From positions 1 to 59,030 of IMG/VR virus record IMGVR_UViG_3300043775_003319: DNA of 59,030 nucleotides; one strand, 5' to 3'. Shown piece by piece: positions 1-59,030 of the stretch (within the stretch, counting starts at the first letter, position 1; each line of letters opens with the position of its first letter). This DNA comes from a virus. Its lineage: Duplodnaviria > Caudoviricetes. The translations under genes were made by a program, and so were the position numbers. Below the pieces are notes generated by a model. It was given only the letters and a program-made list of their open reading frames with translations. It ran no database searches and was not told the origin of the DNA.

Positions 1-48
1 ATAAATGATTTGTCGCACATTGCAGGCAGCGACTCCCTCCTGATTATT

Positions 49-79
49 GTGGGTGGTGGAAGGTAGCATAACCAGTCAC
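49..79. repeat. Intergenic hairpin, copy 1 of 3 (loop core GAAGGTAGC)
   Basis: gtgggtggt-ggaaggtagcata-accagtcac is an imperfect inverted repeat; its loop is shared with the copies at 756 and 1118. Confidence 0.55.
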
Positions 80-81
80 GT

Positions 82-699
82 TTATCGTGACCAGTTATGT
101 AATCCACCAGCAAGACATTTAAAGTCTTGTCTGCTAATGATCTTGATTGGTTTACTACCATCGACAGACCATCGTTTGCAGGTGATTGTGATTGTATAAT
201 AATCACAGCTTACAACTTCATAAATACCCTGGCGAGATTTGATATGAATTTTATCACCAGGTTTTAAGTCATAAGATGTGTTATATTCACACTTATCACA
301 ATTATTTTTAGCAAGATGAGCTTGATATGCTTGTTCAACAAGCTTTTGTTCAATTCTTGCTTTGGCAATGCGCTTACTATAACTAGAAGCTGAGCCAATT
401 CTATAAGTAGTATACTGAACAATTTTGTCAGAACCTGTACATTGACGTACATGTCTACCGACATTATTATCCCATACTAACTCGTATCTATGATTACCAT
501 AAGTATAGAAATCAGCTCTACACAGATCATAATCAGTAGGATCGAAACCATCATTGATGATACAATCATCAAATAGTTTATACATCGTGTAGCTTTTATC
601 ATTATTGATAACTACTACTTTACCATTTACCAATGTAGGTAATACGTGTAACTCGCTTAAGTTTACGCGAGATACATCTTTGAACATATGATTTTCCAT
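82..699 (-). CDS. Hypothetical protein (205 aa), leftward gene block
   Basis: Long ATG-started ORF in an AT-rich genome, tiled with neighbouring leftward ORFs; no recognisable motif. Confidence 0.75.
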   Translation of the reverse strand: MENHMFKDVSRVNLSELHVLPTLVNGKVVVINNDKSYTMYKLFDDCIINDGFDPTDYDLCRADFYTYGNHRYELVWDNNVGRHVRQCTGSDKIVQYTTYRIGSASSYSKRIAKARIEQKLVEQAYQAHLAKNNCDKCEYNTSYDLKPGDKIHIKSRQGIYEVVSCDYYTITITCKRWSVDGSKPIKIISRQDFKCLAGGLHNWSR

Positions 700-755
700 A
701 ATGTTAGGCAGTTATACTCATGCAAGAGTTTTTTAAAGATTAATTATTGATTATT

Positions 756-786
756 AAGGGTGGTAGAAGGTAGCTCTATCACCCTT
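756..786. repeat. Intergenic hairpin, copy 2 of 3
   Basis: aagggtggtaga-aggtagc-tctatcaccctt forms a 12-bp stem with one G.T pair. Confidence 0.75.
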
Positions 787-791
787 GTTAT

Positions 792-1082
792 TTATAAAGA
801 TGAGGAGAACTTTGTTCTATCATCTATTTCTTTCATCAACATTCTAAATTTCCATGTGATTTCTATTTCTGTACGCCATGGAGATTCCACAGGAAATACG
901 TCAGTAAACATTGATGTATCTTCACGTAGGAAATTGACAAATCCTGTAGTCAAGCATTTTACGTTAACATTTCCTGGTTTTTCTTTTTTGAGAACTTCCA
1001 GTTGATATTGCAGTACTTCATTTTTGTTTAGAACGTGTCTGCCTATTCTAAATTTTCCTTGAGGAATTCTTGTAATTTTCAT
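792..1082 (-). CDS. Hypothetical protein (~96 aa)
   Basis: ORF track 792..1091; the ATG at 1082 (MKITRIPQ) is the more likely start. Confidence 0.7.
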   Translation of the reverse strand: MKITRIPQGKFRIGRHVLNKNEVLQYQLEVLKKEKPGNVNVKCLTTGFVNFLREDTSMFTDVFPVESPWRTEIEITWKFRMLMKEIDDRTKFSSSL

Positions 1083-1117
1083 AATTATCAAGTATTAAAG
1101 ATTATTAATTGAGTTTT

Positions 1118-1148
1118 AAGGGTGATGGAATGTAGCATCATCACCCTT
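1118..1148. repeat. Intergenic hairpin, copy 3 of 3
   Basis: aagggtgatgg-aatgtagca-tcatcaccctt forms an 11-bp stem with one G.T pair. Confidence 0.75.
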
Positions 1149-1154
1149 GATTAG

Positions 1155-1361
1155 TTATCGTGATTTACGATTTTTATAGATTAATAATATAACAGATGCA
1201 TAAGTCATTATGTTAGTAATGAGGAATGCATTCTTATAATCCATGTGATGTGGATTAGATTCACACCAGCCGCCAACTGGTGTAATCATCATTACAATAA
1301 GCAATGATACAATAGATGTAGTGAACATCATGATCGCGAAGTTTTCTCTGAAGTTTTTCAT
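1155..1361 (-). CDS. Small membrane protein with two hydrophobic segments
   Basis: 68 aa with FAIMMFTTSIVSLLIVMMI and AFLITNIMTYASVILLIY, followed by a basic C-terminus. Confidence 0.65.
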   Translation of the reverse strand: MKNFRENFAIMMFTTSIVSLLIVMMITPVGGWCESNPHHMDYKNAFLITNIMTYASVILLIYKNRKSR

Positions 1362-1605
1362 AAGATATTTATATAAAGATTAATAATTACAATTTAATGT
1401 GTGCCTAATAGTTAGAAATCATGGTCCCTCGTTCAAGAGACCATGAGTTTTTGGCTGTCAGGTGTTCAACGTAGTTGAACTCTACTCTTCCTTGCAGTAC
1501 GCTCTGAAGTAAGCAAACGCTTCTCTCCAAGACATAGCAACAATAGAGTATCCCTGAATGAAATAGATAGTTTTCATATAAGACACAATTTATCCTGAAT
1601 TCAAA

Positions 1606-1655
1606 GGGGGGTAGAGGGTAGTTGGCGGTTCGCTGGGGGTGGTTTTGGTAGGGGG
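1606..1655 (+). other. G-tract cluster in a non-coding region (G-quadruplex-capable)
   Basis: G6 (1606-1611), G3 (1616-1618), G5 (1635-1639) and G5 (1651-1655) in an otherwise AT-rich genome. Confidence 0.5.
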
Positions 1656-1757
1656 TATCACCTTTCTCACACACAATATTTTTCCAGTTCCAGTTTACCA
1701 AATTTTTTTATACCGGTGATCATCACCGTCAACTGCAACTACTGACAAACGCGCAAC

Positions 1758-1785
1758 AAAAAACCCCAGCAGTTACGCCAGGGTT
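1758..1785 (-). terminator. Intrinsic terminator for the leftward thioredoxin operon
   Basis: Minus strand reads accctggc-gtaact-gctggggt followed by a T-run, about 30 nt after the stop at 1815. Confidence 0.75.
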
Positions 1786-1814
1786 GCATTGCACATTGCG
1801 ATACGCAATATTAT

Positions 1815-2024
1815 TTAATTACTAGTTGCCATTAGTATGTCTTTTTCTTCGCTTATTTCACATTCATAGTGCCAGCTTATTTCGCCATCAGTACTTAGTT
1901 TTATAAGTTTTCCTCCATCAGCGGTTGCTTGCACGCCTATTACTTGTCTTGGATCCTGTGAGATATCTGTTTTCACATATACAATTTGACCAAAATCTAA
2001 ATTACACTTTACAATTATTGCCAT
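1815..2024 (-). CDS. Hypothetical protein, small beta (SH3/KOW-like) fold possible
   Basis: 69 aa with an FGQIVYVKTD pattern; overlaps the upstream gene as in an operon. Confidence 0.7.
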   Translation of the reverse strand: MAIIVKCNLDFGQIVYVKTDISQDPRQVIGVQATADGGKLIKLSTDGEISWHYECEISEEKDILMATSN

Positions 2025-2284
2025 AGTTTTTGAATTATGTTTATTAAAAAATCACTTAATAATAGTCCTAATAGACTACCGATCATTGCACCAAAAGAAT
2101 AGCATATTCTATCTTTCATTGTACCAAACACTACTTTTTTTACATTGTACGACCAAATCATACTGATTGTAAATGCTGCAAATGCTACACCAATATAAAT
2201 AGACTTGCTTAAAAATACAGTATTAACAGCTACAAAAAATACTTGTAACATGCCTGTGCTAAATAGTTGTAACTTGTTATTCAT
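2015..2284 (-). CDS. Small integral membrane protein (about 3 TM segments)
   Basis: 89 aa, mostly hydrophobic; overlaps both neighbours. Confidence 0.75.
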   Translation of the reverse strand: MNNKLQLFSTGMLQVFFVAVNTVFLSKSIYIGVAFAAFTISMIWSYNVKKVVFGTMKDRICYSFGAMIGSLLGLLLSDFLINIIQKLWQ

Positions 2285-2591
2285 TTTTTTCTATTATTTC
2301 ATCAACAACTTCGATTGCCAATATGTTTTTAACATTATGTTCTTTAGAATCGTTTATTTCTGTTACTATATCGTCATACGTTTTAGAATTTATTAAACCT
2401 GTAGTTCTATGTATTTCAATACCGTTTTGTAAAAAAACAAGAGTTGGGACATTTCGAATTTTATATTGCTGAGTAATTTCTGGGTTTTTTTCAATATCTA
2501 TTTCTTTAAGATTTTCTTTTTCACCCAATGTTTGCGACAACGCTTTACATGGACCACACCATGACGCGCTAAATTTAAGTACTGTTACCAT
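2277..2591 (-). CDS. trxA: Thioredoxin
   Basis: KFSASWCGPCK active site and the cis-Pro motif IRNVPTLVF. Confidence 0.92.
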   Translation of the reverse strand: MVTVLKFSASWCGPCKALSQTLGEKENLKEIDIEKNPEITQQYKIRNVPTLVFLQNGIEIHRTTGLINSKTYDDIVTEINDSKEHNVKNILAIEVVDEIIEKNE

Positions 2592-2609
2592 ATTGTTTTT
2601 TGTTTAATA

Positions 2610-2662
2610 TTTTACAAATATAAAATAAATTTGTAAAAGTTAAACTTTTCTTTATATATTTG
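2610..2662. promoter_or_regulatory. Back-to-back Bacteroidota-type sigma70 promoters
   Basis: The -7 element TAnnTTTG occurs as TATATTTG on the minus strand (2615-2622) and plus strand (2655-2662), with TTTG near 2630, at the strand switch. Confidence 0.7.
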
Positions 2663-2687
2663 TCATGTAATTAATAACTTAACAAAT

Positions 2688-3044
2688 ATGAAAACAGAAA
2701 CAAAAGCGCCAGAACAACCTACAAAGGAACAAATTATTGCTTGGTACACAGAACAAATTGAAATTGCATCATTAAGACGTGACTTAACAGCTCTTCAAGC
2801 AGAAATTGCAAAAAATGAAGCACAACGCATGCAGGCAACTGTGTTACTTGCACAAATGCAAAACCCAGTTTCTCAAAACGAAGTTGAACATATTGTGACA
2901 CAAAACGATTTAGATGCTAATCCAGAGTTAGTAGAAAATGGAGTTAAGGTTGGTGACAAAATTTTGGTAAGTAATCCGGAACCACAGGTTACTCATGAAA
3001 AACCAGAAGAAGACGAAAAAGTTAGAAAATTAAAAACAGAATAA
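2688..3044 (+). CDS. Hypothetical protein, N-terminal coiled coil plus small C-terminal domain
   Basis: 118-aa ORF, first gene after the plus-strand promoter; contains HIVTQNDLDANPELVENGVKVGDKI. Confidence 0.8.
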   Translation: MKTETKAPEQPTKEQIIAWYTEQIEIASLRRDLTALQAEIAKNEAQRMQATVLLAQMQNPVSQNEVEHIVTQNDLDANPELVENGVKVGDKILVSNPEPQVTHEKPEEDEKVRKLKTE

Positions 3045-3045
3045 T

Positions 3046-3279
3046 ATGTTTGCTAAAAAACCAATTACAAGCAATACTCTTCTTGCAAAAAAAACCAGAA
3101 TCTTAAATGTATTCACTGTAATGCAGGATGAGTTAAAACAATTGCATGATGAGCAAAAAGAATATGCTAATAATATTCAAGCAAAACTAAAAGAGTTGTC
3201 TGAGGAACTTACAGCTGTTGAAAGCAGTCGAGCAGAAACAACAAAAACAATTAATAACATAGACAAAATTTTGAAGTAA
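3046..3279 (+). CDS. Coiled-coil hypothetical protein
   Basis: 77 aa with a heptad pattern; TAATG coupling to the next gene. Confidence 0.75.
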   Translation: MFAKKPITSNTLLAKKTRILNVFTVMQDELKQLHDEQKEYANNIQAKLKELSEELTAVESSRAETTKTINNIDKILK

Positions 3280-3497
3280 TGGAGAATTCATTTTACGACA
3301 GACTTTTAACAGAAGCACAGGAGCTGGCAACTAAAACAAATGCCTTGAACGATTTTATGCGTACACAAGCATTTGTTGATTTAGATCGCCAAAACAAAGA
3401 TTTGCTTTACAAACAATCAAGATTGATGAATGAGTATTTGCAAGTCTTGGGTCAAAGATTAGAAATTTTAGGAGAAAAATTTTCTTTTAAAAAGTAA
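3279..3497 (+). CDS. crAss001_48-related helical hairpin protein
   Basis: Recalled family pattern R-L-x-x-E-x-x-E-L...L-x-x-F...L-L-x-x-Q...M-x-x-Y-L-x-x-L-x-x-R. Confidence 0.6.
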   Translation: MENSFYDRLLTEAQELATKTNALNDFMRTQAFVDLDRQNKDLLYKQSRLMNEYLQVLGQRLEILGEKFSFKK

Positions 3498-3520
3498 TTA
3501 TAAAATAATAAATATAACAT

Positions 3521-3760
3521 ATGGAAGCAAGAGAATTAACATTTGGAGAAAAGTTAGTAGGGTTAACATTTAACCCATCAGGAGATAAGAAAGTTCAAAG
3601 AGCAAAAGAACTTTGTGCTGAATTAGCAGATTTAATCTACGAGGATTATGAAAATAAAGAAGAAGTAACAGATTTCTATGATTATCTTTATGAGCATACT
3701 GTAGGAGAAGTTCTTAATGCTCAAATGAATGTTGTTAAATTGTTAACCTTTAAATATTAA
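3521..3760 (+). CDS. Putative Acb2/Tad1-like helical hairpin protein (anti-defence nucleotide sponge candidate)
   Basis: TFGEKLVGLTFNPSGD...AELADLI...AQMNVVK resembles recalled members of this family. Confidence 0.5.
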   Translation: MEARELTFGEKLVGLTFNPSGDKKVQRAKELCAELADLIYEDYENKEEVTDFYDYLYEHTVGEVLNAQMNVVKLLTFKY

Positions 3761-3762
3761 TC

Positions 3763-4050
3763 ATGGCAAAATTTAAAAAATTACGCGGTAGAAGAATTTT
3801 ACTTATTAAACCGGTAAAGAAAGAAAGTTCAATCCAACTTGATGCTGCAACTGACGCTGCATTAGATGCATCAGCAATGAAACAATGGACAGCACTTGAA
3901 GTATTTGCAATTGGGGAAGATGTGGAAGAAGTTGCTGTAGGTGACAAAGTATATGTACCAACCTATGGATTACAACAGGCAGAAATAATTGACATTGATA
4001 AAACCCTTTACATGATGATTAGTGAGGGTGATATTGCAATCATTTGGTAA
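3763..4050 (+). CDS. groES: GroES/Cpn10-like co-chaperonin
   Basis: 95 aa with LRGRRILL, EVFAIGEDVEEVAVGDKV and the C-terminal YMMISEGDIAII. Confidence 0.8.
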   Translation: MAKFKKLRGRRILLIKPVKKESSIQLDAATDAALDASAMKQWTALEVFAIGEDVEEVAVGDKVYVPTYGLQQAEIIDIDKTLYMMISEGDIAIIW

Positions 4051-4173
4051 TAATCCGACTGCATAATACAAGTGAAATCCTATCGCTGTTGGGCATTTCC
4101 CGGTAGTTCTGAATCCAGCCATGAGGCGTAGGTGGTGTTTAGGTATAGGTGTTTACAGTCAAAAACAACAAAA

Positions 4174-4824
4174 ATGAAAGAACCAAACAGAGCAAGAAAG
4201 AATGAGATTAAATATAATGTCACTCTTAATGAAGAACAAAAACAAGCTAAACAGTTAATTATTGATAATCAGATTGTTATAGTTACTGGTAGAGCTGGTT
4301 CTGGAAAGTCATTGGTAGGTGCACAAACTGCTATTGATTTTTTGAATAAAAAACAATGTGAAAAGATTTTAGTAACACGTTCTGCAATCGAAGTAGGAAG
4401 ATCGTTGGGATTTTTACCAGGGAGTTTAGAAGATAAGTTTAATCCGTATATGGAAGCACTTATTGAGAATCTTTACAAATGCATGGATCCAATAAAGATT
4501 GATGACTTTGTCAAGCAAGGTAAAATAGATGCTCTTCCTGTACAGTTTATTAGAGGTAAAACTATCGATGATATTTTAATTGTTGAGGAAGCACAGAATC
4601 TTACTAAAGCAGAAATGCTTGCCATTCTCACAAGACTTGGTAAAACAGGTAAAATTGTAATTAATGGTGACAACGAACAACAAGACACAAGAGAATCGAT
4701 TACTGGATTGTCTTATGCTATTGAGTTATCAAAGAAGATTAGTGGTATTAAGTGGATCAAACTAAAAGAAAATCACAGATCTGATTTAGTAGGTCAAATA
4801 CTTGATTATGAGTATTCAAAGTAA
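4174..4824 (+). CDS. phoH: PhoH-like ATPase
   Basis: Walker A GRAGSGKS, LGFLPG, FIRGKT, EEAQN, RLGK, GDNEQQD and NHRS motifs; ATG at 4174 preferred over GTG at 4132. Confidence 0.92.
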   Translation: MKEPNRARKNEIKYNVTLNEEQKQAKQLIIDNQIVIVTGRAGSGKSLVGAQTAIDFLNKKQCEKILVTRSAIEVGRSLGFLPGSLEDKFNPYMEALIENLYKCMDPIKIDDFVKQGKIDALPVQFIRGKTIDDILIVEEAQNLTKAEMLAILTRLGKTGKIVINGDNEQQDTRESITGLSYAIELSKKISGIKWIKLKENHRSDLVGQILDYEYSK

Positions 4825-4971
4825 TAAGACCTCTGCCAGTGCACTGGTAAGTATCGAAGACAGGAATTACAGATCACTTTCCTGACATCAGGAAAATGGT
4901 AGGCGTGGAGGTCCTCTAAATCGTAGGTTAGCACAGTTAGTAGTTCTGGGGGTATTCAAAAACTACAACAG

Positions 4972-5046
4972 CGCGTGGTAGACTGGAGGTGGTTCCAGCT
5001 CAGGCTCATATCCTGAACTACGTGGGTTCGAGTCCCACCCACGCTA
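4972..5046 (+). tRNA. tRNA-Met (CAT), initiator-like, CCA not encoded
   Basis: Acceptor CGCGTGG/CCACGCT with a C1:U72 mismatch; anticodon arm TCAGG-CTCATAT-CCTGA; T arm GTGGG-TTCGAGT-CCCAC. Confidence 0.88.
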
Positions 5047-5060
5047 CTAAATTTAATGAC

Positions 5061-5252
5061 ATGTTACAATTAAATCCTATGATACCAATTAAAAGAGTGT
5101 CTGACAACATGGAAGGATATGCTTTTTTGGTTATTGATTACTCACAAGAGCATGATTTGTTATTTACATGTGCTATGGATAATGGTGAAATATGGACACT
5201 GAATAATAAAGAAATAAGATTTTGTAAAAACATATCGTTAGATAGAAAATAA
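5061..5252 (+). CDS. Hypothetical protein (63 aa) between the tRNA and tmRNA
   Basis: ATG at 5061 gives MLQLNPMIP...IDYSQEHDLLF...GEIW; the longer ORF call overlaps the tRNA. Confidence 0.75.
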   Translation: MLQLNPMIPIKRVSDNMEGYAFLVIDYSQEHDLLFTCAMDNGEIWTLNNKEIRFCKNISLDRK

Positions 5253-5255
5253 AAA

Positions 5256-5574
5256 GGGGGTGACAGGTTTTGACAGGTTACTAGTAAATAATGCAATCAG
5301 CCAGAGAGATAACTGTAAACTAAGATGAATATAATTAAATGGCAAAAACAATTCTCGTGTAGTGGCTCTAGGAGCAAACGCACAAATCGAAGCTAACATG
5401 AACAAAGTATTCTCTTTATTAGGAGAAGAAGTTGCTGTAGCAGCCTAAATTAAAGATTTCTCTGTTAGATTAAACAGAGTGGTGGAGTCGTCAACTGAGT
5501 TGATTACCTAAAAGCTGTATAAATTGTATTGTTGAACATGATTTTGGACAGGAGTTCGATTCTCCTCACCTCCA
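5256..5574 (+). ncRNA. ssrA: tmRNA
   Basis: 5' GGGGGTGACAGGTTTTGAC; acceptor GGGGGTG/CACCTCC with G3.U70 and discriminator A; T arm AGGAG-TTCGATT-CTCCT; tag frame 5341-5448 ends AVAA-stop. Confidence 0.92.
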
Positions 5575-5640
5575 CAAAATGTACAGTATTCTGTACAAAA
5601 TCGCACAATTTGTGTAAAATAACAAACAAGAGAAGAAGAA

Positions 5641-6036
5641 ATGGAAGTAAAAAAAGTAACTAAAAAACTAAGGGTATCTACTCCTGATGTAATAAAATAT
5701 CAGTTAATCACAGAAATTATGCTTTTTAAAAAAGAGCATCTTATTCCATCTGACTTAGATATACTTATATTACTGGTCATGTGGGGACCGATGGAACTTG
5801 TAGGATTTTGCATGAATGCTGCAAAACAATTGTATCCTGAAACAGCACCTGAAGATTTATCAGTTCGTTCGCAAAATGTGCGTAATAGAATTGTAAAATT
5901 AGAAAAAAGAAATATTGTTGTTAAATCTAAATCAGGTAGAAAAGTTATAAACTTAAATCCTGATATTAACATACAATCAAAAGGTAATATATTATTAGAC
6001 TATAACTATTTAGCAATTGAATCCAATAAAGCGTAA
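5641..6036 (+). CDS. Hypothetical protein, possible winged-helix DNA-binding protein
   Basis: SQNVRNRIVKLEKRNIVVK followed by a beta wing and INLNP. Confidence 0.65.
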   Translation: MEVKKVTKKLRVSTPDVIKYQLITEIMLFKKEHLIPSDLDILILLVMWGPMELVGFCMNAAKQLYPETAPEDLSVRSQNVRNRIVKLEKRNIVVKSKSGRKVINLNPDINIQSKGNILLDYNYLAIESNKA

Positions 6037-6409
6037 AACAATAGTAGAAAAAACAGCGAATGATTTAGGTCTTCCTGTTCAAATCGTTGATGAAATAATA
6101 TCGTTTTATTACAAAACGGTTCAAAAAAAACTGTCTAATGCTAAACATCATTCTATTGCGGTTCCTAATCTGGGAACATTTGTAATAAAAAGAAAATCAT
6201 TAGAAGAAAAAATAAAAAAAAATATAGCGTTTGTACAAAAAATTGAAACAGACGTTGATATTTCAGTACAGACATATGAGTTGATCATTCAAAAACGAAA
6301 GGACATTGCAGGTTATGTGGAATTACTAGAGTTAATGAAATCAGAACAAGAACGAAAACAAGACGTTAAACTTAAAAAACAAGAATTTAAAAATGGCAAA
6401 TCCAATTAG
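6017..6409 (+). CDS. HU/IHF-like DNA-binding protein
   Basis: IVEKTANDLGLP...VDEII...IAVPNLGTFVIK matches the HU helix plus GxF strand pattern. Confidence 0.7.
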   Translation: MNPIKRKTIVEKTANDLGLPVQIVDEIISFYYKTVQKKLSNAKHHSIAVPNLGTFVIKRKSLEEKIKKNIAFVQKIETDVDISVQTYELIIQKRKDIAGYVELLELMKSEQERKQDVKLKKQEFKNGKSN

Positions 6410-6701
6410 AATATGGAAAAACCGTGGTCTTATTATGGAAGGTATTAAAAATAATATGTTCAAGACTGCGCACGTTGAAAATATTGCATTTTTTAGAAAT
6501 GAAATATGTAAAAGTTGTGAATTTTTAGATACAAAAGGTAATGCATGCGCTGTACCAGGCACACAACCTTGTTGTTCGGAATGTGGATGCTCATTAGGAT
6601 TTAAAACAAGATCTCTTGCATCTGAATGTCCTAAAGGATTTTGGAAAGCAGAACTTACAGAAGCAGAAGAACAAGAACTTTTAAAACAAATAAATAAATA
6701 A
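6393..6701 (+). CDS. Cys-rich, probably zinc-binding protein
   Basis: RNEICKSC...CCSECGC...KTR...CPKGFW. Confidence 0.75.
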   Translation: MANPIRIWKNRGLIMEGIKNNMFKTAHVENIAFFRNEICKSCEFLDTKGNACAVPGTQPCCSECGCSLGFKTRSLASECPKGFWKAELTEAEEQELLKQINK

Positions 6702-6703
6702 TT

Positions 6704-7549
6704 ATGGCAATAGTATTTGAAGCAGCAACACATTCTTACGTTTCAATAGATCCGCAAGACAATACAAAATGGAAATCAGTAACAACCTTGTTAAGCGGAT
6801 TAAAGCAACCATTTGATTCTGAGGCTATTGCATTAAAATGTTCTAAAAATACACGTAAAGACAACAAGTGGAAAGGGATGACTCCTGAAGAAATTCAAAA
6901 AGCTTGGAAACGTGAATCAGATAGAGCATGTGCACTAGGCAACTGGTATCACGACCAACGTGAACAAGATATTGTAGGTTGTGAGACAATGGTTAGACAC
7001 GATAGCGAACTACCTGTAATTAAACCTTTGTTAGATAATAATGGTAAAAAATTAGCACCATTGCAAAAACTTATTAATGGAATATATCCAGAACACATGG
7101 TGTACTTAAAATCAGCTGGGATATGTGGTCAATCTGATTTAGTAGAAGTAGTAGATAATACTATTCATATAACTGATTATAAGACTAATAAAAAAATTGA
7201 TAAGACCTCTTTTGTAAACTGGGAAGGAATTTCTAAAAAAATGTTAGGTCCTGTTTCACACTTAGATGATTGTAATTTAAACCATTATAACTTACAACTC
7301 AGTATTTATATGTATATTATACTGAAGCATAATCCTAATTTAAAAGCAGGTAAGTTAATTATTCATCATATTACGTTTGAAGAAGAAGAAAAAAAAGATG
7401 AATACGGTTATCCAATTTTAAAAGTATCAGCTGAAGGTGAGCCAATTATTCGCAATATTGAAGTGCATGAACTTCCTTATCTTAAACAAGAGGTGATTGA
7501 TATACTTAACTGGTACAAGGATAATCCAAATGCTATAACTAAAAAATAA
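6704..7549 (+). CDS. PD-(D/E)XK exonuclease (RecB/Cas4-like)
   Basis: SVTTLL, GNWYH, E...GQSDLV...ITDYKT and YNLQLSIY motifs. Confidence 0.85.
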   Translation: MAIVFEAATHSYVSIDPQDNTKWKSVTTLLSGLKQPFDSEAIALKCSKNTRKDNKWKGMTPEEIQKAWKRESDRACALGNWYHDQREQDIVGCETMVRHDSELPVIKPLLDNNGKKLAPLQKLINGIYPEHMVYLKSAGICGQSDLVEVVDNTIHITDYKTNKKIDKTSFVNWEGISKKMLGPVSHLDDCNLNHYNLQLSIYMYIILKHNPNLKAGKLIIHHITFEEEEKKDEYGYPILKVSAEGEPIIRNIEVHELPYLKQEVIDILNWYKDNPNAITKK

Positions 7550-7554
7550 AAAAA

Positions 7555-8067
7555 ATGGTAAGACTATTTGATATTCAGAACGGAACAGTTGTCCCAAGTG
7601 AACATTGTTATGTATTGCGAGATTTAAAAATGATAATTGACGCCTACCCAGATGATTATCAAAATGTATTTGCGTATTTATTTTATATGACTTGTCCAAA
7701 CCCTGATATGAATCCTTATTTTGATACGCAAGAACATGAAAAAGAAGAACTTATACTTTCGCAGCTTAATGTCAATTTTAGTACTGAAGATGATCTTATC
7801 GTTGATGCTCTCAAACTTTGTAGCAAATTGTATGAGACCCCTACGTTTCGTGCGTACATGGGTATTAAAAGTATGCTGGATCGTCTCGGAAGGTATATGG
7901 AGACTACTCCAATCGAACACGGTAGGGATGGTAATATTAATTCTATGGTTAATGCTGCAGCAAAGTTTGAGCAGATTAGAATATCGTTTAAAGGTGCGTA
8001 CAAAGACCTCATGGAAGAACAAAAAGGTTCTGCAAGAGGAGGAAGTCAAATAGCATATGATCAATAA
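7555..8067 (+). CDS. Conserved protein upstream of terL; possible terminase small subunit
   Basis: 170-aa helical ORF ending RGG...AYDQ; function inferred from position only. Confidence 0.6.
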   Translation: MVRLFDIQNGTVVPSEHCYVLRDLKMIIDAYPDDYQNVFAYLFYMTCPNPDMNPYFDTQEHEKEELILSQLNVNFSTEDDLIVDALKLCSKLYETPTFRAYMGIKSMLDRLGRYMETTPIEHGRDGNINSMVNAAAKFEQIRISFKGAYKDLMEEQKGSARGGSQIAYDQ

Positions 8068-8254
8068 TATTATGAAAGACAACGCTTTATACAATTGGAT
8101 GTTTCATTATAATCATCATACAGGTTTATGGAGTGCTTTTCATAGAGATGATCATAGTGCTTATTGGAATGGTACTATAAATGAACATGATGTTTATAAA
8201 CATACAGACGTTACAGAACTTATAAAAATTCTTAATACTTTTAAATGTATATAA
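8057..8254 (+). CDS. Hypothetical protein
   Basis: 65 aa (LYNWMFHYNHHTGLWSAF) filling the gap before terL and overlapping both neighbours. Confidence 0.65.
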   Translation: MINNIMKDNALYNWMFHYNHHTGLWSAFHRDDHSAYWNGTINEHDVYKHTDVTELIKILNTFKCI

Positions 8255-10446
8255 ATGTACCAACATACGACTACGCGACTGACGCATGGTCAATAACAGA
8301 TTTTGAAACAAGAGAAGATTTTGTAAAATTTATGTGGTCTGTGTTTAAAAAACCAGGTGAATATGAATTTGATGAATGTTCTCAGAAATTTAATGAACAA
8401 GCAATATTATTTAACAAAAATAATAAAGTTTATTGTTATGCACCAATGCGTTCTAAAGATTATGTAGCATATTGGGATGATCAAAAAGCAAAATGCAGAA
8501 ATGGTGTTATCTATAAAAATGGTAGCAAAACTTGGTATTTAACCAGAGAATACTACATGTGGTTAAATTTTTTACCAATCTACGATAAAGAAGAAGCACG
8601 ATTTGGATTTGCTAAAGTCAGAGATGCCCAGTATCATATGGCATTATATGAAGAACTTGGAAGACATTCATACAAACATGCTGTCGTATTAAAGAAACGT
8701 CAGATTGCATCCAGTTATTACCATGGTGCAAAAATGATAAATTACTTCTGGTTTGAAGAAGGATCTGTAAGTAAAATGGCAGGTTCGCTAAAAGATTATA
8801 TTAGTGAAAAAGGTACATGGCGTTTTCTTGAAGAATATAGAAACTTTCTTAATACATATACTGCATGGTACAGACCATGTACTCCGGATAAAGTTCTTAA
8901 CTGGGAACAAAAGATTGAAATCACTCAAGGTGGTAAAAAACGTGATATTGGACTAAAGTCTGTTATCTTTGGATTAGTACTTGATAAAGACCCTACTAAT
9001 GGCGTTGGGGGACCATGTACATTATTTTATCATGAAGAAGCAGGTATTGCTCCTAAGATGAATACTACAATGGAATATTTATTACCTGCAATGAAATCGG
9101 GTATGGTGTATACTGGGCAGTTTATTGCTGCTGGTTCTGTGGGAGATCTTACGCAATGCGAGCCTTTACGCGAAATGTTATTGAACCCTGATAGTAAAGA
9201 CATACTTGCTGTTGAAACAGATTTGTTAAACGACAAAGGTGAAATTGCACAATGTGGATTGTTTATTCCAGAACAGTGGTCGATGCTTCCATGCATAGAT
9301 GAATATGGAAATTCTCAGGTAGAAAAAGCAATTGAAATGATTCTTGAAGAAAGATTAGACTGGAAAAAGAAATTAAAACCAGATGACTATCAACTTCGTA
9401 TTTCTCAGAAACCTATTAACATTGAAGAAGCGTTTGCACATAGAACTAAATCTGTATTTCCACTTCATTTAGTTACACAACAATTAAGAAGAATTGAAGA
9501 AGGAGAATACTATAAAGAATTTTTAGAATTAAATCGTGACGAAACTGGTAAGATAGTTGCAAAAGAGTCTAAAAAAATTCCAATATCAGAATTTCCTATA
9601 TCACCAAAAACTCAAGATAAAGAAGGAGTTTTAGTAGTGTGGGAAAGACCTATTAAAGATCCTGGTTTTGGAATATATTACGCGTCTGTCGATCCTGTTG
9701 CTGAAGGAAAAACAAACACTTCTGATTCATTGTGTTCAATATACATATATAAAACATCTCAAGAAATAACAACACACAAGGCGGATGGCACAATTGAATC
9801 TACAATTGAACGTGATAGAATTGTTGCAGCATGGTGTGGAAGATTCGATGACTTAAATAAAACGCACGAGAGGCTCGAACTCATCATTGAATGGTATAAT
9901 GCTTGGACAATATGTGAAAACAACGTCAGCGCCTTTATTCAGCACATGATTGCGCGTAGAAAACAAAAGTACTTAGTGCCAAAAACACAAATCATGTTTT
10001 TAAAAGAAATACAAGCAAACATGAATGTGTTTCAAGAGTATGGTTGGAAAAACGTAGGGACAATGTTTAAAGTAAATATCATTCCGTATGGTAAACAATT
10101 TCTTGAAGAAGAACTGGATCATGAAACTAAAACAGACGGTACAATTGTAAAAACTACATATGGTGTTGAAAGAATACCTGATGTAATGTTGCTTAAAGAA
10201 ATGGCTGCATATCGCGATGGATTGAATGTCGATAGAATTGTATCATTCTGTGCATTAGTTGCATTTGCAAAAGTACAAGAATCAAATAGAGGTTATACAA
10301 AACGTGTTGAAAGAGAAGAGGGTTATTTGGATAAATCAAATAAAAATGTTAAATTGAGAGTGAGTCCTTTTCGACATTATGGTGCTACTCAATCAAGTAA
10401 CTCTACAATGCAACGATCAAGAAATCCTTTTAAAAATTTAAAGTAA
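8245..10446 (+). CDS. terL: Terminase large subunit
   Basis: Walker A-like LKKRQIASS, Walker B-like FYHEEAG, nuclease motifs ASVDPV, CENN and NVDRIVS; lies directly upstream of the portal gene. Confidence 0.93.
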   Translation: MYINVPTYDYATDAWSITDFETREDFVKFMWSVFKKPGEYEFDECSQKFNEQAILFNKNNKVYCYAPMRSKDYVAYWDDQKAKCRNGVIYKNGSKTWYLTREYYMWLNFLPIYDKEEARFGFAKVRDAQYHMALYEELGRHSYKHAVVLKKRQIASSYYHGAKMINYFWFEEGSVSKMAGSLKDYISEKGTWRFLEEYRNFLNTYTAWYRPCTPDKVLNWEQKIEITQGGKKRDIGLKSVIFGLVLDKDPTNGVGGPCTLFYHEEAGIAPKMNTTMEYLLPAMKSGMVYTGQFIAAGSVGDLTQCEPLREMLLNPDSKDILAVETDLLNDKGEIAQCGLFIPEQWSMLPCIDEYGNSQVEKAIEMILEERLDWKKKLKPDDYQLRISQKPINIEEAFAHRTKSVFPLHLVTQQLRRIEEGEYYKEFLELNRDETGKIVAKESKKIPISEFPISPKTQDKEGVLVVWERPIKDPGFGIYYASVDPVAEGKTNTSDSLCSIYIYKTSQEITTHKADGTIESTIERDRIVAAWCGRFDDLNKTHERLELIIEWYNAWTICENNVSAFIQHMIARRKQKYLVPKTQIMFLKEIQANMNVFQEYGWKNVGTMFKVNIIPYGKQFLEEELDHETKTDGTIVKTTYGVERIPDVMLLKEMAAYRDGLNVDRIVSFCALVAFAKVQESNRGYTKRVEREEGYLDKSNKNVKLRVSPFRHYGATQSSNSTMQRSRNPFKNLK

Positions 10447-10476
10447 AATATATAACTTCGTCAAAATATATAAATT

Positions 10477-13224
10477 ATGCCAAAAATATATAATGCATTA
10501 CAGTTAAAAGCTGGTGCAAAATCAGAATATAACAGAATGGGTACAATCACCCAACCTGTTCAATTTTTGTTAACAAAAGACAAAGATGAGACATGGGGTG
10601 CATGGAACATGGACTGGCATGAAATGCAAGGTTTAAAACAAATTAGACGTAACGCAAGACGCCTAATGAAAAACTATAAACTTGCAAATGGTATAATTGA
10701 CAAATCTGATTATATTGTTGAAGAAGATAACGAAATGTCAAATTTAATTGACACTCTTACAAAAGAAGACGAATCTGCGTTTGAGTTAAAGTTTTTTCCA
10801 ATTATACCTAACGTTATTAATGTACTCACAGGTGAATTTGCAAAGCGTAATGATAGAATTACGTATCGTGCTGTAGATGATGCTTCTTTTAATGAGATGG
10901 CAGAAATGAAAAGAAGCATGATTGAAGAAACACTTGTTAGTTATGGTGAGCAAAAAATGCAAGAAACCATTGCTCAAATGGGATTAGATTTGGAAGATCC
11001 AGAGCAATCACAACAAGCGCAACAAATGATGTCGCCTGAAAATGTAAAATCATTACCTGAAATAGAACAGTTCTTCAAAAAAGATTATCGTTCAATGATT
11101 GAACAATGGGCAACACATCAGCATGAAGTTGATAGTGAACGCTTTACAATGAAAGAACTTGAAAATCTTGCATTTAAAGACATGCTTATTGCAGACAGAG
11201 AGTTTTGGCATTTTAACATGCGCGAAGACGATTACGAACTTGAGCTGTGGAATCCATTATTAACCTTTTATCACAAGTCGCCAGAAGCAAGATATATTTC
11301 ACAATCCAACTGGGCAGGTCGTATGGACCTTATGACTATTTCTGACATCATTGATAAGTATGGTTACATGATGAATGAAGAACAGCTTGCAGCACTTGAA
11401 GTAATTTATCCGGTAAAATCAGCAGGATACATGCTTCCAGGCGTACAAAACGATGGTTCATTTTACGATGCAACACGTTCGCATGAATGGAATGTGGAAG
11501 GACCTTCTTTAGGAATGCGTCAGTTTATCGCACATAGAGATGCAATATTAAACACAGGAGATGATATTATTTATAGAATTTTAAACGAGTCTGAAGACTT
11601 AATGGATTTTAGTAATTATTCTTTATTGCGTGTAACAACTGTTTATTGGAAATCTCAACGTATGGTAGGACATCTTACAAGATTAGATGAAGAAGGAATA
11701 CCAATGGAAATGATTGTAGATGAAAACTATAAAGTTACTAGCAAACCTTTATATGACAACACTGTACTTAAAAACAAAACAAAAGACAATTTATTATATG
11801 GAGAACATATTGATTGGATATGGATCAATCAAACGTGGGGTGGTATTAAAATTGGACCAAATAGACCGTCATTCTATGGTAATAACGACAGCACTGGATT
11901 TTCTCCAATATATCTCAATGTTAAACCTGTAAGATTTCAGTTTAAAGGAGACTTTACATTATATGGTTGCAAGTTACCGGTAGAAGGTGCTGTGTTTACA
12001 GATAGAAATACTAAATCAAGATCTCTTATTGATAAAATGAAACCTTATCAAATAGGATATAATTTGGTTAACAATCAGATTGCAGATATTCTTGTAGACG
12101 AATTAGGTACAGTTATTATGTTGGATCAGAATGCTTTACCACGTCACTCAATGGGTGAAGATTGGGGTAAAAACAATTTGGCAAATGCATATGTTGCAAT
12201 GAAGAATTTTCAAATGTTACCATTAGATACTTCTATTACCAATACAGAAAATGCTTTAAACTTTCAACATTATCAAGTATTAAACCTTGAACAAACACAA
12301 AGGTTGTTATCTCGTATTCAACTTTCTACATATTTTAAAAATCAAGCATTTGAAGCAATTGGTATTACACCTCAACGTCTTGGCGGAGCAACTTCTCAAG
12401 AAACAGCAACAGGTGTAACACAAGCACTAAATGCTTCTTACTCGCAAACAGAAATGTATTTTGTACAACACTCAGAATACTTAATGCCTCGTGTACATCA
12501 AATGCGCACAGATCTTGCGCAATACTATCATAGTAATAAACCAAGTATTAGATTGCAGTACATGACAGGCATGGATGAAAAAGTAAATTTTGAAATCAAT
12601 GGTACTGAATTGTTGTCGCGAGAATTAAACGTGTTTACTTCTACAAAAGTAAATCAACGTATGATTACTGAACAAATCAGACAACTTGCATTATCTAATA
12701 ATACAGCAGGAGCTTCTATATTTGATCTTGGTAATATTATTAAAGCAGACTCAATGGCTGAAATTACACATACTCTTAAAGCAATTGAAGAAAAGGTTAA
12801 TGCACAACGTGAGCAAGAACAACAATCTCAACAACAAATGGTTGAAATGCAACAACAAGCTGAAACTGAAAGACAAGATAAAAAACTTGCTTTTGAAGCT
12901 GAACAAAATCAATTAGATCGTGATAATAGTTTACGCGAAGCTGAAATACGTTCTGCAGGATATACAGGTATGCAAGACATGAATGAAAACAAACAATCAG
13001 ATTACATTGACACTTTAAAGTATCTTGATGAAAAGAATGCTCGTAATGAAAACATGTCTTTACAACGCGATAAAGAAATTAACCAACAAGTAAGCGAACA
13101 ACGTAAAGCTAATTTACAGCAACAAGAAATTCAGTCTCGTGAGCGAATTGCTGACAAACAAGTGCAGATTGCAGCAATGAATAAGAACAGATATGATCAA
13201 AAAAGCACACCTAAGAAGAAGTAA
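10477..13224 (+). CDS. Portal protein
   Basis: 915 aa after terL; FPIIPNVINVLTGE, SLIDKMKPYQIGYN and GITPQRLG motifs plus a Q/E-rich C-terminal barrel helix. Confidence 0.88.
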   Translation: MPKIYNALQLKAGAKSEYNRMGTITQPVQFLLTKDKDETWGAWNMDWHEMQGLKQIRRNARRLMKNYKLANGIIDKSDYIVEEDNEMSNLIDTLTKEDESAFELKFFPIIPNVINVLTGEFAKRNDRITYRAVDDASFNEMAEMKRSMIEETLVSYGEQKMQETIAQMGLDLEDPEQSQQAQQMMSPENVKSLPEIEQFFKKDYRSMIEQWATHQHEVDSERFTMKELENLAFKDMLIADREFWHFNMREDDYELELWNPLLTFYHKSPEARYISQSNWAGRMDLMTISDIIDKYGYMMNEEQLAALEVIYPVKSAGYMLPGVQNDGSFYDATRSHEWNVEGPSLGMRQFIAHRDAILNTGDDIIYRILNESEDLMDFSNYSLLRVTTVYWKSQRMVGHLTRLDEEGIPMEMIVDENYKVTSKPLYDNTVLKNKTKDNLLYGEHIDWIWINQTWGGIKIGPNRPSFYGNNDSTGFSPIYLNVKPVRFQFKGDFTLYGCKLPVEGAVFTDRNTKSRSLIDKMKPYQIGYNLVNNQIADILVDELGTVIMLDQNALPRHSMGEDWGKNNLANAYVAMKNFQMLPLDTSITNTENALNFQHYQVLNLEQTQRLLSRIQLSTYFKNQAFEAIGITPQRLGGATSQETATGVTQALNASYSQTEMYFVQHSEYLMPRVHQMRTDLAQYYHSNKPSIRLQYMTGMDEKVNFEINGTELLSRELNVFTSTKVNQRMITEQIRQLALSNNTAGASIFDLGNIIKADSMAEITHTLKAIEEKVNAQREQEQQSQQQMVEMQQQAETERQDKKLAFEAEQNQLDRDNSLREAEIRSAGYTGMQDMNENKQSDYIDTLKYLDEKNARNENMSLQRDKEINQQVSEQRKANLQQQEIQSRERIADKQVQIAAMNKNRYDQKSTPKKK

Positions 13225-13347
13225 ATTAGATTATAGCGTTATAGTCGAAAAAAGTTAAAATTATTATTTCGTAATTATAAATCTTTAAGATTTATTTACG
13301 TAGATTATATATGAAGAAGAAATAGAAAATAACTAACACTTTAAAAC

Positions 13348-14613
13348 ATGACAAAAGACACTGCCAACGATCCGACTGTTGATAATGTAAGTATTGACAA
13401 CATTGATGATTTTTTACCGATGCCTGGTGCAGACAGTATTGTAACATCAGAAGAAGATGACAATGGTTCAAAACCTAATATGTTTTCTTCTAATAACAAA
13501 CCTGTTAACATGGATTTTTTAGATGAAGATCCTGCTAAAAGAAAAAATGAAAATGAAGATGAAGACACGATTAGTGCTATTGCTGAGTTAGATACAGCAT
13601 TAGAATCAGGTGATGATGATGATGATTTAAAATCAAAACCTGGAAGAAAAAAAACTGATAAAAGCGGATTAGTTGATTTCTTGAAAAAAAGAATTGAAGG
13701 TAATGAGATGTTTGCGTTTGATGACTATGATGACACAAAACAATCATTAGATGAGTATCTTGGAAGTCTTTCTGAGAAAGATGTTGAAGATTTATGGAAA
13801 GCAAATGTTGACAACATGAAAAATGAAGTTGCAGCTGCAACACCAAAAGAGTTCTTTGAAAGCTTACCTGAAGAATTACAATATGCTGCAGAGTATGTTG
13901 CAAAAGGAGGACAAGATTTAAAAGGATTATTTAGAGCACTTGCACAAGTTGAAGAAGTTAGAACATTGGATCCACGTCAACCTGAGCACCAAGAAATGAT
14001 TGTTAGACAATATTTGCAAGCATCAGGATTTGGTAATGGTGATCAAGAATTAATTGAAGATCAGATTCAAGAATGGTTTGATAATGGTAATTTGCAAAAG
14101 AAAGCTTTACAGTTTCAACCTAAATTGAATGATATGCAAGAAGAAGTTGTACAAGCAAAACTTGCACAACAAGAATCATTTAAACAAGAACAACAGGCAA
14201 AAAAAGAAGCATATATGCAAAACATATATGAAACTTTAAAACCTGCAGAATTAAATGGTATAAAAATAGATAACAAAAGACAAAAAATGTTGTGGGATGA
14301 ACTTACAACAGTTAAATATGAAAGTCTTACTGGTAGACCTACTAATTTACTTGGTAAGTTGTTAGAAGATTATCAGTTTGGTCAAAAACCTAGATATGAT
14401 TTAATTGCTGAAACATTATGGTTACTTTCTGATCCAGACGATTATAAAGAAAGCATTAGAAAACAAGCAAAAAATGAAGTGGTTCAAGACACAGTGAAAA
14501 AATTAAAAACAGAAGAAGCACGTAAATTGTCTTCATATGTTAAAGAAGAAGTTGAAGAAAAAACACCTTCAAAAAAATTGAGTAAACCTCAAAATATATT
14601 TAGTAGACGCTAA
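13348..14613 (+). CDS. Acidic protein between portal and capsid genes (scaffold-like)
   Basis: D/E-rich N-terminus and helical C-terminus; conserved crAss-like position. Confidence 0.65.
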   Translation: MTKDTANDPTVDNVSIDNIDDFLPMPGADSIVTSEEDDNGSKPNMFSSNNKPVNMDFLDEDPAKRKNENEDEDTISAIAELDTALESGDDDDDLKSKPGRKKTDKSGLVDFLKKRIEGNEMFAFDDYDDTKQSLDEYLGSLSEKDVEDLWKANVDNMKNEVAAATPKEFFESLPEELQYAAEYVAKGGQDLKGLFRALAQVEEVRTLDPRQPEHQEMIVRQYLQASGFGNGDQELIEDQIQEWFDNGNLQKKALQFQPKLNDMQEEVVQAKLAQQESFKQEQQAKKEAYMQNIYETLKPAELNGIKIDNKRQKMLWDELTTVKYESLTGRPTNLLGKLLEDYQFGQKPRYDLIAETLWLLSDPDDYKESIRKQAKNEVVQDTVKKLKTEEARKLSSYVKEEVEEKTPSKKLSKPQNIFSRR

Positions 14614-14656
14614 TTAATAACAAACAATATTAACCTTAATTTAATTTAATTACACA

Positions 14657-16300
14657 ATGGCAACACCTGTTTTAAACAATGGTCTCTTCTTGCGTGACAC
14701 AACTTACAAGGTAAGTTCGCATGTAGACTCATACCATTTGCAAAATATGCTAAGATCATCTGAACCTATGGATTTAGGTCCTGTTGATTTATGGGCAATG
14801 ACGCAAAAGGTAGAAATGCCTCTTTATCAGATGGCATCTTTTGGTGGTAAAAACACCATCATGGTAGACAATGCTCGTGGAGAGTACAAATGGCAAACGC
14901 CTATCGTACAAGATCTTCCTTACATTGTTGAAGATGTAGAACCTACTCAAACTGCTTTAGGAGCTGATGGAGTATCTTTCAAAATCAAAATTAACAGACG
15001 TATATTTGGATCTGGTGATATTATCACTTATGACAAATATAAAGGTCTTGAGTTGTACGTTTTACCAACAGAGGATATTCTTCCTACAGGAGATGGTTTT
15101 ATCTACACTGTTCAATTGGTAAACAACAACAACACTGCAACCTTAGATAAAAAATATCTTAAACCAGGAACCAAATTCTTTAGAAAAGGTTCTGCTCGTG
15201 GTGAGTATGGTGAAAAATTCTCAGACATCGGAGAATTACAAAATGGTTTCCGTGAGTATTATAACTTCGTAGGAGGTGCTGAAGCTCACGTACACTATTC
15301 TATTTCTTCTCGTGCTGACATGATGATGAAAGGTGGTTTAAATGCTGATGGTACAGTTCCTGTAACAGAAATTTGGAAATCATTTGATAAAAACCTTGAT
15401 CCATCTATCACAAAGATTGATGACATGGTGAAAGCAATGGGTAAAGATTACATCAAAAAATCTTACGATAATGGTAATTTAACTCGTTCTTTCGTTACAA
15501 ACTTAGAAGCAGCTCACTTATCAAAAGTTGCAAATGACATCGAAACTTACTTAATGTGGGGACAAGGTGGTAGAATTAAACAAGATGGTCCAGATGATAT
15601 TAGATTATCAGTAGGACTTTGGTCTCAGTTAGATAACTCATTTAAGAGAATCTACAACAAGTCAACTTTCAATTTAGAGTTGTTCCGTTCTGAGATTTTT
15701 AATTTCTACAACGGTAAAGTTGAATTCAAAGGACCAGATCCAGGTCGCCAAATCATTGTTCAAACTGGTATGGCTGGTATGAGAATGGTTAACGAAGCAA
15801 TCAAAAAAGAAGCATTTACTGCTAACTTAGGTTCTGGATTAATTGCAAATATGGATAAATCTGGTGTTGGTGCTATTTCTGGTAACAACGCAATGGATTT
15901 AAACTTTGGATTTGCGTTTACAAGTTATACAATTCCATTCTTGGCAAATGTTAAATTTGTATTGAATCCTGCATTTGACAACGTTCACACAAATGATATT
16001 GAAAATCCAATCATTGATGGATACCCATTATCATCTTACAACTTCATTGTATTTGATATTACTGATAATACAAATGATAATATCTTCTTGTTAAAACTTA
16101 AATGGGATAGCGAGATGAAATGGTTCTACCAAAATGGTACTATGGACTATATGGGTAGATCACAAGGATTTGCATCTTCTGGAAACTTCAATGGTTATAG
16201 AGTATTTATGACTCAAACAATGCCAAGTATCTGGGTAAAAGATCCAACTAAAGTGTTAAAAATTGTTATGAGAAACCCTATCACAGGTGGTTCATTCTAA
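14657..16300 (+). CDS. Major capsid protein
   Basis: 547 aa at the crAss-like MCP position; codons typical of high expression (ttc, atc, aac); ends WVKDPTKVLKIVMRNP. Confidence 0.85.
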   Translation: MATPVLNNGLFLRDTTYKVSSHVDSYHLQNMLRSSEPMDLGPVDLWAMTQKVEMPLYQMASFGGKNTIMVDNARGEYKWQTPIVQDLPYIVEDVEPTQTALGADGVSFKIKINRRIFGSGDIITYDKYKGLELYVLPTEDILPTGDGFIYTVQLVNNNNTATLDKKYLKPGTKFFRKGSARGEYGEKFSDIGELQNGFREYYNFVGGAEAHVHYSISSRADMMMKGGLNADGTVPVTEIWKSFDKNLDPSITKIDDMVKAMGKDYIKKSYDNGNLTRSFVTNLEAAHLSKVANDIETYLMWGQGGRIKQDGPDDIRLSVGLWSQLDNSFKRIYNKSTFNLELFRSEIFNFYNGKVEFKGPDPGRQIIVQTGMAGMRMVNEAIKKEAFTANLGSGLIANMDKSGVGAISGNNAMDLNFGFAFTSYTIPFLANVKFVLNPAFDNVHTNDIENPIIDGYPLSSYNFIVFDITDNTNDNIFLLKLKWDSEMKWFYQNGTMDYMGRSQGFASSGNFNGYRVFMTQTMPSIWVKDPTKVLKIVMRNPITGGSF

Positions 16301-16517
16301 TATTAACTTTTGCAAACCAGGAGGTTGATTAGTCCTCCTGGTCACTGCAAATAAAGAGATGTCCTCTCTCCCTGAAGTTGACACTGTCATCTTCTGTGCT
16401 TGCTGAAAATGCAAGTACTCCTCCTAAGATGTAACAACCTTGACGTGGTTTAGGAGCTTTAAACTAAAAGTTACAAAAAAAGAGAAAAGAAGAATATAAC
16501 CAACTTAATTAAAAAAC

Positions 16518-17534
16518 ATGGAAGTAACAGTAATCGACAAACATCAGTCGTTAAAAAGAAACAGTTCATTGACAATTAGACCATATGTGGACACACAAAT
16601 GGCAAACATGGGATTAGAAAAATATCAAATGGCATTATTTGAAGGAGTTTTTCATGAAGAATCATTAGCATGTCTTGAATACAATGGTATTAGAAGATAT
16701 GTTTCAGGATTAAATGAATTTGCACCAGAAATCAAATTAATGAATCCTGATGATGCAGCTGCTGCAATTAAAGATATTAGAAAAACTGTAGCGCAATTAG
16801 AAAAAGATTTGGCAGCAAATGTTTTAAATGTTGATGATGTAGATTTTTGGAATAAAGTAAAATTACTTAGACCTGACAATGATGAGTTTTGGAGCAAGAT
16901 TACAATGAGATTTAGTAATGAACCAGTTTATTTAGATCCTGTATCTGATCCATATGATTTGATAAAATTACGCGGTATTGAAGCTGGTGGTTTTTCAATT
17001 GTGGCAAAATCATTAGAAGCAGCAAGAAACTCTGCAGTACCGTACAAGTTTTATTTAGACAAGTATGAAGAAACTGCATCTATTAGAACAGAAGTTAAAA
17101 AACTTAGAAACAAAGCATTATCAGAATTACAAAAATTATTTGATAAGAATGCTAACAAATTATTCTATATCTGTAAAGTGATTGATGGAAATTCAACACA
17201 ATACAAAAAATCTACACCGCTTGATGTGATGTATGAAAATATGGATAGTTACATTAATGGTGACACTGTAGATAAAGACAAGCGTAAAACAGCTGGCAAG
17301 TTTTTAGAAATTGCTGCATTAGATATGGAAACATTAAAGCTAAGAGCAATTGTTAAAGATGCTAATTTTTACAAGTTGATTTCTACAAGAGGTGATGGAT
17401 ACATCTATCATTTAAAGTCAGGAAGCATGATTGGTAAAAATCCTTCTGATGTTGTACTGTTCTTGAAAAACCCATTAAACGATGAGATTTTGTCAGAACT
17501 TACGTTGACAACAGAAAAATATTGGAACATGTAA
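16518..17534 (+). CDS. Conserved protein following the MCP gene
   Basis: 338-aa ORF at the conserved post-MCP position. Confidence 0.75.
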   Translation: MEVTVIDKHQSLKRNSSLTIRPYVDTQMANMGLEKYQMALFEGVFHEESLACLEYNGIRRYVSGLNEFAPEIKLMNPDDAAAAIKDIRKTVAQLEKDLAANVLNVDDVDFWNKVKLLRPDNDEFWSKITMRFSNEPVYLDPVSDPYDLIKLRGIEAGGFSIVAKSLEAARNSAVPYKFYLDKYEETASIRTEVKKLRNKALSELQKLFDKNANKLFYICKVIDGNSTQYKKSTPLDVMYENMDSYINGDTVDKDKRKTAGKFLEIAALDMETLKLRAIVKDANFYKLISTRGDGYIYHLKSGSMIGKNPSDVVLFLKNPLNDEILSELTLTTEKYWNM

Positions 17535-17544
17535 TTGATAAAAT

Positions 17545-17667
17545 ATGTCTTTTAATAAAAAACAATTAGGTAAAGATGCTGCAGAAGCAAAAAAACCTAT
17601 CAGCAAACAACAATTGAAACCTATCATACCACCTATGAAAAAAGGTGGTATGACAAAAAAATGCTAA
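17545..17667 (+). CDS. Small basic peptide (40 aa) missed by the ORF track
   Basis: MSFNKKQLGKDAAEAKKPISKQQLKPIIPPMKKGGMTKKC fills the gap between two genes. Confidence 0.65.
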   Translation: MSFNKKQLGKDAAEAKKPISKQQLKPIIPPMKKGGMTKKC

Positions 17668-17678
17668 AATAAAACGCG

Positions 17679-18389
17679 ATGACCAATAACTTATTACAAA
17701 TAAAAATAAAACAAAGGTTGAATAAACTAGCGTCATTTGATTATGATAATATTGAATGTTGGCAAATTTCTGAAGCGTTTAATAAAGCACAACTTGAATG
17801 GTTTCGTAGACAAGTTCATGGACACAACCAAGGTAAAGAAGGAGATGAGTCTACAAAAATGAATATTGACGATGTTCAATTAATGATTGTAGATACAGGA
17901 ACAACATGGAGTGCTACAAAACACGACAAGTATTATGAAACAGCTGCTTTACCAGATGACTATTTGTATTTTAAAAGAGTATCTGTTGATTGTATTTCTG
18001 AATGCTGTCCTGAACCAAGACCTTTGATTACATATCTTGCGCAGGTAGGTGATGTAGATAATTTACTAGTTGATAATTTCAGAAGTCCTAGCGCTGCTTG
18101 GGGGGAAACATTTTGTACAATTCAGAATAACAAAATTAAAATATATACAAATGACGAGTTTGAATTAGGAAAACCTGTTTTGTATTATTTTAGAAAACCT
18201 TTGGATATACAATTTTTAGGATGTGTTAATCCTAATACAGGAATTGCTTCTACAGTAAATGTTGATTGTGAATTTAAAGATGATATTGCTGAATTAATAA
18301 TTGATGAAGCAGCTTCTATTTTAGCAGGTGATATAGAGTCAATGAATCAGTATCAAAGAAACAAACAAAACGCAACATTAAATAATTAA
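17679..18389 (+). CDS. Putative ring / head-tail adaptor protein
   Basis: 236 aa with IxEAFNKAQ, LPDDYL, YFRKP and ELIIDEA, patterns typical of podophage ring/adaptor proteins. Confidence 0.6.
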   Translation: MTNNLLQIKIKQRLNKLASFDYDNIECWQISEAFNKAQLEWFRRQVHGHNQGKEGDESTKMNIDDVQLMIVDTGTTWSATKHDKYYETAALPDDYLYFKRVSVDCISECCPEPRPLITYLAQVGDVDNLLVDNFRSPSAAWGETFCTIQNNKIKIYTNDEFELGKPVLYYFRKPLDIQFLGCVNPNTGIASTVNVDCEFKDDIAELIIDEAASILAGDIESMNQYQRNKQNATLNN

Positions 18390-18394
18390 AAAAA

Positions 18395-18826
18395 ATGGAG
18401 TTTGCTCAAAATTTTAAATTAAAAAGACCAGGTTCTGCAGGATCTTCTTTAGAAGATAAGGTGGCAACTTGTGTAAGTGAACTAATGAATGCATCTACAA
18501 GTTTTCACAAGTTGCATTTAAAAGTATCAGGACTTGGTTCATATGCTCAACATAAAGCATTGAATGAATTATATGATGCACTGCCAGGACATGCTGATGA
18601 TTTAGCAGAAGGATTTCAAGGTGCTGCAGAAAAATTATTAAATTATGAAGATTCTGCTCCAAGAATTTTGAATTCAGTAGAAGAAGCATTATCTTATATG
18701 AGAGAAATTTGTCAAATGATTAATAGTTTACAAGCTGTAATGCCTTACACTGAAATTGTAAATGATCTTGACACAATTAAAAGTACAATGAATAGTATCA
18801 AATACAAGTTACTATTCTTAAAATAA
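18395..18826 (+). CDS. Dps/ferritin-like four-helix protein (DUF5856-like)
   Basis: FHKLHL...SYAQHKALNELYD...DDLAEGFQG...KYKL. Confidence 0.75.
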   Translation: MEFAQNFKLKRPGSAGSSLEDKVATCVSELMNASTSFHKLHLKVSGLGSYAQHKALNELYDALPGHADDLAEGFQGAAEKLLNYEDSAPRILNSVEEALSYMREICQMINSLQAVMPYTEIVNDLDTIKSTMNSIKYKLLFLK

Positions 18827-18857
18827 AATTTTATTATTAACCTAAATAATTTATATT

Positions 18858-20492
18858 ATGTCTTATTTTCCACATGCCTACCAGAAGGCTTTAGTAGCTA
18901 ATTCGTTAGTGTCTTCATCTGGTACAGCAAGTTCTGCTTTAACTGCAGGTCAGCTTGCATTAATTAGTGCTACAACAAACGCGTCTGTTGCATTATCAAC
19001 TTCTTCTCCTGATTATGCTGTGACACCACAAGCGTATTTAGCACAAGGAAGTTTTCACACTGTAGATAAATTGGGACCTTATCATGGAGGTTACAAAGAG
19101 TCTGTAAAATCTAAAGGAATTAATCCTAAGTACATCAGTGCTTTTACTGTGTCTGAACCAAACAACCCTGTTCAAGATATTTTCCAAATATCTGCTACAG
19201 TAGGATGTGCTGTTACATGTAACACTACTTACAGATTAAGATTAGATCTTAAAGGTTCTCCAGCATTACGTTTTTTAACTCACAATGCTTATTACACTTT
19301 AGATGCTAACACAGGATGTTGTGATTCAAGTTCAAACAATGTAGATCCAAACATTGTATTGTTAGGATGGGCAGACAGATTGGCTTTATATCCAACTGTT
19401 AAAGATTTTGTACAAGGAACTGTATGGAATAGAGTATTAATTGCTGGTGGCGTTGCTGCTACTGGTGCTGCATCTGCAGCAGCTGGTATTTTAGGTATGA
19501 GTGACAAAACAGGTATTAATGCTGGTAATAGAGTGATTTTTACTCCAACTACTGCTTCATCTGCTACAGGTTCTACTATTAACGGTAACTTGTTTACTGT
19601 AGGTACAGCTGCTGCTACAGGATTTAGTGTAGGACAAGTGCTTGCTGGAACAGGTGTTGCTGCTGGTACAACTATTGTGTCTTTAGTTTCTGGTGGTGGT
19701 GGTACAGGTTCAACTTTTATAGTTAACATTGCACAATCTGTTGCTTCAACAACTATTACTTCAGCGTCTCCTTTGACTGCGTATGTTGCTGCAACTTACA
19801 CTCCTGGTACAGGTGCTGGTCCAGTACAACTTGCTGCTGCAGCTACTCTTCAAACTCCAAGTGCAACAAATTTAGGTACAATAACAACTGCTTCTCTTAC
19901 TGCTGTTAAAATTTATAATGCAATTAATTCAGCTACGTATGTACCATTAACAGGTGCTCCTTTACCTGATACTGTAGATTCATTCTTTGAAATTGTAGGT
20001 GCTTATGTAGACACTACATTTGGTGATTGTTCTTTCTCTCCTATAGATCACGTAGAATATCAACCAATTGAAATCTATGCGTCTGTTACAGCAATGGATC
20101 CATTAGGAAATCAATGTTTAGCACAGTGTTTTGTACCTGCAGAGGTTCAACAAGCTATTCAAGGTAGAGGTTTTGGTGAAACTCTTATGAGAGAATTAAT
20201 ATTAGCTAAGAGATATCAACAAGAACCATGGCAACAAGATCCACGTTTACGTGAGGTGCTTGATTATAATCCTTTTGGTGAAATCACTCGTGCTAACAAA
20301 TATCTTATTTATAACTTGTTACACAGTGTTCCTCGTAAGAGCAACCCTTCTGGAACAATGGATAATGATCAATATTTGATTAGAATTTTTGTACCTTCAA
20401 CAACAGGTCGTTTGACTGCTCTTGAGCAAGGTATTACTAAATGGTTACAAACTGCTAACAACTACGATTGTACTTTTACAGTATTACCGTAA
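18858..20492 (+). CDS. Abundant structural protein (auxiliary capsid or decoration) with an Ala/Thr/Gly-rich insertion
   Basis: 544 aa with highly expressed codon usage; last gene before a strong terminator. Confidence 0.65.
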   Translation: MSYFPHAYQKALVANSLVSSSGTASSALTAGQLALISATTNASVALSTSSPDYAVTPQAYLAQGSFHTVDKLGPYHGGYKESVKSKGINPKYISAFTVSEPNNPVQDIFQISATVGCAVTCNTTYRLRLDLKGSPALRFLTHNAYYTLDANTGCCDSSSNNVDPNIVLLGWADRLALYPTVKDFVQGTVWNRVLIAGGVAATGAASAAAGILGMSDKTGINAGNRVIFTPTTASSATGSTINGNLFTVGTAAATGFSVGQVLAGTGVAAGTTIVSLVSGGGGTGSTFIVNIAQSVASTTITSASPLTAYVAATYTPGTGAGPVQLAAAATLQTPSATNLGTITTASLTAVKIYNAINSATYVPLTGAPLPDTVDSFFEIVGAYVDTTFGDCSFSPIDHVEYQPIEIYASVTAMDPLGNQCLAQCFVPAEVQQAIQGRGFGETLMRELILAKRYQQEPWQQDPRLREVLDYNPFGEITRANKYLIYNLLHSVPRKSNPSGTMDNDQYLIRIFVPSTTGRLTALEQGITKWLQTANNYDCTFTVLP

Positions 20493-20514
20493 TCATAAAG
20501 TATATAAACATTAT

Positions 20515-20545
20515 AGAGGAAGTATTAATTTACTTCCTCTTTTTG
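20515..20545 (+). terminator. Intrinsic terminator
   Basis: agaggaagta-ttaatt-tacttcctct followed by a T-run. Confidence 0.85.
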
Positions 20546-20563
20546 TTTTATTTAATTTTTTTT

Positions 20564-20580
20564 CGTAAATTCTTATTGTA
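20564..20580 (+). promoter_or_regulatory. Candidate phage promoter motif GTAAATT-n5-(A/T)TGT
   Basis: cgtaaattcttattgta lies right after a terminator; similar copies at 27561, 42354 and 43977. Confidence 0.55.
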
Positions 20581-20606
20581 GTAATGATATTAATACTGAA
20601 TCAGTT

Positions 20607-21191
20607 ATGGCAATTAAACACACATTGGCATTAGATATACCAGAAACAGCATGTGAAAATATTTTAAGAATATGGGATGCTTCTGTATATGGAACAGGAT
20701 TGGAAATAGATTGTCCACGATTAGACATTTATTTACCAGGCTTTTCAATGCCTATATATTATTCAACAGATGATGAATCTGTACCTCCTAAATTATTAGA
20801 ACCAGGATTTGTAAAATCTTTTTCAACTGCTGATTTAGGTATAACTGGTAACGATCAACCTGCAGGAATTTTTCCTGATGGTTTGTACACTATAAGATAC
20901 AGTGTTTCTCCAAATGAAACAGTATATGTTCAATATTATCATTTAAGAACAACACACTTGGTAAATACTTATTACAGAGAAATTTGCAAAGTACAATTGC
21001 AAGCATGCGAACCTACAGCAGAACAACATCAAAAAATGCATGATTTGAGATATATAAAAATGTATGCAGATGCTGCAAAAGCAAAAGCAGAATTTTGTAA
21101 TTCTCCTTTACAAGCTGTAGAAATGTATGAATATGCTGAAAAATTACTTGCTAAATATTTAACAGGGTGTTGTATAACGTGCAATCATTAA
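20607..21191 (+). CDS. Putative structural protein (tail hub-like)
   Basis: 194 aa with FPDGLYTIRYSV and a helical C-terminus ending in Cys residues. Confidence 0.65.
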   Translation: MAIKHTLALDIPETACENILRIWDASVYGTGLEIDCPRLDIYLPGFSMPIYYSTDDESVPPKLLEPGFVKSFSTADLGITGNDQPAGIFPDGLYTIRYSVSPNETVYVQYYHLRTTHLVNTYYREICKVQLQACEPTAEQHQKMHDLRYIKMYADAAKAKAEFCNSPLQAVEMYEYAEKLLAKYLTGCCITCNH

Positions 21192-21209
21192 CTTTAAATA
21201 TATAAACCA

Positions 21210-21365
21210 ATGGCACAATGTAACAACTGTCAAACACAAATATCTTGTGGATGTCAAAAAAGAACAGCATCAAATGGTGTTCAAGTATGTTCTAAATGTA
21301 TTACAACATACGAAGAACATTTAACAGCACTTAAAAATAATCAGAAACTCAACACAAATACGTAA
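21210..21365 (+). CDS. Small Cys-rich protein (51 aa) missed by the ORF track
   Basis: MAQCNNCQTQISCGCQKRTASNGVQVCSKC...; TAATG coupling to the gene at 21365. Confidence 0.75.
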   Translation: MAQCNNCQTQISCGCQKRTASNGVQVCSKCITTYEEHLTALKNNQKLNTNT

Positions 21366-21589
21366 TGGATCCATTAGTTCGAATTAATGAAGTTTTTGCA
21401 CAATCTGTTTATGCAAAATATAAGCAAAAAAGATATGGTTTAAAAAACTGTAGTACTCTTATTAATGCTGATTTTGCAGATGATTTGCGCAATTTATTTA
21501 TTCGTGCTACTGAAATGGAAGATTGCGAATGTATAATGAGTGGATCATGTACATTACCTATAATTAAAGAAAAAATAAATACACTATAA
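21365..21589 (+). CDS. Hypothetical structural-cluster protein
   Basis: 74-aa ORF translationally coupled within the operon. Confidence 0.7.
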   Translation: MDPLVRINEVFAQSVYAKYKQKRYGLKNCSTLINADFADDLRNLFIRATEMEDCECIMSGSCTLPIIKEKINTL

Positions 21590-21590
21590 A

Positions 21591-23213
21591 ATGGGAGTGC
21601 CAGTAAATAATCCAGAATCAAACAGAGAAAACTGTCCTAAAATATCTAGTGCATGTGTTATATGGCAAGGACCAAATATTTCATGTATTAACTTGTGTGC
21701 TGGTGATGCAATTGATGAAGTTGTGTTTAAACTTGCTACTTATCTGTGTGAACTGTCAGAAAACATTTTTAATGTTGATAATATTGATTTTGATTGTTTA
21801 TTAGGTTCCGGGGACACTGCTCCAACAAACTTAGAAGAAACAATACAATTAATGATTAATAATTACTGTAATGTTTCTTCCGCAACACCTTCTTTATTAT
21901 CATCAGCAAGAATAGTTGGTCAAACATCTACTGGAGAATCTTTATTAGAATTACCTACTTGTTTGCAATACAGAGATGATGAAGGAGATCTTGTTTTAGT
22001 ATTACCAGAATCAGAATATGTAGTATATGTTGCTACAAAATTGTGTGAAGTAATTTACGACATAAACACTTTAAAATCAAAAGTTTTAAGTATAGAAACA
22101 GCTCTTGTCACTATGCAAGCAAAATTAAATTCAATGTCTACATTTGACAAAGATATATATGTTGTTTCGCAATGTGCGTCTGATTTTGTACCTAACAGAC
22201 AGATCTTAATACAGGATGCTTTTGTATATTTTGAAAGAAATTATTGTAACTTATCGTCAGCTTTAGGTACAGCAAGCACTATTTATAATGCTATAAATAA
22301 ACAAATTCCAAATTTGTCTAATTTACCTCAGTTAATGAATGCTGATTTATTGATGAGTGCAACGCCAAGTTGGACTAGTAATGTTTCTAATTTAGGTGAA
22401 TCTTTATCAAATATTTGGTTAACAGTTTCAGACATAAGAAGTAAAGTTATTGAAATTGCTAATAATACTTTTGACACACCTTGTATTTTATTACCTCCTG
22501 AAAATTTAGCGATAGGTACAATAGGAGAATATTCAACACAAATTACATGGAATAAAACTTCAGTAGAAAGTGTTATTGCTCCTGATTCATATAGTGTACA
22601 AGTTTTTGCGTTAACAGATACAACATTTAGCACTCCTTTGTTTTCGCAAACACGATCTCAAATTGATGACCAAACTAACACTATGACTATTGCAAGTGAA
22701 AGCATTGATATAGATGTTGAATACATTGTACATGTTAAATCGATATATAAATGTGGCATGTCTAACGCATTAAGTGCTCAGACAAAACTTAGAGCAGCAT
22801 CTGTTCTTTTTTATGTATCTCCTACAATAACAAACGAAACATTAGCTGAAACTATTTGTACTACTATAGAAGGTGATTCTGAACCATACGATCCAGAAAC
22901 AGCAACTGTTGTGTTTACATTATATTCTAAAAGTACATTGTTACCTGTAACTAATAATAGTGGTGTTGCATTAAACATTATTGCAAGATTTAAAATTGAA
23001 AGTTGTGAGTATGGTGACCCTGTTTATGAAGACGTTACTTTTACAATACCAAATGGATCAAGTGTGTCAGCTGAATATACATACATAAATTCTAAATTAA
23101 CTAACTGTGACACAGGGTTATGCGGAGCTTATACAAAAGATTTAGATTGTGGAGTTTATATTTCAAGTCATTTTGTAGAGTTTGAAAGTTCTAAATTAGC
23201 TGTGTGCGATTAA
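21591..23213 (+). CDS. Cys-rich fibre/spike-like protein with an FN3-like domain
   Basis: N-terminal CVIWQGPNISC module, a coiled coil, then PPENL...ITW...YSVQV...YIVHVKSIYKCG. Confidence 0.65.
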   Translation: MGVPVNNPESNRENCPKISSACVIWQGPNISCINLCAGDAIDEVVFKLATYLCELSENIFNVDNIDFDCLLGSGDTAPTNLEETIQLMINNYCNVSSATPSLLSSARIVGQTSTGESLLELPTCLQYRDDEGDLVLVLPESEYVVYVATKLCEVIYDINTLKSKVLSIETALVTMQAKLNSMSTFDKDIYVVSQCASDFVPNRQILIQDAFVYFERNYCNLSSALGTASTIYNAINKQIPNLSNLPQLMNADLLMSATPSWTSNVSNLGESLSNIWLTVSDIRSKVIEIANNTFDTPCILLPPENLAIGTIGEYSTQITWNKTSVESVIAPDSYSVQVFALTDTTFSTPLFSQTRSQIDDQTNTMTIASESIDIDVEYIVHVKSIYKCGMSNALSAQTKLRAASVLFYVSPTITNETLAETICTTIEGDSEPYDPETATVVFTLYSKSTLLPVTNNSGVALNIIARFKIESCEYGDPVYEDVTFTIPNGSSVSAEYTYINSKLTNCDTGLCGAYTKDLDCGVYISSHFVEFESSKLAVCD

Positions 23214-23225
23214 AAAATATAAAAT

Positions 23226-23471
23226 ATGAGTTGTCCTAATCAAGATTGCAATACAGGATGTAATTGCAATAATTGTTGCCCACCTGTTACTCCACCAACA
23301 CCTCCAACACCTCCTGCCTGTGATGGTACAGAATGTGTTGAATTGTATAATGCTGCTTGTATAAATTATACAGGACCTAACATACAATGTTTAGGAATAA
23401 CAACTAATGCAAATTTGAATGATGTAATACAAGCGTTTGCAACAGCATTATGTAATTGCATTGGTAATTAA
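23226..23471 (+). CDS. Small Cys/Pro-rich protein with the shared CxxYTGP module
   Basis: CINYTGPNIQCLGITTN is paralogous to the N-termini of both flanking genes. Confidence 0.75.
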   Translation: MSCPNQDCNTGCNCNNCCPPVTPPTPPTPPACDGTECVELYNAACINYTGPNIQCLGITTNANLNDVIQAFATALCNCIGN

Positions 23472-23496
23472 TAAATTACTAAAAAAAATAAAAAAA

Positions 23497-26136
23497 ATGT
23501 TTCCAAATACGCCATGTCCTGATTGCGATCCTTGTCCTGAACAAGTTGTACCATTACCATTACCTGATTTGTCAGAAATTTTATGTAATATTACATATGA
23601 TTCTACATGTGTAATATACACTGGACCAGATATAGAATGTCTTGGTATTACAACAAACATGACATTTGACGAAATATTTCAAATATTTTGTACTGCTGCA
23701 AACTCTTGTTGTTCTTATCAAGCACCTCAAAATTGTGTTACAAGTGCATGGTCAAGTTGGGGAGAATGTGTTTTAAACAAGGATGAAGATGAATATGAGC
23801 AAATAAGAACAAGAACTGTAATAACACCTGCGTTAAATGGAGGTACTCCTTGTGGACCTTTGATTGAAACAAGAACATGTGCTCCTGTTGAAATGTGTTT
23901 TACATTTGGTTCAGGATTATGTTACGATGATCAAGTTACACAATTAACAGTTGCTCCTGAAGGTATTATAAATGGTAAACCTTATTATGTTTTACAAAAT
24001 CCAAGCGGTGATCTTTGTGAATACGTTTATTATGTTTGGTTTAATTCATCAAATAATAAATGGCATTGTAGTCCAACAGAAGCTGTTGCAAGTATAACAG
24101 ACTCAACTTTAAATAACAATTCAAATCAGTATCCTGTTAGTAACAATACAACACAATTATGGGTTAATAATAATCCTGTAGAATATAGTTATTTATTGTT
24201 TTCGCAATTAAATACATGTTCTAATCCTGCTGTATGTTTTAATATTATATTAGAACCTGATAATGTTTCGTATCCACATGAATATTTTGTAAATGCTAAT
24301 CCTTCATTTTTATTTAACGATTCTAAATATCCTGTTTATAACTTTAAAGTATTAGTTGATTCTGAAGAACAAGATATAACTATTTATTATGACAATGAAC
24401 AATCAAAATGGATTGCTAATATTAATGAACAAGAAGTAGCAGAATTAAATGCTACAACATTTTATCCTATAGGTACGTGGACACATTTGTCAGGTGAGGA
24501 AAATTATATAAAAACATCATCTTTTAATAGTTGTGTTCAACCTCCAGATGTTGATTGTGTACTTTCTTGCGGAAACTGGTCAGCATGTGTAGGAGGTACA
24601 AGAACTCGTACATGTATTGTTGCAACACCTGCTTCTGGAAATGGTGAACCTTGTGGTGAACTAATTCAAACTGAAACATGTAGTACACCTTCTTGTAATC
24701 CTGTTAGAAACGTTGTTGTAACTCTTTCAGAAGATTATATAGTTATAACTTTTGATGAAAACATTGATGCACAGGAATACACAATTGTTTATACTACAGA
24801 TAACTGGGTTACAGAAACAGAGGTTACTGTCACAGAATCTCCATACAGTATTCCTTATAAATGTGGTGAATCATATGAAGGATATATTTCTGTATTGTGT
24901 GACAACGATATAGTAAGCAGTCAAGTAACGTTTAATATTAAAACACCAAATTGTCCGCCTCGTTCTTTAATTGGAGGATTTGGCATAGCAATACCTGCTG
25001 GAAATACTGTAGCATTAGATCAGCTTTTTAGCACAACTCTTCAGTTACCAAACTTAAATGTAGGTTCAGGTTCTGTTTTAAAAATGATAAGTATTCCTAA
25101 TGGATATATTTGCGCAGGAGAATTTTCTCAAGTTTTTATTGGTAATTCTTCACCTGTAACTGTTAACAGTATTGTACTTTTAAATGTAGATTTTACAATA
25201 AACAGTACTTTTTTTGGTTCAGGTTTTCAACAAAATACATCTCCTGGTATAATTTATGAACTGTATTACGACAGAAACACAGATCGTATATACGTTGGCG
25301 GCACATTTAATAAATACAAAGGCTCAGCGTGCACACCAAACTTTGTAGTTTTAAAAGCGTCATCAGGAAATATTGATAATACTTTTGCAGCAAATACTTA
25401 TGGTGCAGAAAATCAAAATGGAACACCTGCTATTAAAGCTATTACTGTTGATTCAAGTGGTGATGTGTGGGTTGGTGGTGAATTTACAAAAATGAATAAT
25501 AATATTAAACTACGATATTTGTGTAGATTTGATACTTATGGTGCAGTTGATAATGATTTGTACACAGGTATAAGTTTTCATTATTCTGTGGATCCTAGTT
25601 CAACTTCTATAAATACCATATTAACAGATAATCTTAATAATGCGTATGTAGGAGGGACCTTTAATTATTACGATACAATACCTTCACTTCAACATGGTCT
25701 TATTAAATTATTAAATAATGGTAGTTTAGACACGAGTTTTAGTACTGGTGTAATGAACTATAGTGGTTCATGTGCAGCACCTTCTGTAAACAAGTTAATA
25801 TTTCACAATTCAAGAATATTAGTAGGTGGTAATTTTATTACATACAATGGCACACAAGTTCCTGGATTTTTAAGAATAGACACAAGAGGTAATTTGGATT
25901 CTACATTTACTATTTTAAATCATACAGGACAAAGTTGTTCTGAAGTGTTTGAAATTGTAAGCAAAAACAATAAAATTTACATTGGTACAACTTATTTATC
26001 GTATGGAACAAATACTAAAAGATTATATTACGTTTTAAATTCTAATGGAGATTTGGATCCTAGTGTTAACAATACTGTTACAATACAATCTACAGCGAGT
26101 TATTACGGAATAAAATCTATTTTAATAGTACCTTAA
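23497..26136 (+). CDS. Modular fibre/adhesin-like protein: Cys module, two TSP1-like repeats, FN3-like domain, delta-60-type beta-propeller
   Basis: WSSWGEC...RTRTV...GGTPC occurs twice in related form; repeated (I/V)xVGGxF...GxLDxxF blades; start moved to the ATG at 23497. Confidence 0.75.
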   Translation: MFPNTPCPDCDPCPEQVVPLPLPDLSEILCNITYDSTCVIYTGPDIECLGITTNMTFDEIFQIFCTAANSCCSYQAPQNCVTSAWSSWGECVLNKDEDEYEQIRTRTVITPALNGGTPCGPLIETRTCAPVEMCFTFGSGLCYDDQVTQLTVAPEGIINGKPYYVLQNPSGDLCEYVYYVWFNSSNNKWHCSPTEAVASITDSTLNNNSNQYPVSNNTTQLWVNNNPVEYSYLLFSQLNTCSNPAVCFNIILEPDNVSYPHEYFVNANPSFLFNDSKYPVYNFKVLVDSEEQDITIYYDNEQSKWIANINEQEVAELNATTFYPIGTWTHLSGEENYIKTSSFNSCVQPPDVDCVLSCGNWSACVGGTRTRTCIVATPASGNGEPCGELIQTETCSTPSCNPVRNVVVTLSEDYIVITFDENIDAQEYTIVYTTDNWVTETEVTVTESPYSIPYKCGESYEGYISVLCDNDIVSSQVTFNIKTPNCPPRSLIGGFGIAIPAGNTVALDQLFSTTLQLPNLNVGSGSVLKMISIPNGYICAGEFSQVFIGNSSPVTVNSIVLLNVDFTINSTFFGSGFQQNTSPGIIYELYYDRNTDRIYVGGTFNKYKGSACTPNFVVLKASSGNIDNTFAANTYGAENQNGTPAIKAITVDSSGDVWVGGEFTKMNNNIKLRYLCRFDTYGAVDNDLYTGISFHYSVDPSSTSINTILTDNLNNAYVGGTFNYYDTIPSLQHGLIKLLNNGSLDTSFSTGVMNYSGSCAAPSVNKLIFHNSRILVGGNFITYNGTQVPGFLRIDTRGNLDSTFTILNHTGQSCSEVFEIVSKNNKIYIGTTYLSYGTNTKRLYYVLNSNGDLDPSVNNTVTIQSTASYYGIKSILIVP

Positions 26137-26176
26137 TATTAAATGTTTAGTTTGTTGGTTTTCTAAACATTGAGAC

Positions 26177-26212
26177 ACCCTCTTGTAAAAAAAACAGGAG
26201 GGTTGTTCTTTT
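26177..26212 (+). terminator. Intrinsic terminator
   Basis: accctcttgt-a7-acaggagggt followed by tgttctttt. Confidence 0.75.
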
Positions 26213-26223
26213 AATAAAAACCG

Positions 26224-26231
26224 TATATTTG
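26224..26231 (+). promoter_or_regulatory. Bacteroidota-type -7 promoter element
   Basis: TATATTTG directly after a terminator and about 20 nt before the ATG at 26253. Confidence 0.6.
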
Positions 26232-26252
26232 TATAACTTTAAATCATGTATT

Positions 26253-27521
26253 ATGAACTTAATTGCAAAACAAGTTTATCAAGGACTAAAAAGAAAAAGA
26301 TCTAACCAGGAAGAAGCGTTGAGATTAAAACTGTCTTTATCAGATTATAAAACAATCAAAAAAGAAGTCACCAATACAATATATAATCTTGAAGATAACA
26401 CTGAAATTAACGATGAGTTATTTCTAAAAATTGAAAATAGAATTATAAAGTCAAAAAAAGAAGTTTCGAAAGTGACGGAAGTACATCATAATGAAGAATC
26501 TGGCACGCGTAAAATTACAGGTGTATCTTTGACAGAACCAAAAACACCTGATGAAATTATTTCATTATTAAAGATTGATGTAACAAAATGGAAGTTGTCA
26601 CAGTTTTGGAATAAAGAGCAAAATGATAAATGGTTAATATCAGCACTGATTACAAAACTACCAGAAGCACAAGTTATACAACAATCTTTTTTACAACAAC
26701 TTTCAAGTTATACATTACCTAGTTATACAAGCATTAACCCTGTACACTTAAATTCAGACTCATCTGAAAAAGTGTGCGGGGTTATTTCATTACAAGATTT
26801 ACACTTTGGAAAACCAGGTAATGAAAACATGGGTGAAATAATGGATAAAGCATTACTTTATCTGGTAGGTAAAGCATATAAGAATTATTATTTATCAAAA
26901 ATAATATTAATTGTTGGTCCGGATACACTTAACATGGACACTTTTGACGGAACAACTACAAAAGGAACACCTGTAGAAAACTCAGAAGTCGCGACTAAAG
27001 CGTATTTAAAAGCATTTGATGCAGTATGTAATGGTATCAATAAACTTAAACAGTTTTGTGACAACCTTGAAGTGGTGTTTGTACCTGGAAATCATGACAG
27101 ATTATCTTCTTATCATATGATTCATGCAACATCTCAAGTTTTTCGACATGATGATAATATAACATTTAATGTTGATTACGCAGAACGTAAAGTAATTGTT
27201 TATGGTAAAAACATGATTGCTGTAGAACATGGTGATGTATCATCTAAAAACAATCCTTTAGTGTATGCTGTAGAATTTCCTAAAGAATGGGGAACGTCTA
27301 CACATCGTATTTTATATACAGGACATTATCATGGTAGAAAAACAAAAGAAGTTATTACAGAAAATGAAGAACAAGGATTTGTGACAAGAATTATTCCTGC
27401 GTTAACTTCTTCAGATTATTATCATTATCATAATAAATGGACAGGTAATCAAAGATCTGCAATTATGCATATTCATCATGAAAACAAAGGTTTGATATGT
27501 GAATTTGTATACACAGTATAA
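26253..27521 (+). CDS. Calcineurin-like metallophosphoesterase
   Basis: DLHFG, GPD, PGNHD, EHGD and GHYH motifs in canonical order. Confidence 0.88.
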   Translation: MNLIAKQVYQGLKRKRSNQEEALRLKLSLSDYKTIKKEVTNTIYNLEDNTEINDELFLKIENRIIKSKKEVSKVTEVHHNEESGTRKITGVSLTEPKTPDEIISLLKIDVTKWKLSQFWNKEQNDKWLISALITKLPEAQVIQQSFLQQLSSYTLPSYTSINPVHLNSDSSEKVCGVISLQDLHFGKPGNENMGEIMDKALLYLVGKAYKNYYLSKIILIVGPDTLNMDTFDGTTTKGTPVENSEVATKAYLKAFDAVCNGINKLKQFCDNLEVVFVPGNHDRLSSYHMIHATSQVFRHDDNITFNVDYAERKVIVYGKNMIAVEHGDVSSKNNPLVYAVEFPKEWGTSTHRILYTGHYHGRKTKEVITENEEQGFVTRIIPALTSSDYYHYHNKWTGNQRSAIMHIHHENKGLICEFVYTV

Positions 27522-27584
27522 TATAATTGGACAAATATTTTAATATGTTCTTATTTTTTAGTAAATTCTTAATGTAAATAGTTT

Positions 27585-28157
27585 ATGAATAAACCAAACT
27601 TAAATGCACCACGATTCAGAAAAATGACAGATGGTACATTAAATACAGATTTTATAAAGACGTTGAAAGAAAAGGTTCCATCGTCTGCTAATTTTACAAA
27701 TCAGCAAATAAAATCTATAGTGAGCACTTTTAATAAAAATATGTGGAGCTCTGTGATTGACAAACGTGATGGTGTTGAACTGCCTGAACAAATCGGACAT
27801 TTGTTTATTGGTACATGTCCGCCTCCAAAAAAGAAAAATATTGACTTTAAAGCAAGTGAAGAATATTTACAAGTAGTGCAACATAGAAATTATGAAAGCG
27901 ACCAGTATCTTGCAAAGATATTTTTTACAACGTTTGGAAGTAAATATAGATTTAAAAATCATGAGTTATGGGCGTTTGATGCAACACGTGAATTTAGTAG
28001 AACGGTAAGTGCTACGTATCCTGAAAACTGGAAAAAATATTTACAGATTGATCCAAAGGTAAAAATATCAAACATTTATAAATCAGACATTTACAAGTTA
28101 GAAAAAAAAGAACAAGAACAAGAACTTCTCGAATATTATGATGAGTTCGATATATAA
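27585..28157 (+). CDS. IHF/HU-like protein of the crAss-like tail module
   Basis: IKSIVSTFN...DGVELPEQIGHLFI; positioned before the tubular proteins. Confidence 0.6.
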   Translation: MNKPNLNAPRFRKMTDGTLNTDFIKTLKEKVPSSANFTNQQIKSIVSTFNKNMWSSVIDKRDGVELPEQIGHLFIGTCPPPKKKNIDFKASEEYLQVVQHRNYESDQYLAKIFFTTFGSKYRFKNHELWAFDATREFSRTVSATYPENWKKYLQIDPKVKISNIYKSDIYKLEKKEQEQELLEYYDEFDI

Positions 28158-28165
28158 ATAAAATT

Positions 28166-28837
28166 ATGATAACAATAGGTGAAGTACTTTCGAGAGTACG
28201 TAATCAAATAAAAGCAGTAAAGCAGGATGCTTTTCTTACAGATAGATTTTTATATTCTATGGTAATGAAGCATGCTAAAATGCTTGTGCGCAGACAAGAT
28301 ATACAAAATAGAATTATGAAATTCAACAGTGTATTTCAAGTGTTGAATTACGTTGAACTTATTGAAGTAGACCGTGCAGAATCTAAATGCCATTGTATTA
28401 CATCTGGTTGTACATTTAAACGTACAAAAAATAAATTGCCAAACATGATGGAAGGACACTGGGGACCTATTTTTAGATCTGTAACTTCATTGGATTTGTC
28501 AGAAGAAGTATCACCTACCTATCCTAATATTTATGAAAAAATGTCTAATCAAAAAACATTTAAGTATAATAAAAAGAAATACTATTGGTTTATGGATGGA
28601 CATGTTTATTTTCCAAATTTAGAATGGGATGCTGTAAGAATTGAAGGTGTGTTTGAAGGTGATATTAGCGGATACAACTGCGACACTGAAGACGATTGTA
28701 TGTATATACAAGACAAAAATTTTGCTATTCCTGAATATTTATATGCAGAAATTGAACAAAATGTTATTAAAGATTTAGGAGCAATGATGGCTGTACCATC
28801 TGATCCTCAACAAGATAATAGAAACATTATTAATTAA
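28166..28837 (+). CDS. Tail ring/tubular protein
   Basis: 223 aa with TIGEVLSRVR...YYWFMDGHVYF...FAIPEYL; position in the tail module. Confidence 0.65.
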   Translation: MITIGEVLSRVRNQIKAVKQDAFLTDRFLYSMVMKHAKMLVRRQDIQNRIMKFNSVFQVLNYVELIEVDRAESKCHCITSGCTFKRTKNKLPNMMEGHWGPIFRSVTSLDLSEEVSPTYPNIYEKMSNQKTFKYNKKKYYWFMDGHVYFPNLEWDAVRIEGVFEGDISGYNCDTEDDCMYIQDKNFAIPEYLYAEIEQNVIKDLGAMMAVPSDPQQDNRNIIN

Positions 28838-28845
28838 AATGTATC

Positions 28846-29949
28846 ATGGCATTAACTGAACCACAATATAGAACTTTTGATGATCTTTTAGACAGTGTAA
28901 AAATTGATTTATATACATGGGATCTTGAAGGATTAATAACACCACAACAACTTATTAAAGTTGCAATACGTGTAAATTATGATTTAGGATTACGTATTAA
29001 TCAGTCGCGTTCTAAAGCAATTGAAATACACAAAGGAAAAGGAAAGCTTCCTCAAGACTTTTATGTATTAAATTTTGGATTAGTTTGTGAAGAACATTAT
29101 ACTGAAGAAATACCTACATATAATAAAACATACACTGAAGGTATTTTAGAAGGTGTTACTCTTGCTCAAAATTTTTTAGCAGATAAATTTGTTAATCAAT
29201 CTACTACCATAATGGATATTGTGCAAGGCATTAATATTATTAATCATCAATTACATACGCAAAACATTATTGTACAAGCATTTGGTTCTGACGGTGTAGC
29301 GTTAGATTTTGATATTAATATTATTGATTCTGAAAACATAAGTATTATATCCGAATCAAGTGTTACTATTACAAATGTTAAAGTAATAATAATGGGTGCA
29401 AAAATTAGTACAATGGGTACTGGTTCAGGTTCATGTCCTGCTTTACTTGATTGCACTGCAGATGGCACACCTCGTGTTCATTATGTTACAAATGGAAAAA
29501 GAACAGATAGCAAAAGTCTTATTCCTTTAAGAATGCAAAAATCTAAATCTATATCTGATGATTGTTTTAATTTAAACGCAAAAGGAAGATATGACGCATA
29601 TTTAAAAAATGGATTTATTCATACTAATTTTGATGAAGGTGTTATTTATATTAATTATCAATCTTTAATGGAAGATGATGATGGTAATTTACTTGTATTA
29701 GATCATCCTTATTGTAATGAGTATTATGAATATGCATTAAAGCAACGTGTTTATGAAAATTTATTTATGAGTGGTGAAAGTGTTTCCAATCATTTACAAC
29801 TTATGGAACAAAAGTTAAGAGGAGCACGTGCAAACGCTTTATCATTTGTAAACACTCCAGATTTTGCAGAAATGAAAAAAGTTTGGGAAATGAATAGAAA
29901 AGCACAATATCATAATTATTATAACATGTTTAAAAGTTATATGTACTAA
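28846..29949 (+). CDS. Tail ring/tubular protein with an internal insertion
   Basis: LPQDFY...YLKNGFIHTNFDEGVIYINY...DDDGNLLVLD; directly precedes the stabilisation gene. Confidence 0.7.
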   Translation: MALTEPQYRTFDDLLDSVKIDLYTWDLEGLITPQQLIKVAIRVNYDLGLRINQSRSKAIEIHKGKGKLPQDFYVLNFGLVCEEHYTEEIPTYNKTYTEGILEGVTLAQNFLADKFVNQSTTIMDIVQGINIINHQLHTQNIIVQAFGSDGVALDFDINIIDSENISIISESSVTITNVKVIIMGAKISTMGTGSGSCPALLDCTADGTPRVHYVTNGKRTDSKSLIPLRMQKSKSISDDCFNLNAKGRYDAYLKNGFIHTNFDEGVIYINYQSLMEDDDGNLLVLDHPYCNEYYEYALKQRVYENLFMSGESVSNHLQLMEQKLRGARANALSFVNTPDFAEMKKVWEMNRKAQYHNYYNMFKSYMY

Positions 29950-29952
29950 GAC

Positions 29953-32900
29953 ATGGCAGAAGAAACAAAAAATACAGGAAATCCACAATTGATTAACAGC
30001 TTTATCAAAGGCATGGTAAAAGACAATACAGATGTCTATATACCAGAAGGCGTTTGGACAAATGCTATTAATGCAATTAATAATTCACACACAGGTGAAT
30101 TAGGTGCGATAGGAAACGAACAATCAAATTTATATTGTACAACTTTTCCATACACTGTAATAGGTGTAATTAATAAATATAAAACAGAATGGGTTATATT
30201 TAGTACAAATAACATTGACTCTGAAATAGGAGTTTTTGATGAGGCTACATGTACCTATACTAAAAAAGTAAACGATAAATGTTTAAATTTTAGTACTTAT
30301 AATTTAATTACAGGAGCTGTCAAAATGAATTATGATGGTTCATATTCTGTTTATTGGCAAGATAATTTGAATCCTGATCGTGTAATGAATTTGGATGATG
30401 ATAAGATACCATATGTTTGCACAACACCTACAATAACTGTAGATAAAATTTGGAACAATTATACAGTTACAAGAGCTGCTCAAGCTAATCCTTGTGGTCA
30501 ATCTACTAATTCAGGAGGTCCTGGTGTAACAAATACTGTACATTCACTTGGTGATAGTTACGGTGTTGTTACAATAGATTACGAAATGTACACTGTTAAA
30601 GATAAACTTGAAGTGTGGTTTGATGCAGACCCTGCAACAGATCCTCCTACAGCAACAACAAGTGTTCCTGTATCAGGAACCGGTACAGTAACTTTTAATA
30701 AATTTACGTCAACTTCTACTTGCTATGTAAGAGTAACAGGACCTAACAATACAGAATGGAAATATACTGTAAATTGTCCAGTTGTTACAGCAACTACTCC
30801 TCCTATGCCTGTAATACCAACAGGTATATTTTACACAGATACTTCTAATAATATTGTAGAAGTTCCTTCATTAGGATACGGTCAATCTATTACTATATGC
30901 GCTTTGGCACAAAGTATTGATATTGTAAACATTGTAAATGGATATACTATATCTGCTCCATTAGCAATCTGTAACGAGGTTCATGATACAATTCCTGATC
31001 CTGATGCTTGTGGTGCAAAAATTTGTACTGACCAATTAGATTGTGACGCTTTAAGATTACATCCTTTAGTAAAACAGCCTTGTGTTACAATAAATAAATC
31101 AAAAGGTAGTGGTCAATTAAACAATGGTTCTTATCAGGCTGTTATTGCATATTCTGAGAAAGGTATTAAACTTACTGATTACAGTATGCCAAGTAATATT
31201 CAATCATTATGGGATCATACTGGAATGGGTGGATCTTTAGATATTACAATTGACAATATTGATAAAAACTTTGAAGAATACGAGTTAGTAATAATTGCTA
31301 CAATTAATCAACAATCTGTTGCAAAAAAGATTGGTTACTACTCAACAGAACAAACAAAGGTTCATTTAGATTTATACAATGCTTCGTTAATAACAGTGGA
31401 GTTATCACTTATACCTGTTAAAAATGTAGTGTATGAAAAAAGTGAAAAAATGTTTGATGTAAACGGTTATTTAGTACGTTCTGCTTTAACTACACAACCC
31501 TTTTTTAATTATCAACCTTTAGCAAATAATATAAAATGCAATTGGGTTGCTGTTCAATATCCTGCAAGTTATTATTGGGATGGTGGAAATGAAACAGGTT
31601 ATTATAGAGACGAAGTGTATCCATTTTTTATAAGATGGGTTTATAAAACAGGTGCTAGATCAGCATCTTTTCACATACCTGGTAGAGCATCTTTACCAAG
31701 TGATCTTACAGTATTACCTGTTACAAATCCTGATTTAATAGATCCAACACGAAGAAAATATTGGCAAGTGTATGACACGTCTACTATTACAAGCATGGCT
31801 ACAGATGATAGAAACGATGGAGGTCTTATAATTGCTCGTGGTGACATGGCATATTGGGAATCTACAGAATTATATCCAAATAGTCATCCTGAAATATGGG
31901 AGGATTTATGTAATAAACCTATAAGACATCATAAGATGCCTTCTAATGAAACTATTCATATTCATGACATAACTGGTAATTATATAAATGTATTAGGGGT
32001 AGAGTTTACAAATATTAAACACCCTGTAGATTTAGATAATAATCCTATTCTTGATATTGTAGGATATGAAATACTTAGAGGATCACGTGAAGGAAACAGA
32101 AGTATATTGGCAAAAGGTCTTTTTAACAATATGGTTCAATACGACATGCAAAATAATGTAACTCAAAAAGGATTGTTTCAAAACTATCCTTATAATGACG
32201 TTACTACACCTGATCCGTTTTTATTGTCTTCTAATAATTTAGAAGTACAAAATGATATATTTTCATTTCACTCGCCTGAAAACAATTTAGTAAAACCTTA
32301 CATGGGTTCTGGTGGACATATAAAAATGTATACAGAAGAACTAGGTAATTCTGAAACATATGGTTTAATACCTTACAAACATCCTAAATTTAAGTACATA
32401 CACGAAGATATATTTGCAGCAAGTGCTGTTATTGCAACAGGTATTGCACTTTTAACATTGTTTGGAAAACAATCAAGTTCTTATACAACAACTGCTCATA
32501 CAAGCACAGGTGGTGAAATTTGGGTAGGTTCTGCATTAGCAGGGTATGTTGTAAATAGAATTCCTACAGTTAATTTTGATACTTCTACTACAAATCAAAG
32601 TGAAGGAGGACTTTCGTCAACTGGTGCAACAATGGTTGTAAATCAAATATCAGCAGGTGCTGACGCTGCATTTAGTGGAGGAACAGGTTTTGCAAAATAT
32701 GCAGCTATTTTTACAACTATTGTTCAAGCAGCATTACAAGCAGAAATGACTTTTATTCAATCATTACAAACAATGATTGATATTATTTATAACATTATTA
32801 ATTACAACGACTATGTTGTACAATTAAATAGTCATGCGTTTTATAATTCTTACTCTAATGTTGTAAACACAAACACTCCATCTTTATTAAAACCTTCTAT

Positions 32901-35667
32901 TACAAGACCTGTTGCTTCTCAAGGTGCAAAATATGTTAGCTCAGGACTTCAAGATTTTAATTCTACACAAAGAATTAACAACTTAAATAGAAATAAATTT
33001 TTGGCAGTGCAGTCTAAAACAGATATTCCTAATACGTATAACGTTGATGATTCTAAACAATTATTATCAGACACCGATAACATTAGTAAAATATATACAA
33101 CAAAAACTGCATCTTATTACGGAGCAATAAAAGTAGATTACGAAAATCAATATGGACAACTGTACTCTATTGTGCAAATTCCTGTTAATTCTTGTGTATA
33201 CGAAACACTTGACGATGTTACGTTATCACACACAACTTCTCAAATATTTGGTGGTGATATTTATATAAATAGATATACAGAAAAAAATACATATTATTTT
33301 TATAATACATGGTTGATTGATGTACCAAATGGTACAGAATGGAATTACCAAAATTATGTAAATGGTCCTACACCTGTTTATTGGTTAAATTCTAAAAGAT
33401 ATCAAGCTACAGATTTTGATATATCATTAGACTGGGGTTTAATACCTGAATTTGAATTTGATACACCTAGTGATTATTATAATTTACATGGTAAAAAATC
33501 AACAGGACAACTTATACGTTCAAGTTTTAAAAACGCTTGGATGTACTTGTCTTACAATGGTGTTAGAGATTTTTTTACTGAATCTGAATTAAACGTTGCA
33601 TTTAGAGATTATGGTGAAGAACCTTGGGAAAAATTTTATGATCCTGTTGGTAATTCTTTTACTGATTTAGACACAATGTTTAGAAGCGATATTATAACAA
33701 AACCTGTTTATTATGAATATGACTTGTCACTTAGCGCATCGAAATTATACAGTAACTTTGCTTCATGGGCAAATATTTTACCAAGGGACTATGATCCAAC
33801 CCTCTATACCAGCTACTTTGAATACTACCCACGAAGAATTGTGTATTCATTACAGCAACAAGAAGGACTTAAAAGAGACAACTGGAGAAATTATTTACAA
33901 AATAACTATAGAGACTTTGACGGAAAAATAAGTACTATAAAAACTTTAAATGCTCAAGGCGCAATAATGTTATTTGAAGATATTGAACCTACACAATTTG
34001 TAGGTGTTGATACTTTTGAATCACAAGGAGGTGTAAAATATACAATAGGTGACGCAGGTTTGTTTCAACAAAATATGCAATCTCTTGTAAATGCTGATGA
34101 TGCTTTTGCTTATGGTACATGTATATCAAGTAAATCAGCTGTAAATACACCATATGGTTTATTTTGGGTATCACAACAAACAGGAAAAATTATTAATTAT
34201 TCAGGTGGAGGAATGGATGAAATTTCTAAAGACGGAATGAAACACTGGTTTTTAGAAAATCTTCCGTCACCACTTTTAAAAAAATATCCTGATTTTAAAT
34301 TGTATGATAATGTAATTGAAGGTATATCTGTGCAATCAATTTTTGATTCTCAATATGATCTTTTATATTTTACTAAAAAAGATTATGTACCTAAACCAGA
34401 GTTTGATGAAATAATTGATTGTTTAGTTTATATTAATGGTGAAGGATATTTTATTAATCAATCTGAATGTGATGGTCAAGGATATTTACAAACTTGTCCA
34501 CAAGGTTATACACTTGTTGCTGGTGAATGTCAAAAAACAAACATTACAAATATATGTAGTGAAGGATACACTTATAATTCTGTAACAAATAAATGTGAGG
34601 CTACAATACGTGTAGCAGCAACATGTTGTAATACAGTGGCTCCTGTTGCAAATGCTTCTCAAAGTTTTTGTTCTGGTAAAACAGTTGCTGATTTACAAGC
34701 TGTTGGACAAAGTTTAAAATGGTATTTACTACCTGTAGGGGGTACTGCATTATTGTCAACAGATGTTTTAACAAATGCTACATATTATGTTTCACAAACA
34801 ATAAGTGGTTGCGAAGGTCCAAGATCTGCAGTAATTGTATCTTTGATTGTTGTTGCACCTCCTACAGCAACTTCTTTACAAGAATTTTGTTTAGCAGGTC
34901 GTACAGTTGCTGATTTAGTTGCTACAGGAAATTCTATTAAATGGTACGCTGCAGCGACAGGAGGTTCTGCTTTAAGCAGTAGTACATTACTAGTAGATGG
35001 TCAAACTTATTATGCAACACAAACTGTAAATGGTTGTGAAAGTGCAAGAAAAGCAGTAACTGTAAATATAAATGCAATTGAATGGGCAGCTAAAAACTTA
35101 GAGGTTACTACTTATAGAGATGGCACACCAATACCACAAGTTACTGATGCAACACAATGGGCAAATCTTACCACTGGCGCATGGTGTTATTATGAACATA
35201 ATTCTGCTAATGGTCCTGTGTATGGTAAACTGTATAATTGGTATGCTGCAGTAGGAATACATAATTCTGCATCATTGACAGATCCTTCGTTAAGAAAACA
35301 AATTGCACCTGTTGGATATCGTGTACCTACAGAAGCTGAATACACTACATACATAAACTGTTTAGGTGGAATATATATTGCAGGTGGTAAAATGAAAGAA
35401 ACAGGTCTTGCACATTGGAATAGTCCTAACGAAAGTGGTACTAATTCTAGTGGTTTTACAGGTGTAGGAAATGGTTTTAGACCTGAAGGAAATTCTCATG
35501 TTTTTGCAAGATTAAAAGAATGGGCGCAATTATGGATTACTGATTATGATGCTAGTCAAACCACACAACCTGCTAAAGTTTTGAGTTTACAATATGATTA
35601 TGCAATTGTAGGTTTTAGCAGAAGAAATCCTAAATTTGGTGCAGGAATTAGATGTATAAAAGAATAA
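29953..35667 (+). CDS. Tail stabilisation (muzzle, P22 gp10-like) protein, N-terminal part, with appended Ig-like and FISUMP domains
   Basis: FIKGMVKD, YWQDNLNPDRVMNL, YYRDEVYPF, IRHHKMP, FGGDIYINRY and NTPYGLFWV; the C-terminus carries YGKLYNWYA...GYRVPT...IRCIKE. Confidence 0.82.
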   Translation: MAEETKNTGNPQLINSFIKGMVKDNTDVYIPEGVWTNAINAINNSHTGELGAIGNEQSNLYCTTFPYTVIGVINKYKTEWVIFSTNNIDSEIGVFDEATCTYTKKVNDKCLNFSTYNLITGAVKMNYDGSYSVYWQDNLNPDRVMNLDDDKIPYVCTTPTITVDKIWNNYTVTRAAQANPCGQSTNSGGPGVTNTVHSLGDSYGVVTIDYEMYTVKDKLEVWFDADPATDPPTATTSVPVSGTGTVTFNKFTSTSTCYVRVTGPNNTEWKYTVNCPVVTATTPPMPVIPTGIFYTDTSNNIVEVPSLGYGQSITICALAQSIDIVNIVNGYTISAPLAICNEVHDTIPDPDACGAKICTDQLDCDALRLHPLVKQPCVTINKSKGSGQLNNGSYQAVIAYSEKGIKLTDYSMPSNIQSLWDHTGMGGSLDITIDNIDKNFEEYELVIIATINQQSVAKKIGYYSTEQTKVHLDLYNASLITVELSLIPVKNVVYEKSEKMFDVNGYLVRSALTTQPFFNYQPLANNIKCNWVAVQYPASYYWDGGNETGYYRDEVYPFFIRWVYKTGARSASFHIPGRASLPSDLTVLPVTNPDLIDPTRRKYWQVYDTSTITSMATDDRNDGGLIIARGDMAYWESTELYPNSHPEIWEDLCNKPIRHHKMPSNETIHIHDITGNYINVLGVEFTNIKHPVDLDNNPILDIVGYEILRGSREGNRSILAKGLFNNMVQYDMQNNVTQKGLFQNYPYNDVTTPDPFLLSSNNLEVQNDIFSFHSPENNLVKPYMGSGGHIKMYTEELGNSETYGLIPYKHPKFKYIHEDIFAASAVIATGIALLTLFGKQSSSYTTTAHTSTGGEIWVGSALAGYVVNRIPTVNFDTSTTNQSEGGLSSTGATMVVNQISAGADAAFSGGTGFAKYAAIFTTIVQAALQAEMTFIQSLQTMIDIIYNIINYNDYVVQLNSHAFYNSYSNVVNTNTPSLLKPSITRPVASQGAKYVSSGLQDFNSTQRINNLNRNKFLAVQSKTDIPNTYNVDDSKQLLSDTDNISKIYTTKTASYYGAIKVDYENQYGQLYSIVQIPVNSCVYETLDDVTLSHTTSQIFGGDIYINRYTEKNTYYFYNTWLIDVPNGTEWNYQNYVNGPTPVYWLNSKRYQATDFDISLDWGLIPEFEFDTPSDYYNLHGKKSTGQLIRSSFKNAWMYLSYNGVRDFFTESELNVAFRDYGEEPWEKFYDPVGNSFTDLDTMFRSDIITKPVYYEYDLSLSASKLYSNFASWANILPRDYDPTLYTSYFEYYPRRIVYSLQQQEGLKRDNWRNYLQNNYRDFDGKISTIKTLNAQGAIMLFEDIEPTQFVGVDTFESQGGVKYTIGDAGLFQQNMQSLVNADDAFAYGTCISSKSAVNTPYGLFWVSQQTGKIINYSGGGMDEISKDGMKHWFLENLPSPLLKKYPDFKLYDNVIEGISVQSIFDSQYDLLYFTKKDYVPKPEFDEIIDCLVYINGEGYFINQSECDGQGYLQTCPQGYTLVAGECQKTNITNICSEGYTYNSVTNKCEATIRVAATCCNTVAPVANASQSFCSGKTVADLQAVGQSLKWYLLPVGGTALLSTDVLTNATYYVSQTISGCEGPRSAVIVSLIVVAPPTATSLQEFCLAGRTVADLVATGNSIKWYAAATGGSALSSSTLLVDGQTYYATQTVNGCESARKAVTVNINAIEWAAKNLEVTTYRDGTPIPQVTDATQWANLTTGAWCYYEHNSANGPVYGKLYNWYAAVGIHNSASLTDPSLRKQIAPVGYRVPTEAEYTTYINCLGGIYIAGGKMKETGLAHWNSPNESGTNSSGFTGVGNGFRPEGNSHVFARLKEWAQLWITDYDASQTTQPAKVLSLQYDYAIVGFSRRNPKFGAGIRCIKE

Positions 35668-35683
35668 TATAAAAAATAAAAAA

Positions 35684-36625
35684 ATGGCTTGCACATGTCC
35701 AGATCCTAGTTGTACACAAGTAGTAATCAATAGTATTACATATTGTGATTGCGTTGTTAGTGTTTCTCCACAAATATGTCCTCCAGGATGTATTACAAGT
35801 GTTGAAACAAACGAGTGTTTATGTACAGAAACAGTTGATCCTATTAGTAATCCTGTATTAATACCTATTGATATTAAAGATTATTTAGAAGAAATTCGAT
35901 GGACAATAAGTTATGATCCAAAAATAAAAACATGGTTATCATTTCATGATTGGCATCCTGAATGGCTGGTTCCTTCTTTTAATCATTTTTTAACAATTAA
36001 GACTACAGGTTCACAAACACCTGTTACAAAAATTTGGAGACACAACGTTAGAAAAGATAGTTTTGCAAATTACTATGACCAAAATTTTCCATGGGAAATA
36101 GAATTTCCTATTGTAACACCGAACACAATAACAACCTTGAGAAGTTTTGAATATACACTTGATGTGTATAAATACTTTAACAATGGTAAAGATTTTAATC
36201 ACGCATTAGATGAAAACTTTGATAGAGCTATTATTTATAATTCTGAACAAAACAGTGGGTTATTAAAATTAAATTTAAAATCAAAAAATAATCCTTTGTC
36301 TTTATTAAATTATCCAATCGTTAATAATTTTGATATTGATATACAGTACAGCAAAGAAGAAAATAAGTTTAGATTTAATCAATTTTACGATGTTACTAAT
36401 GATAGAGGTGAGTTTTCAGGAAACAATGTTCCGATGTGGGTGACACAAGAAGATGGTTATCATAAAAACTTTAACGTTCCTTATTATAATTTTAACAAAG
36501 CGCCTTTAGAGCATAAAAAGTTTAGACATTATGGTAATAAAGTCATTTTGCGAAAAAACATAAGCAATGATAAAAAAATGATTCTTAAATTTGTTAATAA
36601 TAAATACTTAATAAGTCCAAGGTAA
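35684..36625 (+). CDS. Probable C-terminal part of the stabilisation protein encoded as a separate gene
   Basis: After a Cys-rich leader it continues with WTISYDP...WLSFHDWHP...FDRAIIYNSEQNSG...FRFNQFYD. Confidence 0.7.
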   Translation: MACTCPDPSCTQVVINSITYCDCVVSVSPQICPPGCITSVETNECLCTETVDPISNPVLIPIDIKDYLEEIRWTISYDPKIKTWLSFHDWHPEWLVPSFNHFLTIKTTGSQTPVTKIWRHNVRKDSFANYYDQNFPWEIEFPIVTPNTITTLRSFEYTLDVYKYFNNGKDFNHALDENFDRAIIYNSEQNSGLLKLNLKSKNNPLSLLNYPIVNNFDIDIQYSKEENKFRFNQFYDVTNDRGEFSGNNVPMWVTQEDGYHKNFNVPYYNFNKAPLEHKKFRHYGNKVILRKNISNDKKMILKFVNNKYLISPR

Positions 36626-39600
36626 TGGCTACAAACAAAGACATATTGATGAAATTCATCACAGGACAAGTTGAAAAAACTCGTCAGGATGTATCTGAAA
36701 AAGGATATAAAGATAATTCACCTTATAAAAACAATCCTTCAAACACTATTTATGGTACACCGGAAGGAACATCTATAACAATGAAAGGTGTGAGTACTCC
36801 TCTTATTGGTATAGATGAGTTTGGTAATAAGCAATACATGGAGCCTGGACAAGAATATTTCTTTCCAGGTTCTCAAGTTACCGAAACACCTTTTGCAAAA
36901 TATGGAGGATTGCTTAACAAAACAGTTACATGTTCTAATTGCGGTTGGTCATGGAAAGCTGCTAATGGAGGTAATGATGTTTCTACTTGTCACAAATGTG
37001 GTAATGAAAACAAAATAATGCAAACAGGTGGTGAAGCGGATTTTAACAAAGTAAAAGAATGGTATAATAATTATATAGATTCGCCACTGTATAAAAGAAA
37101 TTTAGAAAATTCAGGATACCCTGATGTTGACAAAGTAATTGAACAAAGAAAGTCAAATATAGGTAAAACAGAATTTTTAAATGATGAAAACAAATTTGGT
37201 ACATACTACCAACCTAATACTAATGTAATTCATTACTCTCCTGAAAAAGATTCAGAAATTTGGTCTAAAGATTATGATTCTGTTTTACCAACTGATTCTG
37301 TATTAGCACATGAATTTGGACATGCTGTTTTAGATAATAGTAAAACTTTTTTTGGAAGACAGACACCTGCTTATAATAGATACGACTATCAACAATTAGA
37401 GTCAAGAAATAAAGATAGAAAAATATCAAGAGGCGCTAATGAAAACTATGCTGATCAAAAAGCGTTACAATACGAGGCTGCAAAACTTAACATTTATAAA
37501 CCTGGTTATGAAGAGTTTACAAAAGAACATTTAGAAGCATTACCTTCTGATGTTAAAGAAAGAGCTTTAAAAAATTATTCAGAAGAAGATCTTATTTGGT
37601 TAATGAACAACATTGCTCAAAATGACAATGATGTAAATAATAATTTATCTCTTGCTCAAACAGGAGGTGAGCAAATGTTCAATGTTTCATTAAATGAACC
37701 AATGATAATACCTTCTCAAGGCAGTTATCCTTTAAGTTATAAAGATAGAGGTGATAGAGATACTGATGGCACTTTGTTTACATCTGCTAAAAAAGTAAGT
37801 AGAGTAGATGAAAATGGTAAACCTTTATCTGCACCTCAGATTAGAGAAAATCAATTAATGTGGAATATGCAAAAACTTGCGTATAGTCCTTATCAACAGT
37901 CTTTTAATATTTGGAAAAACAATGCTCAGAATAGTGCTCAAGGTTTTTATAATCCTCGTGAGTACTCTAAATATTTAAGTAAAATAAATTCTGGTCCTGA
38001 TGTAGGATTAGATGGATTATGTGATCCTAATTTTTCATCTACTAAATGTGGTACTTCTAAACAACATGCAAAGGAAGATAAAAAAGAATGGTCTAAAAAA
38101 CAATTTGGAGGTGACTTATACTCAGATTATAATCTTCCTATTGCTCAAGATGGCGGAAGAGCTACAAGAGCTGATAGTCTTGCTTTATATAATAATAGTG
38201 TAAAAGTAGAATCTTATTATAATAATAAAAATTATAAAAATGATCATGTAAATTATCATCAAAATCCTTATGCTCATAAAATGAATGATGATGAAGTTAA
38301 AGAGTTTAAACATAGAGGCAGCAGAGCCCAAGTTCCTACTAAAAACAATGAATCAACAGAAATTAAACTTCCTAATAACATTTATAGAAAAGATATAGAT
38401 AAAAATAAATATTTACAAAGAGAATTGGCTACTAGGATTTTAGACACTCGAGCACCAATGCAATTATTTGATAGAAGAATAACCCCAACATCTTTTAAGT
38501 CTTTTAAAAATATTAATGAAAATGATATAATGGATGGAGATGCTATAACTTTATCTGGATATGATCCTATTTCTGTAAAACCATTTGATTTATTGACAGA
38601 AAAAGAAAAAAAACTTAGAATTGAAAGATATGGTATGGATGGTGTACCTAAAAGTTATTTATCTAAAAAATCAATAAAAAAAGAAACAGATAAACCTATT
38701 AAAGTTAAACCAGAACTGCAACCAAGAGTGGAAGCTATAAACTTATCACTAATGCAAAATCAAGATCCATCGTTCCCTAAACAAGAACTGGATTTGATAA
38801 GACCTATACAAGCTCCTAAATCTTATAATGTTAATATGCAAAGATATAACATGAAAGGACCTAGTGATTATTATCAAGCTAATGAAGAAGGTGTTGATTA
38901 TCAAAGAGCTATGGAAATCAAAGCTGCTTCAGATGCATATAACAAATACATACAAGAAAAGTATGGTAATGAAGATGCTCTTAAAAATCCAAAAGCTGTA
39001 GAGAGATTAAAACAGTTAAGAAGTGAATTTAACATAGAATCTAATTATAAATTTGGAGGAGATTTGTATCAATATCAAAACGGTTCTCAAACATGGGATA
39101 AACAAAAACAAAATCTTAAAAATGAAAAATTAGAAAAATTAAAAAGATTATTAAGTTTACCAGATCCTGTTTTTAAAGCAAAAACTTTTGAAGAAAAAGT
39201 TGCTGAAAAAATGGAACAAGAAAAATATAAAACTACTTCTAAAGATAACACTACTGTAAGAAATTATAATAATGCTAATAAACATTCTAATGCTGCAAGA
39301 AATAAAACAAACAAAGAATTTGCAGATGAAAGACAAGCAAAAATAGATGCACAAGTTCAAGCAAACAAACAACCTTTTGATTGGAACAATTTTAGACAGT
39401 CTTTGTCAGATAGAAGTCAGGCAACAGGAGATGCTATGAGAATATCAAATGAACCTAACTTTTTTGATGATTATATAAATCCTGCAGTAATGATAGGAAG
39501 TATGGCAGATAATTTAGGTCAGGCACCTTTAAGAGCGCAACAAGAAGATTCTTATATGCCTTATGTAACATCTGTTGGAGCACCTTTGCTTACAGGTGCT

Positions 39601-42357
39601 TTAGCAGGAATTGGTACAAAAAATACAGGTCAGTTTATAAATAATGTAGTTAATCCTTTAGCAGGATTTGGAATTAAAAAAGGAACGGTCAAAGGTGAAA
39701 TACCTAAAATAGGAGATGACTTTGCAAATGCTATTCATAATCTTGATGGAGATAAAATATTTTATGATACTACTGACACAAGTAATTTTTTAAAAGGTGA
39801 ATGGAAATATGTAGATGAGTTACCAAATGAAGGAGGAATTTCAGAAGTAGAGCCTTTTAATAATGCACTTGACGAGCTAATTGTTAAAGCAACATATGCT
39901 GAAAAACCTTTACTTACAAAAAAAGACTTTTTTACAAATAAAGAACTTGTCGATAAAATAGCAAAAGAACGCAGTTATTGGGATAAGTTTTTTAAATTTT
40001 CTGATGAATATCCTTTAAGTGATGCTGATATGGTATTTGACAAAAAATTTCCTGAACTTAAAGCTGGCAGTTTTAAAGAAAAGTTCATGACACCAGAACA
40101 ATATAATTATGCAAAATCTAAATTAGGTATATTTGGCGATCTTGGACATCAAGATATTACAAATCCTACAATATTTAAAAAACAATTAGATTCAAATTGG
40201 AATAATGCACAAGCATTTGATGCTCAAGATTTTCAAAATGCATTACGTAATACAATTTTTGAAAGAACAGGTAAAATTAAAAATGCAAATCCTGATTATT
40301 TAAAATCTCTTATAAAAAGTGATGAAATATTAACACCTGAACTTTTAAATAGAATGGGAACTATGGAAAATTATACAGGTAATCAGGCTTTTAAAACTTT
40401 AAATGCCAATAAATATGGAGGTATTATTAACTTTTTACAAAAAGCACAAGAAGGAACAACTGTTACCGTAGATCAAGGTGATGGTATTAAAAAAAAAATA
40501 TTAACCGATTCAAGAGAATATTCTGATGCGTACAATGAAGGCAGAATTGGTGTAAAAAATGATGACGGAAGTATTTCTTTTAATCCTTTAAATGAAGTTG
40601 TTGTCACTCCTTATGATAAAGAATATCCTTTTTATCAAGAATTATCAGATGAAGAAAAGAAATATTTTAATGATGATACTCCAATAGGAAGAGCTGTTAG
40701 AAGAAAAGCATATACAAAAAATTCATTAAGTGACGATGTAACAGATATTGCAGCTCCTATATTATATGGAACTGCAGCAGCAATGCTTGCACCATATGCA
40801 TTAGCTCCACTTGTAGCAGGATTAGAATTTGCAGGTGCTGCAGCTGCTCCATACGTTGAAGGAGCATTAGCAACTTCTTTACCAGGTATGTCTTCTATTC
40901 CAGGAGCTACTGTTGGTAATGCTATTAATGCAGGTTTTGCAGGACATGGTTTATATAATATTGCACCTGATGCTGTAGAAATGTATAATAATCCATCTTG
41001 GAGTAATGCAGGTAATGTAGGAATGGATGTTTTAGAAATTGCACCTGTTGCAGGACCTGCAGGAAGAATGATAGGTGAAGGAATATCAACTGTAGGAAGA
41101 ATGCCAAAACAACTACCTGGTTCTAGTACTGTTGATTATGCTAATTCTATAAAAGATGTTGTTACAACATTTAAAAATAGAAATAAAAAATTATTAACTG
41201 TTGGTGCTGAAAATTTAGATAAAGAGTTGTTAAAAAAAATTGAACAACTTGAGTCTCCTGAAGGATTTAGTAGATTAGTTACACAAGAAGCTGAAATGTT
41301 AAAAAGAGATTTTCCTTTATTAGAACGCATAATAGATGTAGAAAAAAAAGCAGTCAGCAATGCTCATACAAGAATTTCAGAATTGTATCAAACAGCTTTG
41401 CAGGGAAATTTTAACAGAAATTATTTAGAAGCTAAAAAATTAAATCCTGGATTAACACCAAAAGAATTTGGAATACCTACAAATAATGCGTTTTTTAGAC
41501 AGGGTTTAGGTTCAAGTAATTATTCAGATAATGCTCTTAATTTAAGTAAAGAACCAAGTTTAAGAGATAATGTTTTTTCAAATACATATTATAATGCTGA
41601 GCTTCCTGGAGAAATAGCAATTGGTAGAGAGTATGCAGAAGCAATGCCTGTCTATGATCATGAAATAAATCATGCTTTACAAAATAGTAGAAATACTACT
41701 TTAGATGATTTACTTAGAAAATATTTTAATAATTCAGAAAACTTATCAGAAAACTTATCAGAAAAAACAAAAAAGGCATATAATTATTTTAGAAAAAATA
41801 AAGTTGGCATGCCTTCAAGAGAACCATCATCATTTTTAGCTGAGGCAAGAAGATCAATGTTAGAAAGAGGATTAATAAAAGATATCTATGAACCAATTAC
41901 TCCTAAAAAAGTTTTTGAGGCAATGAAACATTTTAAAAAAGAACCTTATATAAATCCTTATACTGAACAATCATATCATAGATTATTTGATTTTGCTGAT
42001 GATCATCCAAAAACTTTGAAATTTTTATCAAGCATGTTTAACAAGCTTCCTGCAGCAGTTCCTGTTGGTTTGGCAGTAAGCGCTGCATCTCAAGCAGAAA
42101 CAAAAAAAGAACCTGTTTCAGGAATGAAAAAAGGAGGTGTGACTAAATTGTCAGAACTTGATAAATTAGCAATACAAGAGTTAGGTGGAATGTTACATGT
42201 AAATGATAAATTACCACATGAACAATCGATAGTAAAATATCTTGGTCCTGAAAAATCTGTTTTAAATTTTATGAAACAAAAAAAAGCAATTGGAGGTTTT
42301 GTACCTTTTAACGAATATTACAGAGAAAACATTATAAATCCAAGAAATAAATCGTAA
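36625..42357 (+). CDS. Large modular virion cargo-type protein with two HExxH modules, a zinc ribbon and GG linkers
   Basis: 1910 aa; HEFGH at 37309, HEINH at 41659, CxxC...CxxC near the N-terminus, and about ten xxGG motifs. Confidence 0.8.
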   Translation: MATNKDILMKFITGQVEKTRQDVSEKGYKDNSPYKNNPSNTIYGTPEGTSITMKGVSTPLIGIDEFGNKQYMEPGQEYFFPGSQVTETPFAKYGGLLNKTVTCSNCGWSWKAANGGNDVSTCHKCGNENKIMQTGGEADFNKVKEWYNNYIDSPLYKRNLENSGYPDVDKVIEQRKSNIGKTEFLNDENKFGTYYQPNTNVIHYSPEKDSEIWSKDYDSVLPTDSVLAHEFGHAVLDNSKTFFGRQTPAYNRYDYQQLESRNKDRKISRGANENYADQKALQYEAAKLNIYKPGYEEFTKEHLEALPSDVKERALKNYSEEDLIWLMNNIAQNDNDVNNNLSLAQTGGEQMFNVSLNEPMIIPSQGSYPLSYKDRGDRDTDGTLFTSAKKVSRVDENGKPLSAPQIRENQLMWNMQKLAYSPYQQSFNIWKNNAQNSAQGFYNPREYSKYLSKINSGPDVGLDGLCDPNFSSTKCGTSKQHAKEDKKEWSKKQFGGDLYSDYNLPIAQDGGRATRADSLALYNNSVKVESYYNNKNYKNDHVNYHQNPYAHKMNDDEVKEFKHRGSRAQVPTKNNESTEIKLPNNIYRKDIDKNKYLQRELATRILDTRAPMQLFDRRITPTSFKSFKNINENDIMDGDAITLSGYDPISVKPFDLLTEKEKKLRIERYGMDGVPKSYLSKKSIKKETDKPIKVKPELQPRVEAINLSLMQNQDPSFPKQELDLIRPIQAPKSYNVNMQRYNMKGPSDYYQANEEGVDYQRAMEIKAASDAYNKYIQEKYGNEDALKNPKAVERLKQLRSEFNIESNYKFGGDLYQYQNGSQTWDKQKQNLKNEKLEKLKRLLSLPDPVFKAKTFEEKVAEKMEQEKYKTTSKDNTTVRNYNNANKHSNAARNKTNKEFADERQAKIDAQVQANKQPFDWNNFRQSLSDRSQATGDAMRISNEPNFFDDYINPAVMIGSMADNLGQAPLRAQQEDSYMPYVTSVGAPLLTGALAGIGTKNTGQFINNVVNPLAGFGIKKGTVKGEIPKIGDDFANAIHNLDGDKIFYDTTDTSNFLKGEWKYVDELPNEGGISEVEPFNNALDELIVKATYAEKPLLTKKDFFTNKELVDKIAKERSYWDKFFKFSDEYPLSDADMVFDKKFPELKAGSFKEKFMTPEQYNYAKSKLGIFGDLGHQDITNPTIFKKQLDSNWNNAQAFDAQDFQNALRNTIFERTGKIKNANPDYLKSLIKSDEILTPELLNRMGTMENYTGNQAFKTLNANKYGGIINFLQKAQEGTTVTVDQGDGIKKKILTDSREYSDAYNEGRIGVKNDDGSISFNPLNEVVVTPYDKEYPFYQELSDEEKKYFNDDTPIGRAVRRKAYTKNSLSDDVTDIAAPILYGTAAAMLAPYALAPLVAGLEFAGAAAAPYVEGALATSLPGMSSIPGATVGNAINAGFAGHGLYNIAPDAVEMYNNPSWSNAGNVGMDVLEIAPVAGPAGRMIGEGISTVGRMPKQLPGSSTVDYANSIKDVVTTFKNRNKKLLTVGAENLDKELLKKIEQLESPEGFSRLVTQEAEMLKRDFPLLERIIDVEKKAVSNAHTRISELYQTALQGNFNRNYLEAKKLNPGLTPKEFGIPTNNAFFRQGLGSSNYSDNALNLSKEPSLRDNVFSNTYYNAELPGEIAIGREYAEAMPVYDHEINHALQNSRNTTLDDLLRKYFNNSENLSENLSEKTKKAYNYFRKNKVGMPSREPSSFLAEARRSMLERGLIKDIYEPITPKKVFEAMKHFKKEPYINPYTEQSYHRLFDFADDHPKTLKFLSSMFNKLPAAVPVGLAVSAASQAETKKEPVSGMKKGGVTKLSELDKLAIQELGGMLHVNDKLPHEQSIVKYLGPEKSVLNFMKQKKAIGGFVPFNEYYRENIINPRNKS
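41734..41765 (+). repeat. In-frame 12-nt tandem repeat (SENL-SENL-SEK)
   Basis: tcagaaaactta repeated about 2.7 times. Confidence 0.8.
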
Positions 42358-42407
42358 ATTAACAATGTAAACATGTGATTATAAACATGTAACTAAAATT
42401 TTATATT

Positions 42408-43934
42408 ATGAGTAAAACTTGTCATGATTGTGGAAAAGAATTTGCAATGCCGTTAGCGTATTACATAAATCCTTTGACAATTGTCAAAACTGGTGGAGAA
42501 ATGATTAAACGTGCAGATGGCTCTTATTCAAAAAGAGGTCTTTGGGATAACATACGTGCAAACAAAGGTTCTGGAAAAGCTCCTACTAAAGAGATGCTTG
42601 AACAAGAACGTAAAATAAAATCTAAACAAATGGGTGGAGATTCTCAAAATGAAATTGTTAAGTTGATTAAAATGTATGCTCAAATGCATAATGTTGATCC
42701 TCAAGTTATTGTGCAAAAATTACAAGAACTTGATGAGTATCAGCAAGAACAAGCATTACAGTCAATGGTTGCAGAAATACAACAAAACAGTGGTGCAGAA
42801 CAAGAAGCACCTATGTCTTATGCAAATAATGATGAAAATACTGAAATGCAATCTTATCAAGTAGGAGGCGCTTATGATTATAAGACAACAGGAGGATATG
42901 GATATCGAGGAGCTGCAGGTATAGGTGAAGGAATGCCTAATATATTACCAGCAATAAATACTGTTGCTTCTGGTGATTCAGATTTAGCAGGAGGAATAAA
43001 AGCTATAACTGGAGTGTTAGGACTTGCATCAGGTTTAGCAGGTTCAGCTTTAGGATATGGAAAATCAGCACAATGGGTTGGTAATAAAATAAAACCTGGA
43101 AGCAACATATTAGAAAAAACAAATAACACTTTAAGAAATGTTGTTGACTTTGGTGTTGATGCAGGTTATGGTTATCCTTTAAATAGAAATGATATTTCTA
43201 AAACAAACAATAACACACCAAATCCATACATTGATTATTCTAAAGTGTCAAATACAGACTTTACTAAAATGCCTGTATACAATGATAATCCTAATCATAA
43301 AAATACAATGGTAGGTAAATATGGAGGGTATCTTCCTAAACATCAAGGAATTATTCCAGGTGTTTCTAGCACAGTAGGCGATGGATCAGCAGGAATGATG
43401 ATGAACGATGGTTCTGCTAATTACAATGATGGATATTATCAAGCATATACACAAGACAATAATGCTTATAATAAAGTTGATTATAATAAACAATACATGA
43501 ACATGTCTTTAAAAGATGAGCAACTAAAAAAACAAAAAGATACTACTTTTAATAAGGTTTCTGACAACAATGGTTCTGACTTTAGTGGTATGGAATATGC
43601 TCAAAAAGCCATTACAGGTCTTGGTTCTTTCAATAGTTATTTAGACTGGAGAGAAAACAAAAGAAGACAAAGAGATTATGAAGACATGTTAAAAACAACA
43701 GGTAATACTGATTTTAGACTTGCTTCAAATGCTCCAAATCCTTATGGTAATTACACACTTAACGTGGGACCTGCAAATAATTTTCAATTAGGTATGACAA
43801 CTCCTATTCAGGATTTTGGTACTACTGCAAAATATGGTGGACAAGCATTTGCTGAAGGTGGAGAATATCAAGTATCAGAAGATGAATTATTACAACTTAT
43901 GCAGAACGGTGCTGAGATTGAATTCGTCAATTAA
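42408..43934 (+). CDS. Cargo-type protein with GG linkers and a Gly/Ala-rich hydrophobic segment
   Basis: 508 aa with KTGG, QMGG, QVGG, two KYGG and AEGG motifs. Confidence 0.8.
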   Translation: MSKTCHDCGKEFAMPLAYYINPLTIVKTGGEMIKRADGSYSKRGLWDNIRANKGSGKAPTKEMLEQERKIKSKQMGGDSQNEIVKLIKMYAQMHNVDPQVIVQKLQELDEYQQEQALQSMVAEIQQNSGAEQEAPMSYANNDENTEMQSYQVGGAYDYKTTGGYGYRGAAGIGEGMPNILPAINTVASGDSDLAGGIKAITGVLGLASGLAGSALGYGKSAQWVGNKIKPGSNILEKTNNTLRNVVDFGVDAGYGYPLNRNDISKTNNNTPNPYIDYSKVSNTDFTKMPVYNDNPNHKNTMVGKYGGYLPKHQGIIPGVSSTVGDGSAGMMMNDGSANYNDGYYQAYTQDNNAYNKVDYNKQYMNMSLKDEQLKKQKDTTFNKVSDNNGSDFSGMEYAQKAITGLGSFNSYLDWRENKRRQRDYEDMLKTTGNTDFRLASNAPNPYGNYTLNVGPANNFQLGMTTPIQDFGTTAKYGGQAFAEGGEYQVSEDELLQLMQNGAEIEFVN

Positions 43935-44030
43935 TAACAAAATCAGAAACAAAATAGGAAAAAACAAATTATATTTGTAAATTCTAAATGTGATAGATTT
44001 ATCATTTTTAACTTTAAACTTTAAAAGTTT

Positions 44031-47000
44031 ATGTACAATATTAGAATAAAACAGCTACCAAAAAATGGTGATCAACGTAATTATAGTTTAGTTGACAGAA
44101 ACGATTTATATATTAAAGTAAATCCTGTTAATAGTGATTCCAATGTGAAAAACACTATTAGTGCAGTTCCACGCGATGAGGCTAACATAGAAGCAGAAGG
44201 TGGTGAAACTGTAATAGGTGATATTAATAACGATGGTTTTTTAGAACATAGTAAAATTGTTGGTAAAAGACATACTGAAGGAGGTGTTCCTTTAAATGTT
44301 GCACCAGGTTCTTTTATATTTTCTGATACTAAAAAGTTAAAAATTAAAGATCCCGAAGTGCTTTCTATATTTGGAATATCAAATGTTCCAAAAGGGGGAA
44401 TAACTCCTGCAAAAATTGCACAAAAGTATCCAATGAATAATTACATGAATACCATGAAAAGCAATGAGTCGGATCCTATTGCAAAACGCACTGCTACTCA
44501 AATGATGAAAAATAATCTTGAGAAGTTAGGAATGCTTGCATTAGTACAAGAATCAATGAAAGGTTTTCCTGATGGTATTCCTGCAATTGCTGAATCTGTT
44601 ATGGCAGGATTACAAGGACAGCAATCACCTGGTCAAGAACAAGGTGGAGGCAGTGCGCGTGAATCAATGGAAGGTGCTGAAAATGAAATGAAATATGGTG
44701 GTGGTTATTACCAGAATGCTGGAACAACAAAAGAAAAACAAAAAAATAAAGTAACTTCTGCTGGCAATCCTGTTGAAGGATTTAAGTTTTATAATGGAAT
44801 CACACCTGTTACAGTAACAAAAGTAAACAAAGAATATGGTGTTGAAAATCCAAACAGTCCTTATATTGAATTAAGTAATGGTGAAAGATTGACTAAAAAA
44901 CAATTTGAACAATTACTAACAAAAGGTTATTATAATTATATCCATGGTGGAATCGGTGATGTTTATACAATAAATCAAAACATACAAAAAAGAACTCTTA
45001 AAAATTCCAGCGGCAATACTGTAAAAGGTTTTGATTTGTATTCAGGTGATAAAATAAATTTTAAAGGAAATGATTATACAGTTGTAAATCCTTACGCTGA
45101 TAATTCACGTGGTTATTATGACACAATGAAACCTTTAAGAGATATGTTTGATAATACTCAAGGTATTGTTCAAGTAAGAAATAATAAAACTGGACAATAT
45201 GAGTATATCGAAGGAGAAGATTTAGCAGATGCTTATGTTTTTGATAACTCACAAGTTCCTATTTTACCAAATGAAAGTTTTAGAACTGCTTTTAAAAACA
45301 ATCAAAAACGAAGTGTTACTAATCCTGGATATGATGTTGTAAGTCCTTCATATGCATCGCAAAATAAACAAGTTTCTTACACACCTTCTGCAAATAATAC
45401 TATAAATGTAACTGGTGAAACTAATTTGCAACCTTTGGATACAACAACTGTAGTTAATAAAAAACAAGTTGTAAAGGATAACGTTCCTGTCAAAACTGCA
45501 AAAAATACATATACACCACAACGTTCTTCAAATACAAATATTGCTCCAAAAACAAATACTACAGCACCTGTTGCAAAACCTGCAGGTGTGACTACTGAAT
45601 ATGTAGATGATGAGTTTGAATATGGTGGCACTTTACCAAAACATCAAGGAACACAACCTGGTGTACCGAGTACTGTACAAGGACCTGGACCTAGTGATAA
45701 AACAATTGTTAAATGGCAAATTAATAATAAAACAGGTAATAAAAGACCTGTGTATTCTGATGGAACTTTTGGTGACATTGTTCAGTATGATGTTGCTGAC
45801 AAAGATCTTAGAACAGAAGTATCCGGCAAAGGATACGAGTTTATAGATTTAAAACCTGAGTTTAGATATCAAGGTACAACTGTTGGACATCAGACTGCAG
45901 AATCAGGATATAAAGTAGATAATGAATCAGGATTTTTATATAAAGATATTAAACCTGGAACTGCAGGTTTAGAAAATTATATGGAAATTCATTCTGATGC
46001 AATTAACGCTTTTCCAGGTGGTGCAGAAGCTTGGAAAAAAACTATGTTGGCAACACCAGGAAAAGAAAATCCTGCAATGACTCATTTGTTAAATTATCAA
46101 AACTCAGCTATTGGACTTTTATCAGGAGACAAACCATACGTAGATTTAAACAAACCAGGTGCATTAGTACCAGGTGTTGAAAACTTTAATTTACCAGGTG
46201 TTAGAAAAAAACCTGCACCTATTGAAATTCCTAAAAATAAAGAGGAAGAAATTATTGTTAATAAAATAGAAAACAAACTTCCTGTAAAAAGAAGAAGACC
46301 TTGGTGGATACAAGATTCAATGAACTACGCTGCAGCAATGACTGATATTATTAATTATTATCCTCCTGCAATGAGTAGAGTTGATCTTGAAACTCCTGGT
46401 TATGTTATTGAAGATCCTGATAGACAAATTGCAGCAATGCAAGAAATGGGTGCAAGAGCAACAGAAGCTGCTATGAATAGTACAGCAGGAAATGTTGCAG
46501 GTGCATCTTTAGCAGCTCAATCTGATCAAAGACTTGGTCAATCAGCAAATATAATTGCAGGTGTTGAAAATAGAAATGCTCAAATTGTTAATCAAGCTCT
46601 TGGAAGAAATGCTCAAATTACAAATCAAGAATCAATTCTTAATGAAAATGCTAAACAAAAATACATTGCAGACTCTGCAATAGGTAGACAAAATTATGAC
46701 AATGCTTTACGCGAACTAAAATATAGAAAAATAAAAGCATGGAACAATGGTACTACAAATTGGATGCGTCATAAACAAATGGAAGATGTATTGTTTCCAA
46801 ATGTTGGTATTGATTCTATTACAGGTGATGTTTATTTTCCAGGTGGAAGACAAGCATTTGATGCTCAAGGTAGAGAAGTATATGATCCATACATAAATCC
46901 TGCAAATCCTAATGACACATCTTCTTTATCAAAAAGAAATTTTGAAGAAAGATATAATTATTGGACATCTAAAGGTTTATCTCCAGAAGACGCTTCTCGC

Positions 47001-47183
47001 AATGCTCATTATGAAATAAATAAACAAGGTGCGGCTACAGGTTCTAAATCTGATTATGGTCAATACATGGCTGCTAATCAAACATTACCACAAGAAACAA
47101 AATACGGTGGAAGAATAAAAAAACAATATGGAGGTGTTGTATTTGATTTTGGTGCATTACCTTTGTATTTCTTTGAAGATTAA
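44031..47183 (+). CDS. Cargo/ejection-type protein
   Basis: 1050 aa; N-terminal EAEGGE...GKRHTEGGV...FIFSD domain; KYGG, EYGG and QYGG linkers; Q/N/A-rich helical C-terminus. Confidence 0.8.
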   Translation: MYNIRIKQLPKNGDQRNYSLVDRNDLYIKVNPVNSDSNVKNTISAVPRDEANIEAEGGETVIGDINNDGFLEHSKIVGKRHTEGGVPLNVAPGSFIFSDTKKLKIKDPEVLSIFGISNVPKGGITPAKIAQKYPMNNYMNTMKSNESDPIAKRTATQMMKNNLEKLGMLALVQESMKGFPDGIPAIAESVMAGLQGQQSPGQEQGGGSARESMEGAENEMKYGGGYYQNAGTTKEKQKNKVTSAGNPVEGFKFYNGITPVTVTKVNKEYGVENPNSPYIELSNGERLTKKQFEQLLTKGYYNYIHGGIGDVYTINQNIQKRTLKNSSGNTVKGFDLYSGDKINFKGNDYTVVNPYADNSRGYYDTMKPLRDMFDNTQGIVQVRNNKTGQYEYIEGEDLADAYVFDNSQVPILPNESFRTAFKNNQKRSVTNPGYDVVSPSYASQNKQVSYTPSANNTINVTGETNLQPLDTTTVVNKKQVVKDNVPVKTAKNTYTPQRSSNTNIAPKTNTTAPVAKPAGVTTEYVDDEFEYGGTLPKHQGTQPGVPSTVQGPGPSDKTIVKWQINNKTGNKRPVYSDGTFGDIVQYDVADKDLRTEVSGKGYEFIDLKPEFRYQGTTVGHQTAESGYKVDNESGFLYKDIKPGTAGLENYMEIHSDAINAFPGGAEAWKKTMLATPGKENPAMTHLLNYQNSAIGLLSGDKPYVDLNKPGALVPGVENFNLPGVRKKPAPIEIPKNKEEEIIVNKIENKLPVKRRRPWWIQDSMNYAAAMTDIINYYPPAMSRVDLETPGYVIEDPDRQIAAMQEMGARATEAAMNSTAGNVAGASLAAQSDQRLGQSANIIAGVENRNAQIVNQALGRNAQITNQESILNENAKQKYIADSAIGRQNYDNALRELKYRKIKAWNNGTTNWMRHKQMEDVLFPNVGIDSITGDVYFPGGRQAFDAQGREVYDPYINPANPNDTSSLSKRNFEERYNYWTSKGLSPEDASRNAHYEINKQGAATGSKSDYGQYMAANQTLPQETKYGGRIKKQYGGVVFDFGALPLYFFED

Positions 47184-47204
47184 TATTTTATACATTAAAA
47201 AAAC

Positions 47205-49817
47205 ATGGCAACATTTTTAAAAGGAGTTACTGATGAGTTTCCACAAATGGATCTATATAAACCTGATTATAGTTTTCTTACACAAGTGTACGGAACTCGT
47301 CAAGGTGAATATGACCGTGGATTTGAGTATGTAAAAAATATAGTTAATTCTGCGTTAAATGATCAGTTAACTTCTGAATCAAATGAAGAATTTCGTAAAC
47401 AAGTATTTAAAAAAATACAAAGTTCTTTAAAAGATATTTCAAATTTAGATTTATCAAATCCTGCAAATATTAGTATTGCAAATTCAATAGTTGATCCAAT
47501 TACACAAGATAAAGAACTTGGTCGTGATATGGCATTGACAAAATTTTACAATAGAGAAATTGGTAAATATAATGCTTTGAAAGCAAGTGATGATCCTAAA
47601 AAAAGAGCACTTGCAAATGATTACAGCATGGCATATATGAACTATGGTATTAATGAATTAAAAAATGCTAAACGCGGTGATGGTAGTATATTAAATGCAC
47701 AACCAAAAAACTTTGTACCATTTGAAGATGTTACAGGATTTCTTGAACAACGTGTAAAAGATTTAAAATTAGAAATTGTTCAAGACAAAGTGCATGGTTT
47801 TTATAAAGTAAAAGAAACAAACGGTGTTGATGCAGGAATACCTTTTGCATTATGGGCAAAAAATGCATTAGAATCAGATGGTAGATTTAATGAACAGCTA
47901 CGTGTCATGGGATTTGTTAATGCAGAAAATGACATTAGACAAGAAATGGAAACAGGTAAAATTTCCAGAGATCAAGCATTGCAAATGGTTGCTAAAAAAT
48001 TAGAAAAACCTGTAACAGAAGAAGTTAAAAAAACCGAAATGCAGTCTAATTTATCATTAGCAGATGTTAAAGAAAAAATTGAATTGTTTGATAGAGAATA
48101 TCCTAATGGAGTACCAGCATTAAAAAAAACATATTATGATGATTTGATGCGTCAAAAAACACAATTAGAAAAAACAGCAGGTAATGCATCAAAAGACTTT
48201 TCTGATGTAACGAAAGGTGGATACGAATACATTGCTCAAAACATGCATAATATTTATAAAAATAATGCGTTAAACAAAATAGCATTAGATTGGGGTAAAA
48301 ATCACGCAAAGGTTACTGCAAAAGTTGAGATTGATCAGGATGATGTGGCAATGAATTTGTATAAAATTAAAGTTGATACAAGTTTAGCATATGCTAAAAT
48401 GAATCAAGATAAAGAACTTGCTTTTATGAAAATGGCGCAAGATGAAAAGATAGAAAATGCAAAATTAGAACTAGAAATAAAAAAGGCAGGTGCAAAAGGT
48501 GAACTACCTGTAAGCACAATTATTGGTACTTCTCAAACAACAGGTTCTATTCCTGCTGTTGATATTTTATCTGAGTCATTGGTAACTACTCGTAATGAAA
48601 TATTTTCTGACGCTTTTGATCCAAAAGATGGAGCATTAAACATTGTTGTTGGTGGAGAAAATTCTGGTAAATTTTATTCAGTAATGGACAAGGTTAAAAG
48701 AATTGCAAACAACAGTAATGAAAAATTAACTCCTGATGAATTAAAACTACTTGGTACTCTTGGTGGACACGCTGGGGTACAAGTATATAATCCTAATTCA
48801 CCAAAACTTGCTCAATCAACAATTGATGCATTAGCTGTAGGTATACATAATAAAGCAAGAAAAATTATACCTGTTCTTGCAGCACAAGGAAGTGTTCAAG
48901 ATTATAAACAACAAGTGTATATTTTAAACAACATGATGGGTAAATTTGATCAAGCTCTTTCTCAAAAAGAACAGATTGAACAAAATTATGAAAATATAGC
49001 AAAGGCAATATTAAACCCAGATGGTTCTGTAAAAGAAACATATGAAGGAAACGTAAAAGTAGTAGGTTATACTAGCAATAATTATCCTATTTTTGATTTA
49101 TCTAAATTGTCAGAAGCACAGAAAAAAGGATTAAGCATTAGAGTTTCTCCTGAGTTTAACAAACGTACAACAGGTACTACAATTACAAGATTGAATACAG
49201 GCGTTACTGCTGATGAATGGGGTAATATTTTTGGAGCAGTGGCTGCTGAAAGCGCAAGTGATGCATCTGTATTTACAAAATTTGCCAACATGAACAACAA
49301 GGCAAGAGCTGAAATGTTAGGTAACGAGTATGAAGTAAGCAGTGATCCTGTTGCTGAAACTGTAAAAATTACAGTAAGAGCTAAAAATGATAAAGAAAAA
49401 GAAGCTACAGCACCTTTAGTTGTAACTATACCATTTGAAACAATTAGCACAAATCCTTCGTTATCAAGATTTAAAAAATTTGTTAAAGAATCTACAATGA
49501 ACAAAACATCTCTTGGTGATTTTAACTCTTTGTTTCAAAATCCAACAGGAACAATAAATGCTAAAAAAACAATTAAAGATACAGGTTTTGATTTTACTGC
49601 TACTGGTAATTATGACAGATATGGTAACTATTCAGTTTCATATAGTACAAAATATTGGGATCCTGTAAAAAACAAATGGGTAAATTCAGGTGTCGATTTT
49701 ATTCCTATGAATGGTCCTGATGATGTTGATGGAATAATAGCATTAGATGAACATATTAAAACACAGTACGAAACTTATATGACTGCGTTAAAAACAATCA
49801 ATAGTAAAAAGAAATAA
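47205..49817 (+). CDS. Large helical virion (cargo-type) protein
   Basis: 870-aa ORF in the cargo block; function inferred from position. Confidence 0.75.
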   Translation: MATFLKGVTDEFPQMDLYKPDYSFLTQVYGTRQGEYDRGFEYVKNIVNSALNDQLTSESNEEFRKQVFKKIQSSLKDISNLDLSNPANISIANSIVDPITQDKELGRDMALTKFYNREIGKYNALKASDDPKKRALANDYSMAYMNYGINELKNAKRGDGSILNAQPKNFVPFEDVTGFLEQRVKDLKLEIVQDKVHGFYKVKETNGVDAGIPFALWAKNALESDGRFNEQLRVMGFVNAENDIRQEMETGKISRDQALQMVAKKLEKPVTEEVKKTEMQSNLSLADVKEKIELFDREYPNGVPALKKTYYDDLMRQKTQLEKTAGNASKDFSDVTKGGYEYIAQNMHNIYKNNALNKIALDWGKNHAKVTAKVEIDQDDVAMNLYKIKVDTSLAYAKMNQDKELAFMKMAQDEKIENAKLELEIKKAGAKGELPVSTIIGTSQTTGSIPAVDILSESLVTTRNEIFSDAFDPKDGALNIVVGGENSGKFYSVMDKVKRIANNSNEKLTPDELKLLGTLGGHAGVQVYNPNSPKLAQSTIDALAVGIHNKARKIIPVLAAQGSVQDYKQQVYILNNMMGKFDQALSQKEQIEQNYENIAKAILNPDGSVKETYEGNVKVVGYTSNNYPIFDLSKLSEAQKKGLSIRVSPEFNKRTTGTTITRLNTGVTADEWGNIFGAVAAESASDASVFTKFANMNNKARAEMLGNEYEVSSDPVAETVKITVRAKNDKEKEATAPLVVTIPFETISTNPSLSRFKKFVKESTMNKTSLGDFNSLFQNPTGTINAKKTIKDTGFDFTATGNYDRYGNYSVSYSTKYWDPVKNKWVNSGVDFIPMNGPDDVDGIIALDEHIKTQYETYMTALKTINSKKK

Positions 49818-49823
49818 CAAGTC

Positions 49824-52800
49824 ATGGCTGAAAACACAGAATTAGAAGCATCTGCATTAAACACTGTTGATGCGAATCAACAAGAAGATTTTGCGTCATT
49901 AATGTCATCAAATAATCAAGCACAGATGTTTTTAGATACAGAAGCACTTGCGCCTGAAACATCTTCTGATGGTCCTGGAGGAGATCCTCTTGGTGAAACA
50001 ATGCGTTATTCACAACATGTTGGTAGACAACAATTGCAAAATAAAATTGCACCTCCTACATCTCTTGTAGAATCTTTAACTTATCAAAAGTCACCTGGTA
50101 TACGCTACTTAGATGCAGATAGTATTGCAAATTTTACACAACAAGAATCATATAATCCAGATGGATTTAATCCAAAAGATCCTACTAATTATACAAGATT
50201 TGCAGCAAGAGAAACTTGGGGTACAGCGTTATCAAAAGGATTTGATTCTATGTCAAGCAAATTTGGTGCAGCGTTTAAAGAAAACTTTGTTGGTTATGGT
50301 AGATTAGGTTCTGCTCTTGCAAACATGGACATGTCATTGTTAATGGCTTCTGAAGATGAAATGATGCAACAATATTACCAAGATCAAAAGGATGCACAAA
50401 AAAACTTTGTGTTTCAAAAACCTGAAGATCAAGATAGTATTTTTTCAAAAGGAAGTGTGTCTGAATTTATTGGCAGTAGTGGTTTCATGCTTGGAACATT
50501 TGCAGCATTGTCTTTAGAAATTGCAGCAGACATACTAATCACAGCTGCTACTGTTCCTTCTGGTGGAGAAGGTGCAGCATTATTTGCTCCAACCTTTGCA
50601 AAAATAGGCGCCAATTTTGGAAGACTTATGGGTAAGGAAGCGTTAGAAGTTGGTGCAAGAGAATCTGCAGAGGCGCTTGCTAAAAAACAAAACATGTTCA
50701 GAGAAGCAGCTGAAGGATTCACATTAGGTAATAAATCTGCAGAAGAAATAAGATTATTAAATAAAATTGGAGAAGCATCTGCAATCTCTAATACAACAGG
50801 TAGTGCAGCAAGACAAGCATTAAACGATACCTTTACTGTTTTTAACGGTAATTTACCAGCAATATTGAAATCAAAAACTGTTCTTGAAATGACAGGTAAT
50901 GTTGCAAGAGGATTACCCTTGGTAGGTACAGGAATTAGATATGGTGAAAAGGTTGTCGCAGGTGTTGAAGCAGGAGTTTCAACAGCAAAATTAATGGGTA
51001 TTGGTGCGCAAGGTTTAAGACGTGTTGTACAAGAATATAATATGTCAGCTACAGAAGCATCTTTTGAAGCTGTTTCTTCATATGGAGATACATTAAACAA
51101 ACTTGTAGAAAATCATCGAATGAATAACAACGGTGATAACCCTAATGAAACACAGTTTGAAGAAATGCGTAAGTTGTCCATGGATTCAAGTGGAGCAAAT
51201 TACAAAACAAACATGGCAATATTATTAGCAACTAACAAGTTGCAATTTGGAAACATGTTTAATAAGTTTTTACCTGCTAATAAAACAATGCGAGAATTGA
51301 TTGAAGCAAGTAAAGATAATCTAGTACTTGTGGAAAAAAATGGTTTAAAGAAATTTTACAAAAAAGGATTTGCAGGAGCGTACGGTGTCACAGGACAAAT
51401 TGCACGTGACTTTGGTAAAAAAGAAGCAACATTCCAAGTAGGTAAAGCTTTCTTTAAGGACATGACAAGATTTGAACTTGTAGAAGGTTTACAAGAAAAT
51501 TTACAAAGTATTTCTGCAAATGGTTGGAAAGACTATTATATTGGTCAGTATCAAAAATCTAATTCCATATTGAGTGAGTCTTTTGGTAAAGCTTTTGAAG
51601 ATGAGATTAGTAAACAAGGTTTGAAAACATTTTTAATGGGTGCTCTTACAGGTACACTTGTCAGATTACCTGTTCACATGACAACTAAAGGATTAGAAGC
51701 TGCTTCTAATAAGCTTACTGAAAGACAGTATGCAAAAAATCCAGGAGAAAATCCTGTAGAAAGAGTAAAGAAACAATTTGATAAAGACATTGAAACTTTA
51801 AATACATTTTTTAAACAAACAGAAGAAAGAGCTTTTAAACATAAAATTGTAAATTTTGTCAATCAGGTACAAGAAGGACAGAATCAAGCAGAAGCTGCAG
51901 CAAAAGGTTTAAGATACGAATTTGAAAACAGTAGAGATAATGCATTAGTTTCTGCAATTAGTGCTGCAAAACGTACAGAATCTATTGATGTATTACAAAG
52001 AGCTGTTTCTGAAATGGGTATCGATATGACAAATGAAGATTTTGAAAAATCATTTGGAGTAAAACTTGAAGATACCAAATATGCTACACCATTAGATTTT
52101 ACAAGAAATCTTTCAAAAGATATTAAAAAATATTCTGATGTAACAGATGGCATAAGAAATAAAGTTAAAAACTTTACAGAACCAACACTGTATACACCTG
52201 GCACTAAAGATTATTTTACAGCAATGATTGCTCGTTCTGCAGAAGAAGATGCTGTTCATACTATTGCAATGAATGCTATTAAAAGTGATATGACTGCAAA
52301 ACGTGCACAACAAATATCACAAGAATTATTAAGCAATAAAAGTCTTGCTAATAGTTCTGACTATGCCATTCGTGTTTTGACAGATCCTAAATATCTTAAT
52401 GATGAAAAAGGAAACATAATATCTGAGTTAAAAATTTATGAAGAAAATTTAAAACAAAATGCAGATCCTGCTCTTACAGATAAAATTAAAAAACAAATAG
52501 AAGATAAAAAACAAGAACTTGAACATTTAAAAAAATGGCAGTCTTTTTTTAGTACAAGACCTGATGTTAACATAGGTTTAAATGCAGAAGGAGAAGTCGA
52601 AACACAAGAGAACATTGTGTTGGATACTTTTGTTGGAAAACGTATTGATAAAATGCAAACCTTAGTAGACGGTTATGGTGAACCTCTTGACATTTTTGAA
52701 ACAACTTTTGATACAAATGATAATGAAGTTATTGAAACGTTTAGACAATTGATTAATGTTAAAAATAAACAGTCAGGTTCAGATGTTCAAATTTCAGAAA

Positions 52801-54836
52801 CAGAAATGCGCGATGTTCATAGCAAGTTGGTTGATTATATGAAACTTGATAAAGATACTAAAGATTACATGAGTGCTGTTGATACACTTATGAATCCTGA
52901 AAACTTTAAACATGCGTTGGGTAAAATGACTGACGGTAAAATGAAGTTTTATGTATTATCATGGTTAGATCGTTTTAATTATGAAATTTACAATAATATT
53001 GAAGGACCGGAAGGTTTAGTAGCAAGTTTAAATGAAACTGGTAAATTAAACAAAGCTGATATAGTTTTTTTAGTACAAGATATTTGGAATGCTGTATATG
53101 AAAATGAAAACTATAAAAATCTATTAACAATATCGCTTGATCCAAATCTTGGAATTAACAATAGTGAATATGCTCAAAAGTTAGTTGATAAATTACGTGA
53201 TGATATAGTATTAAGATTTTCTGAGATTGTTAAAAAATATACACCGTCAGAGTATGCTGAAGATTTGACAAACGAAGAGTATGATGATATTATTGCCACT
53301 GGTAAAATAGAACCTGTAAAAGAACAATTACTTGTAGATAAAATTGCACGTGGTGAAATTGAACTTGGACCAAACGAACAAAAAATTGTAAATTCTGAAC
53401 AATTTAAAGCGTCTATTGAAGCTCAGGTGCTGACTGCAAAACAAAAACTTGTACAAAAAACAACAGGTACAGAAGTCTTTCAAGATTCTGATGGTAAATT
53501 TGGAGTTGTTTCAAGTAATGGAGAAGTTATAACAGAAGGTTATAATACTGAAGAAGAAGCACTTGCTGCAAGTCAAGAAATGACAAACACTTCAGAAATA
53601 CCTGTTAGCGAAATTCCAGAAACAACACCTGGGCAACAATATGCAGACATGTCAGAACTTGAATTACAACACAGACTTGATGATGTAAACGAGTCTTATG
53701 ACGAAATGATACATTATGCTACGCAAGAAGAGATAGATGATTTATTAAAAGAAAAAAATTATATACTTGAAGCAATACGTAAAAAAGCAAATCAAACTCC
53801 AGCATCAAATCCTCCTGAAATAGAAGATGTTGCTGAACCTGATAATATTATTGTTCCAATACCTGAAACGTTATTAGTTGGTACTCCTATATTTTATGTT
53901 AATAATCCATCGATAAAAGGTGTAATAACAGGTATTGATTTAAAAACTAATACTGTTGCGTATGAAACTGATAAGGTTGACAATGAAGAAGATTATTCAG
54001 AGTTTATTAAATCTTATGCTGTAGAAGAACAACCGCCTGTAACACCACCTGCTGCATCTATAACACCAACAGCGCCTGTTGCAGTATCTCCTGTTACTTC
54101 AACAGCTGCTCCTACACCTGATGTAACTCAAATAAGTGAAAGTAACGAAGATGGATTTGTAAGTTTATCTGAAGAAAACTTTGTGAGAAGTCTGATGGGA
54201 CTTCCACCGCTAGAATCAATGGAACCGTTTGTTGTTGAAACAAACAATGAAGAAACATATGATATAAAAGATTCAGAAAATAATACAGTACAAACATTTA
54301 CTACTGAAAAAAAGGCACAAGAAGTTGCAACTTCAGCAAACAATACTAGAAAAGACGTTGATTTTGTAAAGAAATTTATGGATGAAGTGTTGACAAATGT
54401 TGAAGACAAGATTGACATTGTTATGTATACAAGCATGCTGTCACGTGGTGAAAGATCTATGAAATTGTATAATAAGAAACACGGTACTGAATATAAAACA
54501 TTAGAAGAATACGCTGCTAAAAAACATGGTAGAAAAAGTCTTGAAGGTATTCGAGAATCTGTAATTACAGGTAAAAAAATTAAATACCAATCTAAAAAGG
54601 TTTCAATTAAAAAACCTACAGAAGAGGTTCAAGTTAATTTATTTGACACTGTTAATACACCTGACATATTATCTACTAATCGTAATATTTTGGAAAGTTT
54701 AAACAATGAACTGTCAGATTTTAAATCAATTGTAGAAGAAAATTCAAAAGAAATTAGTAAATTTGTAGATGAGGGTACTATTTCTGAGTCATCAATTCTT
54801 GAACAATTAAAAGAAGCAGCTAAATGCTTTAAGTAA
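49824..54836 (+). CDS. Large cargo/ejection protein with N-terminal hydrophobic helices
   Basis: 1670 aa; GFMLGTFAALSLEIAADILITAAT, ATEASFEA and EGLQENLQ segments; Pro/Thr/Glu-rich linker near the end. Confidence 0.78.
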   Translation: MAENTELEASALNTVDANQQEDFASLMSSNNQAQMFLDTEALAPETSSDGPGGDPLGETMRYSQHVGRQQLQNKIAPPTSLVESLTYQKSPGIRYLDADSIANFTQQESYNPDGFNPKDPTNYTRFAARETWGTALSKGFDSMSSKFGAAFKENFVGYGRLGSALANMDMSLLMASEDEMMQQYYQDQKDAQKNFVFQKPEDQDSIFSKGSVSEFIGSSGFMLGTFAALSLEIAADILITAATVPSGGEGAALFAPTFAKIGANFGRLMGKEALEVGARESAEALAKKQNMFREAAEGFTLGNKSAEEIRLLNKIGEASAISNTTGSAARQALNDTFTVFNGNLPAILKSKTVLEMTGNVARGLPLVGTGIRYGEKVVAGVEAGVSTAKLMGIGAQGLRRVVQEYNMSATEASFEAVSSYGDTLNKLVENHRMNNNGDNPNETQFEEMRKLSMDSSGANYKTNMAILLATNKLQFGNMFNKFLPANKTMRELIEASKDNLVLVEKNGLKKFYKKGFAGAYGVTGQIARDFGKKEATFQVGKAFFKDMTRFELVEGLQENLQSISANGWKDYYIGQYQKSNSILSESFGKAFEDEISKQGLKTFLMGALTGTLVRLPVHMTTKGLEAASNKLTERQYAKNPGENPVERVKKQFDKDIETLNTFFKQTEERAFKHKIVNFVNQVQEGQNQAEAAAKGLRYEFENSRDNALVSAISAAKRTESIDVLQRAVSEMGIDMTNEDFEKSFGVKLEDTKYATPLDFTRNLSKDIKKYSDVTDGIRNKVKNFTEPTLYTPGTKDYFTAMIARSAEEDAVHTIAMNAIKSDMTAKRAQQISQELLSNKSLANSSDYAIRVLTDPKYLNDEKGNIISELKIYEENLKQNADPALTDKIKKQIEDKKQELEHLKKWQSFFSTRPDVNIGLNAEGEVETQENIVLDTFVGKRIDKMQTLVDGYGEPLDIFETTFDTNDNEVIETFRQLINVKNKQSGSDVQISETEMRDVHSKLVDYMKLDKDTKDYMSAVDTLMNPENFKHALGKMTDGKMKFYVLSWLDRFNYEIYNNIEGPEGLVASLNETGKLNKADIVFLVQDIWNAVYENENYKNLLTISLDPNLGINNSEYAQKLVDKLRDDIVLRFSEIVKKYTPSEYAEDLTNEEYDDIIATGKIEPVKEQLLVDKIARGEIELGPNEQKIVNSEQFKASIEAQVLTAKQKLVQKTTGTEVFQDSDGKFGVVSSNGEVITEGYNTEEEALAASQEMTNTSEIPVSEIPETTPGQQYADMSELELQHRLDDVNESYDEMIHYATQEEIDDLLKEKNYILEAIRKKANQTPASNPPEIEDVAEPDNIIVPIPETLLVGTPIFYVNNPSIKGVITGIDLKTNTVAYETDKVDNEEDYSEFIKSYAVEEQPPVTPPAASITPTAPVAVSPVTSTAAPTPDVTQISESNEDGFVSLSEENFVRSLMGLPPLESMEPFVVETNNEETYDIKDSENNTVQTFTTEKKAQEVATSANNTRKDVDFVKKFMDEVLTNVEDKIDIVMYTSMLSRGERSMKLYNKKHGTEYKTLEEYAAKKHGRKSLEGIRESVITGKKIKYQSKKVSIKKPTEEVQVNLFDTVNTPDILSTNRNILESLNNELSDFKSIVEENSKEISKFVDEGTISESSILEQLKEAAKCFK

Positions 54837-54854
54837 ATAAACAAAATCACTTTT

Positions 54855-57800
54855 ATGAAACAGTGTGAAATAACAACTGGTCAATACGTATCAATTGTAA
54901 AAAATCTGATTAAATTAAATCCTAACGAATATCGAAACTTTGACAAAACAGCAGAGTTTATTTTAAAGAGTGGTCTTTCAACTAATGAAAAATCACTTTC
55001 TTTATTTTCAATATCTGAGATTTATATAGGTTTAAACGAACTTGACGGTTCATTTTATCAATTAGGTAATGCTTTAAAAGTTGCAGATGCAAAATTATTA
55101 TTACCAACTCCTGACAAATTTATAGCATCTGTTAGTACATTGTACAATGTTAAAAAATCTCCAGTTTTAAAAGCAGAAGTTATTGAGAAAAAAATTCAAC
55201 AATTGTCTGAATTAAATGCTATAACAGAAGGTGATTTAAAAGGATCAGATGGTGTATTGACAGTAATTAAAAATTATTTTAACACACACGAGTTTGAAAG
55301 TCTTGAAGAAAGAGAGGAAGTATTAAAAAGTATTAGTAGCGAATTAAAAAATGTTATTCGTGAACTTGATACTACAGCTTCTCAGAAAGAGTTTTTATTA
55401 AGTAGAATTGATTCTGTCATTACATCATTAGATAAAAAATCTGATTTTATATCTATACGTGATATTGCGTCTCTTGCAGAATTAGATAACAACATTGTTA
55501 CATTAAAGAATAATCAAATTGTTGAAGCAGTAGCTAAACCAGAAGGATTATTTACAACGGATGAATTTGGTAACGAACGTAAAATTGAAGACTCAGAAAT
55601 GTTGAGCAGTAAATCTGCGCGTAACGATGATTACTCAAGAAGTAACACAGGACAACAAGAGTTTTTTGAAGATACAATTACTTCTAATTTTAAGATCCAA
55701 CCAGTTGAAAATGATGTTTTTCTTAAACAAAAAATAGAAGAAAAACTTAAAAAAATGGGAGACAACCCATCTGCTGGTGTACGCATATTTGCTGTACAGT
55801 TAAGTGGTGTAGGTGATGAACGTCTTAACAGAATACAAGAACTTGCTTCTAATCCAAAATACAAAGGACTTGCTAATAGAACTTACGAAACATTTGAGAA
55901 TGAAACTCAAATTAATTATTTAAAGTCTACTTCAAAAGGAACTGTTATCACTGTTGCAAGACCTCAAAAATCAGAAAGCAAATTTGCATTAATGGGTGAA
56001 ATAATTGGAACCGGTGAAAAGTTTTATTTATATCCTCTTGACAATTATGTTTTTCTAAACAGTGATAATACTACTGTAAAAATTGATTTTTCTAATCCTG
56101 TACATCTTGCTAAAGTTAAAGAACTTTCTATCAAAACATTAAACGATAAAACTCAAACAGAATTATCTGAAGATGATTTGTTAAATATGAAAAATGCTTT
56201 TGAAGTATATAAAGGTTTTAAAGAAAATTTAGAAACAATTGTTGAACCTCAGTTTTCTGAAGATGTTACTTCTGTAGATGTTACAGAACAATTTTTTTCT
56301 CAATATAATTTAGGAACAACAACCTTTGGTAAAAAACAAGTTTACGACTTAAAAGATGAAATTGAAGAAGATCCTGCTCTTTCACGTAAATTAATAATTG
56401 CCACTATTGATACTGCAGGTGATATTATTAAACAAGAAGAAAGAAATGTAATATTTGCATTTACAAAAATTTCTGATAGAAAAGATGCTCAAGGTAACTA
56501 TCCTGAAAAAGCAGAACAAAATCAATATCAATTACAAAACACATTAAATGACAATGAAAGAATTGTAGTTGTCAATGAACTTGGAGAAATAGAAGATACG
56601 GTAACTCAACAATATTATTTAGATTCTTACTTAAAAATAAATGACGCCTATATTAAAAATGAAATTTTTAAAGGAAAGGGATATGAAACACAAAGTCATA
56701 TTATTATAAGATTTAATAATAAAGGTACACATGGTTGGCGTGTAGTAGAACCTGTTAATATAATGGGTCAGTTAGAAGGATTTGCAACATTTATAACTAC
56801 ACTGGCAGATGTGTTAAATGCGCCTGATAAACAATCACAGTTAAATAAATTTAACAGAAATGTTTATGCTTTTAAATCTTTTGCGTCTAAATCAGGAAAA
56901 GTAGAGTTGTATGTAAATTTTGCAAGTTCTCCGCAAATTTCTGGAAAATCATATTTGCAAGTAGAAGTGAGACCTGCAAATAAAAAATCAGATAGTAAAT
57001 ATGGTTTTATAGAAACTAACAAAGGATTTTTTAATTTTCCATTAGTAGAAGAAGAAGGTAAAATAAAAACGTTAGCAAACACTTTGCGTGGTAATACTTC
57101 TTTGGTTCAAAATGTAGTTGCTGAAAATGTTATATTTTCTGAATTAGATTTAAACAAACCTAAAGATCTTGCTAAATTTTATTCATTAGTAAATGAATTA
57201 TCAAAAGATTCTAATCCTTCTGAAAATGTTATTAACTTAATTGATGCTGTTAAAAAACAACAACATGCTTTTGGTGAAATACTTTCTCAAAAAGTAGTTG
57301 GTAAATTGTTAGAAAATGGTGAAAAGTTTCCTGGATTTTTAGAAAACTTTAACGAAGATTATCCTAATCCTGAGCATCTTGTTGTTGACATAGATGAAGA
57401 AGGTAATAAAATTTCACGTGTTGTATTTGGTCAATTTAATAATACTCAAGCAAGAAGAGATTATGAAAAAAATGCAACTAGTTTTAAAATAAAAGATATT
57501 TCAAAAAAACGATTGGTAATTACTTCTAAAACGCCATCTGCAAAAAGTACACCTGTGGTTAACAAAGGACCTTTAGAAGTAACAAATCACCCTGTAGAAA
57601 ATATTCCTATTAGTCAACCTCTTTCTTCTTCAGAATACACTGAAGAAACAGCTGCTAATATAATTGATTTGACAGATGACATTCCTGAAAACGAATTGTT
57701 TTCTATTTCTAATACTGAAGTACAAACAGAAACAAAAGCAGAAAGACAAAAGGCTGTGCAATGGTTACAAAAAATATTACCACAATTTGGTATTAGTTCA

Positions 57801-59030
57801 GAAGACATTGCAAGTGTTTTTGATTTGTCAGCAATTGACGGAACAGTTCTTGGTATTTTTAAAGATAGAGTAATTTATCTAAACGATTCTATATTGTCAA
57901 AAGGTGTAGTATACCATGAAGCATTTCACGGTGTATTTAGATATTTAATGACTTCTGAACAAAGAGCAAAACTTATTGATGTAGTATCGTCAAACAAAAA
58001 ATATAAAAAAGCATTTACAGAAGCATCATTAAAGAAATTTGCAAGTGAAAGAAACTATGTATATAATTATGAGAAAATGTTTCAGTTACAAGCTGAAGAA
58101 ATTCTTGCAGATGGTTTCCAAAACTACATGAATAAAAATACAAAACCACAAGGTCTTGTAGCAAAATTATTCGAAATACTTAAAAAATTAATTGACATGT
58201 TTACTCAAAAAGGTAACCTTGTTGATAGTACTTATAAAGATATTCAAAGAGGATATTATAGTAAAATGCAAATCCAATCTAATATTTATGATGGACAAGC
58301 TGCCTATGAATTAATACCAGGTTTGAAAAAAATTATTAATGACAAATATACTGCATCAGGAGTTAGTCAATCTCCATCTGTATTGTTAAAAGCTGATCAA
58401 AATCAGTTAGTAAACATGATGACTAAATACATAGTTGAAAATAGATCTAGTCAAACATTTGATGAAAAGTTTAAAACTGCACAAAGATTGCTTCTTACTA
58501 AAGTTTATAATCTTGATGAATTACTCAAAAAGAATTCAAATACAAAAGAATATCCAAACAGAGAAGAAGAATTTATTAAATCAAAGGGTGATATTATATC
58601 TCAGTACAGATTTATGTTAGGAGCTAGAGCAACTGGTGAAACTATTTACGATATTAATACTACTGAAAATAATAAGTATGATAAGCAATTATTACCTAAT
58701 AAAGTAAAACAGTATGAAGCTGATCCTTTAGATAACAGTCTTGGACAAGTTTCTACTGAAATATTAAAAAAACTTGTTAAGAAAAAAACTCAAGAACTAT
58801 ACTCAATTTTAGATGGTTCTGGTGACACACTCGATGTACAATTATTATTAAAAGAACTTGCTGGTGAAAATGAAAAAAAATCAGAAGTTGATGAAGATTA
58901 CGCAAACTCAGAAGAAGTATCTGATGATGTAAATTTTGATGAAGGATTTGGTGAACACAATAGATTAGATTCTGCACCAAGACAAATTAGAAGATTTCTT
59001 GCTATTATTAATTATGAACAAGAAGATACT
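54855..59030 (+). CDS. Giant virion protein (5' part, at least 1392 aa) with a zincin-like metallopeptidase motif; truncated by the window edge
   Basis: ATG at 54855 (MKQCEITTGQ); the same frame gives YHEAFHGVF at ~57912 and AEEILADGF, and is open at 59030. Spot-checked rather than read codon by codon; its absence from the ORF track fits having no stop. Confidence 0.82.
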   Translation, partial: MKQCEITTGQYVSIVKNLIKLNPNEYRNFDKTAEFILKSGLSTNEKSLSLFSISEIYIGLNELDGSFYQLGNALKVADAKLLLPTPDKFIASVSTLYNVKKSPVLKAEVIEKKIQQLSELNAITEGDLKGSDGVLTVIKNYFNTHEFESLEEREEVLKSISSELKNVIRELDTTASQKEFLLSRIDSVITSLDKKSDFISIRDIASLAELDNNIVTLKNNQIVEAVAKPEGLFTTDEFGNERKIEDSEMLSSKSARNDDYSRSNTGQQEFFEDTITSNFKIQPVENDVFLKQKIEEKLKKMGDNPSAGVRIFAVQLSGVGDERLNRIQELASNPKYKGLANRTYETFENETQINYLKSTSKGTVITVARPQKSESKFALMGEIIGTGEKFYLYPLDNYVFLNSDNTTVKIDFSNPVHLAKVKELSIKTLNDKTQTELSEDDLLNMKNAFEVYKGFKENLETIVEPQFSEDVTSVDVTEQFFSQYNLGTTTFGKKQVYDLKDEIEEDPALSRKLIIATIDTAGDIIKQEERNVIFAFTKISDRKDAQGNYPEKAEQNQYQLQNTLNDNERIVVVNELGEIEDTVTQQYYLDSYLKINDAYIKNEIFKGKGYETQSHIIIRFNNKGTHGWRVVEPVNIMGQLEGFATFITTLADVLNAPDKQSQLNKFNRNVYAFKSFASKSGKVELYVNFASSPQISGKSYLQVEVRPANKKSDSKYGFIETNKGFFNFPLVEEEGKIKTLANTLRGNTSLVQNVVAENVIFSELDLNKPKDLAKFYSLVNELSKDSNPSENVINLIDAVKKQQHAFGEILSQKVVGKLLENGEKFPGFLENFNEDYPNPEHLVVDIDEEGNKISRVVFGQFNNTQARRDYEKNATSFKIKDISKKRLVITSKTPSAKSTPVVNKGPLEVTNHPVENIPISQPLSSSEYTEETAANIIDLTDDIPENELFSISNTEVQTETKAERQKAVQWLQKILPQFGISSEDIASVFDLSAIDGTVLGIFKDRVIYLNDSILSKGVVYHEAFHGVFRYLMTSEQRAKLIDVVSSNKKYKKAFTEASLKKFASERNYVYNYEKMFQLQAEEILADGFQNYMNKNTKPQGLVAKLFEILKKLIDMFTQKGNLVDSTYKDIQRGYYSKMQIQSNIYDGQAAYELIPGLKKIINDKYTASGVSQSPSVLLKADQNQLVNMMTKYIVENRSSQTFDEKFKTAQRLLLTKVYNLDELLKKNSNTKEYPNREEEFIKSKGDIISQYRFMLGARATGETIYDINTTENNKYDKQLLPNKVKQYEADPLDNSLGQVSTEILKKLVKKKTQELYSILDGSGDTLDVQLLLKELAGENEKKSEVDEDYANSEEVSDDVNFDEGFGEHNRLDSAPRQIRRFLAIINYEQEDT

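What the first reader, a model, noticed from the sequence alone, without database searches (positions are those of the whole stretch)
36625..47183. Di-glycine linker code dividing three consecutive cargo proteins into modules (candidate polyprotein processing or packaging system)
Seen: the motif [K/Q/E]-x-G-G recurs at apparent domain boundaries. In 36625..42357 the GG positions are FAKYGG 36904, MQTGG 37027, AQTGG 37663, KQFGG 38107, AQDGG 38152, YKFGG 39055, NKYGG 40417, MKKGG 42133 and KAIGG 42292. In 42408..43934 they are VKTGG 42492, KQMGG 42633, YQVGG 42864, GKYGG 43323, AKYGG 43836 and FAEGG 43857. In 44031..47183 they are MKYGG 44697, FEYGG 45624, TKYGG 47106 and KQYGG 47130. The segments between them look self-contained (a zinc ribbon, an HExxH domain, a basic peptide). 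The two following large proteins show no comparable series. Established: ASFV polyproteins are cut at GG-X and adenovirus protease cuts (M/L/I)xGG-X. Inference: these ORFs are polyproteins of swappable effectors released by a GG-specific protease, or the motif is a capsid-loading tag.
Basis: partly seen in the sequence, partly recalled or inferred. Interest (0 to 1): 0.85.

Follow-up and report, generated by a model that had tools for sequence, protein, structure and literature searches.

The report
Gly-Gly joints between phage cargo modules
Three neighbouring genes of a crAss-like phage encode proteins built from small interchangeable modules that are joined by a conserved short motif ending in two glycines, which may be a cutting site but has not been shown to be cut.

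Summary
All 19 listed positions are exact. [KQE]xGG occurs 20 times in the three ORFs against 4.3±2.0 in shuffles (0 of 2000 reach it) and once in 9,981 residues of the other non-RNAP ORFs. The window is a crAss-like phage. By position the three ORFs are its cargo genes.

The motif is broader than written: hydrophobic, then A/K/Q/E/R, any residue, G, G. It recurs in six related phage loci. Its glycines are invariant or nearly so in 27 homologues, and whole cassettes are inserted, lost or moved between motifs. Homology breakpoints fall on it. Single modules exist elsewhere as separate genes. Predicted models place it in low-confidence joints.

Cleavage is not shown. No Ulp-, adenain- or prohead-type protease was found. 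The only candidates are three HExxH stretches in the cargo genes; the first has a metallopeptidase fold. In ΦcrAss001 gp45 the solved portal-bound piece runs through a terminal GG.

Best reading (0.4): junction sites of polyvalent cargo proteins, cut after ejection. An uncut joint is nearly as likely (0.35).

The parts
36625..42357 (+). Cargo ORF 1 (P0001, 1910 aa): mosaic polyvalent protein with 12 GG sites. It is a fusion of what are two separate ORFs in relatives L004 (1746+856 aa) and L006 (1338+672 aa).
36625..36909 (+). ORF 1 module aa 1-95. It holds an N-terminal helix (2-26; the start resembles the start of the separate second ORFs of relatives) and a beta domain (40-89), and ends in AKYGG.
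   Evidence: A3 invariant columns
36910..37032 (+). ORF 1 zinc-ribbon cassette aa 96-136 (CxxC...CxxC), ending in MQTGG. It sits at another position in L006, L007 and L010.
37033..37668 (+). ORF 1 zincin-like metallopeptidase module Z1, aa 137-348 (HEFGH at aa 229), ending in AQTGG. It matches the C-terminal end of PHROG 24249.
37669..38157 (+). ORF 1 module aa 349-496 (ends KQFGG) plus a 15-aa spacer ending AQDGG (aa 511).
38158..39060 (+). ORF 1 module aa 512-812, ending in YKFGG. It exists elsewhere as a stand-alone ORF of 345 aa (P0231) with its own leader and tail.
39061..39672 (+). ORF 1 module aa 813-~1016, the most widespread module. In at least 10 representative proteins it starts a separate ORF. 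Its C-terminal boundary carries no GG.
39673..40422 (+). ORF 1 module aa ~1017-1266, ending in NKYGG, with an internal PNEGG.
   Evidence: (HSP 1019-1266 to L006)
40423..42138 (+). ORF 1 GG-free stretch aa 1267-1838, with a Gly/Ala-rich hydrophobic region and a second HExxH (HEINH at aa 1679). It ends in MKKGG.
42139..42354 (+). ORF 1 C-terminal short segments (QELGG, KAIGG) and a conserved 19-aa tail after the last GG.
42408..43934 (+). Cargo ORF 2 (P0002, 508 aa). It has 8 GG sites. The model is mostly low-confidence, with a helical mini-domain at 79-127, a hydrophobic helix at 192-224 and a conserved C-terminal tail.
42498..42638 (+). ORF 2 basic cassette aa 31-77, between VKTGG and KQMGG. 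It is present, absent or elsewhere in homologues, and is also a stand-alone small gene.
43863..43931 (+). ORF 2 C-terminal tail aa 486-508 after FAEGG. It is the most conserved part of the family.
44031..47183 (+). Cargo ORF 3 (P0003, 1050 aa). The conserved N-terminal domain (aa 1-~225) ends at MKYGGG. The middle is variable. The C-terminal part is conserved, with TKYGG, KQYGG and a 15-aa tail.
47205..59030 (+). Three following large ORFs (870, 1670 and >1392 aa), by synteny with ΦcrAss001 the RNA-polymerase block. They have no [KQE]xGG, and GG is under-represented (5 against 11.3).
57915..57929 (+). Third HExxH (HEAFH, aa 1021 of the ORF starting at 54855). The same YHEAFH word occurs in ΦcrAss001 gp47 at aa 2157.

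Best explanation
What it is. The three ORFs are the virion-cargo (ejected) proteins of a crAss-like phage. They are built as polyvalent 'beads on a string': autonomous modules ranging from about 40-aa mini-proteins to 200-570-aa domains, joined by a conserved junction motif. The motif reads hydrophobic (M/Y/F/A), then A/K/Q/E/R, any residue, Gly, Gly, often followed by Glu.

Shown here:
- The motif is specific to these genes.
- It is conserved across related phages even where the sequence between motifs is replaced.
- It lies in predicted unstructured joints.
- It is the place where modules are inserted, deleted, moved, fused and split into separate genes.

Inferred mechanism:
- The chain is loaded and ejected as one polypeptide. 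It would be held by conserved terminal peptides and by a portal-binding domain like the one solved in ΦcrAss001 gp45; homology to that domain was not shown here.
- After ejection, the co-delivered zincin-type metallopeptidase domains refold and cut at the Gly-Gly junctions. Candidates are two HExxH sites in ORF 1 and one in the RNA-polymerase block; only the first was modelled.
- Cutting would free the small effectors: a basic mini-protein, a zinc ribbon and others.
For: Specificity: 20 against 4.3 expected in the trio, 1 in the rest of the window. Six related loci repeat the enrichment; 0-11 of 1000 shuffles reach the observed count.

Conservation: the GG columns are invariant or at least 90% conserved in 27 homologues of 35-73% identity. 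Cassettes appear and disappear exactly between them.

Breakpoints:
- 23.3% of 14,645 partial BLAST HSP ends fall exactly on a GG end, against 2.1% for random placement.
- P0001 HSP limits at 136, 348/349, 814 and 1266 match GGs at 135-6, 347-8, 811-2 and 1265-6.
- 55% of 129 match starts in the representative search lie within 10 aa of a GG, against 13.8%.

Shuffling: cassette families of fixed length have 13-18 different neighbours on each side.

Autonomy of modules:
- The basic cassette is a complete stand-alone gene of 49-57 aa (P0346, 48 member sequences).
- P0001 modules exist as separate ORFs with a short leader ending in GG and a common tail after the last GG.
- The P0001 junction YKFGG corresponds to an ORF boundary in L004.

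Asymmetric residue preference upstream of GG (positions -3 to -1) and only E downstream. This is what a protease site typically looks like (established knowledge, not tested here).

Joints are low-pLDDT coil, and only 1-2 of 9 motifs follow a predicted helix.

Protease candidates: HExxH at P0001 aa 229 and aa 1679, and at aa 1021 of the 54855 ORF. Residues 130-335 align to M13 endopeptidases at Z 8.1-8.9 (171-180 aligned, rmsd 4.4-5.2) and to M34 and M1 peptidases at Z 5-6.8.

GG is under-represented in the co-packaged giant proteins of this clade. The 1600-aa family has 15 against 40.6 in 7 relatives. The 1604-aa and 4014-aa ORFs of G001 have 3 against 15.2.

Prior published predictions:
- Zincin peptidases process polyvalent proteins (PMC5512222, passages read).
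- crAss-like RNAP-block polyproteins are 'likely cleaved' (preprint 10.1101/2020.03.07.982082, passages read).
Against: No cleavage datum exists for any of these proteins.

In ΦcrAss001 the paper gives the portal-bound gp45 piece as residues 425-552. In the sequence this range begins at AFGG, the end of a recognisable cassette, and contains two more GGs. Those junctions are therefore intact in the mature virion. This is why cutting is placed after ejection. The authors treat gp45 as one chain bridging tail and capsid.

The strict [KQE]xGG motif is not enriched in gp45 (2 against 2.46). Only the broader pattern is enriched (10 against 4.63; 27 of 2000 shuffles), and that pattern was chosen after seeing the logo.

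The ΦcrAss001 RNAP-block proteins show no GG depletion (16 against 19.5). phi14:2 shows the motif only weakly.

GG depletion rests on homologous proteins, which are not independent.

Some GGs lie inside domains: the three-part module that holds DUF5754 is always in the same order, as are the zinc ribbon and the N-domain of P0003. One major boundary has no GG.

Very short spacers between tandem motifs (5-15 aa) are odd products for a protease.

The fold match is of middling strength. Foldseek found nothing at E <= 0.001. A shared fold shows neither activity nor specificity.

No known GG-specific protease family was found.
Confidence: 0.4

Rival explanations
1. Uncut joint. The motif is a structural punctuation mark: a domain terminator plus a Gly-Gly swivel. 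It lets small, independently folding beads be packed, threaded through portal and tail, and refolded. Modules recombine at it because only junctions in such joints give working proteins. Nothing is cleaved.
For: - Motifs lie in low-confidence coil between predicted folded units.
- ΦcrAss001 gp45 is described as a single chain with parts in tail and capsid, and its solved portal-bound piece crosses junction GGs.
- No dedicated GG protease was found.
- Tandem motifs with 5-15 aa spacers fit a joint better than a cleavage product.
- Position -2 prefers good helix formers A/Q/K/E/R.
Against: - A mere hinge does not need conserved residues at -3 to -1, nor invariant double glycine across 35%-identical homologues.
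- Only 1-2 of 9 motifs follow a predicted helix.
- Leaders of 5-17 aa ending in GG at the very start of stand-alone ORFs have nothing to hinge.
- The same cassettes work as free small proteins elsewhere.
- GG depletion in the co-packaged giant proteins is not predicted.
Confidence: 0.35
2. Maturation cleavage inside the procapsid. The ORFs are polyproteins cut at GG during head assembly by a phage protease, as in T4-type or jumbo-phage heads or adenovirus cores. Peptides are left in the capsid.
For: - The evidence for a recognition site is the same as above.
- Conserved terminal leaders and tails next to the outermost GGs resemble removable targeting peptides.
- The basic cassette could act as a DNA-condensing peptide (inference).
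Against: - No prohead protease: the ORF between portal and capsid protein is an acidic scaffold-like protein with no Pfam family below E = 0.1 (best 0.16, unrelated families).
- The major capsid protein, scaffold and portal carry no series of motifs.
- The gp45 junctions at 427-448 are intact in the mature ΦcrAss001 virion.
- Published text on ΦcrAss001 mentions no processing: the words cleav*, proteoly* and protease give 0 hits in the main text.
Confidence: 0.1
3. Docking or loading motif. The short aromatic/Met-x-x-Gly-Gly word is itself a repeated binding peptide, for scaffold, portal, tail lumen, DNA or for self-association in the cargo zone. It sets the loading or the order of ejection.
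For: - The motif stands at the very N-terminus of stand-alone ORFs, where neither a hinge nor a cut has an obvious use.
- Tandem copies occur.
- The resolved pieces of gp45 that contact tail ring and portal begin 4 residues after a motif and at a motif.
Against: - No partner is identified.
- The motif is in regions that are disordered in models, and mostly unresolved in the ΦcrAss001 map as described in the text.
- The conserved terminal tails are better candidates for docking than the GG word.
Confidence: 0.1
4. Chance or composition: G-, K- and Q-rich linkers give the pattern without any function. Alternatively it is a DNA-level signal such as a recombination site.
For: The trio is somewhat G-rich (6.3-11.2% G).
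Against: - 0 of 2000 composition-preserving shuffles reach the count.
- The pattern is replicated in six related loci.
- GG columns are invariant among diverged homologues.
- Codons at the motif (GGA 31, GGT 26, GGC 3, GGG 2) follow the background, and the flanking codons differ, so there is no nucleotide motif.
Confidence: 0.01

Closest known systems
Polyvalent proteins of phages and conjugative elements (Iyer, Burroughs, Anand, de Souza, Aravind 2017, PMC5512222; passages read)
   Same: - Very large proteins delivered with the DNA.
- Many unrelated domains in one chain, with extensive mosaicism.
- Zincin-like metallopeptidase as the hub domain, predicted to process the chain.
   Different: - That paper's main text has no occurrence of 'glycine', 'linker' or 'crAss', so no junction motif is described there. 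Its supplementary files could not be seen.
- Here many modules are mini-proteins of 40-70 aa without Pfam families, and the junction has a defined sequence.
Crassvirales cargo protein C1 (ΦcrAss001 gp45) and C2 (gp46) (Bayfield et al. 2023, PMC10172136; passages read)
   Same: - Same genomic position, between the tail genes and the RNA-polymerase block.
- gp45 is GG-rich (20 against 11.6).
- It carries one of the same cassettes.
- Its two resolved pieces (214-245, 425-552) lie between motifs.
   Different: - No significant BLASTP similarity of P0002 or P0003 to gp45 (best E 0.47).
- gp46 has no motif series.
- The paper treats gp45 as an uncut chain and does not mention the motif.
GG-X processing by adenain, ASFV pS273R or Ulp-like cysteine proteases (as quoted in the finding; recalled knowledge)
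   Same: Cutting after Gly-Gly with a hydrophobic residue upstream would produce core peptides from polyproteins inside or for a virion.
   Different: - No such protease gene was found.
- The hydrophobic position is one residue further upstream.
- These are viruses of eukaryotes.
Prohead-protease processing of internal and ejection proteins in T4-like and jumbo phages (SPN3US papers seen only as listing and abstracts; otherwise recalled)
   Same: Packaged ejection proteins carry targeting propeptides and are cut at a short consensus during head maturation.
   Different: - The consensus ends in Glu, not Gly-Gly (recalled).
- A dedicated prohead protease is encoded, and none was detected here.
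Double-glycine leader peptides cut by C39 peptidase domains of ABC exporters (listing and abstract seen; otherwise recalled)
   Same: Stand-alone module ORFs start with a 12-17 aa amphipathic leader ending in GG.
   Different: - No C39 peptidase was found.
- The motif is internal and repeated.
- The proteins are virion cargo, not exported peptides.

Membership tests
Crassvirales (crAss-like phage) structural module | Tail ring proteins, portal, large terminase and HK97-type capsid protein of crAss type | tested here: met
   - PF25702 CrAss_Ring_2, E 2.2e-22, at 28166-28837.
- PF24228 CrAss_Ring_1, E 1.9e-10, at 28846-29949.
- PHROG terminase, portal and major head protein.
Polyvalent protein (Iyer et al. 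2017) | Several unrelated domains in one very large phage-encoded polypeptide, with mosaic architectures among relatives | tested here: met
   P0001 modules occur in different orders and combinations, and as separate ORFs, in relatives.
Polyvalent protein (Iyer et al. 2017) | Zincin-like metallopeptidase domain (HExxH plus a downstream Glu helix) | tested here: met
   - HEFGH at aa 229 and HEINH at aa 1679.
- Model residues 130-335 align to M13, M34 and M1 zinc peptidases at Z 5-8.9.
- No Pfam model matches, and Foldseek gave no E <= 0.001. Membership is therefore at fold level only.
Polyvalent protein (Iyer et al. 2017) | Packaged in the virion and delivered with the DNA | not testable with these tools
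   Inferred from gene position relative to ΦcrAss001 gp45/gp46, which were detected in virions by MS.
ΦcrAss001 cargo protein C1 (gp45) family | Sequence homology to gp45 | tested here: inconclusive
   - BLASTP best E is 0.47 for P0003 and 4.6 for P0002.
- phmmer of P0003 against PDB chains, which include gp45 (7qog_M), gave no hit.
- One shared cassette type was seen by eye only.
Adenain/Ulp-type GG-X polyprotein processing | CE-clan cysteine protease encoded by the virus | tested here: not met
   - PF02902 gave 0 of 5 related records at E <= 1.
- Pfam scans of 40 ORFs of G001 (87% complete) and of 28 window ORFs list no such family.
- The window itself is an incomplete genome, so absence is not proven.
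Adenain/Ulp-type GG-X polyprotein processing | Consensus (M/L/I)-x-G-G with the hydrophobic residue at P4 | tested here: not met
   In 1,526 GG sites of 120 homologues the hydrophobic preference (M 22%, Y 16%, F 8%) is at -3 from the first G, which is P5. P4 is A/Q/K/E/R.
Adenain/Ulp-type GG-X polyprotein processing | Demonstrated cleavage after GG | not testable with these tools
   No proteomic data exist for this phage. The ΦcrAss001 text indicates an intact chain across GG 427-448.
Prohead-protease maturation (T4 gp21 or HK97 type) | Protease gene in the head module | tested here: not met
   The only ORF between portal and capsid protein (13348-14613) is acidic and helical-looking, and its best Pfam matches are unrelated families at E 0.16-0.41, all below their cut-offs. 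No S49, S77, S78 or ClpP family appears in any scan.
Double-glycine leader / C39 system | C39 peptidase and a single N-terminal leader | tested here: not met
   No C39 family appears in the Pfam scans. The motif is internal and repeated 5-9 times per protein.

The most novel reading that the evidence does not exclude
Crassvirales cargo proteins are true polyproteins written in a junction code. A hydrophobic-x-x-Gly-Gly word is read by the zincin peptidases that travel with them, after ejection into the host. Cutting releases an interchangeable arsenal of mini-proteins. One of these is a ~45-aa basic protein that is also a free-standing gene in more than a thousand metagenomic proteins. Any small phage gene could be made an injected effector simply by fusing it in frame behind a GG junction. 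If so, the tail-bound and portal-bound pieces of ΦcrAss001 gp45 might be, or might become, separate fragments.
Probability: 0.3. Interest if true: 0.85.

Novelty: new variant of a known kind. Interest (0 to 1): 0.62.

Why it matters
crAss-like phages are among the most abundant viruses of the human gut, and how they load and deliver their protein cargo is open. A 2026 paper on N4 still calls for structures of crassvirus ejection proteins.

A defined junction motif does three things:
1. It gives a rule for parsing these otherwise unannotatable giant proteins into functional units. No Pfam family matches any of the three ORFs.
2. It turns the long-standing prediction that polyvalent proteins are processed by their zincin domains into an experiment with named sites, in a cultured system (ΦcrAss001 gp45).
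3. It shows a route by which small phage genes become injected effectors and are exchanged between phages.

If the motif turns out to be an uncut joint, it still defines the module grammar of this protein class.

Tried and rejected
- tblastn of P0003 and P0002 against 50,697 deposited phage genomes: no match. No annotated close relative was available.
- phmmer/hmmsearch of P0001, P0003 and alignment A1 against PDB sequences: nothing.
- Pfam on the three ORFs: no family. PHROGs: only P0001 aa 124-341 to a 'tail protein' family.
- Protein Atlas for P0002: best score 0.78, below the level that means anything.
- Complex prediction of the Z1 module (137-348) with zinc and P0002 1-80: 'no answer', score 0.00. 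It says nothing either way.
- Foldseek of the P0001 1-520 model against PDB: no match at E <= 0.001. Only the VIA second look gave usable Z-scores.
- Search for a second ORF with the same leader in one genome among the loci held: only one found, in L029. 'Same leader on several cargo genes of one phage' is therefore not shown.
- Helix C-cap idea: the models show a helix directly before the motif in only 1-2 of 9 cases, so it was dropped as a general explanation.
- DNA-level signal: rejected.
- Literature: searches found no paper that links crAss-like phages with a Gly-Gly motif. One search asked for at least 3 of 6 terms and none of the 9 papers held a crAss term. Yutin 2021 (PMC7886860) has none of the words protease, peptidase, polyprotein, zincin or cleav* in its main text.
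- Supplements and figures were not available, so three things could not be checked and may bear on whether gp45 is full length in virions: the gel band assignment of gp45 in PMC6235969 (bands of 15 to >300 kDa), and Extended Data Fig. 3 and Extended Data Table 3 of PMC10172136.

Full report
**Setting.** The window is the whole record held (59,030 bases). It is an AT-rich, one-strand gene array.
- It encodes a large terminase, a portal and a major head protein of PHROG families.
- It encodes crAss tail ring proteins 1 and 2: PF24228 at E 1.9e-10 and PF25702 at E 2.2e-22.
- It encodes a 1904-aa tail protein with Ig-like and Fib_succ_major domains.
- The three ORFs of the finding follow, and then three more large ORFs of 870, 1670 and >1392 aa.
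- The order matches ΦcrAss001: tail genes, then cargo proteins gp45 and gp46, then the RNA-polymerase block gp47, gp49 and gp50.
- The three ORFs are therefore, by position, the cargo (ejected) proteins of a crAss-like phage. Sequence homology to gp45 could not be shown.

**The observation.**
- [KQE]xGG occurs 20 times in the 3,468 residues of the trio. Shuffles give 4.29±2.01, and 0 of 2000 reach 20.
- It occurs 0 times in the next three ORFs (3,932 aa) and once in the remaining 23 ORFs (9,981 aa).
- GG itself is only mildly enriched (31 against 20.2). The signal lies in what precedes the glycines.
- In 1,526 GG sites of 120 homologues of the second ORF the preferences are as follows:
  - position -3: M, Y, A or F;
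  - position -2: A, Q, K, E or R;
  - position -1: Y, E or M;
  - position +1: E.
- These sites are related to one another and are not independent.
- The codons used are ordinary, and there is no nucleotide motif.

**Replication in relatives.**
- Related loci from a viral contig collection (L003, L004, L006-L010) carry the same gene order. The motif series sits in the same genes and not in the downstream ones.
- In six loci the strict motif exceeds shuffles; 0-11 of 1000 reach the observed count.
- More distant crAss-like lineages (L019-L029) show it too.
- It is weak in Cellulophaga phage phi14:2.
- In ΦcrAss001 gp45 the strict motif is not enriched (2 against 2.46). GG is enriched (20 against 11.6; 4 of 2000), and so is the broader pattern with A or R at -2 (10 against 4.63; 27 of 2000). 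That broader pattern was defined after seeing the logo.

**The motif marks module boundaries.**
- Alignment: the second ORF has 679 homologues at E <= 0.001 among the 8,000 candidates scored in the near-length search.
  - Whole cassettes come and go exactly between them. After the first GG some homologues have a Cys-rich cassette, some the basic cassette, some both, some neither.
  - One homologue has the basic cassette at another place, and two have four further cassettes.
- Distant hits are strings of mini-modules, each ending in the motif. Among them are DUF5754, a YkuD domain and DUF3597.
- Clustering: 146 proteins were cut at GG.
  - This gave 1,131 segments of at least 25 aa, in 216 clusters.
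  - Cassette families have narrow length ranges and 13-18 different neighbours on each side.
- Counter-example: one three-part module that holds DUF5754 always keeps its order, so some GGs are internal to a domain.
- Breakpoints among these proteins: partial BLAST matches end exactly on a GG in 23.3% of 14,645 cases, against 2.1% for random placement.
- Mosaic of the first ORF. Matches to relatives stop or start at residues 136, 348/349, 814 and 1266, next to GGs at 135-6, 347-8, 811-2 and 1265-6. The zinc ribbon sits elsewhere in three relatives. The ORF is a fusion of two ORFs that are separate in L004 and L006.
- Representative search. A profile-free search of 1.84 billion representatives with residues 1-1200 gave 2,472 hits.
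  - Among the best 150, 55% of match starts lie within 10 residues of a GG, against 13.8% by chance. For match ends the figure is 28%.
  - The commonest end, near 1010-1022, has no GG, so the rule is not absolute.
- Stand-alone modules. Several hits are separate ORFs equal to one module. They have a 12-17-aa leader ending in GG and a shared tail after the last GG.
- The basic cassette is also a complete gene of 49-57 aa in many contigs. The short-protein search gave 1,923 hits, and P0346 has 48 member sequences. Some copies begin with a 5-11-aa leader ending in GG.

**Structure.**
- The model of the second ORF is mostly low confidence (mean pLDDT 41.6). It has one helical mini-domain (79-127), a hydrophobic helix (192-224) and a long helix (394-431). 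All motifs lie in low-confidence coil.
- The model of residues 1-520 of the first ORF has folded units at 40-89, 97-113 and 137-327. The motifs at 94-95, 135-136 and 347-348 fall in the dips between them.
- Residues 130-335 align to the catalytic domains of zinc endopeptidases: M13 neprilysin/PepO at Z 8.1-8.9 (171-180 residues, rmsd 4.4-5.2), M34 at Z 6.3-6.8 and M1 at Z 5-6. Foldseek alone gave no match at E <= 0.001.
- With HEFGH at residue 229, this supports a gluzincin-type peptidase fold.
- A second HExxH lies at residue 1679. A third (HEAFH) lies in the last ORF of the window, in the same word as in ΦcrAss001 gp47.

**Search for a protease.**
- Peptidase_C48 was not found in five related records.
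- Pfam scans found no processing protease. They covered 40 ORFs of an 87%-complete relative (G001) and 28 of the window's ORFs. The only peptidase was an M15 lysin-type domain.
- The ORF between portal and capsid protein looks like an acidic scaffold.
- The only protease candidates are therefore the zincin domains inside the cargo proteins. This agrees with published predictions for polyvalent proteins (PMC5512222) and for crAss-like RNAP-block proteins (preprint 10.1101/2020.03.07.982082).
- Neither text mentions a Gly-Gly junction in the passages and word counts I saw.

**For and against cleavage.**

For:
- Residue preferences are one-sided.
- The modules are autonomous.
- Junctions are equivalent to gene boundaries.
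- Stand-alone ORFs carry leaders and tails.
- Peptidases are co-packaged.
- GG is under-represented in the co-packaged giant proteins of this clade. The 1600-aa family has 15 against 40.6 in seven relatives, and G001's 1604-aa and 4014-aa ORFs have 3 against 15.2. The 870-aa family (20 against 22.3) and the rest of G001 (70 against 82.3) are normal.

Against:
- In ΦcrAss001 the paper gives the portal-bound gp45 domain as residues 425-552 and the tail-bound helix as 214-245. In the sequence, 425 is two residues before the GG that ends a recognisable cassette, and 434-435 and 447-448 are further GGs. These junctions are uncut in the virion.
- The ΦcrAss001 polymerase-block proteins show no GG depletion.
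- Tandem motifs only 5-15 residues apart would give tiny products.
- No direct data exist.

**Weighing.** I place any cutting after ejection and give that reading 0.4. An uncut joint gets 0.35, procapsid maturation 0.1, a docking motif 0.1 and chance 0.01.

**Comparison with the known.**
- The proteins meet the sequence-level features of polyvalent proteins. They occupy the place of the Crassvirales cargo proteins.
- They fail the tested features of adenain/Ulp-type, prohead-protease and C39 systems.
- What is new is a defined junction word and a repertoire of exchangeable mini-cassettes. This is a new variant of a known kind.
- My literature searches found no description of it.

**Verdict.** The protease part is unproven and in one respect contradicted for the virion stage. 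Interest 0.62.

Noticed in passing
window 49824-59030; G001 ORFs (L013-L014) of 1604 and 4014 aa: GG dipeptides are under-represented in the giant proteins that follow the cargo genes. The window's three ORFs have 5 against 11.3 in shuffles. The 1600-aa family in 7 relatives has 15 against 40.6. The 4014-aa ORF has 1 against 9.0. The 870-aa family and the rest of the proteome are normal. ΦcrAss001 gp47, gp49 and gp50 show no such depletion (16 against 19.5).
   Followed up: partly
window 57915-57929 (aa 1021 of the ORF from 54855): A third HExxH (in the word YHEAFH) lies in the polymerase-block protein. The same word occurs in ΦcrAss001 gp47 at aa 2157. It is probably the zincin-like domain mentioned for phi14:2 gp65 orthologues in the 2020 preprint.
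   Followed up: no
window 36625-36700; L004 7380-; L006 7932-: The first ~17 residues of P0001 (a predicted helix) resemble the N-termini of the separate second ORFs of relatives. In P0001 that second part is fused and lacks the peptide. This may be a shared N-terminal loading or assembly signal.
   Followed up: partly
proteins P0188, P0255, P0256, P0318; L027 9209-11698: In another lineage the N-terminal leader and the C-terminal tail of cargo ORFs carry the same short word (W-L-D/N-K/N-Y type), as if genes had been split within a junction element.
   Followed up: no
proteins P0276-P0395: The ~45-aa basic cassette of P0002 (aa 31-77) is very widespread as a free small gene of 49-57 aa: 1,923 short hits. 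It is highly conserved (70-95% identity), has no Pfam family and its function is unknown.
   Followed up: partly
window 35684-36625: A 313-aa protein with a Cys-rich N-terminus lies directly upstream and overlaps the start of P0001 by one base. Similar Cys-rich ORFs stand at the same place in L022, L009 and L007. It matches the C-terminal part of PHROG 37948.
   Followed up: no
window 43323-43385 and 45624-45686: P0002 and P0003 share a short paralogous stretch that begins right after a GG (the Y/T-LPKHQG...PGV...STV type).
   Followed up: no
window 23437-26136: An 899-aa structural-region protein has spondin-like TSP1 domains and beta-propeller repeats (PF19028, PF17164). It carries a series of V-G-G-T/E/N-F words that differ from the cargo motif.
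   Followed up: no
window 2277-2591 (-), 4132-4824 (+), 26229-27521 (+): A thioredoxin and a PhoH-like ATPase lie upstream of the terminase. A DNA-repair-exonuclease/metallophosphatase-like gene sits inside the structural block.
   Followed up: no
ΦcrAss001 gp45 (L018 11988-14516): Both gp45 pieces resolved in the published virion structure are framed by GG motifs. Piece 214-245 starts 4 residues after FSAYGG. Piece 425-552 starts at AFGG and ends 10 residues before FAYGG.
   Followed up: partly
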